Shown: in pieces, positions 1 through 57,594 of the stretch
Layout of the letters: the number at the start of each line of letters is the position of its first letter
Numbering within the stretch: the first letter of the stretch is position 1
Source of the DNA: a virus
Taxonomy: Duplodnaviria; Caudoviricetes
DNA length: 57,594 nt
Direction: 5' to 3' (one strand)
IMG/VR virus record: IMGVR_UViG_3300009604_000012
Span: 1-57,594 of that record
Position numbers and translations under genes: made by a program
Notes under the pieces: model-generated
Seen by the model: only the letters and a program-made list of their open reading frames with translations
What the model was told of the DNA's origin: nothing
Database searches by the model: none

Positions 1-128
1 CCATAGGCTCTCTGGAGTTCTGCTGGATACCGCAACGCTTCTGCGCTGGTGATCTCCAACTCATCAATGAGGATGAGATGGTCCTGCGCGACGGTGCGTA
101 TGTGGTCTGTCGCTTTGATGAGTGTCAT
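1..128 (-). CDS. Hypothetical early protein, N-terminal part running off the window edge
   Basis: SD AGAGGAG then ATG at 128; MTLIKATDHIRTVAQDHLIL... stays open to base 1. It may continue into the open frame at 57594. Confidence 0.6.
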   Translation of the reverse strand, partial: MTLIKATDHIRTVAQDHLILIDELEITSAEALRYPAELQRAY

Positions 129-207
129 GATTTGTTTCTCTCCTCTTGGTGTAGTTGACTGGTTCCAGAAGACAGACAAACCAGAGGCTTGTCTGCCTGA
201 GCAACCT

Positions 208-375
208 TCAACGATCTTCAGCGTCCATCACGATATGAATGCGTCCGGGGAAATCCTTGACCGCTTCACGCAAGAGCTTTCGGAACTCTTCCCTGCCCCC
301 GCACTCTGCTAAGAATTCATTCGCCTCGGCTTTCCACTTCGCTCGCTCTTTCGGGTCTTTTGGATATGAGATCAT
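208..375 (-). CDS. Small hypothetical protein (55 aa), not in ORF track
   Basis: GGAGGGGAG SD, then MISYPKDPKERAKWKAEANEFLAECGAGKEFRKLL...EDR*. Confidence 0.65.
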   Translation of the reverse strand: MISYPKDPKERAKWKAEANEFLAECGGREEFRKLLREAVKDFPGRIHIVMDAEDR

Positions 376-389
376 TCGTTTCTCCCCTC

Positions 390-1259
390 CTATGCTGCTG
401 GAGCGAGCTTACGCTCCAGCGTTTGTACGATTTTTCCGTAGGCTACCTCGATGCTGTCTCCGAGGTCCGGCGCGATGCATACAGCGTTCTTCGGCATGAG
501 ACCGGGGAATTTGTGGTACAGGTCCCCGTGAACGGTTCGACCGTAGCTGCCGAAGCCTTCGCAGAATGCTCTGGTCTGGTCTAAACCCTGCCGTTCGCGA
601 AGCGCGAAGACCAAGCGTCTGAAAAAGGCTGGGTGCGCGATTCCAAACGCTAGCGCCGGGAGTTGCAGCGTGTCTTCGGGACGCTTGATGACGACGGTTG
701 CTGCATGGTACCGTCCGGCAGATTCGCTCAGAAACCACGCGGTCAGCTTGACCCGGATGCCTTTGGCTTCGATCTTTTCGACAGCCGCCAGCAGCGCTAC
801 GCCTTGTGCGAAGAGGTCCTCGGCGGTCACATTACAAGTGCCTCCACCCTTGAACCAGACATCCAGCACTGGATACTGCACCTCGTCGGTTTCGAGGTCA
901 TCCAAGTAGCATTCGGGGTCCCCTTCAAGGTATTTCCCAAGGTCCAGCTCCTCGCCGACGACATCGGCAACCCAGTCAGATGCAGTGACGGATTCCCATG
1001 TGGCCGCGATCTCTCCGACCTGCTCGTTGCGGAGCTTTTCGATCTTTTTGGCTCCATCAGCCCAGCCAGTTTGCACGAGTTTCAGGCTCCCTTTGTAGCC
1101 TAGGTCGAAGTCCCAGTCCGGCGCACGGTTAAGCCCTGACGTGCTCGACCAGTTCCGCTTGTTTGGAATGGACCGGGGTGTTTTTTCAATCCAGTCCACT
1201 AGCTCACTCAAGCCAGCGAAGTCATGCCGGACAAAGCCCGGTTTTGGTTCGGTTTGCAT
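390..1259 (-). CDS. vWA-like partner of MoxR-type ATPase (DUF7192/CobT-like)
   Basis: Directly downstream of the AAA ATPase. Rossmann-like segment VLDVWF...ALLAAVEKIEAKGIRVKL...VVIKRPED...HPAFFRR. SD AGGAG. Confidence 0.6.
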   Translation of the reverse strand: MQTEPKPGFVRHDFAGLSELVDWIEKTPRSIPNKRNWSSTSGLNRAPDWDFDLGYKGSLKLVQTGWADGAKKIEKLRNEQVGEIAATWESVTASDWVADVVGEELDLGKYLEGDPECYLDDLETDEVQYPVLDVWFKGGGTCNVTAEDLFAQGVALLAAVEKIEAKGIRVKLTAWFLSESAGRYHAATVVIKRPEDTLQLPALAFGIAHPAFFRRLVFALRERQGLDQTRAFCEGFGSYGRTVHGDLYHKFPGLMPKNAVCIAPDLGDSIEVAYGKIVQTLERKLAPAA

Positions 1260-1350
1260 CGTTTGTCTCCTGTTTGGTTTGGTTTGTATTCGTAAGTTCT
1301 AGGAGAGGTTGCAGAGCGAACCCTGCAACCCGACCTGCAACCAACGACTA

Positions 1351-2538
1351 CTACGCACAGATGAGATGGTTCCGGTCGGTCTGGCTCAGACCGGAGAGAA
1401 TCGTCGTTTCGATGACGACCTCTTCCGACTCGCCCAGACCGAGTAGTACAGCGCCCTGAATGGAAGCACGGGGGCTGATGATGACCCTGAGATTCTTCGC
1501 TGCTGCCTTGCGACGATACTCTTGCACCTTGGCGACCCAGTCATCGTTGCCAGCGACCTTACGCTCTAGCTCCTCGTCGTAGTCCCAGATGATCGGGACA
1601 AAACGGTCGAGGTAGGCACCGTCCAACTTTTGCCTCGCTGAGTACAGTTCGTTGGCCCCGTGACCGTGGGTGTTTTGCGTCGAGACGCACCGGAAATTCT
1701 CGTGTCGTTTGACCGTCTCCGCATTACCAAAGGTCACGTAGTCACCAGACAACGCGCTGTTCAGCCACGCCAGTGTGTTTGGATTGCCGTTGTCCGCTTC
1801 ATCGAGTAGGAAAACCCGACCGAATTTCCAAGCGCGGTAGAAGGCGGTCTCGACAAACTCTCCCGTCCCCGGCAGCTTGTAACCAGAGAACTTGGTCTCC
1901 CCAGTCAGTTTGGAAAGACTGATGGTCTCAAACTCCAGACCGAGTGCCTTCGCCGCATTGTACGTGGCTCGCGATTTGCCTGAGCCAGCGGGTCCGACAA
2001 GGTTGATGTTCAGTGGCTTGCCGTCGTTGTCCTTGCCATGCAGCCAGAGGACCAGCCGTGGGAAGCTGCAATGCTCGTCAGTCGCCTCGTAGGGCGGCAG
2101 CTCAGGCACCTCGATGACGATGCGCTGCGCGGGGCTGTTTTCGATGCCCTTTTTGATCAGCTCGTTGATCTGGTCAGCATCAAGCAGTCCGTCCAGCTTG
2201 CCATCAAGATACGGTTTCAACTCCCCGGCGATCAGTTCCCAAAGACCGCCCGTTGGCAGCGCTTCGGTGGTGTTTTCCACAGTCGTTTCCTTTCTTGCTT
2301 CGACGACGACTTTTGCCTGTGTTCGATGCGACTCAATCCTGCTCTTCGCAGAGGCAAGGTCACAAGGCGTTTGTCCATCGATATTGCGTCGACTCGGAGC
2401 ACCGGAGTGCCATTCATTTTTGGTGACATCCCAGTCGGCATAGACGGCGTTTCCGGCAGCAGAGTGCTTGTAGACTTTGCTGATGACCTGCGTCCCGCAT
2501 CCTGCCGCGCAGGTGTGAGCTTTTGACGTTCTCGGCAT
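1351..2538 (-). CDS. MoxR/CbbQ/CobS-like AAA+ ATPase
   Basis: Walker A GPAGSGKS, Walker B FLLDEAD, sensor STQN, arginine finger LDGAYLDRF, ISPR motif. Confidence 0.9.
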   Translation of the reverse strand: MPRTSKAHTCAAGCGTQVISKVYKHSAAGNAVYADWDVTKNEWHSGAPSRRNIDGQTPCDLASAKSRIESHRTQAKVVVEARKETTVENTTEALPTGGLWELIAGELKPYLDGKLDGLLDADQINELIKKGIENSPAQRIVIEVPELPPYEATDEHCSFPRLVLWLHGKDNDGKPLNINLVGPAGSGKSRATYNAAKALGLEFETISLSKLTGETKFSGYKLPGTGEFVETAFYRAWKFGRVFLLDEADNGNPNTLAWLNSALSGDYVTFGNAETVKRHENFRCVSTQNTHGHGANELYSARQKLDGAYLDRFVPIIWDYDEELERKVAGNDDWVAKVQEYRRKAAAKNLRVIISPRASIQGAVLLGLGESEEVVIETTILSGLSQTDRNHLICA

Positions 2539-2630
2539 TTTGGTCTCCCTCGTTTTGTGAAGCGTTTAGCGTTTGATTTAGTTTGGATTGATTCTAGGGA
2601 AGCCCCTGTCTCCAAGAGCCTCCCTGCAAC

Positions 2631-2720
2631 CTATCCAAATTGCAATGCGGTGAGGCTGATGCCCCAGATGATCAATGTGATGCCGATGAGCACAAACAAA
2701 GCATTCTCGATTGCGTCCAT
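2631..2720 (-). CDS. 29-aa single-TM peptide, not in ORF track
   Basis: MDAIENALFVLIGITLIIWGISLTALQFG*. Its initiation region GAGGGAGACCAAAATG is identical to that of the ATPase gene. Confidence 0.6.
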   Translation of the reverse strand: MDAIENALFVLIGITLIIWGISLTALQFG

Positions 2721-2734
2721 TTTGGTCTCCCTCT

Positions 2735-3195
2735 TAGTAATGATGCATATCGCCATCAGAGACCCTGAGATTGCTCAGAGGCTCAGAAGGCGATACCCAC
2801 AATGTCACCGCCGAGTTGCGTTGCCTGTGGCAACTGCTAGGCAGCGGTCACTCTTTTGTTGGGTATCGCTAGTCTCAGTTCGATGCTCGTAACTCTTGGC
2901 TCCGACTATTCAGTGACCCTCCGAACAGCCTAGCTGGTAGGGAGGACTGAAGACCTGTCTGCCTGCGCCTCCGAAGAGGTTATCGTGGCAAATTTTCGCC
3001 GGTCACGTTTTCGGGCTACGCGATGCCGTGGCACCGGAGAAGCCCTGAGACCCCGTATGATGTTCTGTCGCAGCCTAGTGATTTCCGCCGTTCACCGTGC
3101 GTCCCGCTGCGTCTCAGTTCTGGCCGTCAAACTTGGTCTGCCGCTGCGCCCACCGTTGGAATCGAGCCGGTCTCGCTGACCGCGTTTGACGTTGA
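2735..3195 (-). ncRNA. Candidate long structured leader/ncRNA
   Basis: No credible ORF. Many nested inverted repeats, a cUUCGg tetraloop on the minus strand, and an extended -10 promoter just upstream. Confidence 0.55.
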
Positions 3196-3199
3196 GGGA

Positions 3200-3208
3200 A
3201 TAGTAGCA
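3200..3208 (-). promoter_or_regulatory. Extended -10 promoter of the early leftward transcript
   Basis: TGcTACTAT on the minus strand, immediately before the structured leader. Confidence 0.5.
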
Positions 3209-3526
3209 CAGTAGATATAGTGACAGTTGTAAGCGTAGGGATTTGGCCTCTAACATGCTGCGGGTGCAGGGGTTACGGGAATGCGGGTCTTGGACAGTCC
3301 CATCTCTGCGTTTGGAATCGTGTAAGTCCTTTGGATTGTGATGGTTAGCGGGATGGTCAAAAATTAAGTGCTTTGTTTACAGTAAGTTAGGTGGAGTCGA
3401 TACAGTTTGGCCTTTAGAATCAACAGGTTACAGCGGGGGCTTTTGGGGCAATCCGCTAAGTCCTTATTACTCTAAGTATTTACGGGGAGGGTTTTTGGCA
3501 GTTTGGAATGGCTTTGGTGGCTACTA

Positions 3527-3571
3527 CGCCAGTGCCAGTGCTACGCCATTGGCGTCTAGGTGGCACTGGCG
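3527..3571. other. Nested GC-rich hairpin
   Basis: CGCCAGTGCCA/TGGCACTGGCG (11 bp) enclosing ACGCCA-T-TGGCGT. Confidence 0.6.
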
Positions 3572-3694
3572 CAGCAGGGGACTTTCGGGCAGGTCACTAC
3601 GGGTCGAGGCTTTTGGTCAGCTTGACCAGTCGCACGGTCAGGTCCGTTAGCTCGACGCTGAGACGCATTAGCTCAGCGAGCAATTCAGCGCGGG

Positions 3695-3889
3695 TCATGG
3701 TCGCACCTTGGTAGCCGCGAGGTAGGCCCGGACGAGTTGGTCTTTGACATCTGGTCTGAGCGTTTGCCAGTGCAGCCATAGCCAGTCATCGGTCTGCTGC
3801 TGGTCGGACTTATCCCCAGCAGTGCGGAGGATGTTGCAAGCGAGTGCTCTTTGCACTCGGGGTTTAGCTATCATGATATCTATCTCCAC
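3695..3889 (-). CDS. Hypothetical protein
   Basis: ORF track. Stop overlaps the ATG of a short leucine-rich ORF at 3597-3698. Confidence 0.4.
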   Translation of the reverse strand: MEIDIMIAKPRVQRALACNILRTAGDKSDQQQTDDWLWLHWQTLRPDVKDQLVRAYLAATKVRP

Positions 3890-3947
3890 GGTGAGTCGGG
3901 ATTGACTCGCTATAGAGATAGACGGCTGAGGTGGCAGGGGCTGACAG

Positions 3948-4091
3948 TTAGAGCAGTCCAGCCTCGGCGGTTACATAGATGATGTAGGCAGCGAGGTGCA
4001 GCAGCCCGATAGTGGTGAGTATCTCAGCGACTGGGAAGGTTCGACGCTGGTGCAGTTCAACTGTGGTGGCTCTGTGGTCTTGGTTGGTCAT
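3948..4091 (-). CDS. Small membrane protein (47 aa)
   Basis: SD AAAGGAG before MTNQDHR...; C-terminal hydrophobic helix. Confidence 0.55.
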   Translation of the reverse strand: MTNQDHRATTVELHQRRTFPVAEILTTIGLLHLAAYIIYVTAEAGLL

Positions 4092-4174
4092 TGTCTGTCT
4101 CCTTTGTAGCTCTTGAGACGACAGTGGTCGGAAAAGGTTTTGATGGGTTACCCCCAGATGGCTTTTTGGAGAAG

Positions 4175-4486
4175 TCAATGTTGATGGGGGTTTTTGGATT
4201 TGGAATCGTCGATACTGGGTACGATGGTGCTCTGGGGGATGGAGTTGAGTAGCTCGGCGTGGGTCATCGGCTCGACCCAGACGGGGGTTCGGTCGCCAAC
4301 CCATGCATTGATGGCGTTGAACTCCAGATACTCTCGTGCCTCGTCGGGGTCCATACCATCTCGACGCATCAAGATGCCGATGGCGAGCGGGATGGAATAG
4401 ATAGCGAGGTCGGGCTGTCCGCAGCGGCGACCAATGCCAATCAGGGCATCATCGAGGTCCTCAGCCAAGAGTAGCTCTGCATCCAT
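4175..4486 (-). CDS. Conserved phage hypothetical protein, probably leaderless
   Basis: Familiar phage pattern DDALIG...DGM..DEA.EYLEFN...AWVG..TP. TGaTACACT -10 box lies 6 nt before the ATG. Confidence 0.75.
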   Translation of the reverse strand: MDAELLLAEDLDDALIGIGRRCGQPDLAIYSIPLAIGILMRRDGMDPDEAREYLEFNAINAWVGDRTPVWVEPMTHAELLNSIPQSTIVPSIDDSKSKNPHQH

Positions 4487-4890
4487 CCAGCGAGTGTATC
4501 ATTCTTTATGGGTCGACTGGAGTCAGACTGGCGTCGGGACGGACACTACTAATGATGGAGGCTCAGCCTAGCTTCGCGCATCATTCCCAACTGGATAGCT
4601 ACTCGCTGCTGGTGGGATGGTAGCCTGATGGGGCCATTCCAAAGTCATTCCAAATGATAGGGAATCTCGCTACGCCGAAACCCCGTATCAGTCTAAGTCG
4701 TTGATTCTAAAGGATAATGTGTTCGATGGGATTGATAGTCCCATCATTCTAAGTAGTTGATTCTAAAGGTTCAGGGTGTTGGAGATGGCAGTAAAGTAAT
4801 GATAGAAGGTATCCAAAGGCTGATGGTATTAAGGAATGATAACTACCTTTGTTATCAATGAGTTAGGACCGACACCCCGCTTTTCGATGG

Positions 4891-5241
4891 ACCCCCCTCC
4901 CCCTCTATAATAGAGGGGTGTAAATTCTGAGACAAAAAATGGGGTCTCAGAAAAGTGGTATAATGTGTCATGGCTCCCCTATAGTGAGTCTATAAGGTGA
5001 GCGAAAAATGATGAAACATGCACCTAACCCCAAGAGAATCAACACGTTAGTATGTGTCATGATTTCGGGTATTCTCGGCGCGATTTGACACATTTGCAAT
5101 AACTCCTTTAGAATCAGCACTTTATATGTGTCATGCAACACGATTTAGGCAAACGCGAAAAATCCATGCAACTCATTGAAAACAAAGACGTTAGCAGAAT
5201 GTTTCAAAATCGCGATTTGACCCCCATGACACATGACACAT
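4891..5241. repeat. Palindromes and ATGTGTCATG iteron-like repeats (putative pac/ori region)
   Basis: Palindrome 4900-4918; hairpin 4925-4952; ATGTGTCATG at 4963, 5052, 5126 and inverted at 5225 and 5232; CGCGATTTGAC at 5079 and 5211. Directly upstream of terS. Confidence 0.7.
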
Positions 5242-5252
5242 CATGGGAAAAC

Positions 5253-5281
5253 TTGACAAACCCATACTCATATGTTACGGT
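5253..5281 (+). promoter_or_regulatory. Sigma70-like promoter for the late module
   Basis: TTGACA-N17-TACGGT. Confidence 0.55.
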
Positions 5282-5441
5282 GTTTTCAGCCTTTTCCACC
5301 CTTTTCATGGAGAAGACTCGTCGCCAAGCACCGCTGGTCCTACGTTGGACAGCAACCTTGCAAACGGTGGGAGAACAATATGATGAAGGCGATTCTCTCA
5401 CTCTTACAAAGGTTCTCTCCGACGTTCTGGCTTAACCATAG

Positions 5442-6074
5442 ATGGCTCCTCCCCCCTCGTTGAGTCACGGAACGTCGCGAGGGAATCCTGTAGGATTACT
5501 GGGGAAGAACCCCGCACTCCGTCGCGTGCGTGCGTTGAAGATTGTGCATGCACTCTTATCCCCCGGAGCTACCCGGAAATCTGTCGCACAGGAGATGGGC
5601 TTGAGCACCAAAACAATCGAACGCGAAGTCGCTTACGCTGAGAAAGAAGGTATACTCAAGGAAGCACAGGAGATGCTCGCGCAGGAACTGATTCCTCGGG
5701 CGATGGAAGTCTTTCGGAAACATCTCCAGATGCAACTCGAACGGTCGGATAAAAAAGGGGCAGACCCGCCCGACCTGGATGCTGCGAAGGAAATCCTAAA
5801 AGGCACCCATGTGCTGGCCGGTGCCAATCAACCTACGCTCTTCGAGGATGGCACAACAGAAGTGCTGACGTTATCGGCCTATTACGATCAAAGGAAACTG
5901 AATGCGCCAGAACCAGAACGTGACCCACGGATCGTTGTCGCTGAGGTCCAAAGTGCAGAAGAACCCCGAGACGGGGAAGTTTTATGCAGAGACGACGATC
6001 AACGGACAGACGATCAAGGGACCGGAAGCGAAGAGCGGGAACACCGCATCGATGCTCCTCCGACAACGAGTTGA
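5442..6074 (+). CDS. terS: Terminase small subunit (putative)
   Basis: N-terminal HTH (TRKSVAQEMGLSTKTIERE); immediately precedes terL. Confidence 0.65.
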   Translation: MAPPPSLSHGTSRGNPVGLLGKNPALRRVRALKIVHALLSPGATRKSVAQEMGLSTKTIEREVAYAEKEGILKEAQEMLAQELIPRAMEVFRKHLQMQLERSDKKGADPPDLDAAKEILKGTHVLAGANQPTLFEDGTTEVLTLSAYYDQRKLNAPEPERDPRIVVAEVQSAEEPRDGEVLCRDDDQRTDDQGTGSEEREHRIDAPPTTS

Positions 6075-6103
6075 GCATGATGCCCTCAATGGACTGATTA
6101 ACT

Positions 6104-7774
6104 TTGGCTGACCGGATTCCCTTCGAGGAGGCTATCGCAGAGCCGATACTCCTCAAGAAACCGTGGATGGACCTGAGTGGCCCACAGAAGGTCATTCTCA
6201 AAGCGCTCTATGGCTTACCATTAACCACGGAAGAACTCGTCTGGTGGAGCATCCTGCAAGGTCCTGGCACTTATGAGCATGACCAACTGGGTTACCCAAC
6301 CACGGTGCAGCATCAGGTTCCCTACACGCCAAAGGAATATGAAGAGTGCTGGGCGATTCTCGGACGACGTAGTGGCAAGAGTCACTCATATCTGGGCTTC
6401 GTCGTGGCCTATGAAGCGCTCCTCGGGGGACACACCCGGTATATTAGCAAGAAGCAAAACTCCCGTATCTTTGTGGTCGCCCAGAAACTCGACCTCGCCC
6501 AGGCGATTATCATGGAGTTCGTGGAGCCAATCTGCTCGGCCACCCCGCTGTTGGAACGAGAAATCAAAAATGTCAACAGTGACGGGATTGTCCTTAAAAA
6601 TCGGCAGGTAATCGCACCCGCGCCCCCGCATATCAAACCCTTCCGAGGATTTGCTGTGCCCGTGGTGGCAATGGACGAAGTGGCCTTCTGGTATAAGGAC
6701 AGCGAAAGCGCCAACCCGGACTACGAAGTCGAGCGAGCGGTCTCCAAGGCCCAAGCACAGTTCCCTGACCGAAAGCGTGTCGGGGCATCGACCCCCTGGA
6801 GTAAGGAGGGATTGCTCTACGATGCGCACAGAGCAGGGACACAAGGCTCCCGCTTGGCGCATGATGACCCCCAGAAGAGTCGATTCAAGCATGCGCTTGT
6901 CGTGCATGCCCCCACACCCGCGATGCAGGTGCCATTGATCGGGATGGACCGGAACTATTTCCAAAAAGAATATGACCGGGACCCCGAAGGCTATGTCAGG
7001 GAGTTTCTCGCGAAGTTCGTGGATGCGGTCTCGGGATTGTTCACTGAGGAGCAGGTGCGAGCCGCGCAGGAAGGCCAACCCTCCTATGCACAGGGGCGGG
7101 ATGCGCTCCCCCGCGCTGACCACCCAGAAGATATCATCCCCTACTATATCGCCGCCATCGACCCGGCGTTTCGTCGGGACCGCTTTGCATTTTGCGTAGG
7201 GCATTACGAACCGGAGCGGGGATTCGTCCAAGACCATTTGCAATGGTGGGAACCCGAACAGGGCAACCCGATCAACCCCGCATTTGTATTGGATGACATC
7301 AGCCATACGCTCCTGAGATTCAAGGTGGCGATGGTCTTCAGTGACCAATATCAACTGGAATCTCTCCAACAACTGGCCTTGGACAGAGGATTCAGCATCC
7401 AGGGGATGGACTTCACCGCGAAGAGCAAAGCGAAGGTCTATGGCAATCTGTTGACGTTGTTTAGAACCGAGAAGGTAAAGTTACTCAAATGTGAGGAACA
7501 GGTCCAAGAACTGATTTCTTTGGAACGCCACAACTCCGCATTGGGGAATGTGTCGATTAGTGGGCGCTCAGGGGTACATGATGACATTGCCACCGTAGTG
7601 GCGTTGTGTGCGCGGCAGGTGATTTGGCTCATGCCGAGAACCCCGGAGGATATTGCCAAGATCAACCCCCATCGGGACCCGTCAACACATGAGAAGTGTA
7701 TGACGCAGATCATCAATAAAAAACGCCGGAAGGACATGCTTGACAGGCTTGAACGTGGTGGCTACTATTTTTAA
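6104..7774 (+). CDS. terL: Terminase large subunit
   Basis: Walker A GRRSGKS, Walker B VAMDE, motif III ASTP, nuclease AIDPA and HDD. Confidence 0.95.
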   Translation: MADRIPFEEAIAEPILLKKPWMDLSGPQKVILKALYGLPLTTEELVWWSILQGPGTYEHDQLGYPTTVQHQVPYTPKEYEECWAILGRRSGKSHSYLGFVVAYEALLGGHTRYISKKQNSRIFVVAQKLDLAQAIIMEFVEPICSATPLLEREIKNVNSDGIVLKNRQVIAPAPPHIKPFRGFAVPVVAMDEVAFWYKDSESANPDYEVERAVSKAQAQFPDRKRVGASTPWSKEGLLYDAHRAGTQGSRLAHDDPQKSRFKHALVVHAPTPAMQVPLIGMDRNYFQKEYDRDPEGYVREFLAKFVDAVSGLFTEEQVRAAQEGQPSYAQGRDALPRADHPEDIIPYYIAAIDPAFRRDRFAFCVGHYEPERGFVQDHLQWWEPEQGNPINPAFVLDDISHTLLRFKVAMVFSDQYQLESLQQLALDRGFSIQGMDFTAKSKAKVYGNLLTLFRTEKVKLLKCEEQVQELISLERHNSALGNVSISGRSGVHDDIATVVALCARQVIWLMPRTPEDIAKINPHRDPSTHEKCMTQIINKKRRKDMLDRLERGGYYF

Positions 7775-7788
7775 TTGAGGAGGTAATT

Positions 7789-7956
7789 ATGCCAGTAGTA
7801 GATGGAAAGAAATACCCCTATACCAAAGCGGGGAAGGCACAGGCATCTCGGGCGAAGAAGGGAAAGGCGTCAGGGAAGGGTGGGAAAAACAAACCCAACA
7901 GCAGTAGCATGGGTGCAGGCAACATGCGTGGTGGACAACCGAAAGGCACCAAATGA
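7789..7956 (+). CDS. Small basic Lys/Gly-rich protein (55 aa), not in ORF track
   Basis: GAGGAGGT SD; MPVVDGKKYPYTKAGKAQASRAKKGK...; ATGA overlap with the next gene. Confidence 0.8.
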   Translation: MPVVDGKKYPYTKAGKAQASRAKKGKASGKGGKNKPNSSSMGAGNMRGGQPKGTK

Positions 7957-8210
7957 ACTGGGGCCAACTCGGAGGCGCAGTGATTGGCAATATCGCGAGC
8001 ATCGTCAAGTTGGTAGAGGGTATTCGCGGGAAACGCGAGGGTGTGCAGAAGCAAAACCTTGCGGTGGATTTGTTTTTTGCCCTGATCTCTAGCCAAGAAG
8101 AGAACGAGGTCGTAGACCGTATCGAACACGCAGAGGATGAAGTGCGTGGGGTGATCGATGCCGTGGTTGCATTAGAGAACAAACTGCGGAGTTTCGGTGG
8201 AAATCCTTGA
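7953..8210 (+). CDS. Hypothetical protein
   Basis: Translationally coupled ORF with amphipathic N-terminus. Confidence 0.65.
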   Translation: MNWGQLGGAVIGNIASIVKLVEGIRGKREGVQKQNLAVDLFFALISSQEENEVVDRIEHAEDEVRGVIDAVVALENKLRSFGGNP

Positions 8211-8236
8211 CAACAATGGGTTTCTCGTGCTACGGT
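8207..8236 (+). promoter_or_regulatory. Sigma70-like promoter upstream of the head genes
   Basis: TTGACA-N18-TACGGT with TG extension; same -10 hexamer as the 5253 promoter. Confidence 0.5.
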
Positions 8237-8249
8237 GCTCTGAGATCGC

Positions 8250-8576
8250 ATGACCTTTCCGTTCTGGTGGCTTCCCTCGTGGCGACACCGTGTGCAGCTC
8301 GAAGCGAAGCTCGACCTCCTACTCTCGCAGCAGCAAGCCGCGCAAAAACAACTGATACACGCAGTTGAACGCATGACCGATGTCGCTGCCGCACAAACGA
8401 AGGTGTTCGAGACCTGGGTGGGTTTGTTTAAGGAACAGCACCATCAACCCACACGACGCTGGACTCGTGATGTGGCACAGGAGAATCAGGAGTTCCTCGC
8501 ACAACGGGGCATGCCTGACAACTTATCCGAGACAGAACAGGCGGAGTGGGTGAAGCAGGAGCTGGGAATAACCTAA
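8250..8576 (+). CDS. Hypothetical protein preceding portal
   Basis: ORF track; ends 3 nt before the portal start. Confidence 0.65.
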   Translation: MTFPFWWLPSWRHRVQLEAKLDLLLSQQQAAQKQLIHAVERMTDVAAAQTKVFETWVGLFKEQHHQPTRRWTRDVAQENQEFLAQRGMPDNLSETEQAEWVKQELGIT

Positions 8577-8579
8577 CTG

Positions 8580-10676
8580 ATGCCCAAAGAAGACCTCGCT
8601 GGCGATGTGAACGTGAAGTTCGAGGGGTGGCGAAAGGATAGACGCCCACACGAGCTTCAGTGGTTCATCAACGCCGCGCATCGTCGTGGGCAACAGACCA
8701 GCGAAGCCGAACCTGTCTGGAGACGGGTGCGCTCGGTAGATGACATCGAGGAACCGCTGAGTAAGCGGCGACCGTCGATCAATCGCCTGCAAGCCAAGCA
8801 TCGAGCACGGTTCGCGAAGTTCGCTCGGGCGCGTCCCATGCCCATCGTGGTGCCCTTTACCAGTGACCGCAAGGACCGACAGGACGCGAAAGCCTCCGAA
8901 CGTGCCTTGAATTACTACTGGGAAAAGCATGGCATGGAAACCAAATACCTCGATGCGCTGCTCTGGGCAGCGGATTGCGGGAAGAGTTTCTGGTGGGTGC
9001 ATTGGGATAATGACGCGATTGTGCCCGTGAGTGAAGAACGCGACGATGGCACGATGGGCCTCGCTGATGAACAACTTGGGGATATCCGGGTTGAAGTGGG
9101 CAATGCCTTTGAGGTGCTTGTCGCGGACCCGAAGATTTCGCGCATCTCCGACCAACCCGAAATCATGCGGGTGAAGGTGCGGGATGTCGAGGACCTACGG
9201 AAGCGCTACCCCAGCTCGGCCAAGAAAATCCACGGGGACACCACCTATCATCATTACTTTGAGTTCGAGCGGCAGATGGCAACATTGGCGACGAGACCCT
9301 TGGGGTCCTTGGCAAGTTTGTCCATGCCGGTGGGCGAGAGTGATGGCTCGAATAAAGCAGAACTCCCCAAGGCATTAGTGAAAGAACTCTTCACGGCACC
9401 GAATGCCACCCACCCCAAAGGACGGTATGTGGTGGTTATTGGGGATGTAGTGGTAAAAAAGCAGGATGAATTGCCATTTGGGTTCTTTGATTTGGAAAAC
9501 CCCTTCCCGGTGGTGGAGTTTCAGGACATGCCCCAGGTCGGGCAATTCTGGACCTCGACGTTCATTGAACAACTGATTCCGATCCAACGTGCCTATAACA
9601 ATCTCCGGGCGCAGTTGGAAGAACAGATTGACATGAACATCCACCCCAAGTGGTTGGTGCCCAAACAAGCACAGATTCCCGACACAGCATTCACCAATGC
9701 CACCGCAGAAGTGGTGGAGTGGAACTATATCCCCGGTATGCCGGAACCCCATGCTATTACGCCGGGGAATATCGCTGCCGATGCGTGGCGATTCGCGGGG
9801 ATGCTCCGTGAGGAACTCGATGATGTCTCCCAAATCCAACCCTCGATTGAGGGGAAAGTCGGTTCAGCAAAAAGCGGATTCCAAACGAACCTCCTCCAAG
9901 AAGCCTCCGACGCGGTCCACGCGCCCGATGCGCGGGGTTTTGAACTGTCCATCCAAGACGCCGCGATAAAAATAAGACGGATGATGCGCTTGGGGTATAC
10001 GTCTGAGCGCATGATGTCATGGGCCGGACGGAACTCCTCCCCGGAGGTATTCGCGTTTAGTAACGCACAGATTGATGAACATGCGTCGATTCGGGTGCAG
10101 GTCGGGTCAGCGATTGGTGGGCTGAAAGCCACACAAATCCAACAGGCCCTTGACTTGTATAGTGCCGGGTTGTTGGGTGATCCGAATGACCCCGAAGTCA
10201 AACGCAAGACTTTGGCATCGCTGGACCTGCGTGGGATGGAAGACGCGCAGGAACGGGCGAATCTGGACGAAGAACAGGCACGAGCGGAGACGATGGACAT
10301 GCTCCGTGGTGAAGCGGTCACCGTGCCGCAGTTCTATGAGAATCATGACATTCACATCGCAGCGCATACCGAGGAGCTAAAAGGTCCTGCGGCAAAGACA
10401 ATGGACCCGCAGATACGCCTCGACCTCCTCGCACATATTCTGTTGCATGTGAACTTTGTCAATCCACAGGTGGCTTTCGGCCTGACTCAGAAGTATGAAC
10501 TAACAGAGCGACTCGTACGACCGGGGTTGATCGAACCGCCGCCACCGCCTCCTCCACCGGGCGTAGGCCCACCGGGAGGGGGACCACCCGGACCAGCACC
10601 GGGACCGCCGGGTCCTCCTGGTCCACCACCAATGGGACCCCCGCCGGGACCTCCGGGACCGCCCACCGTGGGCTAA
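8580..10676 (+). CDS. Portal protein (P22-like) with Pro/Gly-rich tail
   Basis: 698 aa, between terL and scaffold. LIPIQRAYN...HPKWLVP pattern; SAKSG motif. Confidence 0.88.
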   Translation: MPKEDLAGDVNVKFEGWRKDRRPHELQWFINAAHRRGQQTSEAEPVWRRVRSVDDIEEPLSKRRPSINRLQAKHRARFAKFARARPMPIVVPFTSDRKDRQDAKASERALNYYWEKHGMETKYLDALLWAADCGKSFWWVHWDNDAIVPVSEERDDGTMGLADEQLGDIRVEVGNAFEVLVADPKISRISDQPEIMRVKVRDVEDLRKRYPSSAKKIHGDTTYHHYFEFERQMATLATRPLGSLASLSMPVGESDGSNKAELPKALVKELFTAPNATHPKGRYVVVIGDVVVKKQDELPFGFFDLENPFPVVEFQDMPQVGQFWTSTFIEQLIPIQRAYNNLRAQLEEQIDMNIHPKWLVPKQAQIPDTAFTNATAEVVEWNYIPGMPEPHAITPGNIAADAWRFAGMLREELDDVSQIQPSIEGKVGSAKSGFQTNLLQEASDAVHAPDARGFELSIQDAAIKIRRMMRLGYTSERMMSWAGRNSSPEVFAFSNAQIDEHASIRVQVGSAIGGLKATQIQQALDLYSAGLLGDPNDPEVKRKTLASLDLRGMEDAQERANLDEEQARAETMDMLRGEAVTVPQFYENHDIHIAAHTEELKGPAAKTMDPQIRLDLLAHILLHVNFVNPQVAFGLTQKYELTERLVRPGLIEPPPPPPPPGVGPPGGGPPGPAPGPPGPPGPPPMGPPPGPPGPPTVG

Positions 10677-10706
10677 TTCACTAACCATATGGAGTGAACT
10701 ACCGTT

Positions 10707-11564
10707 ATGCCTGATACCTTACCCTCGGCTGAAGAAACGCTTGAAGCGACTCAGAACACTGAGACTTCAGAAGCGTCATCTGAACAACCACACGCTGCCC
10801 CTGTACTTTCCGATGACACCACCGTCAAGATGGACATCGGAGGAGAAGAGCAGAATGTCAGCCTCAAGGACCTGCGTTCTGGGTTCATGCGCCAGCAGGA
10901 CTACACCCAGAAAACACAGGCAACCGCTGAAGACCGACGCTCCTTGGAAGCAGCGGCCCAGCAACTCCAGCAACGCGAAGCGGCATTAACAGATTTGCTG
11001 GCTGACCCACAGAAGCTCATGCAACTCGTCGCGGCTCGCGGAGGGCAACAGCAGCAGGAAGTGCCATTAGCTGATACAGATGTACCAACGGTTGGGACAC
11101 TCAAGAAACTCTTGGGGGAATCCCAGAACCAAGTGCGTCAGGAACAACAGGCTGTGCAACAACAGATGCAACAACAGCAGGTTGTTCAGCAAATGGAAGC
11201 GACTGCGAATGATGCCTTCGGGGAAGTGTTCTACAACATTCCAGATTTGAAAGCGGTGCCCTTTGTCGGGGATACGCTGAAGAAGATGGCATTGGAGAGC
11301 AATCCCAAAACGCTGGATCAAATGCGATCAGCGATTGTCGATGCAGGGAAGAAGCTGTCAAAGCAGTTAAATATGAAACCACCAAAAGCTGCCAAGCCGC
11401 AAGCGGTCTCGCAGCTTCAATCGGGGATTGAACCACCTGGAGGATCTGTTGCCCCACCACCACCAGACAAGACCTACGGCAAAGGCCGGAGTATTGACTG
11501 GGGGGACATCGATAAAGATGCCATGGCATGGGTGGAACAGCAAATTCAAGGAGGGAAATCCTAA
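10707..11564 (+). CDS. Capsid scaffolding protein
   Basis: Acidic N-terminus, MRQQDYTQKTQ motif typical of scaffolds, coiled coil, precedes the capsid gene. Confidence 0.85.
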   Translation: MPDTLPSAEETLEATQNTETSEASSEQPHAAPVLSDDTTVKMDIGGEEQNVSLKDLRSGFMRQQDYTQKTQATAEDRRSLEAAAQQLQQREAALTDLLADPQKLMQLVAARGGQQQQEVPLADTDVPTVGTLKKLLGESQNQVRQEQQAVQQQMQQQQVVQQMEATANDAFGEVFYNIPDLKAVPFVGDTLKKMALESNPKTLDQMRSAIVDAGKKLSKQLNMKPPKAAKPQAVSQLQSGIEPPGGSVAPPPPDKTYGKGRSIDWGDIDKDAMAWVEQQIQGGKS

Positions 11565-11579
11565 AAGGAGTTCGTCATC

Positions 11580-12809
11580 ATGGCGAATATGAATCTCACC
11601 ACAGCCGCCAATGTGCTGAAGACGTTTTATCTTCCGCCATTGCGTCGGTTGTTGAACAACCAGACGATTTTTTGGAATCGTTTGGAACGCAACGAGAACT
11701 TCAACGTAGAGGGAAAAAACTTTACGGTGCCGTTGCATGTCAGTCGGCATACGCAGGCTGGCGCGGGACGTGCTGAAGAAGGCACACTGCCAGCGAAGGA
11801 TTCGCAGGGATATAACCAAGCGGTCGTTCCCGCCAAGTATATCTATACGCGCATCCAGATTTCGGGGCAGGTCATCAGAGCCACCAAGAGCAATGCGGGT
11901 GCCTTCATCCGTGCGGTGCGGTCTGAAGTTGAAGGAGCCACCCGCGATACCAAACGGTCAGCCAACCGGCAGGCCCATGGTGACGGTCGGGATGCGTTGG
12001 CCTACTACGTGAGCGGGTCAGGGACCTCGGTTGTTGCTGATGACAACTTGGGGAACTCCTTTACCCATGTGGGGCCGAAGGCCACCACGGTTGACTTGAT
12101 CGATGTCTCGGACAACTCGACCGTTCTCAACAACAGCACCACCATCTTGGCTGGTGCCGATGTCGCCACCGGGGTCACCATGACCTTGGGCGATTCCATC
12201 TCCGGGTCAAAAGCGGATGGGGACTATTGGGTGCTTGAAGATACCCTTGGGAACCAGATGACCGGGTTGGAAGCGATTGTGTCTGCATCGAATCCTCCGT
12301 TGTTGAGTGGTGGGTTGCATGGCATCGTGGTGTCAGGGAACAACTGGTGGCAGTCGCAGATTGTGGGCGATGACACCTCAATGGTAGACCTGCGCTTTGC
12401 GAACATGCAGCGTGTCATTTCCAAAATGTCACAGGCCAGCGATTATGATAAGGATGATATCGAGTTTGGTCTCGCCTCCTATTTCATGATCGATAAGTAT
12501 TACGAACTCTGCGCGAATGAACGTCGTGCGGTGAACGTGATGCAGTTGGACGGTGGGTATGAAGGTGTGGAGTTCTCGGGGATTCCGCTGGTTGCGGATG
12601 CCCAGGCGAAGCACAATCGTATCTACTTCGTCGTACCAGATGCGTTGAAGATTTGCCGGATGTCAGACTTCGACTGGATGGACGACGATGGCGCGGTCTT
12701 GAACCGTGTCGTGAATACGGATGCGTATGAAGCAACGCTGTTCCACTATGGCGATATCGCTTGCGTGGCACGGAATGCCTTGGGCGCATTGGTCGGTCAG
12801 AACGAATAA
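11580..12809 (+). CDS. Major capsid protein (HK97 fold)
   Basis: 409 aa after scaffold; AEEGTLP, IQISGQVI, GLEAIV and FSGIPLVAD segments typical of major capsid proteins. Confidence 0.9.
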   Translation: MANMNLTTAANVLKTFYLPPLRRLLNNQTIFWNRLERNENFNVEGKNFTVPLHVSRHTQAGAGRAEEGTLPAKDSQGYNQAVVPAKYIYTRIQISGQVIRATKSNAGAFIRAVRSEVEGATRDTKRSANRQAHGDGRDALAYYVSGSGTSVVADDNLGNSFTHVGPKATTVDLIDVSDNSTVLNNSTTILAGADVATGVTMTLGDSISGSKADGDYWVLEDTLGNQMTGLEAIVSASNPPLLSGGLHGIVVSGNNWWQSQIVGDDTSMVDLRFANMQRVISKMSQASDYDKDDIEFGLASYFMIDKYYELCANERRAVNVMQLDGGYEGVEFSGIPLVADAQAKHNRIYFVVPDALKICRMSDFDWMDDDGAVLNRVVNTDAYEATLFHYGDIACVARNALGALVGQNE

Positions 12810-12905
12810 CTCTCGCACAGCGCGTTGTGGCGCTTCATACCCCTCTGAAGGACCAGAAGCCCCCCATCACAACCTCTGGGGGGTGGAGGTCTGGAGGATT
12901 GACTC

Positions 12906-13736
12906 ATGAATAAAGTACGCAAGATTAGCTCAGACGATACCGCACCCGCACCAGCCAGAGCAGACTACGGTCCCGCAACGGTAGGGGTGGATTGGGATGA
13001 TTACGAAGGACATCGCACCCTTGCAGTCAATCGAGCAGCGAATGACCGATTGCACATGGCAACACGCGATGTGCATCATGTCTCCACGTTTGTGGATGAC
13101 TTTTATGGTGATGCGTTGGATGGGGCATGGGTGCCGTTGAACGGGTCCGATGCTCAGGCGATTGACCCCGCACCCAGTGCGGCGAAGAACGGTGTTGTGC
13201 GGTTGACCTGCGGGGATGACGGCACGACCACGATGGCGGTGAACGGCTGTCAGTTGGCAACCGAGTTGAACTGGGATGCCTCGGCAGGTCGGTTGTTCGG
13301 GGAGTTCCGTATCAAGGTCTCCGCGATTACCAACATTGTGTTCTTCGTGGGGTTCACGGATTCCAAAGCCTTGGAAATGCCCTTTACCCAAAGTGGCACG
13401 ACCTTGACCTCGAACGCATCAGATGCCGTAGGGTTCATGTTTGATACGAACTCGACCAACGACAATCTGCATGCAGTCGGCGTTGCTGCGAATACCGATG
13501 CCACGCATGAGAATCTGGATGTCGCGCCTGTTGCGGCGACGTGGATTCGCTTGGGTGTGGAAGTCTTCGCGGATGGTACGGCGAAGTTCTATATCAATGG
13601 GGCGAAAACCGGGAATACCATGACTTCAGCGATTACTGTCGCAACGGACCTCGCGGCGACAGTGGCGGTGTTCTCGGAGACGACCACCTCGCACACCCTT
13701 GATGTGGACTACGTGCGCTTGGAGCAAAGTAGGTAA
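12906..13736 (+). CDS. Putative virion/capsid decoration protein (beta-sandwich)
   Basis: Follows the capsid gene; FVDDFYG...AKFYING...LDVDYV concanavalin-like pattern. Confidence 0.6.
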   Translation: MNKVRKISSDDTAPAPARADYGPATVGVDWDDYEGHRTLAVNRAANDRLHMATRDVHHVSTFVDDFYGDALDGAWVPLNGSDAQAIDPAPSAAKNGVVRLTCGDDGTTTMAVNGCQLATELNWDASAGRLFGEFRIKVSAITNIVFFVGFTDSKALEMPFTQSGTTLTSNASDAVGFMFDTNSTNDNLHAVGVAANTDATHENLDVAPVAATWIRLGVEVFADGTAKFYINGAKTGNTMTSAITVATDLAATVAVFSETTTSHTLDVDYVRLEQSR

Positions 13737-13738
13737 TC

Positions 13739-14290
13739 GTGCATATCCCGCAATCGTTTCGCGACCGACTCAAGACAGACTTTGATGGACGATTTCGGAT
13801 GCGATGGTCTGATGCGCGTGGGGAGTTTCATTTGGAACAGAAGCTCTCCACCGCACAGATTCTCGAACCCCCGTTACGTCCTGATGGAACGTGGGATACC
13901 TACAACGACGACTATATCCGCAGTCGAGATGGCTACGGGTATGTGATGTCGGTACGACAGGGGGACCGGATGCCGTGTATGCGTTGCCGTCGCACGGTGA
14001 AGGTGCCTATTCGTGAGACCCGAGAAGCGGTGTGTCGTGGATGTAACAAGCGACACAAAGCGGCGTTCTACCCACTGGATGATTTGTTGTTACTCCATCT
14101 GCGATGGATTGACCCGTTGAGTGGGGGGATTTCTCGGGTGCGGAAATACGTTAATGCACAGAATGCCCAACACGAACGGTCTCGCGACAATGCTGCCTAC
14201 GGAGAGATCGATGCGGCCACCGCAGATAACTTTGGACGACTCTTCGATATTCAGCAAGTTGGCTATACCGGTCGGGAGCGGTATCAATAA
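13739..14290 (+). CDS. Hypothetical protein with Zn ribbon
   Basis: CMRC...CRGC; GTG start after the previous stop. Confidence 0.65.
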   Translation: MHIPQSFRDRLKTDFDGRFRMRWSDARGEFHLEQKLSTAQILEPPLRPDGTWDTYNDDYIRSRDGYGYVMSVRQGDRMPCMRCRRTVKVPIRETREAVCRGCNKRHKAAFYPLDDLLLLHLRWIDPLSGGISRVRKYVNAQNAQHERSRDNAAYGEIDAATADNFGRLFDIQQVGYTGRERYQ

Positions 14291-14613
14291 TGGAACATTC
14301 ACAATCTACTGCTGGATTCCTCGGTGTCTATGACTTTGAAACCATTACCGTGAGTACCACGGCACTTGGGTTTACGTCAGCGAAGATCGAGGGGAACCAG
14401 CCAGATGACCAGGGGAAATGTCGTGCGGTGCTCATTACCTGCGAGGATGAAACAGTGCGGTATCGCTTTGATTCGGCACCCACTGCCTCCGTCGGGCATG
14501 AGTTAGCTGCACAACAGAGTTTGGTCCTTGCAAACTACCAACAGATTAAAGACATTAAGTTTATTCGCAAGGGCAGTTCCGATGGAAAGCTCCAAGTAAG
14601 TTTCCAGAGGTGA
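14290..14613 (+). CDS. Small putative virion beta-protein
   Basis: TAATG coupling; VRYRFD..PTASVG pattern. Confidence 0.65.
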   Translation: MEHSQSTAGFLGVYDFETITVSTTALGFTSAKIEGNQPDDQGKCRAVLITCEDETVRYRFDSAPTASVGHELAAQQSLVLANYQQIKDIKFIRKGSSDGKLQVSFQR

Positions 14614-14617
14614 CGCG

Positions 14618-17600
14618 ATGAAAAAGTTGGTAGCGAGTCTCCTGTGTGTGGGGGTCCTAGGAGTGGTGTCTGCGTCCGCGCAAGACCCTTCAGCGGGTCC
14701 CTTTACCACAGTGACCGAGATTACAGTTACTGGCATTGCCGATGTTGATTCCCTGCGTTTCGACGCAGAGAACCTCGATGTTATGCTAGCCCGAGGTGGT
14801 GCGAATAGATTGGAATTGGCAGATGGAGATTCCTTCAGACTAATCAATGGCACATTCCAATTCGGGGGCGGCGATGGCGTTGCTGTCACGGAGGATGGCG
14901 ACGGAGCGATAACCTTTACAGGGGAAGGAAATGGGAGCGACGAGAACCTGACATGGAACTATGACGACACCGCGAACACCGTGGTGATTTCCAGTAGCTC
15001 CGGCGTCACAACCCTCACCTACACTTCCATCGGGGCGACCTTCGGGGCGGCTCTATCGGTGAGTAGTGGGGTGGTAACTATCTCCGATAGCTCCGCAGGA
15101 GCGTTGGATGTAGGAGGTGGTCTGAATATCGGGACCGGGAATGTGGCCTTGATTGGTACGGATGGGCGCATAAACGGTCCCTTGAGTTCCACGATTATTG
15201 ATGATCTCAGCGGAGCGAACCTCACGACACTCAACGCAAGCAACCTCTCATCTGGCACCGTGGCTACCGCAAGATTAGGAAGTGGCACTGCGAGTTCCTC
15301 TACCTTCTTACGGGGGGATGGGTCATGGACCTCAGTTGTTGCGGGACCCGGTGGGTCTGATACCCAGGTACAGTTCAATGATGGTGGTGCTTTGGCGGGG
15401 GATTCGGGGTTTGTTTTCGATAAGGATGCGAACTCGGTGGACATCACCGGCACAGGCGCAGATGCGCTGGATGTGGGTGGTGGGTTAAACATTGGAAGCG
15501 GCAACGTGGCGCTCGTAGGGACCGACGGGAAGATCAGCGGTCCCCTCAGTTCGACCATTATCGATGACCTGAGTGGCGCGAATCTTACCTCACTCAACGC
15601 TGGGAATATCTCGTCTGGCACCCTCGCGGTAGCGCGTGGAGGCACAGGAGCAGCATCTTTAACTGATGGGGGATTATTGTTTGGGAGTGGCACTGGAGCG
15701 GTCACAGCATTGGGTGTGGCGACGAATGGACAGATTCCTATTGGCGACGGCACGACAGACCCGCAGCTTGCTACTATTTCAGGCACCTCCAACGAAATTG
15801 ACATCACTAACGGGTCAGCCTCGATCACGGTGGGGATTCCGGCGTCAGCCACGATTACCACAGCCTTGACCATCAGTGGCACAGGGGCATCGTCGTTGGA
15901 CATTGGTGGTGGATTGAATGCTGGCACGGGAGATGTCGCGTTGGTTGGAGATGATGGCAGGATCAATGGACCACTCAGCTCAACGATTATTGATGACTTG
16001 AGTGCAGCGAACCTGACTTCGATCCCCGCAGGACAACTCACCGGGTCGATATTGAATGCACGGCTACCCACCAACATCGACATAGGCGGGACCCTTGATG
16101 TCACCGGAGCGACAACATTGGATAGCACCTTGGCACTCGTAGGGGCTGTCACATTTAACGATGCCGGGGGTGATGTCGACATTCGCGCCGAAGGCGATAG
16201 CGTCACCAATCTCTTCACCCTCGATGCCTCGACAGACCGTATTGGTATTGGTGTCACAGCACCAGACAACATCCTGCATGTATTACAAACCGGTGCAGAC
16301 TGGGGGATGTTTATCGATTCCTCCAGCACCTCCTACGCTCCGGGCATTCAGCTCAGACCCAACGGCACGGCGAAAGGGTGGGTCTCCGCAACCAACGCAG
16401 GTGCGTTGTTGTTGGATGGCAACTCGATTGTCGTGGTGAATGAGGGGTCAGCTGATAAGGACTTTCGGATTGAATCAGACGACAACGCCAATATGCTCGT
16501 GGTGGATGGAGGCGATGACCGGGTAGGGATCGGCAAAGCCTCTCCGACAGTGACCTTAGATGTAAATGGTGCAACGGACATTTCTGGACATACGGCACTC
16601 GACTCGACGCTGTCCATCGGGTACGGGTCGATTGGCGACTATCAGCAAGTCTTCATCGGCGGCACCCTTGCGTCTGGCGGGGCATCCAGCCACGCCGAAG
16701 CGATGGTAGTGCAGACCGCGATCACGGGCGCGACAGGCGATACTGGGTGGTTGGCTGGGGTGAAGATTGGACCTGCTATTACAACACAAGCCTCAGAGAC
16801 GATAGTCCATGCGACGGCGCTAATTGTCAACGAACCGGAGATCACCGTTGGCAGTGGCGCGACGGTGACGACGGCGAGCACGTTGTGGATTCCAAATGTC
16901 CCCACTGAGGGGACGAACAATTACGCCTTGTTCGTAGATGACGGTGTGTCTCGATTCGACGGCAATGTGGGCATTGGTGGGGTGACGGTTCCTGGCGCAC
17001 GGTTGGAAATAGAGGACGGCGGCATCTCACACCCTGGTCCGTTGTTTATAAGTCGGCAGGATGACGACGATGTGTGGAACATGATGTTGGTCAATGACTC
17101 CTACAGCACGACGGCAGTATATGGTGTGCGGATGACCGTTGCGACAGATGGCGATTTCAATATTTATGGATCGGACAAGACGAGCAGCCCCGGCCACATC
17201 TCTTTCTTTACAGACGAAGCACGGCGAATGCAGATCGGCAGTAATGGACGGCTGGCGTACAATCTCGCCGATTTCAACAATGTGTACGGCAATCTGGAAA
17301 TCGAGGGGATCGGAGACGACATCGGGGTCAATATGTATCCCGACGACGCTGACGCGCACCAGCTGGTGTCGATGGGTGCTGGTGGCGACGGAGATGCTGC
17401 CAGACGGGGCGTGTTGAAGATCCTCGCCACCGATGACGGAACAAACAATTCGATTGCGATGGGATCTGTCGGTGGCTTAAGTTCCGATTTCAACATTTTT
17501 ACGCGCCATCCCACCACTGGTCTTGGTAGGGTCATTCTGCGTATAAAGGGCGACGGATCGACTGAAGCAACTGGGGCATTTTCAAAAGCGAGTGGGAGCT

Positions 17601-18157
17601 TTAGAATCCCTCACCCGATCTGGCCTGCGACTCACGACCTAGTGCATAGTTTCGTGGAATCGACAGACACGTTGCTCCTGTATCGGGGTGTCGCAACGGT
17701 GGATGGTACAGAGACAATCGATCTCGATGCCTATCTTGATTTGGTTGATGATACGTGGGATGCCCTAACGCGAGACCCACAGGTATGGGTGAGTAATGCC
17801 TCTGGGTGGGAACAGGTGCGTGGCACCGTGACTGATGGCATCTTGACGCTCGAAACCCAAGACCCGACTGCGACTGGGGTTGAGGTAAATTGGCTTATTG
17901 CGGCTGAACGGCAGGACGATCATATTAAGGAAACAAACTGGACGGACGATGATGGGAACCCCATTCTTGAACCACTGAAGCCCCTGTTTAGTACCGTTGC
18001 ACCTCCGACATTTGAGGAGAGCGTTGGTGACATCTATCCAGACATCGAAGTTGAGGACACAACGCCAGTGGCACCAGAACGATATCCGGCATTCCGCTTC
18101 ACGGACGAGAACGGGAACACAATTACGGAAGACGAAACCGATGAAGATATCATTTGA
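14618..18157 (+). CDS. Tail fibre/spike-like protein with N-terminal signal peptide
   Basis: Gly/Thr/Ser-rich repeats, RIGIG/NVGIG fibre motifs, C-terminal KASGSFRIPHP chaperone-like domain; N-terminus MKKLVASLLCVGVLGVVSASA|Q. Confidence 0.8.
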   Translation: MKKLVASLLCVGVLGVVSASAQDPSAGPFTTVTEITVTGIADVDSLRFDAENLDVMLARGGANRLELADGDSFRLINGTFQFGGGDGVAVTEDGDGAITFTGEGNGSDENLTWNYDDTANTVVISSSSGVTTLTYTSIGATFGAALSVSSGVVTISDSSAGALDVGGGLNIGTGNVALIGTDGRINGPLSSTIIDDLSGANLTTLNASNLSSGTVATARLGSGTASSSTFLRGDGSWTSVVAGPGGSDTQVQFNDGGALAGDSGFVFDKDANSVDITGTGADALDVGGGLNIGSGNVALVGTDGKISGPLSSTIIDDLSGANLTSLNAGNISSGTLAVARGGTGAASLTDGGLLFGSGTGAVTALGVATNGQIPIGDGTTDPQLATISGTSNEIDITNGSASITVGIPASATITTALTISGTGASSLDIGGGLNAGTGDVALVGDDGRINGPLSSTIIDDLSAANLTSIPAGQLTGSILNARLPTNIDIGGTLDVTGATTLDSTLALVGAVTFNDAGGDVDIRAEGDSVTNLFTLDASTDRIGIGVTAPDNILHVLQTGADWGMFIDSSSTSYAPGIQLRPNGTAKGWVSATNAGALLLDGNSIVVVNEGSADKDFRIESDDNANMLVVDGGDDRVGIGKASPTVTLDVNGATDISGHTALDSTLSIGYGSIGDYQQVFIGGTLASGGASSHAEAMVVQTAITGATGDTGWLAGVKIGPAITTQASETIVHATALIVNEPEITVGSGATVTTASTLWIPNVPTEGTNNYALFVDDGVSRFDGNVGIGGVTVPGARLEIEDGGISHPGPLFISRQDDDDVWNMMLVNDSYSTTAVYGVRMTVATDGDFNIYGSDKTSSPGHISFFTDEARRMQIGSNGRLAYNLADFNNVYGNLEIEGIGDDIGVNMYPDDADAHQLVSMGAGGDGDAARRGVLKILATDDGTNNSIAMGSVGGLSSDFNIFTRHPTTGLGRVILRIKGDGSTEATGAFSKASGSFRIPHPIWPATHDLVHSFVESTDTLLLYRGVATVDGTETIDLDAYLDLVDDTWDALTRDPQVWVSNASGWEQVRGTVTDGILTLETQDPTATGVEVNWLIAAERQDDHIKETNWTDDDGNPILEPLKPLFSTVAPPTFEESVGDIYPDIEVEDTTPVAPERYPAFRFTDENGNTITEDETDEDII
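15100..16050 (+). repeat. Three ~53-aa internal repeats in the fibre gene
   Basis: LD(V/I)GGGLNxGxGxVAL(I/V)GxDGxIxGPLSSTIIDDLSxANLT at about 15100, 15463 and 15895. Confidence 0.85.
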
Positions 18158-18398
18158 TTACAAAGTGGCGTTCTTTGGATTACTTACTGTGCTTGCACTT
18201 GCATGGGCAGGGTATGCGGAATACCGTATCCAGACATTCCAAACAACACCTGCCATGGAATGGTTGTTCGCAGAGACAAACATTCGGAATACAGAAGGCC
18301 AAGCCCTCACTCGGGCGCAGATGCTTGATCAGGTAATGCAATCGGCGTTGGAAAATACGGCTGCTCAACAGCAGCCTCTTCCAAATGAAGAAGAGTAA
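18141..18398 (+). CDS. Small membrane protein
   Basis: Likely start MKISFDYK at 18141; one TM helix; coupled to the next gene. Confidence 0.6.
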   Translation: MKISFDYKVAFFGLLTVLALAWAGYAEYRIQTFQTTPAMEWLFAETNIRNTEGQALTRAQMLDQVMQSALENTAAQQQPLPNEEE

Positions 18399-19324
18399 TG
18401 CTGACCTTTAAGGATATTCAAGATCAGGTCCTGCTCCTCTGGGATTCTCCGGGGGAGACAGGAAACTTTCTGACCATCGTGAAGAATGCAATCAACGACT
18501 CTCATGCAGAGCGGTGTAATGCACAACGGTGGAGCTTCATGCTGTGGGAGGATGTCCTCACCTTTACTACTGTAAGTGGCACCTTGAACTATCGTCTTCA
18601 TCCACTCTTCCACAGGTTCCACCGTGTTTACAATACGACTGATACGCACAAGATGGTAGAAGTACCACCTCGTGAATATTATGAAGCTCCCGAGACCAAG
18701 TTCCATTTCCACATGGTGGAACCCTCCCCGGTGGCGGCAGATTTGGCATCGGCGGGGACGCTCTCCATGGTGAGCAACTCAGCGTCAGACACGACACCAA
18801 CGCTCATATTGCGGCTTATTGATAATGATACTGCTTCAGGTTTGGTCGGCACGGGTGAGATATCGGAAACGCTCACCGCCAACGGTACGTCTACCGTGAC
18901 GACAGCAGCGAGCACCAGTAAGATACTGTCAGTGACCAAAGGGGGAACATGGGTAGGGACGATGACGCTCCGGGATGCAGACGGCAACATCTTACTCACC
19001 CTGTCACCGACAGAGTATGGAAAGGTCTACCCCCAGATTCGCCTCCTCAAAGACCCAGAGCAAGCCGATACTATTGAGTATCGCTTTTACCGTCGCCCGA
19101 GGATTCTGTCAGCGGATTACGACATTCCAGATATTCCATATCCCTTCAGTCGGATTCTCATCTGGGACACCCTGCTCCTGCTTGCGTCTTATGACGAAGC
19201 GAAAGAACCGGGGATGTGGGTGGAGCAACGTCGGCAGTGGGACAAGAAGCTCGCGGATAACTATCTCGAAGGCCAAGCCCTTGGTGGGCGTGTGCGGCAA
19301 GTGCGTGATGTCACGATGAGATAA
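18398..19324 (+). CDS. Head-tail adaptor (P22 gp4/T7 gp11-like)
   Basis: MLTFKDIQDQV...IVKNAIND...WSF and DIPDIPYPF patterns; gene position. Confidence 0.7.
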   Translation: MLTFKDIQDQVLLLWDSPGETGNFLTIVKNAINDSHAERCNAQRWSFMLWEDVLTFTTVSGTLNYRLHPLFHRFHRVYNTTDTHKMVEVPPREYYEAPETKFHFHMVEPSPVAADLASAGTLSMVSNSASDTTPTLILRLIDNDTASGLVGTGEISETLTANGTSTVTTAASTSKILSVTKGGTWVGTMTLRDADGNILLTLSPTEYGKVYPQIRLLKDPEQADTIEYRFYRRPRILSADYDIPDIPYPFSRILIWDTLLLLASYDEAKEPGMWVEQRRQWDKKLADNYLEGQALGGRVRQVRDVTMR

Positions 19325-19326
19325 CG

Positions 19327-21534
19327 ATGCAATTCCGAGAGACCTTCAAGAGTTGGCCGCGAGGCGTGGTGAGTGCTGGTCGCCCAGACCGGATTCATGC
19401 GGAGTCTGCGACGGATGCGACCAATGCCGCATTGGTGCATATCACCGGCTCACCGGTCACTGCCGTGCCACAGAAGCGGTTGGGATGCAGTATCCAAACT
19501 GCTGCGGGAGTTACCGGGAATGCGTCGATTCTTGGGTTGGATTGGTTTCGACGACGGAGTGGCGCGACATATACCGATTACTCACTTGCGGCGAGTAGTG
19601 GTGGGCGTTTGGATAAGTTGGCAGGGAGTGCCTGGGCACAAGCCGATTCAGGCACAGCAGCGTGGGCCACGAATGATGCCGATGGTATTCCGTCGATGGA
19701 GACCATGAACAACTTGTGGTTCATTGTCAACGGGGCAGACCAGAAGAAGTTCGATGGCACGAACATTACAAATTTTGGAATCGCCGCACCCGCCGCACCA
19801 ACCGAAGCGGTGCTCGGAGATTCAGGGAATCTGAATGGCACCTATCAATTTAAACTTACCTATTACAACAGCAACACTGGACACGAGAGTTCCGCGAGTC
19901 TAGTCAGCGATGACTGTGTAGCAAGTAGTAAAAAGGTGACGGTGAGTTGGGTTGCTCCCGCAGGGGTTGATGAACAGGTTACGCATGTGCGCGTGTTCGT
20001 GCGCGAGACCAGCACCCAGTCAACGTGGTTCCGGTTAAACGCCGAAGCCGATGCGGTGTTGGATGGAGGAGCCTACGCAGCAGCGCATGGTGGGTGGGCT
20101 GTTATAGATGATGGAGCAGGGAGCATCCGTCTCGATATCACCACAGCGTCGATCAATGACCTGATTATCCAAGTGCCCGGTGAATCAGAGAATAACCCAC
20201 CCTCAAGCAGTGCATCATCGATTACCAAGTATGCCTCTCGGATGTTCTATACCGATGGGGTGGATCTCTTCTACAGTAAGATTGGCTTCCCCGAAGCCTT
20301 TGATACGAGTGATTATGAACGGGTCAATCCTGATGATGGGCAGCGCATTATTGGCCTCCTCGCAGTGACAGAAGGCATGCTCTTTATTTTCAAAGAGCAC
20401 TCGCTCTATGCCTTGCGAGGACTGGACCCGAACAGTTGGGAAATCAGACTCGTCAGTGAATCGATTGGCTTATCGGGTGTGCGGTCGTTTACAACACTCG
20501 ATGGCATTGCCTACTGGTGGAGTCAGTCGGGACCCTATCAGTGGTCATCAGGAAAAGGTGTGCAACCGATTGGCTTCCCTGATGTGTCGGATAAGTTTGA
20601 TGAGAGTAATGTAAGAGCAAACCTCTTGCACACTACTATCGTAAATAAGGATGTCGAGCGGCAGCGTATCTTCTTTGCCTATCCCCACGATACCGCGTCA
20701 GCACGGAACACGAAGCTCCTGGTGTATAACCATCGGCTTCAGGTGTGGGAAGGAACGTGGGACCCGATGGATATCAGTGCGTTAGGGAATCTTCCCGGCA
20801 CCAACAACGCGCCGTTTTTACATATCGGGAATTACTCAGGTCGTTTGTTTCGGATGTGGGATGGAGCCGTCGATGGGGTGCGGTTGAGTAGCGGAGGCAC
20901 GTTCTATACCCTTAGCGGGTCTCCATCTGAGACTTCGGGAGCAGCAACGCTGACCGATAGCACCGCGACCTTTGATACCGCGAACGATGGCTTAGACCAG
21001 TTGGTGGTAATTGCGATTGCCCCGGATGGCACCACCCAACGTCGGATTATCAGTTCAAGCACGGGCACCGTTTTGACGGTGACCGCGAATTGGTCACAGA
21101 AGCCTACGAGTAACTATACGTATGTGATTGCGGCCCCAGACTTTTCATGGTCGACCATCCACAGTGACCGGGTGCAGGGGCGGGATGGCTTGATGTTCTC
21201 ATCCCCCTTTCGTCGGAAGCGCTACAAACAACTGTTGGTCTCAGCGCTGAGTGCAACGGGAAATGCCAATGTCGATGTGGATGTGCATTTGGATACAAGT
21301 GACACACGCGCTCTGTCAGTTACCGCATCGGCATCGGAGGTTTCTGGTGCGATCTTCGGCACAGCGATCTTTGACACGAGTGTCTTTGGTGAAGCGGGGG
21401 TTGCGACGATTAAGAAGCGAATTGGGCGTTCAGGACGAGCGATTGGGTTCGTCGTGCGAAATCGGGAACCGAACACACATATCTTGTTACTGGCCTTGTC
21501 CTATATGGGGACCTTGGTCTCGGAGAAATCATAA
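19327..21534 (+). CDS. Tail nozzle/stabilisation protein (P22 gp10/T7 gp12-like)
   Basis: 735 aa, beta-propeller-like (LFYSKIGFPEAF, LFIFKEHSLY, LVYN); follows the adaptor. Confidence 0.75.
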   Translation: MQFRETFKSWPRGVVSAGRPDRIHAESATDATNAALVHITGSPVTAVPQKRLGCSIQTAAGVTGNASILGLDWFRRRSGATYTDYSLAASSGGRLDKLAGSAWAQADSGTAAWATNDADGIPSMETMNNLWFIVNGADQKKFDGTNITNFGIAAPAAPTEAVLGDSGNLNGTYQFKLTYYNSNTGHESSASLVSDDCVASSKKVTVSWVAPAGVDEQVTHVRVFVRETSTQSTWFRLNAEADAVLDGGAYAAAHGGWAVIDDGAGSIRLDITTASINDLIIQVPGESENNPPSSSASSITKYASRMFYTDGVDLFYSKIGFPEAFDTSDYERVNPDDGQRIIGLLAVTEGMLFIFKEHSLYALRGLDPNSWEIRLVSESIGLSGVRSFTTLDGIAYWWSQSGPYQWSSGKGVQPIGFPDVSDKFDESNVRANLLHTTIVNKDVERQRIFFAYPHDTASARNTKLLVYNHRLQVWEGTWDPMDISALGNLPGTNNAPFLHIGNYSGRLFRMWDGAVDGVRLSSGGTFYTLSGSPSETSGAATLTDSTATFDTANDGLDQLVVIAIAPDGTTQRRIISSSTGTVLTVTANWSQKPTSNYTYVIAAPDFSWSTIHSDRVQGRDGLMFSSPFRRKRYKQLLVSALSATGNANVDVDVHLDTSDTRALSVTASASEVSGAIFGTAIFDTSVFGEAGVATIKKRIGRSGRAIGFVVRNREPNTHILLLALSYMGTLVSEKS

Positions 21535-21995
21535 TGAGTCAATTTCCAATTGGTGGTCCGTGGCACCAGCGTCCTCCATTTCCTCCACGGTGGCCTGTAC
21601 CTGGACGTGAGGGACCGATTTTCGATGGACCTCCGCTCAATGACGATGGCACGAGGCCGATACCAAGAAGACCAGGTGGTCCTATGCAGCGCACGGGTCC
21701 CTATGTACCCCCACCGGGTATGCCGATTCCAGGGGGTCCGGGCGATCCAAGGACCAACCCACGAGCGGGTGGGATACCTGAGCCAATGGGAGAGCGGATG
21801 CTAGCCCCTGTTGAGGGACCGCCGTTGGTTGCCAACACACCACTGGCTAGACGCCCGATGTGGACACCTCCACCGTTACCACCAACACCATACCCAGTAC
21901 CTCCGAACCAAGTAGGTGCTGCTCGATCACCGAGAGTACTGCCTCCTGAATTTGGAATGGCATTACGGCAGTACTTGATGAATAGGCGTGTGTAA
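21534..21995 (+). CDS. Proline-rich low-complexity protein
   Basis: TAATG coupling on both sides. Confidence 0.65.
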   Translation: MSQFPIGGPWHQRPPFPPRWPVPGREGPIFDGPPLNDDGTRPIPRRPGGPMQRTGPYVPPPGMPIPGGPGDPRTNPRAGGIPEPMGERMLAPVEGPPLVANTPLARRPMWTPPPLPPTPYPVPPNQVGAARSPRVLPPEFGMALRQYLMNRRV

Positions 21996-22375
21996 TGGCA
22001 CTCGAACGTCAACCACCCGAGGACCGGCAGGACCACTTGCCGATCAATCGCCCAGACTCGTTAGCGCGTCCGAGTTTCGATGCGAATGTGCTCGAAACCG
22101 AACGGACGAAGCGGTCTCCGTTTGCGGCGTTTACGTTTGTGGATGTGACGTTTGGCACAGCGAATACGGATTACATCATCTCGCACACACTGACAACACC
22201 AGACCCCGAGGTGATTCGCTGGTGGGTAATACAGAATGACACCGCTGGAGTGGTCTATCGGGACCCGTCAGCATCGGGTGTCGCCCCACGCAACTGGGGA
22301 GAGGGGTATGTCGTGTTGAAGTGTTCGGTGGCAAATGCCAATGTGCGGTTACTGTTGTTTGTGGAGCAGATATGA
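21995..22375 (+). CDS. Putative tail protein
   Basis: Coupled ORF; IISHTLTTP beta-rich pattern seen near fibre genes. Confidence 0.6.
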   Translation: MALERQPPEDRQDHLPINRPDSLARPSFDANVLETERTKRSPFAAFTFVDVTFGTANTDYIISHTLTTPDPEVIRWWVIQNDTAGVVYRDPSASGVAPRNWGEGYVVLKCSVANANVRLLLFVEQI

Positions 22376-23700
22376 AGAAACTAGTGCTTGCCCTCATGCT
22401 ATCAATGCTCTCTCTAAATGTGCATGCTCAGATTGATCCAACGAATACCTTTTCCGTTGGGCAGATCATTACGGCAAGTGGGATGAATACAAACTTTGTG
22501 GACCTAGGAGCGTCTGCACTCAATCGTGCATCTGGAGGAAATATCACAGGGAACATTACCGTCGCGGGTGGTATCACGATTGATGGTGCTGATGTCGGTG
22601 CTTATCTGGCGACCAATGTCTATGCACAGGATAGCGGTGCGGCAGGCGACCCCTCGTTTAGTTGGGTGGGGGACACCGATAACGGGATGTTCTTGGGTGG
22701 TACAAATATTGTGGACTTCGCCACCGCAGGGTCAGCACGGATGCGAATCGCCGCAGATGGCACCGTAGCGATTAACTCCACCTCTGCGAGTGCGTTGGAT
22801 ATTGCAGGAGGATTAAACGCAGGATCGGGGAATGTCGCAATCATCAGCGCAGCAGGGAAAATCCCTGCACTGCATGGGGATTTCTTCGCGGATACAGCGG
22901 TGGCCGCGAGCTTGCTGACAGGAACGGTGGCAACCGCGAGACTGGGATCAGGCACCGCGAGTAGTTCGACCTTCCTCCGAGGTGATGGGTCATGGCAAGC
23001 GGTGACAGCGGGTGTGGCAGGCAGTGATACCCAAGTGCAATATAACAATGGTGGAGCACTGGGTGGCGATTCAGGATTCACATTTAATGACTCTACGAAT
23101 GCCGTGACCATTACCGGCACCGCCGCGAACTCCCTTGATATCGGTGGGGGACTGAACGCTGGAACCGGGAATGTTGGGGTGATTAACGCTGCCGGGAAAA
23201 TCCCTGCGATTTCATCAACCTACTTCGCCAGTCTCGCATTGGCGGCATCAAACCTCACCGGGTGTTGCCGGGTGTTGCAGATTGTGGAAGGCACCACGAC
23301 AACGGATGCGAACACTGCGAGTGGCACCTATGCGGACACAAACCTCACAGCCGCGATTACGCCAGCGAGCACGGATAACAAGATTCTTGTCATCGTGACA
23401 CAGAATGGTGTGGTGGCCTATGACGTAGGGGGAGGAGGACCGTCAGCAACCGGGATGGATCTGAAGCTCCTTCGTGATGCAACGGATATCGGCCTGATCG
23501 TCGGTGATGGGGCAAACGCCTATGATAATGAGGGGTCAAGAACGGCAGCATTTGTCGAACTCGACTCGCCAAGCTCCACGAGTGCGTTGACATACAAAAC
23601 CCAATATCGCGTAGCGGGTGGGGGAGATAGTGATAGTCGTGCTCGGGTGCAATTGAATAGTTCTGAAAGCAAAATCATCCTGATTGAAATCGGGTATTGA
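22372..23700 (+). CDS. Second tail fibre-like protein with signal peptide
   Basis: True start probably 22372 (ATGA overlap): MKKLVLALMLSMLSLNVHA|Q. NTFSVGQIITASGMNTNF head motif; shares modules with the 14618 protein. Confidence 0.8.
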   Translation: MKKLVLALMLSMLSLNVHAQIDPTNTFSVGQIITASGMNTNFVDLGASALNRASGGNITGNITVAGGITIDGADVGAYLATNVYAQDSGAAGDPSFSWVGDTDNGMFLGGTNIVDFATAGSARMRIAADGTVAINSTSASALDIAGGLNAGSGNVAIISAAGKIPALHGDFFADTAVAASLLTGTVATARLGSGTASSSTFLRGDGSWQAVTAGVAGSDTQVQYNNGGALGGDSGFTFNDSTNAVTITGTAANSLDIGGGLNAGTGNVGVINAAGKIPAISSTYFASLALAASNLTGCCRVLQIVEGTTTTDANTASGTYADTNLTAAITPASTDNKILVIVTQNGVVAYDVGGGGPSATGMDLKLLRDATDIGLIVGDGANAYDNEGSRTAAFVELDSPSSTSALTYKTQYRVAGGGDSDSRARVQLNSSESKIILIEIGY

Positions 23701-23711
23701 GGAATTTTGGA

Positions 23712-23936
23712 ATGCGTTTAGACAAGATTGATAACCTCGAAGATGTGCGCCAATGGATTTATGGGCATGACGCACGGTCAGAGGAGCGGTGGGAATACCA
23801 AGGGAAAGCCAACGAGACTATTGACCAGAAGCTCGCCTCGATCAACATGCGCTTGAGTGCATTGGAACGTCGGGTGATTTGGATTTCGGCGGTGTTCTCG
23901 GCTGGTGGCGCAGCAGGAGGATCGTTCTTCTTTTAG
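23712..23936 (+). CDS. Holin-like/XhlA-like small membrane protein
   Basis: Coiled coil followed by a C-terminal TM segment; near the lysin. Confidence 0.5.
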   Translation: MRLDKIDNLEDVRQWIYGHDARSEERWEYQGKANETIDQKLASINMRLSALERRVIWISAVFSAGGAAGGSFFF

Positions 23937-23939
23937 ACC

Positions 23940-25103
23940 ATGGCTACTAGGATTGCTCTCAATATTGATCCATATCTGAAGTCCTGGCCGGTACAGGTGC
24001 GTCAGAAGCGGTTCGATGTACCGCCAGCTCCAGATCAAGGTCCGTTGGATCTTGAGTCGCTCTTAGCGGAACCTTTCAGGCCAGCGGAGGATGATCGCAC
24101 ACTCCTCAAACGAGGGGCGAATAACATAGCGGATTTCCTCTGGGGCACAACTCCAGAGGAAACGGTGTTTGGTGACCTTATGGGTGCGCTCATGGGCACC
24201 AACCTCATGGTCTCGGGTGCAGAACGCGCTGTACTCGATCCCGTCAGACGAGCATTGCTGAATAAAGAACTTACATCAGAGATCACGAAATATCTTACAG
24301 ATGTGCCCTCACAGCAAGCGACCATGCTGAATCTTGTGAAGAGTCATCCAAGAACCGCTGCGCTGTTCAAGCTCCGTGGTGGGACGATTCGAGCTGCGGA
24401 ACCGTCATCTACACGAGCGATTGCGGATTATTCACCCACTCTCGAACAAATCCGATTACATCCAGAGAAAGCTCTTGATGCGATAAGTACGGTTGATTGG
24501 CTTCGGGCAAAACTTGCTGCTGACCCGACTGCGATTACGTCGGCAGGAGTGCAGAGGTTGCCGGGGCAAGATAGAATCTGGCGGCATTTGACGAGGATTG
24601 GACGAACGGAGGGGGTCGCGACCCCATCTCCGATTACTCACGAGTTTGGTCATGTCGGGCAAGGAATCTCTGGAACGGGGCGAAGGAAGATCGAGGCCGC
24701 GAGAACAACGACCGGACGGAAGCAACTCACGGAAGTTGAGCTGGGTGCTCGCATTACCGAAGCGAATCAAACCTTACGCCGACGCTTGTCAGAGTATAAC
24801 AAGTTCGCAAAAGGACAGGCTTCTGTGCCTACCGTGCGGGTTTCCCCCGCTGATCGGATGAAGCTCGCACAGCACCATGCGCTAACTGATCCGGGGTGGC
24901 TTACATATCTCTATGACTTACCTGAGAACGCACTTGTGCAAACGAAGTCTCTCCGTGGTGGACGGGCGTTCACTGCGAAAGAGATTCGAGAGTGGGCTGA
25001 TACTGCGACTGGCCTTGGGCCAACAAAAACAGGCGGGGAGGTGGCATTGCCTCCCGACCGGCAGGATCTCTTTTCAGCAGTAATGGATTGGTTTGGGGAC
25101 TAA
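23940..25103 (+). CDS. Putative zincin metallopeptidase-domain protein
   Basis: ITHEFGHVGQ (HExxH) with downstream EVELGAR. Confidence 0.6.
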   Translation: MATRIALNIDPYLKSWPVQVRQKRFDVPPAPDQGPLDLESLLAEPFRPAEDDRTLLKRGANNIADFLWGTTPEETVFGDLMGALMGTNLMVSGAERAVLDPVRRALLNKELTSEITKYLTDVPSQQATMLNLVKSHPRTAALFKLRGGTIRAAEPSSTRAIADYSPTLEQIRLHPEKALDAISTVDWLRAKLAADPTAITSAGVQRLPGQDRIWRHLTRIGRTEGVATPSPITHEFGHVGQGISGTGRRKIEAARTTTGRKQLTEVELGARITEANQTLRRRLSEYNKFAKGQASVPTVRVSPADRMKLAQHHALTDPGWLTYLYDLPENALVQTKSLRGGRAFTAKEIREWADTATGLGPTKTGGEVALPPDRQDLFSAVMDWFGD

Positions 25104-25106
25104 AAG

Positions 25107-25595
25107 ATGACCCCAACGATTGATACGCTCCTCGATGAAATCCTGGCCCGAGAGGGATCGAAGGATACCAATGATCCAAATGATTCGGGTGGGCGTACCA
25201 AATTTGGAATTAGCCAACGCTGGCACCCAGCTGCGTGGGAAGACGGACCACCCACACGCGAAGCGGCGAAGGAGATTTTCTTTAGTCTCTATGTGATGAA
25301 GCCTAAGTTGCATCTGGTTACCCCGGATTATCTCTTGGGACAGCTTGTGGATTATGCCGTGCTGAGTGGGCCACATCGAGCTATCGTCGCGTTGCAGCAT
25401 ATTGTGGATGTTTCCGAGGATGGGTTGCTGGGACCGATCACCTTGGGCGCACTAGCAGCACAGGAACCACGTACGGTGAATAACGCTATCGTAGATCGGC
25501 GTGTGTTGCTCATGACACGGTTAGTACAACAACGACCAAAAGACTTGGTGTGGCTCTATGGGTGGGTCTCTCGGGCACTGAAATTTAGGGTATAA
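25107..25595 (+). CDS. Endolysin, glycoside hydrolase family 108 with PG-binding domain
   Basis: REG...DPNDSGGRTKFGI, DYAVLSG, DGLLGPITL, GWVSR. Confidence 0.92.
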   Translation: MTPTIDTLLDEILAREGSKDTNDPNDSGGRTKFGISQRWHPAAWEDGPPTREAAKEIFFSLYVMKPKLHLVTPDYLLGQLVDYAVLSGPHRAIVALQHIVDVSEDGLLGPITLGALAAQEPRTVNNAIVDRRVLLMTRLVQQRPKDLVWLYGWVSRALKFRV

Positions 25596-25597
25596 CT

Positions 25598-27955
25598 ATG
25601 GCTCTAGGTAATGGATACGGTTTGGTGAACAGTACGGGTGGGATTAAGCGGTGGGATGATTACGATGACCCGAATGCCTCCCAGTCCCAACAGGCGAATA
25701 GGAATGCCCAAGGGGGGTGGGATACAAATAATGATACTTCCTCAGGCGACGGGTGGGTGGCACAACCGGCGCAAGCAGCACAGCCAGCGGCGGGTGGGCG
25801 GACAGACAATTGGTCGAACTTTACCCTGAGTGGTTATGATGATCCGGGTCGTGACCCAGGTGAGCAATATACTCCGCAGGCCCCAGAACCACAGCCAGCA
25901 CCTCAACAGACCCCCGGAGGACGAGGGAGACACCCAGGACCATCTCCATCCGGTGATACCGCACTGTGGAATTGGTGGCAAAATTGGCAACGTAATGCGA
26001 ATGACCCACGAGTTGAAGCGTGGTGGGGACGGTATGCGCCAACAGTATATGGAGATCATCCAACAAATATACAATGGCAACCTTCGGCAAATCCTGCGTG
26101 GTTTGCACAGCAAGCAATAGACCCTGCTTTCCAATCCACGAGAGACCACTGGCTTCGTAACTTACAACAAGGATGGCATCAGGGATTTCTTCATGATCGC
26201 GACCCCTATCAAGAAGGCTTAACCTACTATAAAGACCAAGGTGGTGCTGATTACAATTGGACTGGAACGCAGTGGCGCACGGGTGTGCCAACAGGGTATC
26301 ACCTTGATCCTGAAACGAGTGAGCTTGCAGGCTATAAGGACTGGGCTAAAGAAAATAACATCGTTGGTCCGTGGACAGCAGGGCATGCTGACTTTGCCAG
26401 TTGGCGTGATGATGCCCAATTCCGCAATCAGTGGGCACAGAATACGTTAGCGGCATTTCAAGCGCGGGGCGGTGGTGGCGGAATCTATGCCGACCCACCA
26501 GATGGTATTAACGCCGAAGATTCTAAGTGGGACCAGTGGCTTCGTACCGATGGGGGGAGAGACCATACCTCAGCGAATATCTTAGGGTTTCTGCAAACGC
26601 ACTATGGTGGTCAGTTCAACAAAACAGGGTTAGCCGCCGCACTCCCCATAATGCAATGGCTCTTTGGGAGTCATATCAAAATCGTTGGGTCTGGTGGCGA
26701 TAAGATCGACTTCGGTCCCCCACTTGGTGTCGTAGACCTTATCCGAGATGTCAAAGGCGAGCATGGTGGCACGGCGTGGATTTGGTTACCGGATAAAGAT
26801 AATACCAATCTCCATGGTGGGGGAGGTGGTCGCGGGGCGGCTGGGGCCGGTGGTGGGCAATATGGTGGTGGCCCCCCCGGAGGGTATCAGCCGGGTGCGG
26901 GGGGATGGCAACAAAATCCCTATGGCTCGGGGCAGGGTGGATGGTTTGATCCAACGCAGACTCCTGTAGTGAACTTTCCTGCACCGGGCGTCTCATCACA
27001 GTATGCTCCCGGAGCACCACCCGCAGATGGCTTGCCAACGTATGGTGGGTATCAGTTTACGAATGAAGGACTCCCGGTCTATCAGCAGTTTCAATATGAC
27101 CCGAACATGACCTACCAAGCGGGACAGGTGGGGCAGTTTTCTCCACTGGATCAAAGTGGTCTCAATCAAGTGCAGCGCACTACGGTTCAGCAGATGTTGG
27201 AGAACCCCACACTCAGTGACCAAGTGCTCGCGCAGATGCGTGAACAGCACAAGGACACCGTGTTGAGTATGGGAGAACAACTAGGACAACAAGCAGCTCA
27301 ACGTGCTGCCGCGCAAGGCACCTTTGGTGGGGGGCAATACGGAAGTAGTCTTGGTGACATTCAGAGATCGATGGCTGGGGATATTACAAAAGGCTATCGA
27401 GACCTGAATGTGCAAGCTGCCGACATCAACCGACAGGCACGGGAACGCGCACTTGGGTTATCGGAAGATGTGCTCGGTGGACAGACGAGCCGTGGCATCG
27501 CTGGGTATCAAACGGCGTTAGCTGGGCAGATGGCCCAGGAGGGGTTATATCAACAAGCGGCAGAATCGCTGCGAAATGCTCAAGTACTCAGCGCACAAGA
27601 GCACCAACGCGCCTATCAGAATCAACTCGCGAATCAGGCATGGCTTCGTGAAGGACAGCAGCTTCAGGCTGGTGAGGATCGCTATGCGTTTGGTACGGAA
27701 CAGCAAGCCTCGCAGGATGCGTATCAACGCTATCTCTCCGGTGAAGAACTGCAACAGCGACAAGCGCAGCAGGAACTCGCTCGTTATCAAGCGTGGGCAA
27801 ATCAGCAGGCCCAGCAACAGCAGATGGCGATTCAGATGTATCTCGGTCGTGGCGGTCTCGCGGCTGGACAGGATCAGCTCGCACTCCAGCAGATTGCGGA
27901 GCAGAACAGATATAACAAGTGGCAGTGGGAGAACTTCGGTAATTTATTAGGATAG
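25598..27955 (+). CDS. Putative internal virion/ejection protein
   Basis: Gly/Gln/Trp-rich; C-terminal Gln/Ala coiled coil with AAAQGTFGGG. Confidence 0.6.
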   Translation: MALGNGYGLVNSTGGIKRWDDYDDPNASQSQQANRNAQGGWDTNNDTSSGDGWVAQPAQAAQPAAGGRTDNWSNFTLSGYDDPGRDPGEQYTPQAPEPQPAPQQTPGGRGRHPGPSPSGDTALWNWWQNWQRNANDPRVEAWWGRYAPTVYGDHPTNIQWQPSANPAWFAQQAIDPAFQSTRDHWLRNLQQGWHQGFLHDRDPYQEGLTYYKDQGGADYNWTGTQWRTGVPTGYHLDPETSELAGYKDWAKENNIVGPWTAGHADFASWRDDAQFRNQWAQNTLAAFQARGGGGGIYADPPDGINAEDSKWDQWLRTDGGRDHTSANILGFLQTHYGGQFNKTGLAAALPIMQWLFGSHIKIVGSGGDKIDFGPPLGVVDLIRDVKGEHGGTAWIWLPDKDNTNLHGGGGGRGAAGAGGGQYGGGPPGGYQPGAGGWQQNPYGSGQGGWFDPTQTPVVNFPAPGVSSQYAPGAPPADGLPTYGGYQFTNEGLPVYQQFQYDPNMTYQAGQVGQFSPLDQSGLNQVQRTTVQQMLENPTLSDQVLAQMREQHKDTVLSMGEQLGQQAAQRAAAQGTFGGGQYGSSLGDIQRSMAGDITKGYRDLNVQAADINRQARERALGLSEDVLGGQTSRGIAGYQTALAGQMAQEGLYQQAAESLRNAQVLSAQEHQRAYQNQLANQAWLREGQQLQAGEDRYAFGTEQQASQDAYQRYLSGEELQQRQAQQELARYQAWANQQAQQQQMAIQMYLGRGGLAAGQDQLALQQIAEQNRYNKWQWENFGNLLG

Positions 27956-27967
27956 GGATAGATACTC

Positions 27968-29167
27968 ATGGCAAATGGTATCAATAACATGGTTCCAGCA
28001 ACGCAAGCCTATTTTAATAGGTCCTCGAATCCATATAGGTCCTCGAATCCATATTCGGGTGCTGCCGCCTGGGGAAATCTCGCCAATGCCACTATGGGGG
28101 GTGCAGGCAACGACCGCTCCTTCGCAGAACGGTATATGCCGTATTTCCTCGGTGGTGCCCAATTAGGATTGGGAGCATATGGCGCATACAGAGGTGCTCA
28201 AGACCAACAAGAGCAGAATGCGCTGATGATGATGGAGAATCGGCGCGAGCAGATGAATCAATACCTCGCGGCGAAGGCGATGGCACAAGCGGATCTCTTC
28301 AAGGGATGGGATGCCGCAGCGGTGCAAAGTGCGGTGCAGGGTGTCGGTGCCACGCAGCTCGATCCCTACGCACGGAATCGATTTAAGTCGAGATTGCAGC
28401 TTGCGCGGCTGTTTGGAAATCAGGCAGGAGACTACTCCATTCAGCGTGGGCCACAAGGCTTAACGTCTGTCGGTGGGGCAAGTATTCCACTTGGTGGGCT
28501 TTCGCAATATATCCCTGCGATGTCGCCAGAGGAAATGGCAGAGGGGGCTTCGCGCTTTGATACGGCTGTTTCGGCATTGGTGCCAGCACAACGAGCGGAG
28601 TGGCAGCAGGGTGCGCTGGATGCCATCAATCAAATTCCCGGTAACCCCGACACGCTCTTCGATGACCCTGCGGGACAGTTGATGCAACAGCAGGCATTGA
28701 GAAACTTCTTGGGTGGAGGACAGGAGCAGCAGGAGGGGCGTGGCTTCTGGCGTAACTTCGCGAGGATTGCTGCTCCGATTGCTACGTTTGCGATACCGGG
28801 TGTCGGACCTATCGTTGGAGGAGCACTCGGTGCGTATGGCAACTCCCGGCCTGGAGAGTTTGGGTGGGGAAGTCTCGCAAAGGGTGCCGGAATGGGCTAT
28901 GCCGGGGGTGCGCTTATGGGTGGGGTTACGGGAACGCCTTGGCGTGAGGCATTCAATCCAAACTTTGGAAATCTCGCGAGTGGTGATGCGTGGCGTAGCA
29001 TGCCATTCACCTCGGCGTTTCGCAGTGCTGACGCAGGAGCGGTGTCACCCAGCGTTTTTACAGGTCCTCCAGACATGCGTGGTTGGCTCGGCGGTGGTAC
29101 TTATGGGAGTGGAACTCCTACCTTCACTGGTGGCGGTGCTACGGCAAGATTCCGAACAGGTAACTAA
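27968..29167 (+). CDS. Putative ejection/pilot protein with glycine zippers
   Basis: IPGVGPIVGGALG and GAGMGYAGG motifs; 18-bp tandem duplication at 28017-28052. Confidence 0.6.
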   Translation: MANGINNMVPATQAYFNRSSNPYRSSNPYSGAAAWGNLANATMGGAGNDRSFAERYMPYFLGGAQLGLGAYGAYRGAQDQQEQNALMMMENRREQMNQYLAAKAMAQADLFKGWDAAAVQSAVQGVGATQLDPYARNRFKSRLQLARLFGNQAGDYSIQRGPQGLTSVGGASIPLGGLSQYIPAMSPEEMAEGASRFDTAVSALVPAQRAEWQQGALDAINQIPGNPDTLFDDPAGQLMQQQALRNFLGGGQEQQEGRGFWRNFARIAAPIATFAIPGVGPIVGGALGAYGNSRPGEFGWGSLAKGAGMGYAGGALMGGVTGTPWREAFNPNFGNLASGDAWRSMPFTSAFRSADAGAVSPSVFTGPPDMRGWLGGGTYGSGTPTFTGGGATARFRTGN

Positions 29168-29169
29168 CT

Positions 29170-30723
29170 ATGGCTTATTACGTTCGTCCCGGCGCAGGTG
29201 GTTGGGCATCAGTGGCATCGTATCTGTCCGGTGGTCTCGGGCAGATGAGAAATCAGCTTCAGGAAGATGCTCGGTATCAGGACATCAAGGCAGAGCGGGA
29301 AGCTGATCGCCTGTGGCGACAAGACCAAGCGAAACTCGATCAGGAGTTTCGGACCAGCCAGCTTACGATGGCTGAAGAGGCCGCAGAGGATAGGCGACAA
29401 CGAGACTTGTTGGAGGATGCTCGCGCTACAGCGAGGAATCTCTCCATAGGACAGCCGGTCGATATCCCAGGTCTGAAGGAAACATATGGGGATGCCTTTC
29501 AAAAAGTCTTTGGGTCACTGGTTGGTACTCGGAGGGAGATGTTACCACCCGGCTCATCGGGGGTTCCGTGGTCAGATGCAGCACTAGCGGAACCGAACAT
29601 CTGGCTCGGTGACGCAGACTCGCGGCTGGTGGCTGACCAGATGGCGCAGCGGTATGCTCAGGCGGCAGAAGCTACGAGGCAGTTTGGAGTGACCAGTGCC
29701 TTGTCACGAGACCGACTTGATGTTGATAAGTCCCTGCTTGAACTTAACCAAGCTAAGCAACTAAAAGACGAACTGGAGCAGAAGGTTTACAGCGTATTTA
29801 ACCTGCATGCTGGGGCAGTGTCGGAAGCAGCAAACGAGTTAGCAAACGCTCGATCTGATCTCTTTAATGCACAAGTTGAAGCGACGACGACAGATGATCA
29901 AATGGAAAGCTATCAGAGTAGAGTCACAGCTTTTGAGGCAGAACTCGCACGAGCGAAGTCAGCAGCTCTGGCTATGCAGGAGGGTTATGCTGCGTCGGGA
30001 ACGCCAGTACCAGTACAGGCACAGGTGTTGGCTGCCCTTGGTAGGTGGAGGCAACCAAGTGATGGTATGAATCTTAATGTCGATCCCATTGCTAATTTGA
30101 TGAACGGTGGTGGAGGGGATGACACCGGACCTCCTCCTCCTAGCGCAGAACGTATAACAGATCCAGAGTTACAGCGTTTGGCAGGAGTAAATCCATTAGG
30201 ACCTTTTCATCCTGACGCTGCCGAGTGGTACCGATCAAGGGCAGTGGCGGAGAATCGTCCAACGCCCCTCGCAGCGCAATGGCAAGCGAGTGATACTTGG
30301 AGGGATCTCGCTTCTCAGGTAGAAACGATTAAGCGTAACATTGCAGGCTTATGGACTGAAGATCAAACTACACCTGATGATGTATTTACGAGATGGCAGG
30401 ACCCCGACACACGAGCACGAAACCAAGCAATCATAGAAGCGCGAAATAGAGTCCTGAACTCCCCCGTGGGTTTCCCAGAAGCAATTGACGGTCGATTTTC
30501 CGGCAAACTTACCGATCCAGAGCAACTGATTCCTATGCGACTGGATCGAGCAATGGAACATCTTGGGCCGGAAGCAGTTGAGATGTTTCTTGGTGACCAA
30601 TTCGCCCGACTTCCCGGTACAGGACGGTTGATGCCCCATACCGGGGAATTACTTCGAGACTACCTTCAAGGAGCTAGGGAGTGGTCTGACGTTGAAGCGG
30701 CTCTTGGACATCGTTTCCGGTAA
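29170..30723 (+). CDS. Putative ejection protein (coiled coil)
   Basis: Gly-rich N-terminus followed by charged helices; gene position. Confidence 0.55.
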   Translation: MAYYVRPGAGGWASVASYLSGGLGQMRNQLQEDARYQDIKAEREADRLWRQDQAKLDQEFRTSQLTMAEEAAEDRRQRDLLEDARATARNLSIGQPVDIPGLKETYGDAFQKVFGSLVGTRREMLPPGSSGVPWSDAALAEPNIWLGDADSRLVADQMAQRYAQAAEATRQFGVTSALSRDRLDVDKSLLELNQAKQLKDELEQKVYSVFNLHAGAVSEAANELANARSDLFNAQVEATTTDDQMESYQSRVTAFEAELARAKSAALAMQEGYAASGTPVPVQAQVLAALGRWRQPSDGMNLNVDPIANLMNGGGGDDTGPPPPSAERITDPELQRLAGVNPLGPFHPDAAEWYRSRAVAENRPTPLAAQWQASDTWRDLASQVETIKRNIAGLWTEDQTTPDDVFTRWQDPDTRARNQAIIEARNRVLNSPVGFPEAIDGRFSGKLTDPEQLIPMRLDRAMEHLGPEAVEMFLGDQFARLPGTGRLMPHTGELLRDYLQGAREWSDVEAALGHRFR

Positions 30724-30732
30724 GGACAGCGT

Positions 30733-33700
30733 ATGCCTCCTACTCAACCACAACTAAATCCTCGGGCGATGAAGCAGCAGCTTCGTCAACTGAACCCTAC
30801 GTTTCTAGGGACGGATGACGAACTCTATTCGGCGTGGCTCGTGCAGAATCCCCAATACCGAAGTGCTGGCGCGGGAAAGGAAGTCATCGCGGGACAGGCT
30901 CTCGAAGACCCTACATGGTTTTCACAAGCTGTCACCACAGGTGCTCGCATCGGCCCTGCGGTAATCGGGTCTATCTTGGGGTCACCCGGAGGGATTCCGG
31001 GGATAATGGCCGGAGGTGCCGCCGGGAGTGCTATTGGTGAAACGATGGCACAGGGGATTGAACAATACCTTGGACAGCGTGAAGGCTATAACCCTTGGAG
31101 TATTGGGATCGCAACAGGTATGGGTGCCGTGCCGGGTGCCGGGAAACTTCCTGCACTTGCCGGCAAAAGTCTTCCTGCTGTGCAACAAATCCTGAGTCAG
31201 CGTGTGCGGAAGGAAGCCCTCAAGGGTGCCTCGACTGCGACGTTGGGTGATGTCGGCTTCCAGCTCTCCGAAACGGGGGAGTGGAATCCAATGCAAACCT
31301 TTCTCGCTGGGGGGATTGGTGGTCTGGCTGGAGGGGGACTCCAGTCACTATCGCAGCGTGGTATCGCAAAACAGCAAGCAACTGTAGGTGTCTTGAAGCT
31401 TGACCAGATGGAAAAGGATTTCGAGAAGGCACTGGTCACATCCATGAGGACCCCCGGAGAGACGCTCGAAGCGGCAACCACCAGATTTCGTGAAGGGTTC
31501 ATCGATAAGGAATTTGGATATAAATCCTTTGTCCAGAAGCTGGCACACGGAGACTCGGCAGAATTAAGGAAAGGTGGCGTTGGCTGGGGGGATGGGAGTG
31601 AGTTCTCACCAACGGTTGCGGCTGATATTGCAGGGGGCACAGGGGCGAAGGTGGAGGGTGCCGTCGATCAGATGCGGGATATCTTCCATCGTATCTGGCA
31701 GCGGGACATGGCAGCCGATGTCAATCGTCTGCTTACGCTCAAGGGATTCCGTCGTGGCTTTGAGGATTACAACCACAAGCTCAAGAAAGCGCTGGAACAC
31801 GATGCCAAACACGGACTCGCAGGAACCCCGCAAGCCACAGCCGATCCTCTTCAGAAAAAGATGCTTGAAGGGAAGGTGCTGCCGCAAGGCTACACAGAGA
31901 AGGAAGTGCTGGATGATCTTCGCAAGGTAAAAGCTGGGTTGATATCGTCAGGACGGTGGGAAGAAGTCAATGCGTTTGCTGATGAGATTGTGCATTTTAA
32001 CCGGGAATCCCTGATGTTGATGCAGCACTATCAACTCATCAGTGCAAAGACTGCGAATGCCTTGAGGAATGTGCAGCCGCAGTTAAGCAAACTCCAGAGG
32101 AAGAAGCTCGGGTTAGAAGCGCTTGACTACGAGCAGTATGGTGGCAGGCGAGATAAATACGGCGAGAAGGCTTTGCGCGAGCACATTCCCCTTTTCCGTT
32201 TCATGGATGCCATTGGTGAAGACATCGGGGATCTTGATGAAACAGCCGCAGCAGTCGCTCGGGAAATTGGCGAGCGGGTGCAGAAGGGAAAGACAGGATC
32301 GTGGAAGTTCGATCCCTTTGGTGGGTCAGCAAAAGCAGTTGTCCCTCCAATGGAATCCTCGCTTCGGGCGCGGCGTGGCCTTGTCATTGCTGGCGAGGAC
32401 AACATGCGGAAGTTAGCGCTCGTGAATTTTGTCGAAGCTGATTTTCAGAAAGGGAGTCCAAAGATAGGACCGAAGGTGCAAGATCACATGCGCCTCAAGA
32501 AACACTTCGTAAACCTTACGAAAGAGAATAAAAAACTCAGCGACCTGCCGGGGCAGGGGTATGACTGGGAAACGTTCACGGTACTGAAAGACGGAAACCG
32601 CCAAACCTGGGCTGCACCTGAAGCAATCGTTGCCTCTATCAACCATCTCGATGAGGCAGGGTCTGCCATGTTGGGTGAGGTAGCCATGAACTTTGGTGCC
32701 CGTCTGACTGCCCGGTTTGCGACCTCGCTTAATGTTGGCTTCTCGATAACCAACGTCCTGCGCGACAACATGGACTTGGTGATGATGCGGAAGGTTGTAC
32801 ATAACCCAGTGCAGTTTGCGGGGTATCTCACGGAGTGGGGAAAGACCCTCGTGCAAGTGATCCGACAAGAACTCACACACGGAGCACGAGCGGGGGCACG
32901 AGCGATTCCATTTGGATTGGGGCGCAAGTTTGGAAAGCTCCCGATTCCAGCCTACAAGCAGGAAGTTGTTGATTGGAGCACGGGGGAAACTGGTTTGGTT
33001 GACCTGCAACAAGAAATGGTTGACGCAGGTGGCGCATTCTCCGGGTTGCAGCGACAAATTTCTCCCGGTGAATACATCGGTGGGTCCGCGATGGAAGAAG
33101 GCGGCAGTGCGATGACCAACAACTTGCTGAGTGGCATCGACACTGTGCTGAGTCCGTTCGCTCGCTTCTCGGGTGCACTGGAAGATACAACCAAGATTGC
33201 AGCGTATAAGACACTTCGTAAACAGGGTGTCTCTCCAAGAGAAGCCGCATGGCTCACACGGAAGTTTGGTGGGTCTCCTGACTTTGCGGTGCGTGGACGG
33301 TATGCACGGCATGCGGGGAGTATGGTGCTCTTCTTCAATGCCCAGATGCAGGGGATCGTGCGGAATGCGGCGGTGCTCAAGGATTTGAAGAAAGATAAAT
33401 GGGCATTTACCCAGATGATGATGGGCGCGACGGGTTTGGAATTGCTCCGCACCCAGTGGAACTCCAGATATACAGACCCTGATGGCACTCCATCGGCTGA
33501 CCGGATGACCACGAGTGACCGGGAGAATTACTGGACATGGGTGCTGCCCGAGACGGAAGTGATCCAAGGGGTGCCACGCCATAAGATGCTGAAGTTTTCC
33601 AAAGGGCATCTTGCGCGGATTATCTTTAATCCGATTGCTGATGTGTTACACGCCGCACATAGTGAACGCGAACAGTGGTCACCCACACAAACCACGCTGA

Positions 33701-34410
33701 ACCTGTTCGAGCAGTTCTCCCCTGGATCGATCAATTTGGAACCGGGACGGATGGGTGAAAGTTTCCTCGATGGTCTCGTCAGTAGCTCGACCCCCTTAAT
33801 CAAGACTCCGATTGAACTGGCATGGAACCGGCGCACCTTTAGCGGCACTCCGATTGAATCAATGGGGCAACAGCAACGGTCCCCATCCTATCGTGCAAGG
33901 GCAGATACCTCACCACTCTTCAAACATGGTGCAGCGATGTTGCGCGAGACGACGGGGATTGAAGCATCGCCAGTCTTGGGTGAGTATGCCATGCGAAGCA
34001 TCATCCCCGGATTGGGTGAGCAGGTGACCAAGGCTGGGGATGTCATCCTTGGTGGTGGGTCTATCCCCGGTGCTGTTGGAGCATCGCTGGTCGAACCTGT
34101 CTTGCGCCGATTCAAAGGGAGTCGGGGTGATCAGGTGCTACGTGACCTGAGCACCAAGTTCTATCGTGCTGTTGACCGCACACGGAAGGCCCATGCGGAT
34201 TTACGGAGTCTGCAAGTCAACGAACCGGGGAAAGCTCAGGCATTTGTGAATAAGCATCAGACACTCCTTCAGTATCGCCTGCCCTTGCAGCGAATCCAAA
34301 CGCAACTCGGACGGTTACAGCAACTTCCCGATGAGCAGAGTGCTCCGGTTATCCGACAGTTGCTTGAGAATGCCGCTACGATTATTGACCGGATGAAGAA
34401 CGATGGCTAG
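30733..34410 (+). CDS. Large internal virion protein with LPD38-like C-terminus
   Basis: FSITNVLRD, PDFAVRG, FFNAQMQG, PLIKTPIELAWNRRTFSGTPI; N-terminal glycine zipper. Confidence 0.7.
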   Translation: MPPTQPQLNPRAMKQQLRQLNPTFLGTDDELYSAWLVQNPQYRSAGAGKEVIAGQALEDPTWFSQAVTTGARIGPAVIGSILGSPGGIPGIMAGGAAGSAIGETMAQGIEQYLGQREGYNPWSIGIATGMGAVPGAGKLPALAGKSLPAVQQILSQRVRKEALKGASTATLGDVGFQLSETGEWNPMQTFLAGGIGGLAGGGLQSLSQRGIAKQQATVGVLKLDQMEKDFEKALVTSMRTPGETLEAATTRFREGFIDKEFGYKSFVQKLAHGDSAELRKGGVGWGDGSEFSPTVAADIAGGTGAKVEGAVDQMRDIFHRIWQRDMAADVNRLLTLKGFRRGFEDYNHKLKKALEHDAKHGLAGTPQATADPLQKKMLEGKVLPQGYTEKEVLDDLRKVKAGLISSGRWEEVNAFADEIVHFNRESLMLMQHYQLISAKTANALRNVQPQLSKLQRKKLGLEALDYEQYGGRRDKYGEKALREHIPLFRFMDAIGEDIGDLDETAAAVAREIGERVQKGKTGSWKFDPFGGSAKAVVPPMESSLRARRGLVIAGEDNMRKLALVNFVEADFQKGSPKIGPKVQDHMRLKKHFVNLTKENKKLSDLPGQGYDWETFTVLKDGNRQTWAAPEAIVASINHLDEAGSAMLGEVAMNFGARLTARFATSLNVGFSITNVLRDNMDLVMMRKVVHNPVQFAGYLTEWGKTLVQVIRQELTHGARAGARAIPFGLGRKFGKLPIPAYKQEVVDWSTGETGLVDLQQEMVDAGGAFSGLQRQISPGEYIGGSAMEEGGSAMTNNLLSGIDTVLSPFARFSGALEDTTKIAAYKTLRKQGVSPREAAWLTRKFGGSPDFAVRGRYARHAGSMVLFFNAQMQGIVRNAAVLKDLKKDKWAFTQMMMGATGLELLRTQWNSRYTDPDGTPSADRMTTSDRENYWTWVLPETEVIQGVPRHKMLKFSKGHLARIIFNPIADVLHAAHSEREQWSPTQTTLNLFEQFSPGSINLEPGRMGESFLDGLVSSSTPLIKTPIELAWNRRTFSGTPIESMGQQQRSPSYRARADTSPLFKHGAAMLRETTGIEASPVLGEYAMRSIIPGLGEQVTKAGDVILGGGSIPGAVGASLVEPVLRRFKGSRGDQVLRDLSTKFYRAVDRTRKAHADLRSLQVNEPGKAQAFVNKHQTLLQYRLPLQRIQTQLGRLQQLPDEQSAPVIRQLLENAATIIDRMKNDG

Positions 34411-35641
34411 TGCTTCAGAAATCATCAGACGGACATTGGAAGAAGCAACACAACGTGTCGCTGATCTGAAACGGATTCCGGGTGGTGATTACCTCGGAGG
34501 CTATGATGAGGTCGAGGACCGTGGTGGCTTTGGGCATCGACCAACAGGCATCCTGCCCCGCGATGTAGGCGCACCGGGGATTCAGGCTGAACCGGAACCA
34601 ACACTGTTTGATCGGTTAATCACACCATTGGTTCCCGAGTCTTCGATTCCGGGGCCAACGAATCTGTGGAGACATTTCACAGCACCCGTTGATGTGCTTG
34701 GGGGTGCTGCTGCGGGAGTAGTGCCAAAGCTCGTACGGGCTGGTAAGTTTGGTGTCAGTAACGCTGCACGAAGACTCGCCGGGTTGTCCAATGCACCCTA
34801 TGTCGCGTTGGGTGCTGAAGATGTCGTGGGTGGAATCACTGATGCTGACCCCATGCAAACAGCTTCGGGTTTTATACAAGCGCTGCTTGGGTCAGCGGGT
34901 GCGAAAGAAGCCTTTGTGCGTGGCTTCGACCCTCGTGCGGTCGTTGATGCCTATGCTCGATCCAGAGGACGACCTGTATCTTCTCCAGCGGGAGGTCTCG
35001 TAGACGAAGCGAGAGCACGACAGATTGCTGATCGCTATGCAGCCGGTGGCTACACAGGGTCGGAAGTTCCTATTGGTTATGGACGAATGTTTGATGAGAT
35101 GGCTGATCAGACGAGGTTCTTGGAAGATCAGGCAGGTCTCACCATCGAACCATGGACAGGTTCCGGTCAACCCTATGGAAGCTCAAAGGAGATGGTAGCG
35201 GATTTATTAGATCGAAGTCATTATTACTACTATCCCACAGCATCAGGCTTCGGGGAGACAAGTGGTGTGATAGACCCCACGATGGCAGCATTCCAAACGG
35301 GGTCGCGCCCCACCCGTCTTCGGAATGATGACTTGCGTATTGCCCATGATCTCATGGCTCATGCACCGGGGAGACATCAATTCGGACCCATTGGTGAAGA
35401 ACGCGCTTGGATTGAGCATATGAATCTGCTCCCCGCGAACACGCCATCAGATGACTGGATGCGACAGGCGTTGACCAATGAGACACGAGGGCAGAATAGT
35501 TGGGTTAATTTTGGACCCCACCTTCGACGACCGGATGGCAGTCTGCCACAGCGTGGAGATCCTGATTGGATACATCCCGCTGACCGACCATTCGCGGATC
35601 AAGTAATGCAATTCCTTGGTGGTGACCTGCATGTCAGATGA
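34403..35641 (+). CDS. Putative injected protein with polyvalent-protein-type domain
   Basis: NDDLRIAHDLMAH...GEERAW..H...ETRGQNSWVNFGP. Confidence 0.6.
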   Translation: MASASEIIRRTLEEATQRVADLKRIPGGDYLGGYDEVEDRGGFGHRPTGILPRDVGAPGIQAEPEPTLFDRLITPLVPESSIPGPTNLWRHFTAPVDVLGGAAAGVVPKLVRAGKFGVSNAARRLAGLSNAPYVALGAEDVVGGITDADPMQTASGFIQALLGSAGAKEAFVRGFDPRAVVDAYARSRGRPVSSPAGGLVDEARARQIADRYAAGGYTGSEVPIGYGRMFDEMADQTRFLEDQAGLTIEPWTGSGQPYGSSKEMVADLLDRSHYYYYPTASGFGETSGVIDPTMAAFQTGSRPTRLRNDDLRIAHDLMAHAPGRHQFGPIGEERAWIEHMNLLPANTPSDDWMRQALTNETRGQNSWVNFGPHLRRPDGSLPQRGDPDWIHPADRPFADQVMQFLGGDLHVR

Positions 35642-38600
35642 ACGAAGTTCTCTTGAAGAACACCTGATTACAGCAATGTTGATGGGCACTCGTGTGCTGC
35701 CTGCATTGGGGGGACTTGCCTTTGGTGGTCCTGTTGGTGGGGCAGCAGGGGGGATGGCTGGCGAGACGCTGGCTCAGGGAATCGAACGGTATCTCGGTCG
35801 GAGAGAAGAGTTCAATCCTGCTTCGATAGGTATCAACACAGTCCTCGGAGGAGTGCCATTAGGTCGCGTTGCTCAAGCAGGACGCTGGGCACGGATGGGA
35901 AGAGAAGCCGCAAAGGGTGCGGGGATGGGTGTCGCGGCTGATGTGCCGTTGCAATTGGCAGAGACAGGAGCGTGGGACCCACGGCAAACGCTGATCTCTG
36001 CGGGGATGGGTGCGGGTCTCGGGAGCCTTGGTGGAATTGCCCGACCGAAAGCGAGGCTTCGTGCTGAACCAGCTCCTGTTGATTTGGATTTCGTGCCGTC
36101 AACCGCACCAAGCATCACGCAAGCTCAGGCTGCCAAGGGAGAGACCGGACAGCTCCTCCTCCCCGGAGCGAATCGTCTGTGGGAAAAGGTCGCGGTGTTA
36201 GCGAGTGGATCGCCGGGGAGTCAGGCGTGGGAACGATTGGGCGGGGTGACGCACGGTGGACCGAGAGCACTTCGAGGACGAGGGGAACGAGCAAGCTCGG
36301 CCTTGTTGCTTGAAGATATGCTTCAGCAAATCGCCGAACGAAAGGGAGCACCGAACACACAGTTCCTAAAACAGCTTGGTCAGATTGATAAAGACACGCG
36401 CATCCGTGCCACGAAGCTGCTGGAAAAACTGCAAGCGGGGAATGAAAAGGCCCTGACGTTTTTTGGAAAAGAGGCTGGTAAGAAACTTTCCAGATCCGAA
36501 CAGGGAATTATCAAGCGGCAAATCGCTGCGTTGACAAAGGTCAAGTCGGGATTGATAGACCCCATGGGTCCCAGTGGAAAATTCCCCGGATTCAAGAACA
36601 TCAATCTCCCTGGCACCCGGCACTTTAATTCCAAAGCTATCACCAAGCTCCGCTATCGTGCGAATAGTGATGGCACACAGGTGCCAAACTTCCCAACGCA
36701 ATCGGAGTTGAATGGACTCTGGGCACGAGGGAAACCGTGGGCTGCATTCTATAGCACCATACCCGAACAAATAGAAGGTGTCGTCCCTCCGCAGCATCAG
36801 ATTGCGTTTCTGAGCGACAACGCAGGGTATTCTCCACAGGCTTCCCCGAGAGAAGCGCTTGTGCATTCAGTCTTTGGTGCCTCGCGTCGAGAAGCTGGTC
36901 TACATACCCGTGGCACAGGTGTCGAAACGGCATGGGTGAATCGTCGTGCTATTGAATCTGGCATTGTTGACCCCATGACAGGCGGGTTTTCTAAACGAGG
37001 GCATGGTCAGGGGCTGGACGATGTTGGTGAAGGAGGGTGGGTGGAGATTGGGCAGGATGGTTTGAAGATACGGAACTATCGAGAGAACTTGCTTGAACGC
37101 TATGACACAGGTGATGGACCCATTGTGCGTATGACCCCGAATCTCGTCAAGAAACGGATGGAGAAGGGGGAGGATATGGTGGCATGGGTCAAGCATATAC
37201 AGGATGAGGCTGTCACGATTGATACCTGGATGGCATCGTTGTATGGCATTGATGCATCGAGGTTACAAAATACACAATGGGGCCGCGATATGTATGTCGC
37301 TATGGCGAATGACATACGACGGAAAGCGCGGAAAGCTGGTAAGACCCCCTCTGAATATCAAGCAGGCATCTGGGCAGGCGTTCGTCAGAATATGATGGAA
37401 GGTGGCGAGACGATTGGTGGTTCGCTCCGTGTAGATTATGGGCAGCGAAGTCTGCTTCCAAAATTGACCATCGCGCCCGGTGCAGCCGGGAAAGAAATCA
37501 CGACACCCATTCGTGAGCTGGTTGATGCGATTGGAGAGACCGAACTAGGTGCTGGAGGACAGGGTGTTCTTCCGCTTGAGATACCAACAGGTGTGCGCTA
37601 TATGCTCCCCGATGAAGAACAGATTAATGTCGGGGATGTCACAGCGGCGGGAAGAACACCGAGAGAAAAGGGTGGTGGTCTTCGTCCTGGGATCTCTGAA
37701 GTGTGGGCAAAAATTACCGCACCCCAAGTCTTGAACACCTTGCGAATGCAACGAAGCCGCAAGGATACCGTTGGTCTGTCGAAATCTATGCGAACGGGTG
37801 AGGATGTTGCAGATGCGCCCGTGATGTTTGTTGCGTTGAAGAATCGAGATCAGCGCACGGGGAAACTCGCACATTATTCCGAACGACAATGGGAAGGATT
37901 GCCGAACTTGAAGGACCTCTTGTCGTTCCTTTCGGACCAGTCGCATCGTCTTGCAGGGAAAGAAGGAGATACGGTTATGGGTGTCTTCTTTGAACAGGGT
38001 CGGCATGCGGTTACTGACCGCACACATCCCCTCTTTCGGTGGACAACATCTAAACACGGGGGACGCACGACAGCCGATGTTTCAAAGATGATCCCCGAGA
38101 AACCAGTCACAACAGCGAAGGAAGCTGCGCGACATGGATCGGGACGACCACCAGAGTATGAGCTACATGGATTCCGTACGGGGATGGACACAGCACGATT
38201 GAATGAACAGTTCTCTGTGTGGCACAACGAGTATTATCAACTCGTCCAAGTTGAGGACCTTGCGGTCACCGTCAATCCAAAGAATCCAAATCGCCTGGTG
38301 GTGAAAAAGAATCTCGGCACCCCACGCTTTGCTGATGAGTCCCGCCCGGAGAGTACGAAGTATGGCTTTACAAAACAACAGTCGGGAGATTTTGTGGGAT
38401 GGACGACAGATGAAGGACTCTCCTTCGCCAGAAACCAACCACCAAATACCCAGCGAGTTCGTGGAGAACTCATCTACGATCTCTTTGGATCACCGACACC
38501 TGTGGATGACATCACATCACAACAACTCTCCTTCCTCAAACGAAACGAGCATCTAGGAGCCGGTGCGGATTCTGTTGGTGGTGACTTTAGAGGCTTACTC

Positions 38601-38753
38601 CAAGGAACAGACACATCACGTACGGCTATCGAGAAGCAACTCAAAGAGATCGGATATCAGGGTTACTACACCGATGCGAGTAAGACAGAGATCGTCTGGT
38701 TTGGCGATGCTGTCGAAGGCTGGAACTACCCGTGGAAACCGAAAGGATACTAA
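35631..38753 (+). CDS. Large polyvalent-type protein (glycine-zipper header, DUF7178/glycosylase-like domain, ART-like C-terminus)
   Basis: YSPQ...VTIDTWM...YQAGIW; C-terminal GYQGY....EIVWF; likely start at ATG 35631. Confidence 0.6.
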   Translation: MSDERSSLEEHLITAMLMGTRVLPALGGLAFGGPVGGAAGGMAGETLAQGIERYLGRREEFNPASIGINTVLGGVPLGRVAQAGRWARMGREAAKGAGMGVAADVPLQLAETGAWDPRQTLISAGMGAGLGSLGGIARPKARLRAEPAPVDLDFVPSTAPSITQAQAAKGETGQLLLPGANRLWEKVAVLASGSPGSQAWERLGGVTHGGPRALRGRGERASSALLLEDMLQQIAERKGAPNTQFLKQLGQIDKDTRIRATKLLEKLQAGNEKALTFFGKEAGKKLSRSEQGIIKRQIAALTKVKSGLIDPMGPSGKFPGFKNINLPGTRHFNSKAITKLRYRANSDGTQVPNFPTQSELNGLWARGKPWAAFYSTIPEQIEGVVPPQHQIAFLSDNAGYSPQASPREALVHSVFGASRREAGLHTRGTGVETAWVNRRAIESGIVDPMTGGFSKRGHGQGLDDVGEGGWVEIGQDGLKIRNYRENLLERYDTGDGPIVRMTPNLVKKRMEKGEDMVAWVKHIQDEAVTIDTWMASLYGIDASRLQNTQWGRDMYVAMANDIRRKARKAGKTPSEYQAGIWAGVRQNMMEGGETIGGSLRVDYGQRSLLPKLTIAPGAAGKEITTPIRELVDAIGETELGAGGQGVLPLEIPTGVRYMLPDEEQINVGDVTAAGRTPREKGGGLRPGISEVWAKITAPQVLNTLRMQRSRKDTVGLSKSMRTGEDVADAPVMFVALKNRDQRTGKLAHYSERQWEGLPNLKDLLSFLSDQSHRLAGKEGDTVMGVFFEQGRHAVTDRTHPLFRWTTSKHGGRTTADVSKMIPEKPVTTAKEAARHGSGRPPEYELHGFRTGMDTARLNEQFSVWHNEYYQLVQVEDLAVTVNPKNPNRLVVKKNLGTPRFADESRPESTKYGFTKQQSGDFVGWTTDEGLSFARNQPPNTQRVRGELIYDLFGSPTPVDDITSQQLSFLKRNEHLGAGADSVGGDFRGLLQGTDTSRTAIEKQLKEIGYQGYYTDASKTEIVWFGDAVEGWNYPWKPKGY

Positions 38754-38756
38754 GCA

Positions 38757-39203
38757 ATGGCATTTCCCCAAGGACAGGGTGTCCCTACCGCTATGGGCGT
38801 CACCCCCGCACGACCGTCGAACACCGGTATGAGCGCAGGACCATCAGGGATGAACCCCAGTCCCCCACCGGGTGGTGGCCCAGCCGTCATACCCCCCGGT
38901 CCAGTACCCGGAGTACCCATGGACGCACCTCCACCACCCATGACAGGCCAAGCAGTGCCCATGGAACAAGGTCGAGTCTATGATCTTAATCAGGATGCGC
39001 CGACAGACGGTGGTCCCGGTGGTGGTGTTATGGCACAACTCGAAGCATCAGGACTATCCGGGCAAGCCTTGATGGAAGCGCTCATTGGGGTCCTCTCACA
39101 GATGGGGATGAGCAAGGTGCGGTTTAATGGTGAAGAAATGCCATTGGGTCCAGGGGCAATGTCCGGTCCCGGCATGGGTCCCGGCGGACCACCACTCGCC
39201 TAA
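38757..39203 (+). CDS. Pro/Gly/Met-rich low-complexity protein
   Basis: ORF track; starts 3 nt after the previous stop. Confidence 0.6.
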   Translation: MAFPQGQGVPTAMGVTPARPSNTGMSAGPSGMNPSPPPGGGPAVIPPGPVPGVPMDAPPPPMTGQAVPMEQGRVYDLNQDAPTDGGPGGGVMAQLEASGLSGQALMEALIGVLSQMGMSKVRFNGEEMPLGPGAMSGPGMGPGGPPLA

Positions 39204-39245
39204 CTCATTGATTCTTTAGGAGTTTACGTGTTACGTTAGCCTGCT

Positions 39246-39998
39246 ATGCCGAAGAAACGCAAGCGGAATGTGATCGTCTGGGATATCGAATCCACGAATC
39301 TCTCAGCGAATTTCGGCTATGTACTCTGTATTGGTTGGAAGCGTTTGGATTCCCCACGGGTCTACGTACCTGCGTTACGTGATTTCAATGGGGTGTGTAA
39401 GACATGCCACCAAGTGAACGATCCGATCAACGACCGTAGATTACTGGAGCATATCTATCCCATCCTTGCAGAAGCCGATGCGTGGATTACATGGTTTGGA
39501 AAGGGGTTCGACCAGAAGTTCGTCAACACCCGACTGATGCACCATGGCATGGCTCCACTGCCGCCAGTTCCACACATTGATGGGTGGCGCACCGCGAAAT
39601 CCAAACTAAAGCTCACCTCGAACCGACTCGCAACAGTCCAACAGTTCCTTGATCTCCCAGTGAGTAAGACCTCAGTGGGTGGAAAGCAATGGAACCTGGC
39701 AAGTGGAGGTGATCCGAAGGCAGCGGATTACATCATTGACCATTGCAGAAAAGATGTGAAGGTGTTGGAGCAAGCCTACGAAAAGATGCTCCCCCTGATT
39801 GTGGATTCACCACATATGGGGTTGATCAAGGGGAAGCCAGAGGGGTGTCCACGTTGTGGGTTGCCTACACTCAAGACGAATCCCTCTTGGTTTTATTCTT
39901 CGGCCACCCGCAGTTACCAACGATACCAATGTACCGCATGTGGGGGGTGGTGTAAGGGGAGTAAGGCGATTGATCGCTCTACCATTATGGCTATTTAG
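39246..39998 (+). CDS. RNase H-like 3'-5' exonuclease (RNase_H_2) with C-terminal Zn ribbon
   Basis: WDIES, FGKGFD, HCRKDV; CPRCG...CTACG. Confidence 0.88.
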   Translation: MPKKRKRNVIVWDIESTNLSANFGYVLCIGWKRLDSPRVYVPALRDFNGVCKTCHQVNDPINDRRLLEHIYPILAEADAWITWFGKGFDQKFVNTRLMHHGMAPLPPVPHIDGWRTAKSKLKLTSNRLATVQQFLDLPVSKTSVGGKQWNLASGGDPKAADYIIDHCRKDVKVLEQAYEKMLPLIVDSPHMGLIKGKPEGCPRCGLPTLKTNPSWFYSSATRSYQRYQCTACGGWCKGSKAIDRSTIMAI

Positions 39999-40003
39999 GG
40001 AGG

Positions 40004-40672
40004 ATGAAGGAGTCGGAGATGCGGTGGCTACTAGCGGTAAGCCTTGTGCTTGCCATGTGCATGACTCCCCAAACAATAGCGAAAGACCTGAGTGGGCTAG
40101 CAGAACAGATGCGGGAATCCATTACCCGCATTCGGATGACCGGACCTGTGGTGCGATGGGGCACCTGCTCTGCGTTCTCCATTAACCAAGAGCGCGGGTG
40201 GGGCCTAACCGCAGAGCATTGCGTGGTCACGGTGAATGGCTTTGAGTTTCGGGTGGTCGATGACCAGTCCAGACCATTGGAGATTATTGCTCGGTCTTCC
40301 ACCATCTTCCCACCACGACCGGAAGACGACCTTGCGTTGCTGGAGGGGGATATCTTTCGGGAACTCCCTGCACTCACCGCACTCACCATCGTACCCGAGG
40401 TTGGCACGGTTGTGGCGACGTATGGTTTTGCGCGTGGTGAACGGAATCCATTCTTCTATGTGAGTAATGTCGCTCGCACCCGACCGAGGTGGTTCAGTTT
40501 GGAAATGGCTGGCTCACTCCTCGGCGGGATGAGTGGTGCCCCTGTCGTGAATGACAAAGCACAGGTGATTGGTCTGGTGACCAAGGGCACAGCCTCGAAC
40601 ACTTACATCATTGGGAGTTGGCATTTCCAAGAACTCTACAAAGCTGCTGTCAAACAACATGAAAACCAATAA
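40004..40672 (+). CDS. Secreted trypsin-like serine protease
   Basis: LTAEHCV, DDLALL, GMSGAPV catalytic triad; N-terminal signal peptide. Confidence 0.9.
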   Translation: MKESEMRWLLAVSLVLAMCMTPQTIAKDLSGLAEQMRESITRIRMTGPVVRWGTCSAFSINQERGWGLTAEHCVVTVNGFEFRVVDDQSRPLEIIARSSTIFPPRPEDDLALLEGDIFRELPALTALTIVPEVGTVVATYGFARGERNPFFYVSNVARTRPRWFSLEMAGSLLGGMSGAPVVNDKAQVIGLVTKGTASNTYIIGSWHFQELYKAAVKQHENQ

Positions 40673-40685
40673 AGGAGGAAAGACT

Positions 40686-40760
40686 ATGACTTGGACAAAA
40701 CCTGAGATCAAAGCGATTGCCTTGAACATGGAAGTTAGTCTGTATGTAACCGCGCACTAA
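40686..40760 (+). CDS. pqqA: PQQ precursor peptide PqqA-like (24 aa), not in ORF track
   Basis: MTWTKPEIKAIALNMEVSLYVTAH*: W-x-K-P leader, E-V-x-x-Y core, canonical length; AGGAGG SD at 40673-40678. Confidence 0.88.
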   Translation: MTWTKPEIKAIALNMEVSLYVTAH

Positions 40761-40764
40761 CCAC

Positions 40765-41295
40765 ATGGACAGCGCACTCGGGTGGATTGGGCAGATTGCG
40801 GCGTGGGTTCGGCAGTTTATTCCAAAATGGATCATCATCCCCACGACACATGGTGGGGTGAAGTGGGTCAGAGGGAAGCGACTGGTCGAACTCACGCCGG
40901 GGATACACTGGTATTGGCCGGTCGTGACGGTCCTGCAAACATATCCTATTGTTCGCCAGTCGGTGGACCTGCGCCCACAGGTGATGGTCGCCGCAAACGG
41001 GAAGACCTTCTCGGCGGGGGTGGTGGTGACCTATACCGTGGAGGACCTGAAGCAACTCCTCTCAACCACCTTTGATCCTGATGAGGTGATGTCTGAGATT
41101 TCCCTCGCGGCGATTTACTCAGTACTAACCACCTTGACACTTGAAGAACTCCAGACCAGTGATATCTCTGCGACACTGACGGAGGCGATTCAGGAACTGG
41201 TCACACCCTACGGGGTGCATGTGGTGCGAGCGGCACTCACGGAGATGGCTCCCTGCCGGGTAGTGAAGCTCATCATTCCCCCAGCTATCCAGTAA
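40765..41295 (+). CDS. SPFH/band 7 domain protein
   Basis: GGVKWVRGK..ELTPGIHWYWP...VDLRPQ...VVVTYTVED...YGVHV. Confidence 0.8.
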   Translation: MDSALGWIGQIAAWVRQFIPKWIIIPTTHGGVKWVRGKRLVELTPGIHWYWPVVTVLQTYPIVRQSVDLRPQVMVAANGKTFSAGVVVTYTVEDLKQLLSTTFDPDEVMSEISLAAIYSVLTTLTLEELQTSDISATLTEAIQELVTPYGVHVVRAALTEMAPCRVVKLIIPPAIQ

Positions 41296-41345
41296 GCGCG
41301 ATAAAGAAAATCACCAGCGCAAACCACAACGCCCAACGGAATCGC

Positions 41346-41750
41346 CTACTCTTCAGAGTCTTGCGGAAAGAGGACCTCACAGAGAGGACGACCTTCGGAG
41401 TAGGAAACTGGGAGGCGTCTCTTCTGCTGTTCTTCCATAAAAAGGAGATACGCATAATCAATGTAGTTATGCACATCGGCAATCGTATCTTGGATAGATT
41501 CATCTTTGATCTCCGCTTCCACACCGGGAGACATCAGACTTGCCAGTCGCATCATCTTATCGCACAAGCGCACCAGGACCCCCTGACTGGGCGTGTCGAT
41601 GATCCCAAGAATCGCTGCGACTCGTAGGTTAAACAGGGTGTCACCTTGGTGTTGTTGTTTGTGGTTGTAGTCGTGCCCTTTCTTCTCGATGATCGACATG
41701 GACTGCTCGTGCATCTCCTCACGAAAGCGTTTCACTTCTTCCAGTGTCAT
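41346..41750 (-). CDS. DUF1599/Nmad1-like nucleotide-modification-associated protein
   Basis: KGHDY...GVLVRLCDKMMRL...DESIQDTIADVHNY. Confidence 0.8.
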   Translation of the reverse strand: MTLEEVKRFREEMHEQSMSIIEKKGHDYNHKQQHQGDTLFNLRVAAILGIIDTPSQGVLVRLCDKMMRLASLMSPGVEAEIKDESIQDTIADVHNYIDYAYLLFMEEQQKRRLPVSYSEGRPLCEVLFPQDSEE

Positions 41751-42349
41751 GCTAGCTCCTCTTCCTGTAATGCTTTCATGGGTGTCGAGACTGGGGTAAT
41801 GCCAAGACGCTCTGCATGTTCTCCAGCAAAGAGCATGTTATAGGGATGCACTTGGAGATAGCACCGCACACTGGTTGTCGCATACGTATGGATGTCTGTC
41901 AGAATCTTCGGCTTATCATCGAGTACCACATCAGCGTCGAGGTCATTCACCACACCCCACTTCTTCATCGTAGAAACGACGATCACGGTAGGGTTGCGAT
42001 AACCACGCGCCCGAAGCCAGAGTTCGGTTTGGGTCTTGACCCGTGTTCCGACACGAGCGGTGACAAAGTAGACCTCATCCCCTAACATCCGCTGCTTCTT
42101 TCCGAGGAGGTGTAGTGTCTTCCCTGTCCACCTGAACTCACCGAGGTCCCGCCAGAAGAACGGACTGTCATGCACCCGTTCCCAGGCTTCATCGACATAC
42201 TCTCGGGGGAAGAACTGGTGCGGCCAGTTCCACATCTCAGGCCAAGTGCCTTTCTTTACCGGGATGATGGTGCCTTCCGGGTCCAGCACTCTCGCAAAGG
42301 CGGCATTGAAATCAGCCAAGACCCCATCCATATCGATCACGTATTTCAT
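41747..42349 (-). CDS. HAD-family 5'(3')-deoxyribonucleotidase
   Basis: DMDGVLADF, FVTAR, K, LDDKP motifs. Confidence 0.85.
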   Translation of the reverse strand: MKYVIDMDGVLADFNAAFARVLDPEGTIIPVKKGTWPEMWNWPHQFFPREYVDEAWERVHDSPFFWRDLGEFRWTGKTLHLLGKKQRMLGDEVYFVTARVGTRVKTQTELWLRARGYRNPTVIVVSTMKKWGVVNDLDADVVLDDKPKILTDIHTYATTSVRCYLQVHPYNMLFAGEHAERLGITPVSTPMKALQEEELA

Positions 42350-42621
42350 CCAACGAGTTCTCCTATTGGCACCAGTGTGGCGGTCTGTTTTTCGATGCCG
42401 ACAATTTCCATCTGATCAATCCGACTCCCAGTCTCGACCATCATGGGTCCCATGTCTTCATCGTCTGTGGCTTCAGTCAGTGCAACAAACGGAGCTTCCT
42501 TCGCGAGAGCGACTACCTCTTCCCATGATTGTGCAATGAGATGCACCTGGCCCATGGCTTGTGACCCGTTTGACATGAAGGTGAAGGTCACCTTCCAGTC
42601 AAAAGTTTTTTGAAAGTTCAT
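42346..42621 (-). CDS. Hypothetical protein
   Basis: Likely start MNFQKT, overlapping the polymerase stop (ATGA). Confidence 0.55.
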   Translation of the reverse strand: MNFQKTFDWKVTFTFMSNGSQAMGQVHLIAQSWEEVVALAKEAPFVALTEATDDEDMGPMMVETGSRIDQMEIVGIEKQTATLVPIGELVG

Positions 42622-44144
42622 ACCGTCTCCATGTCGGCCCAGTTTCTTCCGACCTTGACTTCCACATCTATCGTGAGTCCTCCCATTTGTGGGATAGGTC
42701 GCGTCATAATCTCTGTCAGTAAGGCCACTGCTGCATCGACTTTGTCTTCTGGCACATCGAGGCATTGCGAGTCATGGATATGTCCAATGGCACACATATA
42801 CGGTGCCGCCCAACTCTTCCCTAGCAAGGCAAGGTTCTCCCGTTGGAAGAGGGCATTCGAGGATTGCGGTTTGAACGCGACGACAGCGTTTGCATCCTCA
42901 CCCGGTCTGAATTGTTTCGTGCGAGTGTCCTTCGTATAGACCTGATAGTAATAATTGCGTAGTCCCCACGGGGTTTCAAGATAGCCATTGCGCCACGCTT
43001 CTTTTCGCAGGTCCGTGTGCCATGCGGCAAGATCGGGGAGCAGTTGCAGAAACCGGGCAATCTCTGCCTTCGCCTCCTTCACCGAGGGAAAGGCATCGGG
43101 ATACTGCTCATGCAACAGCTTTGCCCCCATGCCATAACTTACACCGTGGGTGACTCGTTTCTTCCGGGCATATAACAACGCATGCTTGGGGCTGTTCTTG
43201 ACCAAGCGTTTGTTCTCAGCGTTCCATTCCAAACCCAGCTCACGACAGGCAGCATAGGCATGCACTCCCTGTCGGGCAATCTCCATGTAGCTTTGTGATC
43301 CCATGAACCACCCCGACATCACCGCTTCGATAGACGAGGAATCCGCTTCAACAAACACACACCCTTCGCTGGGGATAATACATCGCCGCACATCGTCAGC
43401 ATAGGGGACATCCCCACGATGACTGACGTTCATCAGGTTGTGTTCCTGTTGCGCTAACCGAAAGGTCTCTGGGTTGTGGGTGTAGCGTCCATAGATATAC
43501 CCACGCGCATCAGGTATCCACGCATCGACATAGCGGGTCTTGGTGGTGTTGACCTTTCGGCCCTTGAGCACCAGTGCATAGATCGGATGGTCCGTGCCGT
43601 AGTGCTTGACGAGCTTCTGCAACTGGTCTTCATTCAACACCGACCGCTCTCCGGTGTCCTTGTTCAGTCCGAGTGCGTGTTGCTGGTGTGCGGCATAGTC
43701 TTTTAACTGGTCGGTGCTCAGGGGGTTAAACGGCAGACGCACATTGTATTCATTGATGCGTTCGTCTCGGGTGAGAATCTCCGCTTTGTAACAGGGGTTA
43801 AGGGGGATGCCCCCACGCCCCCCTTTCCTCGTGGTGTGCTTCGCTTTCGTAACGGGGTAGGCTCCACACCGTGAGCAAACTTTGGTGGGTTTCCTGACCG
43901 GGATCGGTTCAATGGGGAGGTCGGTCTCGGGTAGGTTCTTGAATCGCTTGGTCGGACGAATTTCCATCGGCGCATGCCGTGCCGCCCACGATTTGTAATG
44001 GTCAACCCGCCGATTGAGCTTGTGTTGTAGGTCAAGTCTCGCCTCATTATCCACACGCACCCCGTGGACCTTGCCCATTTGCCAGAGCACTGGGTCCAGA
44101 TGATGCACGTAGTCCAGATAGAAATCCCAACGGGTTCGTGCCAT
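42618..44144 (-). CDS. polA: DNA polymerase family A, polymerase domain only (C-terminal part of split gene)
   Basis: Motif A EADSSSIE, motif B KKRVTHGVSYG, motif C HIHDS; ends VKVGRNW. Confidence 0.92.
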   Translation of the reverse strand: MARTRWDFYLDYVHHLDPVLWQMGKVHGVRVDNEARLDLQHKLNRRVDHYKSWAARHAPMEIRPTKRFKNLPETDLPIEPIPVRKPTKVCSRCGAYPVTKAKHTTRKGGRGGIPLNPCYKAEILTRDERINEYNVRLPFNPLSTDQLKDYAAHQQHALGLNKDTGERSVLNEDQLQKLVKHYGTDHPIYALVLKGRKVNTTKTRYVDAWIPDARGYIYGRYTHNPETFRLAQQEHNLMNVSHRGDVPYADDVRRCIIPSEGCVFVEADSSSIEAVMSGWFMGSQSYMEIARQGVHAYAACRELGLEWNAENKRLVKNSPKHALLYARKKRVTHGVSYGMGAKLLHEQYPDAFPSVKEAKAEIARFLQLLPDLAAWHTDLRKEAWRNGYLETPWGLRNYYYQVYTKDTRTKQFRPGEDANAVVAFKPQSSNALFQRENLALLGKSWAAPYMCAIGHIHDSQCLDVPEDKVDAAVALLTEIMTRPIPQMGGLTIDVEVKVGRNWADMETV

Positions 44145-44267
44145 AGCATTCGTCTAAAAGAATCGGGCGGGAGATCGTGACGGTCCCCCCACAGTCTGAG
44201 CATAGCTGCGCGATGAGCGTGGGTTGAACTATGCCACAGACTGTGCCGCACACCATGTGCGAACCCG
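44131..44267 (-). other. Structured RNA-like element covering the polymerase start codon
   Basis: Closing stem 44131-44138/44260-44267; inner hairpin 44190-44245 (9+8 bp). Confidence 0.55.
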
Positions 44268-44274
44268 AAAGCGT

Positions 44275-44715
44275 TTACCTTATCACAGCGATGAGTGACG
44301 GGAACGGAGCAGACGCTGCGGCACCCTCAAAGCGCAACCTCCCTCGGAGGAATCGGAGTTCAATGTCTGGTCTCGCTGCATGTGTGTGTTCATCCCACAG
44401 GTAATCCTGAAACCACTTTACGTCGGTTCGTGCCGGGAGGAGCATGACGCCATGCCGTTCCGTGACACCCTTCTCTACCCACCGCGTAAGCTCTCGTCCG
44501 TATGGAGGGTTGCACCACCACCAGCCTGACCAAGTGTTGGGTCTCCATGGAAGTGAAAGTGCATCTCTGATGTAGAAACTCTGGCACTTCGCATTCTCGT
44601 TCGACGCACACACATCGAGGGTAAAGGGGAACTCGGTGTGGAGTTGATCGAACAGGTCTTGTGGGGTTCCCCAGTCCTGTCGCTTCGCTACCGGCATGTA
44701 TCCTTCTTTATCCAT
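44275..44715 (-). CDS. Phage DNA N6-adenine methyltransferase (Dam-like)
   Basis: WGTP..LF, LDVCA, WCNPPYG, LLPARTD, RGRLRF, APFPS; likely start MDKEG. Confidence 0.9.
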   Translation of the reverse strand: MDKEGYMPVAKRQDWGTPQDLFDQLHTEFPFTLDVCASNENAKCQSFYIRDALSLPWRPNTWSGWWWCNPPYGRELTRWVEKGVTERHGVMLLPARTDVKWFQDYLWDEHTHAARPDIELRFLRGRLRFEGAAASAPFPSLIAVIR

Positions 44716-45034
44716 AGGCAATCGGCTCGGTTTCTTCGAGGACCTCTTCAGCTTCTGTTCGTGCTTCGTCTTTTGCGATTTCAATCTCAGCCCGTAATCG
44801 ACTCAGGGTTTTCTCCCAGAGATTCAGGAACTCTTCTTTCCAAACCTCTGCAAAGGTATGGTTCACATGACCGGACCATGGGCAACAGACCCTTCCGGCA
44901 GCAGACTGTGCATGGATGATGGTTCGTTCGATGTATTCTTGGAATTCCTCGTGATTCCCCGGCTGCTTGGCGATGGCTAAATCCTGTTGGCACTTTCGCA
45001 AGTCCCCAAGTTTGGTGGTCATATTGGTGGTCAT
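44708..45034 (-). CDS. Hypothetical protein inside the polymerase interruption
   Basis: ATGA overlap with the UDG-exo stop; overlaps the MTase start. Confidence 0.65.
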   Translation of the reverse strand: MTTNMTTKLGDLRKCQQDLAIAKQPGNHEEFQEYIERTIIHAQSAAGRVCCPWSGHVNHTFAEVWKEEFLNLWEKTLSRLRAEIEIAKDEARTEAEEVLEETEPIAYG

Positions 45035-46143
45035 AGCTGTTGCCCTTTCAAGACACGTTCAATATGGAGGAAGTTCTCTAGTGCGGCATCCGAATCGATA
45101 CAGTTGTAGAGTGCAGGTTCTGCGAGGTTCAGATGTTTCCACGGTTGAATATGGTCAGAGCACAGTGAGGTCACGAACTCTAATCCTTTGGGCAGGTTCG
45201 GCAACCACACATGAAAGGCATTCATGCCATCGTGCAGGTCTCCGTTCACCTCAACACCAGCATCCCGCACGATAGGGATGTCGAATGCCTTGGCATTCCA
45301 TCCCACCATTGGCCTATTCACACCGAGGAGTGTGGTGATGATTGGCATCCATGGGGCTTGCCATGGCACCGACATCGCATGACCTACGCGAAATGAAAAG
45401 CTGATACGCAGGATGTCTGCGCTGGTGGATTCTCCAAGCTGTGATTCGTCTTTGTTTATTTTATAGGGGGTCTCGATGTCCCACGACAGATAGCAATCGG
45501 GTGTGCGTTCGTATTCCTGCACGAACCGCATCGCTTGGTGGGGGTGGGGGTCGAGGAGATATTTTGGAATGCGTTTGGTAAAGCCATCTCGTGCGATGCG
45601 TATCGCTTTTCTGATGTCACTAATCACTGGGCCTGTCCACTTGGCTGAACTCTTCTCTCGTTTCCGTGGAAGGAGGAAGCTCGGGTGGAAGGTGGGCACC
45701 ACGGGAATCCCCTTGGGTCCGTCGAGTATAGACCCACGGTAGCGCATGATTCCTAATTGACCAGTCAGCCGCCGCATGGGGACATTGCCCAAGGCTACGA
45801 GGGCTTTGGGGGCTAGCCTCTCAATGCTGCCATCAAGTAAGGGCCGACAATGATTGATCGCAGTGAACTCGTAGGGCGCATGTGAGAGTTTGTTCTGTGG
45901 TGGCTGGCAGTGGATGACGTTCTCCACAAAGATATCGTCTCGACTCAGCCCCGCCCGTGCGAGGAGCATACTAAGTTGCCACCCGGCGAGTCCCTGGAAA
46001 TGTTTACCAGTGGCGGCTTCATCTTTTCCCAAGGCTTCTCCCACAACCAGCACTTCCTTGGCGAAGCCTCCATCTGGTATTCCAAATCCAGTTCCCCGCT
46101 TCTCTAGTGGACACCCACGACAGAGCGGCGGTTTGGTGGTCAT
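45031..46143 (-). CDS. Family-4 uracil-DNA glycosylase fused to 3'-5' exonuclease (N-terminal part of split PolA)
   Basis: CRGC, VGEALG, CQPPQN, TFHPS; ExoI WDIET, ExoII GWNAKAFD, ExoIII YNCID. Confidence 0.9.
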   Translation of the reverse strand: MTTKPPLCRGCPLEKRGTGFGIPDGGFAKEVLVVGEALGKDEAATGKHFQGLAGWQLSMLLARAGLSRDDIFVENVIHCQPPQNKLSHAPYEFTAINHCRPLLDGSIERLAPKALVALGNVPMRRLTGQLGIMRYRGSILDGPKGIPVVPTFHPSFLLPRKREKSSAKWTGPVISDIRKAIRIARDGFTKRIPKYLLDPHPHQAMRFVQEYERTPDCYLSWDIETPYKINKDESQLGESTSADILRISFSFRVGHAMSVPWQAPWMPIITTLLGVNRPMVGWNAKAFDIPIVRDAGVEVNGDLHDGMNAFHVWLPNLPKGLEFVTSLCSDHIQPWKHLNLAEPALYNCIDSDAALENFLHIERVLKGQQL

Positions 46144-46970
46144 GCCAGTCGAGCGATAGCTGCCCGGTCTTCATCTTCGACATCGGTGGCGTTGAGATAG
46201 CGCATGGTGGTAGTGATTTGCTGATGCCCCAACAGACGCTGGATGGTGGGTAGTGAGACCTTCTCATCGAGGAGTCTCGATCCAAACTCATGGCGCAAGT
46301 CATGCCACCTGATGTCAGGGGCATCGGCTTTCTTCCGTGCTTGGTCCCACGCATACTGGTTCCACTTAAACAGTGGCTTCCGTGTACCAACCTTCGCCAA
46401 GCGTTCCTTCAATAACACACACACTCGGTCGGTCATTGGAATCTTCTGTGTGCGTTTCTGTTTTTGGATATTTGCAGGTACGGTAATGGTGCGTTTCTTG
46501 ATATCAACATGCCGTGCATGCAGTTGGCACAAGGCACCTCGGCGCAAGCCGGTATCACAGGCCAGCATGAAGAGTGCGCGTAAGGAATCACCCATGTTCG
46601 CAAGCAGGTCACGTTCCTGCTGTTCGGTCAGGCGCACATCCCGTTGGTTCAGCTCAGGTTCCAACGTCAGGCATTGGGGAAACTGAAAGGACCCATACCG
46701 CACGCTCGGTGTGAGAAATTCGGGATACTTTCGGAGCATGTGCTTCATCACCGCACGATAGCGATTGCGTGTGGCGGCTGACCCAGGCATGTGTGTGAGG
46801 TAGGCTTCAAGTGCCTCAACAGTTGGGACATCGCCAAGGTGTTCAGCGATACGTCGAAGGCGACAGACATCTGACGAGATCGACTTACGATAGACACGCA
46901 AGTAGTTCTCTGTATAGCGTTCGACAATATCCGAAAGCGTAACACTGGGAATTAGTATGTTTGTTGTCAT
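46140..46970 (-). CDS. Tyrosine recombinase/integrase
   Basis: TGLRRG, HDLRH, LGH, TTMRY; AGGAGG SD before MTTNIL. Confidence 0.92.
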   Translation of the reverse strand: MTTNILIPSVTLSDIVERYTENYLRVYRKSISSDVCRLRRIAEHLGDVPTVEALEAYLTHMPGSAATRNRYRAVMKHMLRKYPEFLTPSVRYGSFQFPQCLTLEPELNQRDVRLTEQQERDLLANMGDSLRALFMLACDTGLRRGALCQLHARHVDIKKRTITVPANIQKQKRTQKIPMTDRVCVLLKERLAKVGTRKPLFKWNQYAWDQARKKADAPDIRWHDLRHEFGSRLLDEKVSLPTIQRLLGHQQITTTMRYLNATDVEDEDRAAIARLA

Positions 46971-46993
46971 AAGGTATGTCCTCCTACAAAAGT

Positions 46994-47145
46994 GGGAGTG
47001 ACCACAGCTCCGAACCAAAGAAAACCGTAGCCACTCCCTGCGAGAACTCCATCGGAGAACAGACCGTCGTGTCTCCGTCGAGGGAGGTACCGCACTGGGA
47101 GACGGCACCACGGGACCGGCAGTCCTAAGAGAATGGAGTCCCGCA
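46994..47145 (-). other. Structured intergenic RNA upstream of the recombinase (possible terminator/attenuator)
   Basis: Multibranch stem 47039-47145; 18-bp hairpin 46994-47038 followed by ACUUUU. Confidence 0.55.
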
Positions 47146-47149
47146 ATCC

Positions 47150-47806
47150 CTAGAGTTGCACCAGTGGTGTGTCCTTATCGGACGCAACCAGCTTGGTCAA
47201 CTCCGCACGAGCTTCAACCTTGTTCCCACTTGGACCTTCCCACAGGGGGATTGCTGTGCCCCGGTCATCCTTCGGGAACTTATCCTCACCTTGCAGGACC
47301 CACGTTCCCCAAGGCACTGAGCGATAGTCACCACCGTTGCGCTCCCGCTCTTCGTTGTAGTAATCACGGTCCTTCGCCACCCAATCAATCTTCGCAACGA
47401 AGGTTCGACCGGACTCGATGGTCTCGCCCAACCGACGCAAGCCATCGGTGCTGTCGGACCATGTCAGAGAGCGGTCGTGTGCCCTGATCAAATCAGCCAG
47501 CCTGTTGGATGTGCTGTTTCGATAGGGACGGTAGCTGAAGTTCTGAAACAGATACAGCTCACGACCTTCTGCACTCGCGGGTTCAACGATCTGAACTTTG
47601 TTAATCTTGATTTGCGGATACTTGTCATCGGCAAGCAAGGCTTCTCCCGCTGTGTTCGTTGGGATGGTCGCCTCTGTGATCAACAAGCGGTAGAACCCAG
47701 ACTTGGGTGGAGTCGGTGCCGTCGCTTCCTGATAGCTGTCAGGGTCTTCTACCCCCAACTCAGTCAATCCTTCAGGCAGTGCGCTCAGATCGAAATCAAT
47801 ACTCAT
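47150..47806 (-). CDS. Putative ssDNA-binding protein (DUF669-like)
   Basis: PPKSGFYRLLI OB-like start; next to a Sak4-like ATPase. Confidence 0.5.
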   Translation of the reverse strand: MSIDFDLSALPEGLTELGVEDPDSYQEATAPTPPKSGFYRLLITEATIPTNTAGEALLADDKYPQIKINKVQIVEPASAEGRELYLFQNFSYRPYRNSTSNRLADLIRAHDRSLTWSDSTDGLRRLGETIESGRTFVAKIDWVAKDRDYYNEERERNGGDYRSVPWGTWVLQGEDKFPKDDRGTAIPLWEGPSGNKVEARAELTKLVASDKDTPLVQL

Positions 47807-47848
47807 GTGTGGCTTCTCCTTGGGTTAGTGTGTTGCAGTCGAAGGGTT

Positions 47849-47877
47849 AGTATACTCGGTAAAGAATCCCATTGCAA
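47849..47877 (-). promoter_or_regulatory. Sigma70-like promoter
   Basis: TTGCAA-N17-TATACT. Confidence 0.6.
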
Positions 47878-47881
47878 GTTG

Positions 47882-48889
47882 TTAGACACCTTGCTTCAGT
47901 GCTTGTAGCTGGGCAATGCGTTCGGCACTCACCTTCCCTTTGGACTGTGAGTCCCTGTAGAACTCAAGGACAGCTTTCCCCGGTTCCTTGTGTGTGTAGT
48001 AGAGCGGCAGTCCCTCGCACCGTGCGCCAGCCCGGAACTCAATCATCTCCAATCCATCCGGGTCAAAGTGACTCCGAGTGTAGATGCGGTACTCTGGTTC
48101 CAACATCGACACGTTCTGTCCGGTGAGGTCATCCTTCTCTCTGATGTTCTTTGCCATAGCCGTATCGAAGTGTAGGCAGTTTCCAAAGAGACTCCCGATG
48201 GTGGCAGCTTTCGCTTTGCCACAGACATCAGGCCCGATGAGCTTCTTCCCTGTGATGATGCCATGCTTCCCACTGCGTCCCCCTTCGGTGAGGTCGGGGG
48301 CTTCGGTGGGGTGCGCGGTCCAGATGACCTTGCCTCTGAAGATGGTGCTGGTGCGAATCGCCCGTTCCAGTTCACGATAGGCTGTGCCGTGGTGCAAGCC
48401 TTGCACTTGCCCATGCCGTCGCCAATCGTCAGGCAGTCCCTCCTGCTTCTCATCAACAGTCACCAGCTCACCGCCTTCGTCTTTCACACCACCAATCTTC
48501 TGACCCTTGGCAATCTTCTCTGCGATATCTCCAAGCAGCCAGCTCTTGATGACGGTGGCTCCCTCATAGATCACCAAGCCGTGTGACTTGCCTTCCATAT
48601 ACTCAGCATCGGGTTTGCCCCAGACACCATCCTCTTTGGGTGCCCACCCTCGGGTCATCGCTTTCAAATAGGTCATCGCCGCCGGGAGATGACTGAACTC
48701 CACGACCTCAAGAATCCCTGCTTCGATTAACCCCGTCGATTGATAGGTGGCAACCCCACCATCCCCGATGTAAACCCTGGACTTCTTGCCTGTCTTGGCA
48801 TACACCTGTTCGACTAACTCAGCAATAGCTCTCGACTTCCCTTTCATGCTGTGTCCATAAAACAAATCAGCGTTACGTAGTTCTCCCAT
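47882..48889 (-). CDS. Sak4/AAA_24-like ATPase
   Basis: FYGHSMKGKS P-loop, VIYEGAT, IWTAH; sits between nuclease and SSB-like genes. Confidence 0.7.
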   Translation of the reverse strand: MGELRNADLFYGHSMKGKSRAIAELVEQVYAKTGKKSRVYIGDGGVATYQSTGLIEAGILEVVEFSHLPAAMTYLKAMTRGWAPKEDGVWGKPDAEYMEGKSHGLVIYEGATVIKSWLLGDIAEKIAKGQKIGGVKDEGGELVTVDEKQEGLPDDWRRHGQVQGLHHGTAYRELERAIRTSTIFRGKVIWTAHPTEAPDLTEGGRSGKHGIITGKKLIGPDVCGKAKAATIGSLFGNCLHFDTAMAKNIREKDDLTGQNVSMLEPEYRIYTRSHFDPDGLEMIEFRAGARCEGLPLYYTHKEPGKAVLEFYRDSQSKGKVSAERIAQLQALKQGV

Positions 48890-49666
48890 TCATTTGTCCT
48901 TTCGCTTCTGTTCGCGTGTCCAACGATACAACGAGACCGCCGCTTGCCACGGGGCAATCAGTTCGGCAATCGGTGGCATCTCCACAATTTGGAATGGCTC
49001 TTCTCCCTCGCTCTTTGGCAAGAGCACAATCCATCCCGTCTCTGTTTTGATTCCCTCTTCAGCGAGAGCTAACCGATACGCACAGCCTTGCAGGAGAGCT
49101 TCTTCGTAGACGCGCTTGCCGGTTTTGAAATCGAGAATGCCCACCCGACCATCCACTTCAACCAGTGCATCGAGCGTTCCCGCATACTGTCCATGCAACG
49201 ATGCGACCATGCGTTCGGTATCGAGAACCTTGAGATTGGTCGCCTTGCGCCAGTCAGACGCTCGCCCGAAGGACCGTTCGGCTTCCGCTGAATCCAACGG
49301 CGGTGGAGTCTCCTTGCGTGGTCGGCCCAGTTCTCCAAGGAACTCCCACTCGATACGCTCGTGGACTTGGGTGCCGATCTTTGCCGCTTTCCGTAGGGAA
49401 CTCCGGTAGGCTTTCTCCTTTTCTATTTCTGTTGCTGTTAATTCCATGAACATCTCGGGGTCCGGTAGCTCTCCCAATTCCACCGTGTCCTCATACGCTC
49501 GCCGCACCGCAGCAATCACCGCTGTGCGTTCCTGAGTTGCGGCCCACGGAATGAGGGCTGGCTTGGCAATCACGCCCAAGATAGTGGTCACACTCGGGAG
49601 CTTGAGTCCGGTGTGTGTTTTGTAAAATCGTGCGCCCCGTTCGGTGGGGAGTCGTTCGAGTTCCAT
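48890..49666 (-). CDS. PD-(D/E)XK exonuclease
   Basis: LPSVTTIL, GTQVH, YAGTLD, DFKTG, Q..AY. Confidence 0.9.
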   Translation of the reverse strand: MELERLPTERGARFYKTHTGLKLPSVTTILGVIAKPALIPWAATQERTAVIAAVRRAYEDTVELGELPDPEMFMELTATEIEKEKAYRSSLRKAAKIGTQVHERIEWEFLGELGRPRKETPPPLDSAEAERSFGRASDWRKATNLKVLDTERMVASLHGQYAGTLDALVEVDGRVGILDFKTGKRVYEEALLQGCAYRLALAEEGIKTETGWIVLLPKSEGEEPFQIVEMPPIAELIAPWQAAVSLYRWTREQKRKDK

Positions 49667-51072
49667 TAAGCGATCACCAATCTGGTTTGCCAGTCACCCC
49701 ACCGCTCAAGGTGAAGTGTCTCGATGTCCCCCGGCAGGTCATACCCTGCGGGTTCGCGTATGCTGAGTCCGATGTAGCTGCCATCACCTCTCCGCCTTCC
49801 CCAAATCCGCACGGGTCCGCGATGCTGTGGTGTAGAGTCCTCGGTCTGCGGGAAAACGTCTTTTCGGAACTCATAGAATGGACTCGACTGCCAATGTCCA
49901 TTGGTTGGTACACCATCCACAGTGATGGGGATCATATCGAGGGCTTGGGTCCATGCCGACAGGCATGCGTCGGTCGCGGGGTCAGGGATGGTTGGCTCCA
50001 GCAGACAGTGAGCATGGAACGCAGGGATGCAATGCTTCAATCGCAGCATCGCAGCAGTGGCGAAGGCGGTCGCCGTGGATTCCGTGCCAGCTCCCTTCCC
50101 AAGATTCATCCACTCGCCTGACATGAAGGGCATCTGTGTCTTGTCAACCTGTGTGTGTTCGACGAGGCGCTTGACTGACATCATGTAGTCATCACCCTCC
50201 ATGCGTCTCAGATGTTCATCGAAGAAGTCTGCCTTGCCTGTCATGTAGAACAGGTTGTCTTCATCACAGGGTGCGCCATAGTTCATGAGTCGGTCGGGCG
50301 CGAGGTCATGGCAATGGTCCCCCAGTTCTAGGATGATTTTGGAATCGTATCCAAACCCAATTTGACTTGGTTCGTTTGCCATCTCAAACAGCACACTCGG
50401 CACATCACGCAAGGTGCCCACCGCTTGGTCAAGGAAGCTGTGCATCTGTGCGATGGCTTTTGGATTGTCAGTAATCACGTCAGGTCTGCGATGATAATCC
50501 AGCTCTCCCCCGACAAAGGGTTCCACCCCACCAAACAAACAGACGCGGGTATAGAGTCCGTATTGTGCGGCCTTCTGTGCGAGGGGCACGAGTGCTGCCC
50601 AGAACTTATCCCCCTCGGTATACCAGTTGCTCCGTTGCTTCTGTGCCCAATACTTCGAGGCAAGATTCAGCAGGGGTCTGATGGCTGTGATGCGTCGTTG
50701 TCGACAATAGTCAAAGAACTCTTCAATCTCATCCCACTTCCGGTCAATGGCCCACCGCATGATCCCCATCGCAGTAATCTCTCGATAGTCCACAGGCTTC
50801 CGGTCGGGGTCCAGAAAAAAGCGAGACCCTGGCTCCACATGCAAGAGCGCGAGTGGATTCGGTGGGGCTGGCGGCGGCGTGGGGAACCACGATTGTGTCG
50901 CGGCCTCCACTGTGGCGAAGCGATTCGATTCAAACATCAAACGCCAGCGTATATGGTTGAGGTCCCGTGGCGTGGGGGGTTTGGTCTTGCCGGATTCATA
51001 CCATCGTTGAATGATGTGCTTGTCTGTGGCGTTGTAGGGCCACCCGTCACTCAGGAATTTTTTATAGTCCAT
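49666..51072 (-). CDS. Clan GH-A (GH5-like) glycoside hydrolase with N-terminal domain and Pro linker
   Basis: FEMANEP acid/base motif, DEH, PFMSGE nucleophile-like motif. Confidence 0.6.
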   Translation of the reverse strand: MDYKKFLSDGWPYNATDKHIIQRWYESGKTKPPTPRDLNHIRWRLMFESNRFATVEAATQSWFPTPPPAPPNPLALLHVEPGSRFFLDPDRKPVDYREITAMGIMRWAIDRKWDEIEEFFDYCRQRRITAIRPLLNLASKYWAQKQRSNWYTEGDKFWAALVPLAQKAAQYGLYTRVCLFGGVEPFVGGELDYHRRPDVITDNPKAIAQMHSFLDQAVGTLRDVPSVLFEMANEPSQIGFGYDSKIILELGDHCHDLAPDRLMNYGAPCDEDNLFYMTGKADFFDEHLRRMEGDDYMMSVKRLVEHTQVDKTQMPFMSGEWMNLGKGAGTESTATAFATAAMLRLKHCIPAFHAHCLLEPTIPDPATDACLSAWTQALDMIPITVDGVPTNGHWQSSPFYEFRKDVFPQTEDSTPQHRGPVRIWGRRRGDGSYIGLSIREPAGYDLPGDIETLHLERWGDWQTRLVIA

Positions 51073-51250
51073 CGATTACCTCTTCAGCATTCTGTCTGAT
51101 TTCGGTGAGGGCGTGGTCGAAGGCGACACTGGCTTTGGAGAGGGCAACTTCGATTTGTGATTGGGTGAGTTGCGTATGGAGGGTAGTGTCCGTCGTGAAG
51201 TGGAGTGTGAGGGTGTAGCCCTTCGTTCGTAGTGTGCGTTCACCGCGCAT
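51062..51250 (-). CDS. Hypothetical protein
   Basis: GGAG SD; overlaps the start of the hydrolase gene. Confidence 0.45.
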   Translation of the reverse strand: MRGERTLRTKGYTLTLHFTTDTTLHTQLTQSQIEVALSKASVAFDHALTEIRQNAEEVIDGL

Positions 51251-51411
51251 ATCAAGTTCTCCGCTGCTGTGATAATGGCTGGAATGTTTTTCTCCTGTGT
51301 GTCTGCGCGATAGGCACACTGCCCCGCAAGAATCTGAGCAGCGACACGTAAGAGTTCCTCCCGGTTATAAATATCGCGTTCATCGTTCGCGTTCATCATC
51401 TCCCCTACCAT
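51076..51411 (-). CDS. Hypothetical protein
   Basis: AAGGAG SD before MVGEMM; AAQILAG helix. Confidence 0.5.
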   Translation of the reverse strand: MVGEMMNANDERDIYNREELLRVAAQILAGQCAYRADTQEKNIPAIITAAENLICAVNAHYERRATPSHSTSRRTLPSIRNSPNHKSKLPSPKPVSPSTTPSPKSDRMLKR

Positions 51412-51514
51412 TCTTGTTCTCCTTCTTCCCGCACCCATGACAGATGTCCTCGACATTCAGACATCCGCACTGCTTACAGCGCCACGGCATATCAGTGCTC
51501 TTGTAACCTCGCAT
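51380..51514 (-). CDS. Small Zn-ribbon protein (44 aa), not in ORF track
   Basis: WRCKQCGCLNVEDICHGCG, a W-x-C-xx-C...N...C-xx-C pattern. Confidence 0.6.
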   Translation of the reverse strand: MRGYKSTDMPWRCKQCGCLNVEDICHGCGKKENKNGRGDDERER

Positions 51515-51524
51515 AGAAAGTCCC

Positions 51525-51575
51525 ACCCTATCATCATGGGATGGGTTGCGTCAAGCGCTCGGTCGGGTGTAGGCT
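51525..51575. promoter_or_regulatory. Overlapping divergent promoters
   Basis: Minus strand TTGACG-N18-TAGGGT; plus strand TTGCGT-N18-TAGGCT. Confidence 0.5.
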
Positions 51576-52466
51576 ATGCGAATGTCTTCGTTTCTCCCTA
51601 CGGGAGAATACTTCTCGCGCTCATTACCAGAAGAGTCTTGGTTGATCGATCACCTCGTACCCAGAGGTGGGCTGGTTGAGCTATATGGCAAGCCCAAGTG
51701 CGGGAAATCGCTACTCACCATGACATTGGTGTCCGCGCTAACTGATGGCTACCCATGGTTCCTGCATCCAACATTCAAGATCAGAGACCGTGGCAACGTC
51801 CTGTTCATGCAGATGGATACCCCACCGGGACTCTGGACTGAGTATCTCAAGACAGCCAAGCGACAGTTCCGCTCGGTACTCTGGGCTGATCAGCTACAGA
51901 TTCCCCACCCGCCCTTTGATATCCACGATCCACGCCACCGTACATGGCTCCACAATCAGGTGCAGGATTTCCAACCGTTGTTACTGGTGGTGGATAGTTT
52001 ACGTAAGTTGCATCGGGGGGATGAGAATGATTCGTCAGTGATGACGAAGGTGATGGCGTTGCTCCGCCAGACAGTGGGGCTGGATGTGGCAATCGTCTTG
52101 ATTGCCCACCAGAAAAAGATTGGTGCCATGGATGTGGCTGACCTTGTGGATTCAGCCAGAGGATCAAGTGCGGTGGCAGGTGAGGTGGATGTCCTGATAC
52201 GCCTGAGTGGGGATCGCCCGACCAAGAAGCTCTTTGAATATACCGGACGCACTCGGGTTGTGAATAGTTCTCTTGAGTTATGGCAGGACCAAGACACAGG
52301 CTTGCTGATGCACGGTGTGCCCCGACACATGCGGATTGTCCAAGCGCACCTCGATCACCCCGGCTGCACAAACATCAGACAGCTAATCCAAATCGTCCGG
52401 TCCCTCGGTATCGAAGGGAGTGACTCGACTATCCGGCGTGATATTCAGGAGCTTGGTTTGTTTTAG
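51576..52466 (+). CDS. RepA/AAA_25 (SF4-like) helicase
   Basis: GKPKCGKS, LVVDSL, IAHQKK, ARGSSA. Confidence 0.88.
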   Translation: MRMSSFLPTGEYFSRSLPEESWLIDHLVPRGGLVELYGKPKCGKSLLTMTLVSALTDGYPWFLHPTFKIRDRGNVLFMQMDTPPGLWTEYLKTAKRQFRSVLWADQLQIPHPPFDIHDPRHRTWLHNQVQDFQPLLLVVDSLRKLHRGDENDSSVMTKVMALLRQTVGLDVAIVLIAHQKKIGAMDVADLVDSARGSSAVAGEVDVLIRLSGDRPTKKLFEYTGRTRVVNSSLELWQDQDTGLLMHGVPRHMRIVQAHLDHPGCTNIRQLIQIVRSLGIEGSDSTIRRDIQELGLF

Positions 52467-52724
52467 GAGACGCTCAAGTCGTTGGCTCTTTCGGTAGTCA
52501 TCGTCCTGAAAGCGTAGGTCGAGGGGGTCGAACTCATTCTTACTATCTCCCTTGAGCATTCTCTTTAGTGCTTCCAGCTGTTCCCGTAGATAGATTGTTT
52601 CACCTCGGAGTTTTCGGATGCTCTTCAGGAGTGCCCGACGCTGCTGAACCAACTGCCTGAGTTCCTGCTTGAGTGCATCCCGTTCCTCAGACAATCGGTT
52701 CAGTTCTTCTTCAGGTGTAATCAT
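52383..52724 (-). CDS. Coiled-coil hypothetical protein
   Basis: Heptad pattern; AGGAG SD. Confidence 0.6.
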   Translation of the reverse strand: MITPEEELNRLSEERDALKQELRQLVQQRRALLKSIRKLRGETIYLREQLEALKRMLKGDSKNEFDPLDLRFQDDDYRKSQRLERLLKQTKLLNITPDSRVTPFDTEGPDDLD

Positions 52725-53179
52725 TTCTCCTGTTCTTTATCTCCAAGGAAGTCGATGACACTCTTGGCATTCGCCTTGTCACCCTCGGTGAACAGGTCCA
52801 GTTGCCCGTCGATCTCTGTATCTATCTTCGTAAGTTCCACATCAATCTCCTTTGCAAGCGGTGTAACTACTCGCGAGAGTGTCAGGATGAATGGTTCTTT
52901 GCCAGGGAAGTCTTCGCTCTGTGCAACGAGTGGAAGGTAGCCATTGAGACAGGTCTGAATAACAATCGCCTCCGCTACCGTGAGTTCCTTGGTGATTGCC
53001 TTGCGCGTCGTTGCCAGATAGTCTTTCTGCTTTGCGGTCTTATCCAAAGTTTCCTCCGTATTCCAAAGTGTCTTATGTTTCTGCTTTCGGTTTGGTTCGT
53101 TCCGTCTGGTGCGATGCGGTCCCGCCCCTGAGAACTTCAGGACAGGGACTCGTGGTCTATTCGACTTCTTCTTCTTCAT
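52721..53179 (-). CDS. Hypothetical protein
   Basis: Likely start MKKKKS after GGGGAG. Confidence 0.6.
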   Translation of the reverse strand: MKKKKSNRPRVPVLKFSGAGPHRTRRNEPNRKQKHKTLWNTEETLDKTAKQKDYLATTRKAITKELTVAEAIVIQTCLNGYLPLVAQSEDFPGKEPFILTLSRVVTPLAKEIDVELTKIDTEIDGQLDLFTEGDKANAKSVIDFLGDKEQEK

Positions 53180-53441
53180 TTGTCTCCCCTTTCTCCGAGA
53201 CAACACCCTGCTCCAACAGTTCGTCAATGAACATAAGCATCCGTTCTTCGTCGGTCTTCTCCGAGAGGACGCGTGACAAGATGACAAACGCTGTAGTGAT
53301 TCCACTCAGCGCGAGTGCGATACCCAAGGTGGCATCCAGCAGATGCACCATGAGTACACAGCCCCCTGTTATTATCCCCACCACTGTATGGTCTACGAAT
53401 CGTCGGAGACCGTGTGCGTTCTGCCTCTTAGTCTTCTTCAT
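53157..53441 (-). CDS. Two-TM membrane protein
   Basis: Start MKKTKR; two hydrophobic segments. Confidence 0.55.
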   Translation of the reverse strand: MKKTKRQNAHGLRRFVDHTVVGIITGGCVLMVHLLDATLGIALALSGITTAFVILSRVLSEKTDEERMLMFIDELLEQGVVSEKGETNEEEEVE

Positions 53442-53811
53442 CTGCCGTTCTCCCTCCCAGTACCTGTCTTCGACTATCTTGGTAGCCCTTGTTCCGTTTC
53501 TCATATCGTTGCAACCAGTGCTTGAAGCTCTCCTCTGCAACGATAGGCACACCGGGACCGCACTGTGTGCAGCCAGCACACTGTCCATGACTACGTTCCC
53601 ACGCCCAACACCACGCACGAGCCTTGTTGAACATGAACGGATTCAGGAAGCGTTCCTCCCCACGCTGTTCAGCAGCTCGTCCCAGCTTCACCGCCTGTTT
53701 GTAGTCAACACTAGCGTCGTAGGATTTCTTTGCGGGAGTTGTGCTTGTGGCATCCCGCTGAACTGTGCTGACGTACCCCCTGGAAAAGGGTTTGATCCGA
53801 GAGCTGCTCAT
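53428..53811 (-). CDS. Hypothetical protein
   Basis: Coupled ORF; CAGCTQC. Confidence 0.55.
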   Translation of the reverse strand: MSSSRIKPFSRGYVSTVQRDATSTTPAKKSYDASVDYKQAVKLGRAAEQRGEERFLNPFMFNKARAWCWAWERSHGQCAGCTQCGPGVPIVAEESFKHWLQRYEKRNKGYQDSRRQVLGGRTADEED

Positions 53812-54134
53812 TCCAAATCATCCCGCACCACCTCCCATTTCCCAATGGAATTTCCATCGGAATCCCGCAAGTGAAACGAGAGCCGACTCGCTGGTGACTT
53901 GAGTACTTCACTGCTGAACTCCGGTTGGATGAGCTTGTCGGTTATACCAGCGAGGATGTTCGCAACTTCCTCAGTCCACCCCGACCATTTCTTGATGTCA
54001 ATGTCGATTGAGAACTTGTGATAGGTAGCCATTGATTCCTCTTGTGGCTCTGGTGTACTCGGGCCGCCTTGCCCCCACGCGAGTGCGTTCACCATGCGAG
54101 CCTGTTGTTCAGGAGCTAAGTGTTTAAAGGTCAT
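53808..54134 (-). CDS. Hypothetical early protein
   Basis: C-terminal LRDSDGNSIGKW, similar to the 56507 ORF. Confidence 0.6.
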   Translation of the reverse strand: MTFKHLAPEQQARMVNALAWGQGGPSTPEPQEESMATYHKFSIDIDIKKWSGWTEEVANILAGITDKLIQPEFSSEVLKSPASRLSFHLRDSDGNSIGKWEVVRDDLE

Positions 54135-54406
54135 TGCAACCGCTCCTCTCCCGTAAGGATGAGGACGTTCCCGACCAGCGTATCAAGGCCGGTGACTCCG
54201 CAATATTCGGTCGCTGCGGGGTTGGCTTCCAACCCGTGCAGCTTCCCTTCCTCATTCAGCACGACATCGAAGTCTTTCCCTTTCGGATTACGCAGTAGCT
54301 CGATGTATCCCCCGACCAGCTCCTGCAATTCATCAAGGGTGAAATGTTTCCCGTCCTCTGGGACAACATCACGGTGGGTGCCATCAGGATAGATTAAGTT
54401 TCCCAT
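54131..54406 (-). CDS. DUF3846-like protein
   Basis: LDELQELVGGYIE...NEEGKL..L..N..AT...LVGNVL. Confidence 0.8.
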   Translation of the reverse strand: MGNLIYPDGTHRDVVPEDGKHFTLDELQELVGGYIELLRNPKGKDFDVVLNEEGKLHGLEANPAATEYCGVTGLDTLVGNVLILTGEERLQ

Positions 54407-54409
54407 TTG

Positions 54410-54589
54410 CTAATGCCTCTCATGTCTGTCGTAGTAATCATCCAACCACTGCTCTTCGATCAGGTCGTAGTCTGGTTCCGGTGACTGGTAGTCACACTCC
54501 GTACAGCAGTGTGTGAGTGCATCCAGTGGAGCATCGCAGTTCGGACACTCCGGTGGTGGGTCCGGCGGGTCCAGCGGCAGGTCAGTCAT
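54410..54589 (-). CDS. Small Zn-ribbon protein
   Basis: CPNC...CTEC; GAGG SD. Confidence 0.6.
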   Translation of the reverse strand: MTDLPLDPPDPPPECPNCDAPLDALTHCCTECDYQSPEPDYDLIEEQWLDDYYDRHERH

Positions 54590-54939
54590 CCTCTTTTGTT
54601 CAGTCGCTTGATTGCTGCTGTCGCTGCACGTTGCATCTCTGTGGTCTGTAGCTTCTGCTTTGTGGAGATGCGCTGTTGCTTTGTGCTGCGTCGGAGTCCA
54701 CGCTGTCCTGCCCATGCACCCTTGAGCATGGCATAGACGTAGACATACACCTCTCGGATGGGTGCCCGTGGACAGACCTCATCTACCCTGTCGGACATCA
54801 GCAGTGGTTTCCGCAAGGTCCAGTCGAGTTTGTATTTCTCAGTAGGCAGCACGGTGTTGAGTGTCTTGACGAGACGATTGAGATCCGTTTTCGTTACTCG
54901 TGTACGCTTCCAGATTTTGTCCGTCGGTGTTGATGGCAT
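54586..54939 (-). CDS. Hypothetical protein
   Basis: Coupled ORF. Confidence 0.6.
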   Translation of the reverse strand: MPSTPTDKIWKRTRVTKTDLNRLVKTLNTVLPTEKYKLDWTLRKPLLMSDRVDEVCPRAPIREVYVYVYAMLKGAWAGQRGLRRSTKQQRISTKQKLQTTEMQRAATAAIKRLNKRG

Positions 54940-55163
54940 TACATCTCCCCTCGCTGTGTGTTGTCGTAAGTTGATTCTAACATAGTCCCATCCTTCTGTC
55001 GATTGCGTCCTTCAATTTTCTGGAACGCCTTCCATCGCTCGTAGAATTTACCATCCACATCACGGAAGCGCTCGACCACATCGGCACTCGTCCACTGTGC
55101 GCTGATGTATCCCACTGCAAGACCGCCGAGAAATACTGCGAGTAACCCTACTAGTTCTATCAT
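54939..55163 (-). CDS. Small membrane protein
   Basis: N-terminal TM helix; strong SD. Confidence 0.6.
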   Translation of the reverse strand: MIELVGLLAVFLGGLAVGYISAQWTSADVVERFRDVDGKFYERWKAFQKIEGRNRQKDGTMLESTYDNTQRGEM

Positions 55164-55338
55164 TCCCTCTCCTCTTGAGGTCTCCTGTCAACACCATCCC
55201 ACGTTAGTTCCCCTACCCACACATCGCCGGTTTTTAAGTACACAATTTTCACCTTTAGCACATGGGGTGCCTCGTCATCTGTTGGGTCAGGAGATGGTCG
55301 GGCCATCTCGACTACGTAGTCGTTCCCTAATCTCGTCT

Positions 55339-55551
55339 TCATGGTTGTCTCGCTTTCTGTATTGTTGGGATGTTGTGTTCCTCGATCCACGCAGAGCCTT
55401 CGCCACTGACCGGTTCGACTTGGAACCGTGAGTGTCCATAGCTGCACTTCCAGTCTCGTATGGTGTAGTTGATGATCGTCTCACCGGGACCTGCGATTTG
55501 CACTTCAGTATTCATAAAGGTCAACGCATCTTGTGCGGTCATCTGTTTCAT
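55339..55551 (-). CDS. Conserved phage early hypothetical protein
   Basis: D.K.SYG..RF.V.PV.GEG..W pattern; AGGAGG SD. Confidence 0.65.
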   Translation of the reverse strand: MKQMTAQDALTFMNTEVQIAGPGETIINYTIRDWKCSYGHSRFQVEPVSGEGSAWIEEHNIPTIQKARQP

Positions 55552-55555
55552 GGTG

Positions 55556-55762
55556 CTATCCCTCCTGCTTCAGTGTGTGTGTGGGTCCGAAAAATGGATG
55601 ACTTGCACACACATGGTCCTCGCTCTCGATAGCGATCAACCATGCAACAAAGTCTTCCAGCTTACCGTCTCCATGCCAGTTCCCTCTGAACTGGGTGCCA
55701 CAGTTGGCACACTCCACGACGGTATCGAGTGTGCCATCGTCCACGAGTGTCATGATGGGCAT
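55556..55762 (-). CDS. Small Zn-binding hypothetical protein
   Basis: GGAGG SD; LVDDGTLDTVVECANCG. Confidence 0.6.
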   Translation of the reverse strand: MPIMTLVDDGTLDTVVECANCGTQFRGNWHGDGKLEDFVAWLIAIESEDHVCASHPFFGPTHTLKQEG

Positions 55763-55766
55763 AGTT

Positions 55767-56267
55767 TTAGTCCTCCACGAGAAAACACACTTCACTGCGG
55801 GACCCAAAGGCAAACTTCGGATCGTCTTTGGATACCTTCCACGTTGCCTTGATCGCAAGGCGTTCTCCGACTTCGGTGTCATCAGGCACGGTCACCCAGA
55901 CCCTGCTCTTGTTCTCGATCTTCAGCAGTCCCTTCAGCACATTGCGACTGGGCTTCGTACTCAGCACGATGCCATGCACTACTTGCCGACCTTCGGGTGC
56001 AGGTCCTGCATTCGCATCGTCCAATGCCCGTGCTTCATCCTGCTTCAGTGATCGCCGCACGGCATCGAGTTGTTTGTCACTGAGTGTTCCGTAGTGCCAG
56101 AACTTCCCGAGGACATCACGCACAAAGCTGTTCTTGCCATGCACCTCTGGTTTGGATTCGATAGCTCGCACCCAGTCCTGAATCTCCGGGTGTGCTTCGA
56201 GGAATCGCAGCACGTTTGCTGATGGGTCCCCCCGAAAGACATTGCTGTTTGGATTTTGTAGATGCAT
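55767..56267 (-). CDS. Hypothetical protein
   Basis: GGAGG SD; YGTLSDKQL followed by an OB-like C-terminus. Confidence 0.65.
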   Translation of the reverse strand: MHLQNPNSNVFRGDPSANVLRFLEAHPEIQDWVRAIESKPEVHGKNSFVRDVLGKFWHYGTLSDKQLDAVRRSLKQDEARALDDANAGPAPEGRQVVHGIVLSTKPSRNVLKGLLKIENKSRVWVTVPDDTEVGERLAIKATWKVSKDDPKFAFGSRSEVCFLVED

Positions 56268-56288
56268 CTATTTACCCTCCACGCCTGC

Positions 56289-56507
56289 CTAGACGATGAC
56301 GTTGCCGTCAGCGTCAACAGCTTCTACGAATTGCACGTTAGCGCTTTCCACCTGCACCGTGGTGTCAGGAGCAAGCTCGTCTCCCTCAAGTAAGGGGAGT
56401 AGTTTGATCGCGTCAGCGATAGCTTCGGCCCCATCGCGAGACCAGTCAGCAGTCCTGAAGACCACCTTGATATGTGTGTGATAGGTGTATTGTTTTGGTT
56501 TCAACAT
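56289..56507 (-). CDS. Hypothetical protein
   Basis: Coupled ORF. Confidence 0.55.
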   Translation of the reverse strand: MLKPKQYTYHTHIKVVFRTADWSRDGAEAIADAIKLLPLLEGDELAPDTTVQVESANVQFVEAVDADGNVIV

Positions 56508-56746
56508 CAGTTGTCTCCACTCCGTTCTGTTTCATTCGCATCGAGCACAATTCTCCACGAGCCAACGGTGTTCCCGTTTGAGTCTCGGATTCCAACGACG
56601 CCTGCTCCTCCCGGCGTGGTGAATAGTTCAGGGTTCCGTTCGGTGATTTGCCTCGCTGCTTGTTCAAGGCATGCGACTAGCTCTGTTGATTGGTTCACGA
56701 TGAACGCATCGTTGTTCAGGTTGAGCGACAGGTGAAATGTTTTCAT
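56507..56746 (-). CDS. Hypothetical early protein
   Basis: AAAGGA SD; NDAF...IRDSNGNTVGSW. Confidence 0.7.
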   Translation of the reverse strand: MKTFHLSLNLNNDAFIVNQSTELVACLEQAARQITERNPELFTTPGGAGVVGIRDSNGNTVGSWRIVLDANETERSGDN

Positions 56747-56826
56747 GTTGTTGTCCTTTCTTTCTAGTTATAGGTAAGCACTCCATAAAACGCAGGACCA
56801 GATTGTCCTGCGCTTGGTTGCAATGC

Positions 56827-57009
56827 TTAGTCTTCTGACTTGTAGCCGCCGAGAATATCTGACGGGTTCACTATAAGATGGGAGCAGCCGTGGTCCTGCG
56901 CGACTTTATCTACGAGCTTAACAAACTCCTGCTTACCTCCAAGGTCTGCTATAAACTTGTCAAACTGTTCCTGAGTCAGTGGCTTTACGTGTGATGGTAG
57001 TGGCAGCAT
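56827..57009 (-). CDS. Hypothetical protein
   Basis: AAAGGA SD. Confidence 0.5.
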   Translation of the reverse strand: MLPLPSHVKPLTQEQFDKFIADLGGKQEFVKLVDKVAQDHGCSHLIVNPSDILGGYKSED

Positions 57010-57028
57010 ATGCTCTTAGTCCTTTCTT

Positions 57029-57334
57029 TTAATTGCCGTAACGATCTGAATATCCGACCATGCGATCCTGATAACTCCCTACGTGTTCTTCGAGTTCCGC
57101 TTCATCGATATTGCCGAACTCAATCCACAACTCCTCTCGTGCGAGTGCTACCGCAGCAGCGCTGCGTTGTTCAGCGATACCTTCCAGATACGCTTCTGCG
57201 AGTTCTCGCCAATCTTCAGCCTGATAGATCAACGCCGCGACTTCTTCAATCGGTGTATCAACCGTGACATCATGGGGCACATCGCATTGGTCACAACATT
57301 CAAAGTCGTAGTGAAAGTCAAGATTCTTTAGCAT
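57029..57334 (-). CDS. Acidic hypothetical protein
   Basis: AAAGGA SD; very acidic composition. Confidence 0.6.
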   Translation of the reverse strand: MLKNLDFHYDFECCDQCDVPHDVTVDTPIEEVAALIYQAEDWRELAEAYLEGIAEQRSAAAVALAREELWIEFGNIDEAELEEHVGSYQDRMVGYSDRYGN

Positions 57335-57351
57335 TCTGTTGTCCTTTCTCT

Positions 57352-57594
57352 CTAGTCATCCAACACCAAGAACCGACCATGCTCGACCGATTCGATTCCA
57401 AACTGATGCCATCGTGTAACGTGGGCGTAGCTCAGCAGGCAGTGGTTTCTCACGTCATCCATCTCCTGATTCCACACCAGTGCATTCGCTCTCGCCCACT
57501 GCCATGCCCCAAGTTCAGAGGTGATGCGGTTATCGCTGAACATGTCCCGCTGTCCAAGAATCGACGCGCTGATGTCTTGGTCGAGGTTGGGGAG
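57352..57594 (-). CDS. Hypothetical protein, C-terminal part entering from the window edge
   Basis: Frame is open from base 57594 (LPNLDQDISAS...) to the stop at 57352. Confidence 0.55.
   Translation of the reverse strand, partial: LPNLDQDISASILGQRDMFSDNRITSELGAWQWARANALVWNQEMDDVRNHCLLSYAHVTRWHQFGIESVEHGRFLVLDD

Follow-up and report, generated by a model that had tools for sequence, protein, structure and literature searches.

In the textbook view of tailed phages, every part of the virion is assembled in the cytoplasm. Phage late proteins that use the host Sec machinery include endolysins with a signal peptide or a signal-anchor-release sequence, which are not parts of the virion, and the coat proteins of filamentous phages. 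The virion proteins of filamentous phages are exported before assembly, which takes place at the membrane and involves no cytoplasmic capsid. A literature search turned up no account of tailed-phage fibres with signal peptides, and nothing pertinent to that subject was located in PMC6157547, PMC3556154 or PMC5723332. The target proteins of phage DGRs were without signal peptides (PMC6199706).

The available portions of two papers (PMC5837995; PMC10653852) describe a “Q-rule”, in which a Sec leader is cut and the Gln at position +1 is cyclised to pyroglutamate, stabilising the exported protein. The rule is presented in those portions as exclusive to Bacteroidetes, with some outliers in Ignavibacteria and Chlorobi, and in the former a mean of 71% of the signal peptidase I substrates of Bacteroidetes have Gln at +1 (PMC5837995). 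In the accessible part of a third paper, five Q-rule genes of unassigned function in Porphyromonas gingivalis prophages are discussed as host-surface modifiers (PMC10367356).

The DNA analyzed here (“the window”) is a complete, podovirus-like virus record of 57.6 kb. The initial annotation held that both of its tail-fibre-like proteins begin with cleavable Sec signal peptides.

The tail module and its two leaders

An HK97-type head and a P22-type portal are encoded by the phage (PHROG/Pfam matches), as is an integrase. Searches with Pfam, PHROG and tblastn located just two fibre-like genes in the window; these and all other window features given below are on the plus strand. Fibre-1 (P0001; 14618..18157) is a long, fibre-like preprotein of 1179 residues, and fibre-2 (P0002; 22372..23700) is a preprotein of 442 residues. 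The two genes flank that of a leaderless, 308-residue head-to-tail adaptor (18398..19324; Pfam SU10_adaptor, E = 1.2e-10) and that of a leaderless, 735-residue nozzle-like tail protein (19327..21534), which had weak PHROG matches to connector and internal virion proteins and whose homologues adjoin the adaptor in 34 viral loci. The tail-module setting that had been claimed for the fibre genes was thus borne out. The endolysin (25107..25595; GH108 and peptidoglycan-binding domains by Pfam and PHROG) also has no leader. A search of the region for tandem repeats gave none.

Two leader-like proteins beyond the fibres had escaped the initial annotation. One is a trypsin-like serine protease (40004..40672; Pfam Trypsin_2, E = 2.6e-10) with a leader of its own that ends in MRWLLAVSLVLAMCMTPQTIA and is followed by KD, so that its +1 residue is not Gln; it is a putative third exported-type protein of the phage. 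The other, the product of a putative gene (18141..18398; its end overlaps the adaptor start by 1 nt), has 85 residues when counted from an internal ATG and starts with a hydrophobic segment. Its position matches that of leader-bearing small ORFs that immediately precede the adaptor in the related loci L054, L056, L059, L066 and L078, and these pre-adaptor ORFs could not be convincingly aligned to each other (16–25% identity). On the 3′ side of fibre-2 there is a small ORF with a hydrophobic C-terminal tail (23697..23936); small membrane-type or leader-type ORFs likewise lie 3′ of the fibre in L048 and L078.

The fibre character of both proteins was supported by matches to annotated fibre proteins and by a shaft module of 176 residues that they have in common (56% identity). 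Fibre-2 matched PHROG 28766 (tail fibre; E = 1.3e-7), its nearest Atlas clusters were 100% viral, and its residues 288–440 matched, in tblastn, annotated tail-fibre proteins of the cultured marine phages MEP402, HTVC026P, HMO-2011 and P-SSP7. For fibre-1, which had no PHROG or Pfam match, tblastn paired residues 513–714 with a putative tail fibre of Roseobacter phage CRP-345 and residues 974–1122 with fibre-like structural proteins of cyanophages. In alignment A1, conservation extends to about column 230 and gives way to divergence beyond it. Such a pattern, conserved at the N-terminus and variable at the C-terminus, is typical of virion receptor-binding proteins.

The N-termini were read from the sequence exactly as they had been quoted: fibre-1 starts at ATG 14618 with MKKLVASLLCVGVLGVVSASA followed by QD (leader at 14618..14680, predicted cut before Gln22), and fibre-2 starts at ATG 22372 with MKKLVLALMLSMLSLNVHA followed by QI (22372..22428, predicted cut before Gln20). 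The described leader anatomy was likewise found in both, i.e. a basic n-region (each protein starts M-K-K), a hydrophobic core (16 residues in fibre-1 and 14 in fibre-2, as delimited by the heuristic described below), an AxA or VxA site and then Gln, reading ASA↓Q and VHA↓Q (arrow, predicted cut). Leaders were scored with a home-made heuristic, distinct from SignalP, that combines a basic n-region, an uncharged hydrophobic core and the −3/−1 rule. Fibre-1 scored 39.9, the top value among the 412 six-frame ORFs of the window, and fibre-2 scored 31.7. Antisense ORFs of at least 100 residues in 34 related loci were flagged in 5 of 396 cases (ca. 1%), a rate from which the chance flagging of both fibre genes was estimated at ca. 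1e-4. The sequence features support the assignment of both N-termini as leaders of the Sec/signal-peptidase-I type. A lipoprotein or Tat signal was rejected: neither leader has a lipobox Cys at +1 (in the fibre-1 leader, L-L comes before the only Cys) or a twin-arginine motif.

Both starts are well backed by their initiation contexts. GAGGTG is located 5 nt upstream of ATG 14618, which sits 4 nt past the point where the preceding ORF stops; 22372 has GGAG on its upstream side, and its ATG overlaps the preceding stop as ATGA. A longer version of fibre-2 starting at GTG 22321 was rejected, as it is used by no homologue; all begin M-K/R-K-L.

Conservation of the leader and its leaderless relatives

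Directly after its leader, fibre-2 has a conserved mature N-domain (22429..22611; alignments A1 and A5) with the consensus QI.P.N.F..G..I.A..MN.NF..L...ALNR..GG.ITG... Its presumed role, on the grounds of gene-order position and conservation, is that of a tail-docking module. An exhaustive profile search (E ≤ 1e-3, clusters defined at 50% identity) retrieved 1068 cluster representatives; the N-domain family is very large (at least 1068 clusters at 50% identity), and it is absent from Pfam, no family of which matched the domain.

The conservation of the signal in homologues, proposed as a check in the initial annotation, was examined in two samples. A leader of 18–29 residues is carried by 49 of the 52 first-pass homologues of the fibre-2 N-domain. 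Among the best 150 of the 1068 representatives, a set biased toward leader-bearing members since the profile contained the leader, 145 have one: 141 with Gln after it (133 by the script rule and 8 by eye) and 4 with Thr or Ala at +1. The remainder comprised 3 leaderless proteins, 1 N-terminally truncated fragment and 1 unrelated protein. In 40 distinct leaders, position −1 is Ala (38) or Gly (2), position −3 is A/V/G/S in 36, Pro in 3 and Met in 1, and position +1 is Gln in every case. All 38 distinct leaders listed have 1–3 Lys/Arg within their first 8 residues; their lengths are 16–29 residues and their best 10-residue Kyte-Doolittle means span 2.28–3.59. In pairwise comparison the hydrophobic cores are 24% identical, versus 39% for the first 25 mature residues. 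Pro at −3 is disfavoured by signal peptidase I, and its presence in the 3 leaders noted above counts against the cleavage reading.

Closer relatives behave in the same manner. Fifteen homologues of fibre-2 (79–92% identity) keep a leader with conservative substitutions, and the close fibre-1 homologues P0122 and P0123 keep theirs; in five other fibre-1 homologues (P0124, P0125, P0127, P0128 and P0129) the leader is another one, again with Gln directly behind it. Leader-bearing fibres occur in the same gene order in L048, L050, L056, L059, L060, L066 and L078, and leader-bearing genes were seen in L050, L054 and L060.

Natural variants without the leader were found in related podoviruses (L049 10424–12802, L063 9951–10445 and L085 6283–6675; proteins P0034, P0051 and P0063). 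They resemble fibre-2 in the N-terminal domain and in the slot downstream of the nozzle gene. The leaderless proteins begin M-A-I-T-I-P, which places their start precisely at the predicted cut. The L085 ATG comes directly after the nozzle stop codon, leaving no room for a leader hidden upstream. The leaderless forms read DK(T/R)GDT at the position of NRTGGT in those with a leader, which marks them as a separate sub-family. Judged from their sequences, they must fold in the cytoplasm like textbook fibres, and presumably they play the same role in the particle as the leader-bearing ones. In addition, the leader is not generic to such fibres: three cultured proteobacterial phages have domains in common with the window fibres, and none of their 11 annotated fibre proteins has a leader.

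The possibility that a downstream start is used had been named as a ground for refuting the signal peptides; no conserved downstream start was present among the homologues. In view of this result, the retention of the leader, the variation of its core, the fixed A-x-A↓Q boundary and the leaderless variants that start at the cut, the comparative evidence strongly upholds the core of the initial annotation, concerned with real export signals on virion-type fibres. The fates that it proposed for the exported proteins (addition at or after lysis, membrane tethering, and display as an adhesin or a receptor blocker) are candidates.

A proposed export route and its alternatives

The reading that we favor, with modest confidence, is that the fibres are exported as Sec preproteins, cleaved, folded in the periplasm and joined to the particles at lysis. 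In outline, both would be made as ordinary Sec preproteins and carried across the inner membrane by the leader. Signal peptidase I would cut after AxA or VxA, leaving an N-terminal Gln that would probably be cyclised to pyroglutamate, and folding and trimerisation of the fibres would follow in the periplasm. The cytoplasm would meanwhile be the site where heads and tails are built without them. Fibres and particles would meet only once holin and endolysin had breached the envelope, and the mature N-domain would then dock on the adaptor/nozzle. What the sequences show directly is the leaders, their conservation pattern and fixed boundary, the leaderless counterparts and the fibre character; that the fibres are exported, cut and capped with pyroglutamate, as well as where they fold and when and where they attach, is inferred. 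The endolysin described above is relevant here as the step that would let exported fibres reach cytoplasmic particles. Waiting until lysis to attach the fibres seems expensive in dilute water, and such a step has no known mechanism. Two purposes for export were rejected: disulfide formation, because mature fibre-1 has no Cys and mature fibre-2 just two, and glycosylation, because the fibres have no excess of the Bacteroidota O-glycosylation sequon.

The leaders might instead work as such on fibre-like proteins that are not virion parts but are secreted or displayed at the surface of the infected or lysogenic cell (for receptor masking, superinfection exclusion, decoys or adhesion), receptor binding being left to another protein. 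An integrase-encoding phage with other exported-type proteins (the protease and the 85-residue ORF) would suit such a scheme, fibre-like repeat proteins with similar shaft modules do occur in bacterial MAGs, and host-surface modification is what the accessible part of PMC10367356 proposes for phage Q-rule proteins. We nevertheless consider it unlikely: no fibre-like genes were found in the window beyond these two, and the adaptor and nozzle genes lie between them. A conserved N-domain with variable C-termini is as in virion receptor-binding proteins, the leaderless versions in the same slot of related phages must be ordinary virion fibres, and leader-bearing proteins of Cellulophaga phage phi18:3 (see below) were annotated from virion MS/MS. 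On account of the conserved N-domain with variable C-termini and of the leaderless versions in the post-nozzle slot, display or receptor blocking is the least favoured of the fates put forward in the initial annotation. That annotation also offered membrane tethering, for which Sec-dependent precedents exist in signal-anchor-release endolysins. The hydrophobic N-terminus would then stay uncleaved, either as a signal-anchor that tethers the fibre to the inner membrane until lysis or as a retained structural or membrane-active helix serving assembly at the membrane or penetration of the envelope. An AlphaFold2 monomer of fibre-2 computed from A1 was poor overall (mean pLDDT 51, pTM 0.23), yet residues 2–12 formed a confident helix (pLDDT ca. 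85), and the Pro found at −3 in 3 of 40 leaders would hinder cleavage. Even so, a helix that tethers or docks could do without invariant small residues at −1 and −3 and a Gln behind them; conservation would be expected of a docking element, and the core is poorly conserved (24%); the leaderless variants lack the segment and keep the rest of the domain; and the cores are Leu-rich, in contrast to the Gly/Ala-rich anchors of the release type. This explanation is accordingly given a low, though not negligible, probability.

A gene-calling artefact, with true starts farther downstream or a merely chance hydrophobicity in ordinary cytoplasmic fibres, appears very improbable. The fibre-1 leader does contain GTG at codons 11, 16 and 17, and AGGAG adjoins codons 16/17, but the spacing of 0–2 nt is too short for a ribosome-binding site, and fibre-2 has nothing equivalent. 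The first Met past the fibre-2 leader falls inside the conserved N-domain and is itself not conserved. Further, hundreds of clusters at ≤50% identity retain the leader frame, the basic start and the AxA↓Q boundary, and the antisense control puts false positives of the heuristic at the low rate given above.

The presence of a secretion signal on both fibres and throughout a large related family suggests, at the level of sequence, that these fibres mature outside the cytoplasm. It is conceivable, at somewhat short of even chances, that periplasmic construction is the routine for the fibres of the large N-domain family, which would meet heads and tails made in the cytoplasm at lysis and not before; this would amount to two-compartment virion assembly. 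If export is correct, a particle could be finished only upon lysis and with the help of host Sec, signal peptidase and, possibly, glutaminyl cyclase, and the fibres would be open to modification in the periplasm. Anyone engineering the host range of these fibres, or producing them in a foreign host, would have to allow for the leader, and leaders with their +1 residue would serve to predict the hosts of uncultured phages. A natural control would be at hand in the leaderless sister fibres that occupy this gene slot in related phages, and the question is thus directly testable.

Host signals and comparison with known systems

The window has a GC content of 54%, and a Shine-Dalgarno core precedes 19 of its 48 genes, against a background of 10%. 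The same count gave 3 of 32 (background 12%) in the control Cellulophaga phage phi46:3 and 11 of 62 (background 10%) in the control Rhodothermus phage RM378. A scan of reference genomes returned matches to the shaft repeats alone, in CPR, Elusimicrobia and other MAGs; the N-domain was never matched in that scan. The capsid search yielded 208 proteins, all on contigs of at most 72 kb, and the nearest cultured relatives of the capsid and portal, in Arthrobacter and Microbacterium podophages, are too distant for a host call at 21–28% identity. The metagenome contigs recovered in the integrase scan were short and had no evident host flank, and no tRNA genes were present in the window.

With respect to the Q-rule substrates, the likeness consists of a leader followed by Gln, which holds for the 40 N-domain leaders and for ca. 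12 of 20 leader proteins of other sequence in the related loci, a level like that cited above for Bacteroidetes, where in 6 of the 12 the heuristic cut was shifted by 1–6 residues to AxA↓Q and some of the proteins are mutually homologous. The difference is that the clade of the window phage has 48–67% GC and uses Shine-Dalgarno sites, in contrast to both Bacteroidota-phage controls. The Gln at +1 thus matches the Q-rule, yet by GC content and use of Shine-Dalgarno sites the window is unlike a typical Bacteroidota phage. Because the clade is GC-rich and has Shine-Dalgarno sites, the export habit and the Gln-after-leader rule may reach beyond the classical Bacteroidota. The P. gingivalis prophage genes resemble the window fibres in being phage-encoded with Q-rule leaders, and differ in that the accessible part of the source does not discuss them as tail fibres (PMC10367356).

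The cultured phages of Cellulophaga baltica (Pachyviridae) resemble the window phage in that products of consecutive late genes have a Sec-type leader and then Gln. In phi18:3 (KC821620.1), gp085–087 have leaders ending in GYS↓Q, VSA↓Q and LNA↓Q and are annotated as “structural protein, experimental MS/MS proteomics”, the annotation being silent on leader removal; gp079–083 of phi46:3 (KC821622.1) likewise have leaders and then Gln. RefSeq names some relatives pectate lyase, and by analogy such relatives would be host-surface-directed appendages. The Cellulophaga phages differ from the window phage in belonging to another phage family, in their GC content of 33% and in making no use of Shine-Dalgarno sites, and tblastn found no match in them to either window fibre. 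The contrast with filamentous phages is of another kind: the window phage has an HK97-type head, which by analogy would be built in the cytoplasm, together with a P22-type portal, and among its virion parts the leaders are on the fibres alone.

Gene order and exported-type proteins of the window

The window (57,594 bp, 54% GC) is a whole virus record rated 100% complete, and no tRNA genes were found in it. A podovirus-type late module was mapped on the + strand, comprising a large terminase (6104-7774), a P22-type portal (8580-10676), a scaffold and major capsid protein (11580-12809), fibre-1 (14618-18157), an SU10-type adaptor (18398-19324), a nozzle-sized protein (19327-21534), two small ORFs, fibre-2 (22372-23700), a GH108 endolysin (25107-25595) and large proteins reaching 38753. 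Replication genes lie on the - strand, along with genes for a Dam methylase, a UDG-family protein and a tyrosine integrase. Because the closest cultured relatives of the capsid and portal (podophages of Arthrobacter, Microbacterium and Cellulosimicrobium) share only 21-28% identity with them, the lineage was considered uncultured.

Other features were also recorded. The family-A DNA polymerase appears split over two strands: an exonuclease-type subunit (39246-39998, +; PHROG 403, RNase_H_2) ends the + strand block, and the polymerase domain (42618-44144, -) lies about 2.6 kb from it. The integrase (46140-47111, -) is surrounded by genes of the replication block. Its best matches (78-79% identity) are on short contigs, the relatives of the phage were all seen on contigs of ≤72 kb, and no integrated copy was found among 34 metagenome loci. 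The large proteins without family matches at 25598-38753 probably belong to the internal or ejected proteins of the virion; in their midst, a 1225-aa protein (30733-34410, +) matches the LPD38 “large polyvalent protein” domain (Pfam E 7.8e-13). A DUF7192 protein adjoins an AAA_5 (MoxR/dynein-type) ATPase at the record's left end (390-2538, -).

A trypsin-like serine protease (40004-40672, +; Pfam Trypsin_2, E 2.6e-10) carries a Sec-type leader of its own (..MRWLLAVSLVLAMCMTPQTIA|KD..). It is the third exported-type protein of the phage, has a residue other than Gln at +1, and could act on periplasmic substrates, fibres included. The 3' end of fibre-1 is overlapped by an ORF of 85 aa (18141-18398, +), whose N-terminal segment is hydrophobic and whose end reaches 1 nt into the start of the adaptor gene. 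In five related loci (L054, L056, L059, L066 and L078) the same place is occupied by small ORFs with leaders, which are mutually unalignable (16-25% identity). Since the protease and the 85-aa ORF are encoded in addition to the fibres, the phage appears to send several late products to the envelope. Directly 3' of fibre-2 is a small ORF (23697-23936, +) with a hydrophobic, Gly/Ala-rich C-terminal tail (..VIWISAVFSAGGAAGGSFFF), which could encode a holin-like protein or a partner of the fibre; membrane-type small ORFs also lie 3' of the fibre in L048 and L078. A simple hydropathy scan found no clear holin or spanin elsewhere.

Predicted leaders and their conservation

By several lines of comparison, fibre-1 and fibre-2 are fibre-like. 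Their C-terminal parts resemble proteins annotated as tail fibres in cultured marine phages, fibre-2 has a PHROG tail-fibre match, the two share a 176-residue shaft module (56% identity), and the Atlas clusters nearest to them are 100% viral. The monomer model predicted for fibre-2 was poor. The shaft repeat (..ALDVAGG.N.G.GNV..) was also observed in MAG proteins without the N-domain, the conserved mature N-terminal domain of fibre-2; the MAGs included those of CPR and Elusimicrobia, and one of the loci (L036) is a contig from a Candidatus Uhrbacteria MAG.

The initial annotation had both proteins beginning with cleavable Sec signal peptides, and the N-termini matched its letters exactly. Leaders were called with a home-made heuristic rather than a trained predictor. 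Of the 412 six-frame ORFs in the window, fibre-1 had the highest score, and fibre-2 scored 31.7. The control relied on was an all-ORF scan of 34 related viral loci, which were fetched via alignment of nozzle proteins; on their antisense strand, 5 of 396 ORFs were falsely flagged.

Searches with the two fibre proteins returned 315 and 344 homologues, and the N-domain (QITIPNSF..NxNF..L..ALNRTGGTITG), for which there is no Pfam model, was present in 52 of those listed. Conservation of the leader was borne out: in 49 of the 52, the protein is extended by 18-29 residues that open with basic residues and include a hydrophobic core. The other three (P0034, P0051 and P0063) begin M-A-I-T-I-P.. or similarly, and their start coincides with the predicted cut position. 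Among 40 distinct leader-bearing sequences, position -1 was Ala (38) or Gly (2), position -3 was Ala (19), Val (13), Gly (3), Pro (3), Ser (1) or Met (1), and position +1 was always Gln (40/40). Mean identity was 24% in the hydrophobic core versus 39% in the first 25 mature residues. A sequence that drifts while its physico-chemistry and processing site stay fixed marks a signal peptide, not a docking element.

Searching 1.84 billion cluster representatives with a profile that covered both leader and N-domain gave 1068 matches at E ≤ 1e-3. The best 150 of these, a ranking biased by the inclusion of the leader in the profile, comprised 141 in which Gln follows the leader (133 by a script rule and 8 by eye among those the script left unclassified), one truncated fragment of the same type, four leaders with Thr or Ala at +1, three leaderless proteins and one unrelated protein. 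The leader of fibre-1 is kept in two close homologues (P0122 and P0123). Five further relatives (P0124, P0125, P0127, P0128 and P0129) have a different leader that also ends before Gln (..LYA|QTPDP..), and P0126 has none.

Leader-bearing fibre-like genes flank the adaptor and nozzle in L048, L056, L059 (the same contig as L003), L066 (L006), L078, L060 (L005) and L050; L051 has one such gene nearby. In L049 and in the group L061-L064, the post-nozzle slot holds an N-domain gene without a leader (MAITVPYSF.., MALSIPNTF..). In L085, the ATG of the leaderless gene directly follows the TAG stop of the nozzle gene, so there is no hidden upstream leader. The leaderless forms look like a sister sub-family, because they have ..DK(T/R)GDT.. 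where leader-bearing forms have ..NRTGGT... No convincing leaders were found in the more distant relatives L067-L081; the scan flagged two + strand ORFs in L071 and L073, which have no AxA|Q site and are not beside the adaptor and nozzle. In three cultured proteobacterial phages sharing domains with these fibres, all 11 annotated fibre proteins are leaderless.

Proposed export of the fibres and its alternatives

The best-supported reading, and a somewhat probable one, is the lysis-time addition proposed in the initial annotation. The fibres would be exported via Sec, cut by SPase I before Gln and folded in the periplasm; fibreless particles would receive them once holin and endolysin had breached the envelope, with docking by the conserved N-domain.

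The hydrophobic N-terminus might instead stay uncleaved as a tether or structural helix. The fixed processing site speaks for cleavage, and we consider this alternative rather unlikely. It is also improbable that the fibres are exported but are not virion proteins. 

No description of signal peptides on tailed-phage fibres was found in the literature searched. The closest published statements are that the Q-rule is followed by five prophage genes of P. gingivalis, whose function is not known (PMC10367356), and that phage DGR target proteins are without signal peptides (PMC6199706). In the cultured Cellulophaga phages, gp085-087 of phi18:3 (KC821620.1), whose leaders end ..GYS|QVLV, ..VSA|QTVIK and ..LNA|QTVEG, are annotated as “structural protein” from experimental MS/MS proteomics. 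The annotation is silent on leader removal. Similar leaders are found on gp079-083 of phi46:3.

An annotation artefact is very improbable. A well-spaced Shine-Dalgarno-like motif precedes the ATG of both genes, which follows the upstream gene after a 4-nt gap (fibre-1) or overlaps it as ATGA (fibre-2). The evidence argues against downstream starts: the first Met past the fibre-2 leader is inside the conserved N-domain and is itself not conserved, and the GTG codons within the fibre-1 leader have AGGAG merely 0-2 nt off.

Gln at +1 and comparison with Bacteroidota systems

Under the Bacteroidetes Q-rule, Gln is exposed on most SPase I substrates and is made pyroglutamate by a periplasmic glutaminyl cyclase; in Bacteroidetes a mean 71% of the substrates have it at +1. 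The share is <9% for most Chlorobi, and outliers include Ignavibacterium, with 77% (PMC5837995, PMC10653852). This phage clade resembles such substrates in having Gln after the leader. Gln was found there throughout the N-domain family, and at +1 in about 12 of 20 further leader-type proteins that the window and its relatives encode, six of these 12 after the heuristic cut had been moved to the nearest AxA|Q. Because the leaderless variants are without it, Gln was assigned to the processing site, not to the fold. The fibres are not enriched in the Bacteroidota O-glycosylation sequon. Either the host belongs to an atypical Q-rule lineage, or the Q-rule is wider than described.

The clade looks unlike known Bacteroidota phages in its GC content and Shine-Dalgarno use. 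The Shine-Dalgarno core precedes 19 of 48 genes in this window (54% GC; background 10%) and 23-73% of genes in related leader-bearing loci (48-67% GC; background 7-12%), compared to 3 of 32 in Cellulophaga phage phi46:3 (background 12%) and 11 of 62 in Rhodothermus phage RM378 (background 10%).

Follow-up and report, generated by a model that had tools for sequence, protein, structure and literature searches.

Why would a phage carry the gene for the peptide precursor of a bacterial cofactor, and nothing else of that pathway? The question arises from a small open reading frame (ORF) in a virus record of 57,594 nt, the whole of which we analyzed and call here the window. The original prediction took this ORF for a pqqA gene, whose product would either feed the PQQ synthesis of the host or act as a decoy for its enzymes. 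In this pathway PqqA is the sole component that is consumed; the other components, PqqB, C, D and E, are catalysts or a chaperone. With PqqD as its chaperone, PqqE links the glutamate and the tyrosine of PqqA. Trimming of the peptide follows, and the last steps to the cofactor are carried out by PqqB and PqqC (PMC12124388). Since PqqA itself becomes PQQ, each PQQ costs one peptide.

The pqqA gene and its neighbors

Read from the sequence, the ORF lies on the forward strand at 40686..40760. It starts with the ATG at 40686, has 24 codons, and ends with a TAA at 40758-40760. Its product is MTWTKPEIKAIALNMEVSLYVTAH. A Shine-Dalgarno motif, AGGAGG (40673..40678, +), stands right behind the stop codon of the upstream gene (40670-40672), with a spacer of 7 nt to the ATG. 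A 24-codon ORF with AGGAGG in the gap between two genes is what had been described, and letters and coordinates agree with that description.

The upstream gene (40004..40672, +) encodes a trypsin-like serine peptidase with a hydrophobic N-terminus (PF13365, E 2.6e-10). It is a secreted protease, and no PHROG profile matched it. The downstream gene (40765..41295, +) encodes an SPFH/Band 7 protein (PF01145, E 3.4e-17). Together, the Shine-Dalgarno motif and pqqA form a cassette of 96 nt (40669..40764, +; edges within a few bases) that has no counterpart in relatives lacking pqqA. The cassette is packed 0-4 nt from its neighbors, so it is probably on their transcript. A promoter and terminator scan gave sites no more numerous than in shuffled sequences.

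With 24 residues, the product falls within the class of short precursor peptides (about 20-40). It has its own ribosome-binding site and a Trp-x-x-Pro leader, formed by Trp3 (40692-40694) and Pro6 (40701-40703). In PqqA, the leader has a role in PqqD binding. Glu16 (40731-40733) and Tyr20 (40743-40745) are spaced by three residues, as in the PQQ core, and we take them to be the residues that become PQQ. The core of the window peptide carries serine where most PqqAs carry threonine.

Identity as PqqA

The sole Pfam match of the peptide is PF08042 (E 0.0081), with the full profile covered and 16.7 bits against a cut-off of 21.1. In NCBIfam, likewise, TIGR02107 alone matches (E 0.0054) and scores 16.6 bits, its cut-off being 20. 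The proposal that a PqqA profile would recognize the peptide holds in part: both families match it, and both scores stay below the curated cut-offs. In a six-frame search of the whole record, PF08042 matched at a single place, the pqqA ORF (E 0.0053). At E up to 10, weak matches also appeared in 6 of the 14 genomes used as controls for this search.

We scanned prokaryotes, with one genome per species, using a pattern of Trp-Thr-Lys-Pro-Glu, eight free residues, and Glu-Val-[Ser/Thr]-Leu-type-Tyr. The scan gave 75 loci, and 44 of them encode a phage-type peptide. The source records of these 44 are all labelled Acidobacteria, Vicinamibacter* or Bryobacterales. The closest PqqA, identical at 22 of 24 residues, is MTWTKPEIKAIALNMEVTLYVTAR from Acidobacteria bacterium UBA2990 (locus L002, DEAE01000024.1; genome G001). 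Among Vicinamibacterales-labelled MAGs, the commonest phage-type PqqA, found at 19 loci, is identical to the window peptide at 20 of 24.

These bacterial genes stand in PQQ loci. In L002 and L047, pqqA lies tail to tail with pqqC and pqqB, and in L007 it adjoins a PQQ-dependent dehydrogenase gene. The G001 cluster encodes PqqB (416.6 bits), PqqC (350.9), PqqD (66) and PqqE (496.7) within about 4 kb, all above the NCBIfam cut-offs. The PqqAs themselves score 23.2 (L002), 30.3 (L007), 30.9 (L004) and 15.8 bits (L047) on TIGR02107. Given that L047 reaches only 15.8 bits despite its pqqC and pqqB neighbors, this model barely covers the acidobacterial subfamily, which accounts for the sub-threshold score of the phage peptide.

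At the DNA level, the right-hand 19.6 kb of the window was searched against 41 G001-related genomes. The only solid match was 40686-40759, with 85% identity to G001 (E 1.7e-15) and 78% to G049 and G121. The low profile scores and the weak six-frame matches in control genomes would be compatible with a small ORF that resembles PqqA merely by chance. Such a chance ORF is extremely improbable, since it would not be expected to share 85% of its bases with a real pqqA, to cover the full profile, and to place its start, Shine-Dalgarno motif and stop exactly as PqqA genes do. As far as sequence evidence goes, it is ruled out.

Judged by peptide and DNA comparison, the window ORF is a true pqqA by descent, with 22 of 24 residues and 85% of bases shared with the PqqA of a pqqABCDE cluster. 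On this point the original prediction is confirmed. The window peptide and the UBA2990 PqqA both have 24 residues, a Trp-x-Lys-Pro leader and a Glu-x-x-x-Tyr core. They differ in that the phage peptide carries Ser18 and His24, scores 16.6 bits and stands alone among phage genes. In contrast, the bacterial one carries Thr18 and Arg24, scores 23.2 bits and is accompanied by pqqB, C, D and E.

The phage genome around pqqA

The window is a complete tailed phage of 57.6 kb, classed as linear in IMG/VR, with a CheckV completeness of 100 and a GC content of 54.0%. It encodes a large terminase (6104-7774), a P22-like portal (8580-10676), a scaffold protein (10707-11564), a major head protein (11580-12809) and an endolysin (25107-25595). 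An exonuclease subunit of the polymerase is encoded as a separate gene (39246-39998, +), and the polymerase domain of a family A DNA polymerase lies at 42618-44144 (-). A tyrosine integrase is present at 46140-47111, and the phage is probably temperate. The window also encodes a Dam methylase and a PD-(D/E)XK exonuclease. No tRNA genes were found in it.

We scanned 58 window ORFs (16 + 42) against Pfam, and none encodes PqqB, C, D or E, or a PQQ-dependent enzyme. Hence the window pqqA does not sit beside pqqB-E, and the absence of pqqBCDE noted earlier is real among these ORFs. Part of what defines an auxiliary metabolic gene is present here: a gene of host origin, under purifying selection, in a true phage genome with terminase, portal, capsid, endolysin and integrase.

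Selection, capture and natural variants

We compared the window pqqA with L002. The two genes differ by nine synonymous and two non-synonymous changes (dS 1.06, dN 0.04, dN/dS 0.03), and the proteins are 92% identical. The replacements, from window to L002, are S18T and H24R. Both positions vary among host PqqAs too, and L047 has Ser18 and Asn24. The flanks of the two genes do not align, and the DNA match begins and ends with the ORF. A dS of 1.06, flanks that no longer align and a dN/dS of 0.03 point to an old capture, in which the host flank is gone and the peptide has stayed nearly constant. This substitution pattern shows pqqA to be under purifying selection.

Two metagenome relatives of the phage were found with the exonuclease-subunit protein. 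One of them, L093, has a 96% identical subunit, and its contig stops at window position 40301, short of pqqA. The other, L094, has an 85% identical subunit and about 73% identical DNA, and is syntenic from the exonuclease to the polymerase gene. L094 lacks pqqA. In it, the stop of the protease gene and the start of the SPFH gene overlap as TAATG, and the window has 96 additional bases there, at about 40669-40764. We dropped a functional tie of pqqA to the protease or the SPFH protein, both genes being directly adjacent in L094 without pqqA.

All or part of the stretch is present in 20 sequencing-run rows, and every one is labelled marine, seawater or marine plankton metagenome; 13 of these 20 rows may have been the source of the window DNA. 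Contigs of four other runs were aligned to the region. One X17 contig has no pqqA; in it, 40660 and 40765 are separated by just 8 letters, which differ from those of the window. Since both L094 and this contig lack the 96-nt cassette, pqqA is accessory. X17 records 15 and 16 cover 40686-40989, with pqqA still beside the SPFH gene and a different sequence upstream. Compared with the window, these two contigs have 50 and 58 differences in about 303 aligned bases.

Within the ORF, the differences listed in the marine runs are 40738 G>C, which changes Ser18 to Thr, and the synonymous 40748 A>G and 40754 G>T; a further 148 differences lie across the stretch beyond those listed. In several run contigs the match begins at 40686 and the flanks are different, which is what other pqqA genes from these waters would be expected to give.

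The likely host

The relatives of G001 overlap a sample from the order of G002, whose record is labelled Vicinamibacterales, and from this overlap we infer that G001 belongs to Vicinamibacterales. The pqq locus of G001 has a GC content of 50.9%, which is close to the 54.0% of the phage; other Vicinamibacterales loci are at about 70%.

G001 is a MAG of 3.6 Mb in which 95 stretches match PF01011, the propeller family of PQQ dehydrogenases, at E up to 1e-10; by hand count these are about 72 separate genes. This quinoprotein expansion is extreme. The genome has one pqqA match only. Such an abundance of PF01011 fits a host with a very high PQQ demand. The original prediction implied a PQQ-producing host. 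In agreement with it, the nearest PqqA comes from a lineage that makes and uses PQQ heavily, with a full cluster and these roughly 72 PF01011 genes. Taking pqqA alone as the guide, our guess at the host would be a marine acidobacterium of the Vicinamibacterales type.

The whole window was also compared with the 41 G001 relatives. Apart from pqqA and weak short matches, no prophage, spacer or other solid DNA match appeared. Weak matches to the capsid protein, at 24-28% identity, turned up in 3 of the 251 genomes searched within the order of G002. Neither the SPFH protein nor the protease, used as queries, was found in any of the four genomes G001-G004. A 30-nt match in G225 was considered as a CRISPR spacer and rejected, since no repeats lie alongside it and it is not a CRISPR array.

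Lone pqqA genes in other phages

An IMG/VR scan with a PqqA alignment gave two contigs. The first (L091; 19 kb, 44% GC) is of siphovirus type and encodes MVWSKPEMKSISLNMEVTLYVTAR at 4001-4072, between the major tail protein gene and another tail gene. Its PqqA is of the acidobacterial type and scores 21.4 bits on TIGR02107. The second (L092; 12.7 kb, 33% GC) has pqqA at 1854-1925, near genes for a formaldehyde-activating enzyme (Fae; 491-1090, E 2e-65) and a PRPP synthetase (3178-4113). Its gene content suggests a methylotroph phage that carries several auxiliary genes related to C1 metabolism.

In a second IMG/VR scan, made with a more proteobacterial alignment, 217 of 237 pattern stretches encode PqqA. 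We took forward the best 80 of these 217. PqqB, C and E proteins from five bacterial loci served as queries for the neighboring genes, and a pqqB-like neighbor was present in one of 82 viral loci checked over 3-4 kb on each side. All 84 viral loci have an ORF of 23-25 codons with a Trp-x-x-Pro leader, a Glu-x-x-x-Tyr core and a Shine-Dalgarno-like GGAG or AGGA motif, and they encode 35 distinct peptides. Scores of viral copies on TIGR02107 are 34-49 bits. The reactive glutamate and tyrosine, whose loss in phage homologues would have spoken against the PqqA reading, are kept in 35 of 35 distinct viral peptides from the 84 loci, an invariance that is partly ascertainment because one search pattern required the core. 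The Glu16 and Tyr20 columns are invariant in two PqqA alignments (A2 and A4) too.

We checked 51 ORFs around 8 of the 80 loci against PHROG, and phage genes stand beside pqqA in all eight. More precisely, these neighbors encode a head protein, a ribonucleotide reductase, SSB and UvsX, a clamp loader and a RegA-like repressor, and a tail fibre. Eleven IMG/VR contigs, several of about 40 kb, carry an enterobacterial-type pqqA 300-450 nt from the contig end, adjoining tail-fibre genes and with no pqqB downstream (L122, L123, L125, L166, L167, L169-L171 and L174-L176). These genes may be phage-borne; alternatively, a prophage may have inserted between pqqA and pqqB of the host, which would leave the host pqqA at the prophage border.

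Twelve GenBank phage records also have pqqA, and nine of them belong to cultured phages of Methylophilales or Methylophilaceae. They are the Methylophilales phages Venkman, Melnitz (four records), MEP301, MEP401 and MEP402, and the Methylophilaceae phage P19250A. The others are two records of "Acinetobacter phage MD-2021a" and one of an uncultured Caudoviricetes. In three cultured methylotroph phages, the pqqA ORFs lie at 1501-1569 (L179), 1495-1566 (L180) and 1501-1569 (L181).

None of the three cultured-phage records that we inspected annotates the gene as pqqA. In Venkman it is unannotated and lies between gp26 and gp27 on the opposite strand. In Melnitz-1 a "hypothetical protein" annotated on the reverse strand covers it, and a tRNA-Leu comes right after it. 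In P19250A it fills the gap of genes 0030 and 0029, also unannotated. On TIGR02107, where the cut-off is 20, the three peptides reach 40.0, 34.0 and 38.8 bits. The word pqqA is absent from the Melnitz paper.

INPHARED gave no match with 3.1 kb of window DNA or with the window peptide. IMG/VR gave nothing with the SPFH protein, with PolA, or with a strict DNA pattern for Trp-x-Lys-Pro ... Glu-Val-[Ser/Thr]-x-Tyr. By homology and gene context, the loci described above show that a lone pqqA is recurrent in unrelated phages and is mostly unannotated.

A proposed role in substrate supply

We propose that the window phage carries a captured acidobacterial pqqA whose peptide supplies the consumed PQQ substrate to the enzymes of the host, a role that the sequence comparisons make fairly probable. 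A marine temperate phage would have captured pqqA from an Acidobacteriota host of the Vicinamibacterales group. The captured gene would have shrunk to a 96-nt cassette, with a ribosome-binding site and 24 codons, between two phage genes. The phage peptide would then feed the PqqD, E, B and C of the host as a sacrificial substrate, in infection or as a prophage. The resulting PQQ would keep the many periplasmic PQQ dehydrogenases running, and hence respiration. From these comparisons we infer that the peptide is translated, that host PqqD and PqqE accept it, and that the phage gains from it. Substrate supply is the most economical reading, because the phage carries only the consumable, and this is nearly identical to that of the host. 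On the other hand, we count against it the sub-threshold scores, the dispensability of the gene, the serine in place of threonine in the core, and a host link that comes through pqqA alone.

The same biochemistry could have another timing and another beneficiary if pqqA were a lysogenic-conversion moron, a second copy that raises PQQ in lysogens. The integrase at 46140-47111 and the accessory distribution of pqqA within the phage group would fit this, as would the gain that bacteria have from extra stand-alone pqqA copies (PMC9851590, available sections). However, the cassette itself contains no promoter-like site, and pqqA also occurs in strictly lytic-looking T4-like contigs and in cultured lytic methylotroph phages. 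A moron seems to us unlikely. The peptide might instead be a decoy that occupies PqqD and PqqE and lowers host PQQ, or that is diverted to another product. Its host-like leader makes PqqD binding plausible, and Ser18 and His24 deviate from the commonest residues. Nevertheless, the window peptide retains Glu16 and Tyr20, as do all 35 distinct viral peptides, Ser18 is also found in the host PqqA of L047 beside pqqC and pqqB, and variants from the runs carry Thr18. A decoy has no need for the near-identity to the substrate that a dN/dS of 0.03 reflects. With both reactive residues kept everywhere and a peptide that tracks the substrate sequence, a decoy function is very unlikely.

More improbable still is that pqqA has no function and is a recently acquired scrap of host DNA, still to be lost. 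It is very short and is missing from close relatives, as such a passenger would be. Against this, the synonymous sites are near saturation relative to the closest host gene, with the protein 92% identical; no host flank is left, and the DNA match stops at the ORF borders. The two X17 contigs with 50 and 58 differences in about 303 bases retain pqqA next to the SPFH gene, and unrelated phages have acquired pqqA independently. These saturated sites, clean borders and repeated captures make a passenger unlikely.

Relation to known systems

The statement that no characterized phage example was known stands in one respect and fails in another. Our literature search found no experimental study of a phage pqqA. 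Viral pqqA genes do appear in two metagenome papers, in their available text, and in the 12 GenBank phage records. The Lake Baikal virome paper (10.1101/2020.04.02.019802), in the part available, reports that the VP_266 representative encodes PqqA beside methanol dehydrogenase, and proposes a boost of methanol oxidation. The available part of a 2026 study of reservoir sediments (PMC13188868) lists pqqA, pqqD and pqqE as virus-encoded phosphate-solubilizing genes. As in the window, these are precursor-peptide genes on viral contigs read as auxiliary metabolic genes.

These published viral PqqAs, which we compared by text and not by sequence, come from predicted methylotroph phages with methanol dehydrogenase or from a list of phosphate-solubilization genes. 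In contrast, the window phage has a marine acidobacterium as its predicted host, its 96-nt insertion is mapped, and selection on it is measured. The acidobacterial origin with its host guess, the exact 96-nt cassette, the measured purifying selection and the finding that a lone pqqA is common in phages and mostly unannotated, cultured ones included, are what this analysis adds. A further paper, on RiPP mining (2024), ties a bacterial PqqA family to defense islands by co-expression, at least in its available text.

In bacteria, a place beside pqqB-E is usual for pqqA but not obligatory, and the gene also works apart from pqqBCDE. The methylotroph described in PMC9851590 has five copies of pqqA, of which three lie outside any operon, and its pqqA expression is highest when PQQ synthesis peaks. 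In this organism PQQ output goes along with how many copies of the precursor gene there are and how strongly they are expressed. Unlike the phage copy, these extra copies are chromosomal and belong to the producer itself (PMC9851590). The cyanophage psbA offers an analogy only: there too, the phage brings that part of a host energy system which is consumed fastest, and relies on the host for everything else. Unlike PqqA, the psbA product is no substrate but a large membrane protein belonging to a complex, and its expression and benefit have been shown experimentally.

In a broader sense, pqqA could be a widespread and largely overlooked "sacrificial-substrate" auxiliary gene, independently acquired by phages of at least three host groups and kept as the sole consumed part of its pathway. 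We regard this generalization as evenly balanced. The host groups involved appear to be marine Acidobacteriota, Methylophilales/Methylophilaceae and further low-GC hosts. With 23-25 codons, it is perhaps the smallest auxiliary gene, and because of this size gene callers miss it. The resulting annotation gap is visible in all three cultured-phage records inspected, where pqqA is unannotated or hidden under a spurious "hypothetical protein".

If the generalization is true, viruses in the sea and in lakes would partly control PQQ supply and, with it, the periplasmic oxidation of alcohols and sugars. Provided that the peptide is produced and used, fewer than 100 bases would let a phage steer the supply of a respiratory cofactor through the only consumable of the host enzymes. 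With about 72 PQQ-dehydrogenase-like genes in a 3.6-Mb genome of the host lineage, this lever would be large. Since cultured methylotroph phage-host pairs carry pqqA, the idea is directly testable at the bench.

Other features of the window

The family A polymerase looks split over three ORFs, at 39246-39998 (+), 42618-44144 (-) and 45031-46143 (-). The last of these contains a UDG-superfamily domain and matches the middle of the PHROG polymerase profile. The Dam methylase gene lies between the ORFs at 42618-44144 and 45031-46143.

Near the left end, the ORF at 390-1259 (-) encodes an AAA_5 ATPase that is CobS/MoxR-like and carries the PHROG label "porphyrin biosynthesis". Its neighbor at 1351-2538 (-) encodes a DUF7192 protein. 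Finally, the segment 15190-15782, within an ORF of 1179 aa (14618-18157), has weak DNA matches at several places in two G001-related genomes (69-75% identity over 75-137 nt, E 2e-6 to 6e-5). These matches may reflect a repeated or low-complexity domain.

Follow-up and report, generated by a model that had tools for sequence, protein, structure and literature searches.

The window, a 57,594-nucleotide (nt) stretch of DNA analyzed at its full length, is a complete 57.6-kb marine phage genome. It contains a split DNA polymerase locus with every feature on the minus strand, and the minus-strand order is integrase, exonuclease, 108-amino-acid (aa) ORF, methyltransferase, spacer, and polymerase, as follows.

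46140..46970, minus strand: tyrosine integrase gene (PF00589, 91.5 bits; phrog_1)
45031..46143, minus strand: predicted subunit 1, a uracil-DNA glycosylase (UDG) and 3'-5' exonuclease ORF (370 aa; PF03167)
45012..45035, strand not applicable: exact 12-nt tandem duplication (repeat search, family D10)
44708..45034, minus strand: 108-aa ORF, cargo gene 1 (no family match)
44275..44715, minus strand: predicted Dam-like methyltransferase, cargo gene 2 (PF05869, phrog_111, PADLOC oMTase)
44145..44274, minus strand: 130-nt non-coding spacer, holding a conserved hairpin element at 44163..44268
42618..44144, minus strand: predicted subunit 2, a family A polymerase ORF (508 aa; PF00476)

Overlapping stop and start codons link the first four of these genes. 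The integrase stop overlaps the exonuclease ATG, and the exonuclease stop (45033..45031) overlaps the ATG of the 108-aa ORF, each as ATGA; the exact duplication spans the latter stop and start and yields two in-frame ATGs. The listed integrase ORF extends to a GTG at 47111, and the likely start is the ATG at 46970, behind AGGAGG. From the exonuclease stop codon to the polymerase ATG there are 886 nt (44145..45030), and 760 of the 890 nt at 44145..45034 are coding. A scan for sigma-70 promoters and terminators found none on the minus strand in this region. The polymerase ATG has no Shine-Dalgarno-like motif, a trait shared with about half of the 44 genes examined, the exonuclease gene included.

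Matches to family models and solved structures assign subunit 1 to the family-4 UDGs, with the predicted domain at residues about 6-180. The match to PF03167 scores 77.6 bits (threshold, 24.3), that to NCBIfam TIGR00758 is below the curated cut-off (95.8 against 125.3 bits), and residues 6-180 match PDB 1l9g/1vk2 (~5e-25) and 1ui0 (2.3e-20). Alignment with the Thermotoga and Thermus UDGs recovers the GE..G and HPS motifs together with four Cys. DEDDy exonucleases carry the motifs ExoI (DxE), ExoII (N...D), and ExoIII (Y...D), and by these motif residues subunit 1 is also a predicted DEDDy 3'-5' proofreading exonuclease: D222/E224, N283/D288, and Y346/D350, respectively, are invariant among the 20 sequences of alignment A5, as is H153. 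The Pfam exonuclease model PF01612 gave no match in this protein, which covers positions 481-780 of phrog_17 (DNA polymerase) and ends 20 residues past the ExoIII aspartate.

Subunit 2 is a predicted family A DNA polymerase by Pfam score and catalytic motifs. Its residues 125-504 match positions 17-381 of the 381 in PF00476 (106.6 bits against a gathering score of 34.3), it covers phrog_17 positions 839-1235, and it matches the Taq large fragment at 1e-22. Family A polymerases share motifs A (D..E), B (K..YG), and C (HD); all 29 sequences compared have D268, E273, K329, G338, H457, and D458. A Cys/His insert lies near the N terminus, and C90, C93, and C118 are invariant in alignment A1.

The initial annotation of this DNA reported a minus-strand exonuclease ORF ending Q-L-stop and a polymerase ORF opening with MARTR and then W, and it noted that removal of 904 nt gives an in-frame exonuclease-polymerase junction. 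We confirm the former and reproduced the latter by script, removing 44130..45033. The in-frame state is no better than chance because the removed length had been picked by the earlier reader. Homology across the junction, unlike frame, does go beyond chance by alignment: the last exonuclease residue and the sixth polymerase residue fall in adjacent columns of single-chain homologues, with 0 residues missing, in agreement with the continuous junction that had been proposed. In an AlphaFold2 model of one fused relative, P0038 (pLDDT, 90.4; pTM, 0.85), the cut maps between residues 365 and 366, at a loop (363-365) that separates helices 338-362 and 366-374.

To place the split among related enzymes, we compared both halves with database proteins. 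The polymerase half retrieved 80 proteins, comprising 40 stand-alone polymerase halves, 29 fused forms with at least 280 extra N-terminal residues, 4 with 86-192 extra residues, and 7 that were left out as fragments or distant rows. The N terminus lies within 2 residues of the window's in 39 of the 40 stand-alone halves, the last one starting 22 residues later, and 38 of the 40 have their own conserved Met. On the exonuclease side, at least 26 stand-alone UDG-exonuclease proteins were found (338-404 aa, 43-88% identity), and those of relatives L004, L009, L010, and L011 stop at the same alignment column as that of the window. Across the break in the window, fused relatives (32-44% identity) can be aligned over their whole length. 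Searches of viral contigs found no match with a single protein and only one fused relative with an alignment; genome contigs gave no match. The relatives recovered by tblastn from a phage collection were all distant (<60% identity), and none was a cultured phage of the split clade.

The shared cut is reflected in the phylogeny. A maximum-likelihood tree with 74 rows puts the 41 that are split, window included, together on one side of a single branch (UFBoot, 100; SH-aLRT, 98), and a single change between fused and split suffices in 200 of 200 bootstrap trees; an earlier quick tree agrees. The tree is unrooted, and the reading of one fission relies on the split clade being nested among single-chain UDG-PolA enzymes. 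Polymerase identity within the clade reaches down to about 39-44%. Cuts at other positions are seen in distant UDG-PolA relatives, one before the Cys/His insert and another between the UDG and exonuclease domains, with a D12 methyltransferase in the gap.

What lies between the halves is far from constant. The cut is common to all six relatives (47-82% identity) whose junction is visible on a contig, and in these and the window the exonuclease gene is upstream of the polymerase gene on the same strand, with the following gaps.

L010: 7-nt overlap
L008: 15 nt with GGAG, the halves in the same frame, one TAA and 5 codons apart
L004: 40-aa zinc-ribbon ORF
L009 and L011: 70-aa ORF
L007: 3.1 kb with about 10 small ORFs

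By blastp the cargoes show no relationship to one another. The methyltransferase-bearing insert had been held to have broken the polymerase gene; since the same cut, which is common to one clade of 41 halves, is also found in relatives whose insert is unrelated or missing altogether, the insert did not do so. Homologues that are always split had been named as evidence against such a break, and within this clade that is what is seen.

Another account of an interrupted gene is that it is decaying and that the phage uses the host polymerase. The interruption itself and the finding of no second polymerase among the 66 ORFs of the window would fit this, but the ratio of nonsynonymous to synonymous substitution rates (dN/dS) is 0.055 (window versus L003) and 0.079 (L009 versus L010) for the polymerase and 0.057 (L009 versus L010) for the exonuclease, values that point to strong purifying selection on both halves. 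The catalytic residues are invariant, the arrangement is kept in relatives down to about 39-44% identity, and close relatives show neither frameshifts nor lost catalytic residues, which leaves decay very improbable.

The genes carried in the window's gap differ in how well they can be assigned. The 108-aa ORF has no match in Pfam, PHROG, PADLOC, NCBIfam, or the phage collection, and its Atlas scores (≤0.84) are at chance level. Over its last 39 aa it is 82% identical to the L003 counterpart, with a dN/dS of 0.36 over those 39 codons, a slender hint that the ORF may be a real gene. The second cargo gene is a predicted orphan Dam-like N6-adenine DNA methyltransferase, scoring 71 bits against PF05869 (Dam; threshold, 28.1), 1.5e-43 against phrog_111, and 1.7e-29 against PADLOC oMTase (PDLC03726; positions 6-138 of 140). 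It falls under the cut-off of the TIGR01712 equivalog (63.5 against 97.05 bits). An NPPY motif is present in the translation, and 1169 phage records hold matches, with identity up to 45%. The most likely start is the ATG at 44715 (146 aa) rather than the TTG at 44784, because in the longer form the match to the PADLOC orphan-methyltransferase model begins at residue 30. From what is known of the family, the enzyme would probably shield phage DNA from host restriction.

The methyltransferase gene is a clean 446-nt presence/absence polymorphism. It is absent in L003, whose polymerase is 97% identical to that of the window, and in one contig of the X19 run, a different sample, where 44268 is joined to 44715. 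The 106-nt spacer element at 44163..44268 is 91.5% identical to positions 126-228 of L003, where it lies directly 3' of the stop of the 108-aa ORF homologue. It folds into a long hairpin (-60.2 kcal/mol; z, -2.09), and the two sequences show no compensatory changes among 40 predicted pairs; the element has no Rfam match and no second copy in the window.

The initial annotation also raised rejoining of the halves, and none of the routes considered fared well. One is that the 904 nt are an unrecognized group I or group II self-splicing intron with cargo ORFs, the mRNA being rejoined. Phage polymerase genes often carry introns, as the available part of one report describes (PMC10580990), and a structured element is at hand; the earlier reader had further observed that one register places a U before the insert and a G at its end. 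Against this, Rfam at E≤10 over 43900-45300 on both strands returned only four chance-level eukaryotic lncRNA/snoRNA rows, and nothing reached the gathering score across the whole window. Only 130 nt of the insert are non-coding, none of them at its 5' side, and in L003 the hairpin stands ~320 nt from the polymerase start rather than at a fixed 3' boundary. The relatives argue likewise, with conserved initiator Met residues on the polymerase half, gaps that vary in length and content down to 15 nt or an overlap, unrelated cargoes, and no uninterrupted allele among the 41 of 41 clade members that are split. We therefore regard an intron as highly improbable.

Joining at the protein level is no better placed. 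An intein or split intein is not supported, as the exonuclease end and polymerase start are adjacent in fused homologues and only 5 extra residues are present; Pfam found no Hint or LAGLIDADG domain in either half. One relative, L022, does have a true intein, but it interrupts ExoIII some 20 residues ahead of the cut, and we rejected it as a marker of the same site on account of that position. A fused protein might instead arise by ribosomal bypass, frameshifting, or readthrough, and the arrangements in L008, where a single TAA and 5 codons part halves in the same frame, and L010, where the halves overlap, would lend themselves to it. However, the 886 nt between the window's halves include two genes and have stops in every frame (7, 10, and 4), and in L007 the gap is 3.1 kb. 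In the polymerase frame a stop lies 9 nt upstream of the ATG (open frame, 511 versus 508 aa). The longest known ribosomal bypass is that of T4 gene 60, at 50 nt. Translation across the gap seems scarcely conceivable.

At the DNA level, the insert could be an excisable cassette removed by the neighboring tyrosine recombinase, restoring a fused gene in some genomes. The integrase gene is directly upstream, and the methyltransferase gene is cleanly present or absent. Yet the 904 nt have no flanking repeats, whether direct or inverted (seed, 7), the only repeat being the tandem duplication at one end, and the integrase is directly upstream of the exonuclease in L004, L009, L010, and L011 whatever the gap contains. 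A listing of sequencing runs with this DNA gave no RNA run. No contig of four runs skips the whole insert, a comparison in which contigs cannot prove absence, and even an exact removal of the cassette would leave each half with its own stop or start, the state seen in L010 and L008. Such a cassette is very hard to credit.

We favor, with a probability of about 0.8, an old gene fission, in which a single-chain UDG-exonuclease-polymerase ancestor (UDG-PolA) would have been cut into two genes whose products form a reassembling two-subunit polymerase, the gap serving as a cargo slot, with no rejoining of DNA, RNA, or protein. Subunit 1 would supply the family-4 UDG and proofreading exonuclease and subunit 2 the polymerase domain, translated from its own ATG. 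Most likely the two proteins reassemble non-covalently into the three-domain architecture of the fused enzyme. Of the options in the initial annotation, the two-subunit polymerase is the one supported. After fission, the gap would have tolerated small accessory genes that differ by lineage.

That the two products do not associate, leaving a polymerase without proofreading and a UDG-exonuclease acting as a free-standing repair nuclease, is improbable in our estimation. The two are encoded by distinct cistrons, with as much as 3.1 kb between them in L007, but the gene order and strand are kept at every visible junction, and in the confident model of a single chain the cut falls in a short loop that has a packed helix on either side. 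In addition, the available text of one study has PolAs structurally needing the exonuclease domain, with the UDG sandwiched between exonuclease and polymerase (PMC10201439).

A bolder form of the two-subunit reading, which we consider unlikely, is that fission made a selected cargo slot in the replication operon, with co-expressed, changing genes acting on the replisome. Methyltransferase, zinc-ribbon, and other small proteins might then methylate or label newly made DNA at the replication fork or alter proofreading, and separate subunits would let the phage tune the ratio of UDG and proofreading to synthesis. The other cuts in distant UDG-PolA relatives could be repeated uses of one principle.

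Fission with reassembly would extend the separation of exonuclease and polymerase to another polymerase lineage, in which the proofreading subunit also carries a UDG, and in this deep split clade the cut is now a hotspot where genes come and go. Annotation of split UDG-PolA genes as pseudogenes, as genes with introns, or as "exonuclease-less" polymerases should be avoided. For the engineering of split PolA enzymes, the place where nature made the cut marks a permissive point, and the near-identical variants with and without the methyltransferase provide a natural pair for study of cargo function.

Our literature search found no paper describing a split UDG-PolA, and the known systems each share part of the arrangement. 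Like other orphan phage Dam-like methyltransferases (PF05869/TIGR01712/PADLOC oMTase; "dam" of Staphylococcus phage 80), the window's is small, has NPPY, and lacks a restriction partner; it differs in being placed between the halves of a split polymerase. Single-chain UDG-PolAs (N4-like cluster 17, SPO1, SP-10, and SP-15/YerA41/phiLo) have the same UDG-exonuclease-polymerase order, according to the available portions of PMC10201439 and PMC13697223, as one polypeptide of 800-1300 aa in contrast to the window's two of 370 and 508 aa, and the single-chain UDG-PolA PDB 9qhs was matched at 4.6e-7. The N4-like enzymes have lost the GE..G, HPS, and Cys features, by the same portion of PMC10201439, whereas the window's UDG keeps them. 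In OM43 phages MEP401 and MEP402, PolA is likewise in two ORFs with a small ORF between, an arrangement kept in related metagenomic genomes. As far as the accessible text goes, that cut lies inside the polymerase domain (exonuclease and N-terminal polymerase, then C-terminal polymerase), there is no UDG, and the authors also raised a possible intron (PMC10580990).

The closest parallel is in T7-like cyanophages, where the natural exonuclease/polymerase fission reported in 2023 was presented as the first for a family A polymerase, with predicted reassembly published for the S-SBP1-like group (Czernecki et al. 2023, PMC10201439). In S-SBP1 and S-TIP37, as in the window, PolA is divided where the exonuclease domain meets the polymerase domain, giving two genes on one strand, each with a stop or start of its own; the termini in S-SBP1-type phages are predicted to be solvent exposed, and the halves are thought to reassemble (PMC10201439 and the available part of PMC12695635). 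The window polymerase does not belong to the T7-like PolA cluster, which has no UDG domain and has a thioredoxin-binding-domain region, because its exonuclease subunit has a UDG and its nearest fused relatives are UDG-PolAs. By analogy it would work like an S-SBP1-type split PolA without being a member, in another PolA lineage in which the exonuclease subunit adds a family-4 UDG and the polymerase half a Cys/His insert. In the cyanophages the two genes are overlapping neighbors, whereas the gap in the window's clade ranges from a 7-nt overlap to 3.1 kb with changing cargo, and the depth of this split, across polymerases that have diverged so far in sequence, also sets it apart from the cyanophage case.

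The 57,594 nt make up the entire virus record, with a completeness rating of 100%. A P22-like portal, an SU10-type adaptor, and an endolysin are encoded on the plus strand of the window, and the replication module, which contains the divided polymerase, is on the minus strand.

Features of the replication module at the exo/pol gap
5' of the exo ORF, minus strand: tyrosine integrase (PF00589), first gene of the module
46143..45031, minus strand: exo ORF, 370 aa, combining a family-4 UDG domain with a DEDDy exonuclease region
45034..44708, minus strand: 108-aa ORF without known family
44715..44275, minus strand: Dam-like N6-adenine methyltransferase, counted from its ATG
Between methyltransferase and polymerase ORF, minus strand: spacer, 130 nt
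44144..42618, minus strand: family A polymerase ORF, 508 aa

ATGA overlaps occur twice, where the stop of the integrase gene meets the start of exo and where the stop of exo meets the start of the 108-aa ORF, and the methyltransferase ATG shares an 8-nt overlap with the end of that ORF. The integrase and exo genes are translationally coupled via the first ATGA (46140-46143), a pairing kept in the related metagenome loci L004, L009, L010, and L011; a replication operon is an unusual location for an integrase gene. At 45012-45035, 12 nt are duplicated exactly in tandem across the stop of exo and the beginning of the 108-aa ORF. The duplication gives this ORF two in-frame ATGs and may be a trace left when the ORF was placed there. 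Elsewhere in the window, the 14-nt motif GTTGATTCTAAAGG and its near copies occur 11 times, versus 3.4 expected (e.g., 3411-5118, 39207, and 54970), with five copies clustered in the gene-poor 3.4-5.1 kb; it may serve as a phage promoter or a regulatory repeat. Two large ORFs of the structural module carry a 75-nt direct repeat with 76% identity (15254-15328 and 22921-22995), which suggests a protein motif or domain common to both.

According to the initial annotation, a UDG-exo-PolA gene had been broken cleanly by a 904-nt methyltransferase-bearing insert. The observation behind this is correct, because removal of 44130..45033 (904 nt) gives the in-frame junction described. That the insert broke the gene is contradicted by the relatives, in which the cut lies at a common column throughout a clade and the content of the gap differs. 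Within this clade homologues are always split, a circumstance that the annotation itself had named as speaking against its idea.

The cut is old and shared. Searching proteins of 279 to 889 aa with the polymerase half returned 80, which were sorted by blastp against the window. Forty are stand-alone polymerase halves, the N-terminus being no more than two residues from that of the window in 39, and the lone half with a later start, P0024, begins 22 residues past it. Fused UDG-exo-pol proteins, each with at least 280 additional N-terminal residues, account for 29 of the 80, and 4 have 86 to 192 additional residues. Above 44% identity, this search contains stand-alone forms exclusively, and fused forms appear from 44% downward. 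The exo proteins of the window and of its relatives L004, L009, L010, and L011 all stop at one alignment column, and stand-alone polymerases begin 2 to 3 columns ahead of a conserved W/Y, the residue that comes next after the exo end in fused forms. Seven sequences were left out of the tree, namely, fragments without an N-terminus (P0071, P0073, P0075, P0076, and P0077) and two distant rows (P0079 and P0080). A careful IQ-TREE run over 74 rows of the polymerase region separates all 41 split rows from the rest by a single branch (UFBoot, 100; SH-aLRT, 98), and one change suffices in 200/200 bootstrap trees. When the tree is drawn with midpoint rooting, the split clade lies nested within the fused groups.

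Stand-alone halves are also found more widely. HMMER, run against 1.84 billion representatives, retrieved 232 proteins with E values of ≤1e-30, and among the best 150 are halves starting from the junction (P0030, P0032, P0035, P0036, P0041, P0156, P0159, P0195, and P0254), with many fused proteins alongside. Searching with the exo half recovered at least 26 stand-alone UDG-exo proteins (338 to 404 aa; 43 to 88% identity), several of which come from contigs equal in length to contigs that carry polymerase halves and so may share a contig with them.

The genes that occupy the gap vary. A metagenome scan yielded 48 loci, and tblastn with five window proteins located both halves in 32 (L002 and L012 being one contig); exo and pol are fused in 21 of these rows (20 contigs). 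The cut site of the window is used in L004, L007, L009, L010, and L011 and likewise in L008, where the exo remnant is too short for a tblastn match.

Exo/pol gap in relatives cut at the site of the window
L010: overlap of 7 nt
L008: 15 nt with GGAG
L004: 122 nt coding for a 40-aa CxxC...CxxC ORF
L009 and L011: 192 nt coding for a 70-aa ORF (dN/dS of 0.13 between the two)
L007: a 3.1-kb stretch in which about ten small ORFs lie on the same strand

Comparison by blastp of the cargo proteins from these gaps found no relationship to each other or to those of the window. L003, with a polymerase 97% identical to that of the window, keeps the 108-aa ORF, followed by a conserved 106-nt spacer element and a different 79-aa ORF, and has no methyltransferase. 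The same arrangement is seen in an independent marine sequencing run (X19), where one contig joins 44268 to 44715 with 10 other letters between, skipping the 446-nt methyltransferase; run X15 has the arrangement of the window, and none of the run contigs examined skips the whole 904 nt. Since both L003 and the X19 contig lack it, the methyltransferase is a recent gain or loss within a gap already present. Its homologues occupy other positions in the fused relatives L002/L012, L015, and L019.

Other cuts are found in more distant relatives. In L034, L035, L042, and L049 (28 to 32% identity), the cut is at a second site, just ahead of the Cys/His insert in the N-terminal region of the polymerase, with gaps of 0.7 to 1.4 kb holding small ORFs. 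Second-site stand-alone proteins also occur among the representative-search matches (e.g., P0205, P0223, and P0225), and the L049 polymerase has an intein-like insert close to motif B. The distant locus L036 (5700-9200) is cut at the UDG/exo boundary, with a D12-class N6-adenine methyltransferase gene in the gap, a second instance of a methyltransferase lodged at a polymerase fission site. In L047 (8700-8735), the polymerase match moves to another frame past an in-frame stop, reflecting either an additional split within the polymerase domain or a frameshift introduced in assembly.

The initial annotation also proposed that the halves might be rejoined, and each route considered runs counter to the evidence found. 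Against an intron, Rfam intron families gave no match on either strand at E values up to 10, non-coding sequence amounts to only 130 of 890 nt, none of it at the 5' side, and the insert is not constant among relatives. An intein has no room at the break, and there is no Hint domain; a genuine LAGLIDADG intein does occur in the fused relative L022 (6950-7990), but there it interrupts ExoIII in the exonuclease domain and lies about 20 residues upstream of where the window is cut. Ribosomal bypass or frameshifting would have to cross 886 nt with two genes and stops in every frame. DNA excision is opposed by the lack of repeats flanking the insert and by an integrase-exo pairing that is constant whatever the gap contains.

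A pseudogene is excluded by the selection data. For the polymerase, dN/dS is 0.055 between the window and L003, and between L009 and L010 it is 0.079 for the polymerase and 0.057 for exo; synonymous sites are saturated against L004. The alignments show no variation at the carboxylates and the tyrosine of ExoI-III, in polymerase motifs A, B, and C, or at the UDG histidine. Residues 6 to 180 of the UDG part align with the family-4 UDGs of Thermotoga and Thermus, and the match extends to the Cys positions and to the GE..G and HPS motifs. Judged from sequence, both halves are alive and under purifying selection. The polymerase half also contains a C-x2-C ... H ... C insert (43790-43880; residues ~88 to 118), absent from Taq and Klenow matches, in which C90, C93, and C118 are invariant and H103 almost so; it probably represents a zinc ribbon characteristic of this group of UDG-PolAs.

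For the fused relative P0038, AlphaFold2 was run on an alignment of 28 fused proteins, and the resulting model (pLDDT, 90.4; pTM, 0.85) has a long helix bearing ExoIII (338-362), a three-residue turn (363-365), and a further helix (366-374). As the last exo residue of the window maps to 365 and polymerase W6 to 366, the model places the fission in the short inter-helix turn, a domain boundary and a permissive position, and the five additional N-terminal residues of the polymerase half would form a new loose end.

The methyltransferase is a complete orphan enzyme, covering positions 6 to 138 of 140 of the PADLOC oMTase model and carrying an NPPY motif. Its kind is common in phages (1169 matching records), and by analogy with its family, its role may be anti-restriction. 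The 106-nt element downstream (44163-44268) is predicted to form a long hairpin (-60 kcal/mol over a 161-nt stretch; z, -2.1) and had no match in Rfam. It is 91.5% identical in L003, there directly after the 108-aa ORF rather than the methyltransferase. Possible roles for it are those of a terminator, processing site, or recombination boundary.

The locus comprises two cistrons with variable cargo between them. We infer that the separate proteins dock and rebuild the UDG-exo-pol architecture, because gene adjacency and order are conserved, a cyanophage precedent exists, and, according to PMC10201439, PolAs depend on their exo domain to be stable, with the UDG domain packed between the other two. 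The polymerase half would start translation from its own ATG; SD-like motifs precede the polymerase start in L008, L009, L011, and L003, and none precedes that of the window, as is the case for about half of the window genes.

The split polymerase with cargo is a real feature. In the papers searched, UDG-PolAs are described exclusively as single chains, and the word "split" does not occur in PMC13697223. Of the systems described, the exo|pol fission of PolA in S-SBP1-like, T7-like cyanophages comes closest, and the cut position and loose end in the window mirror that case (PMC10201439). The window works alike without belonging to that family; its place is with the UDG-PolAs.
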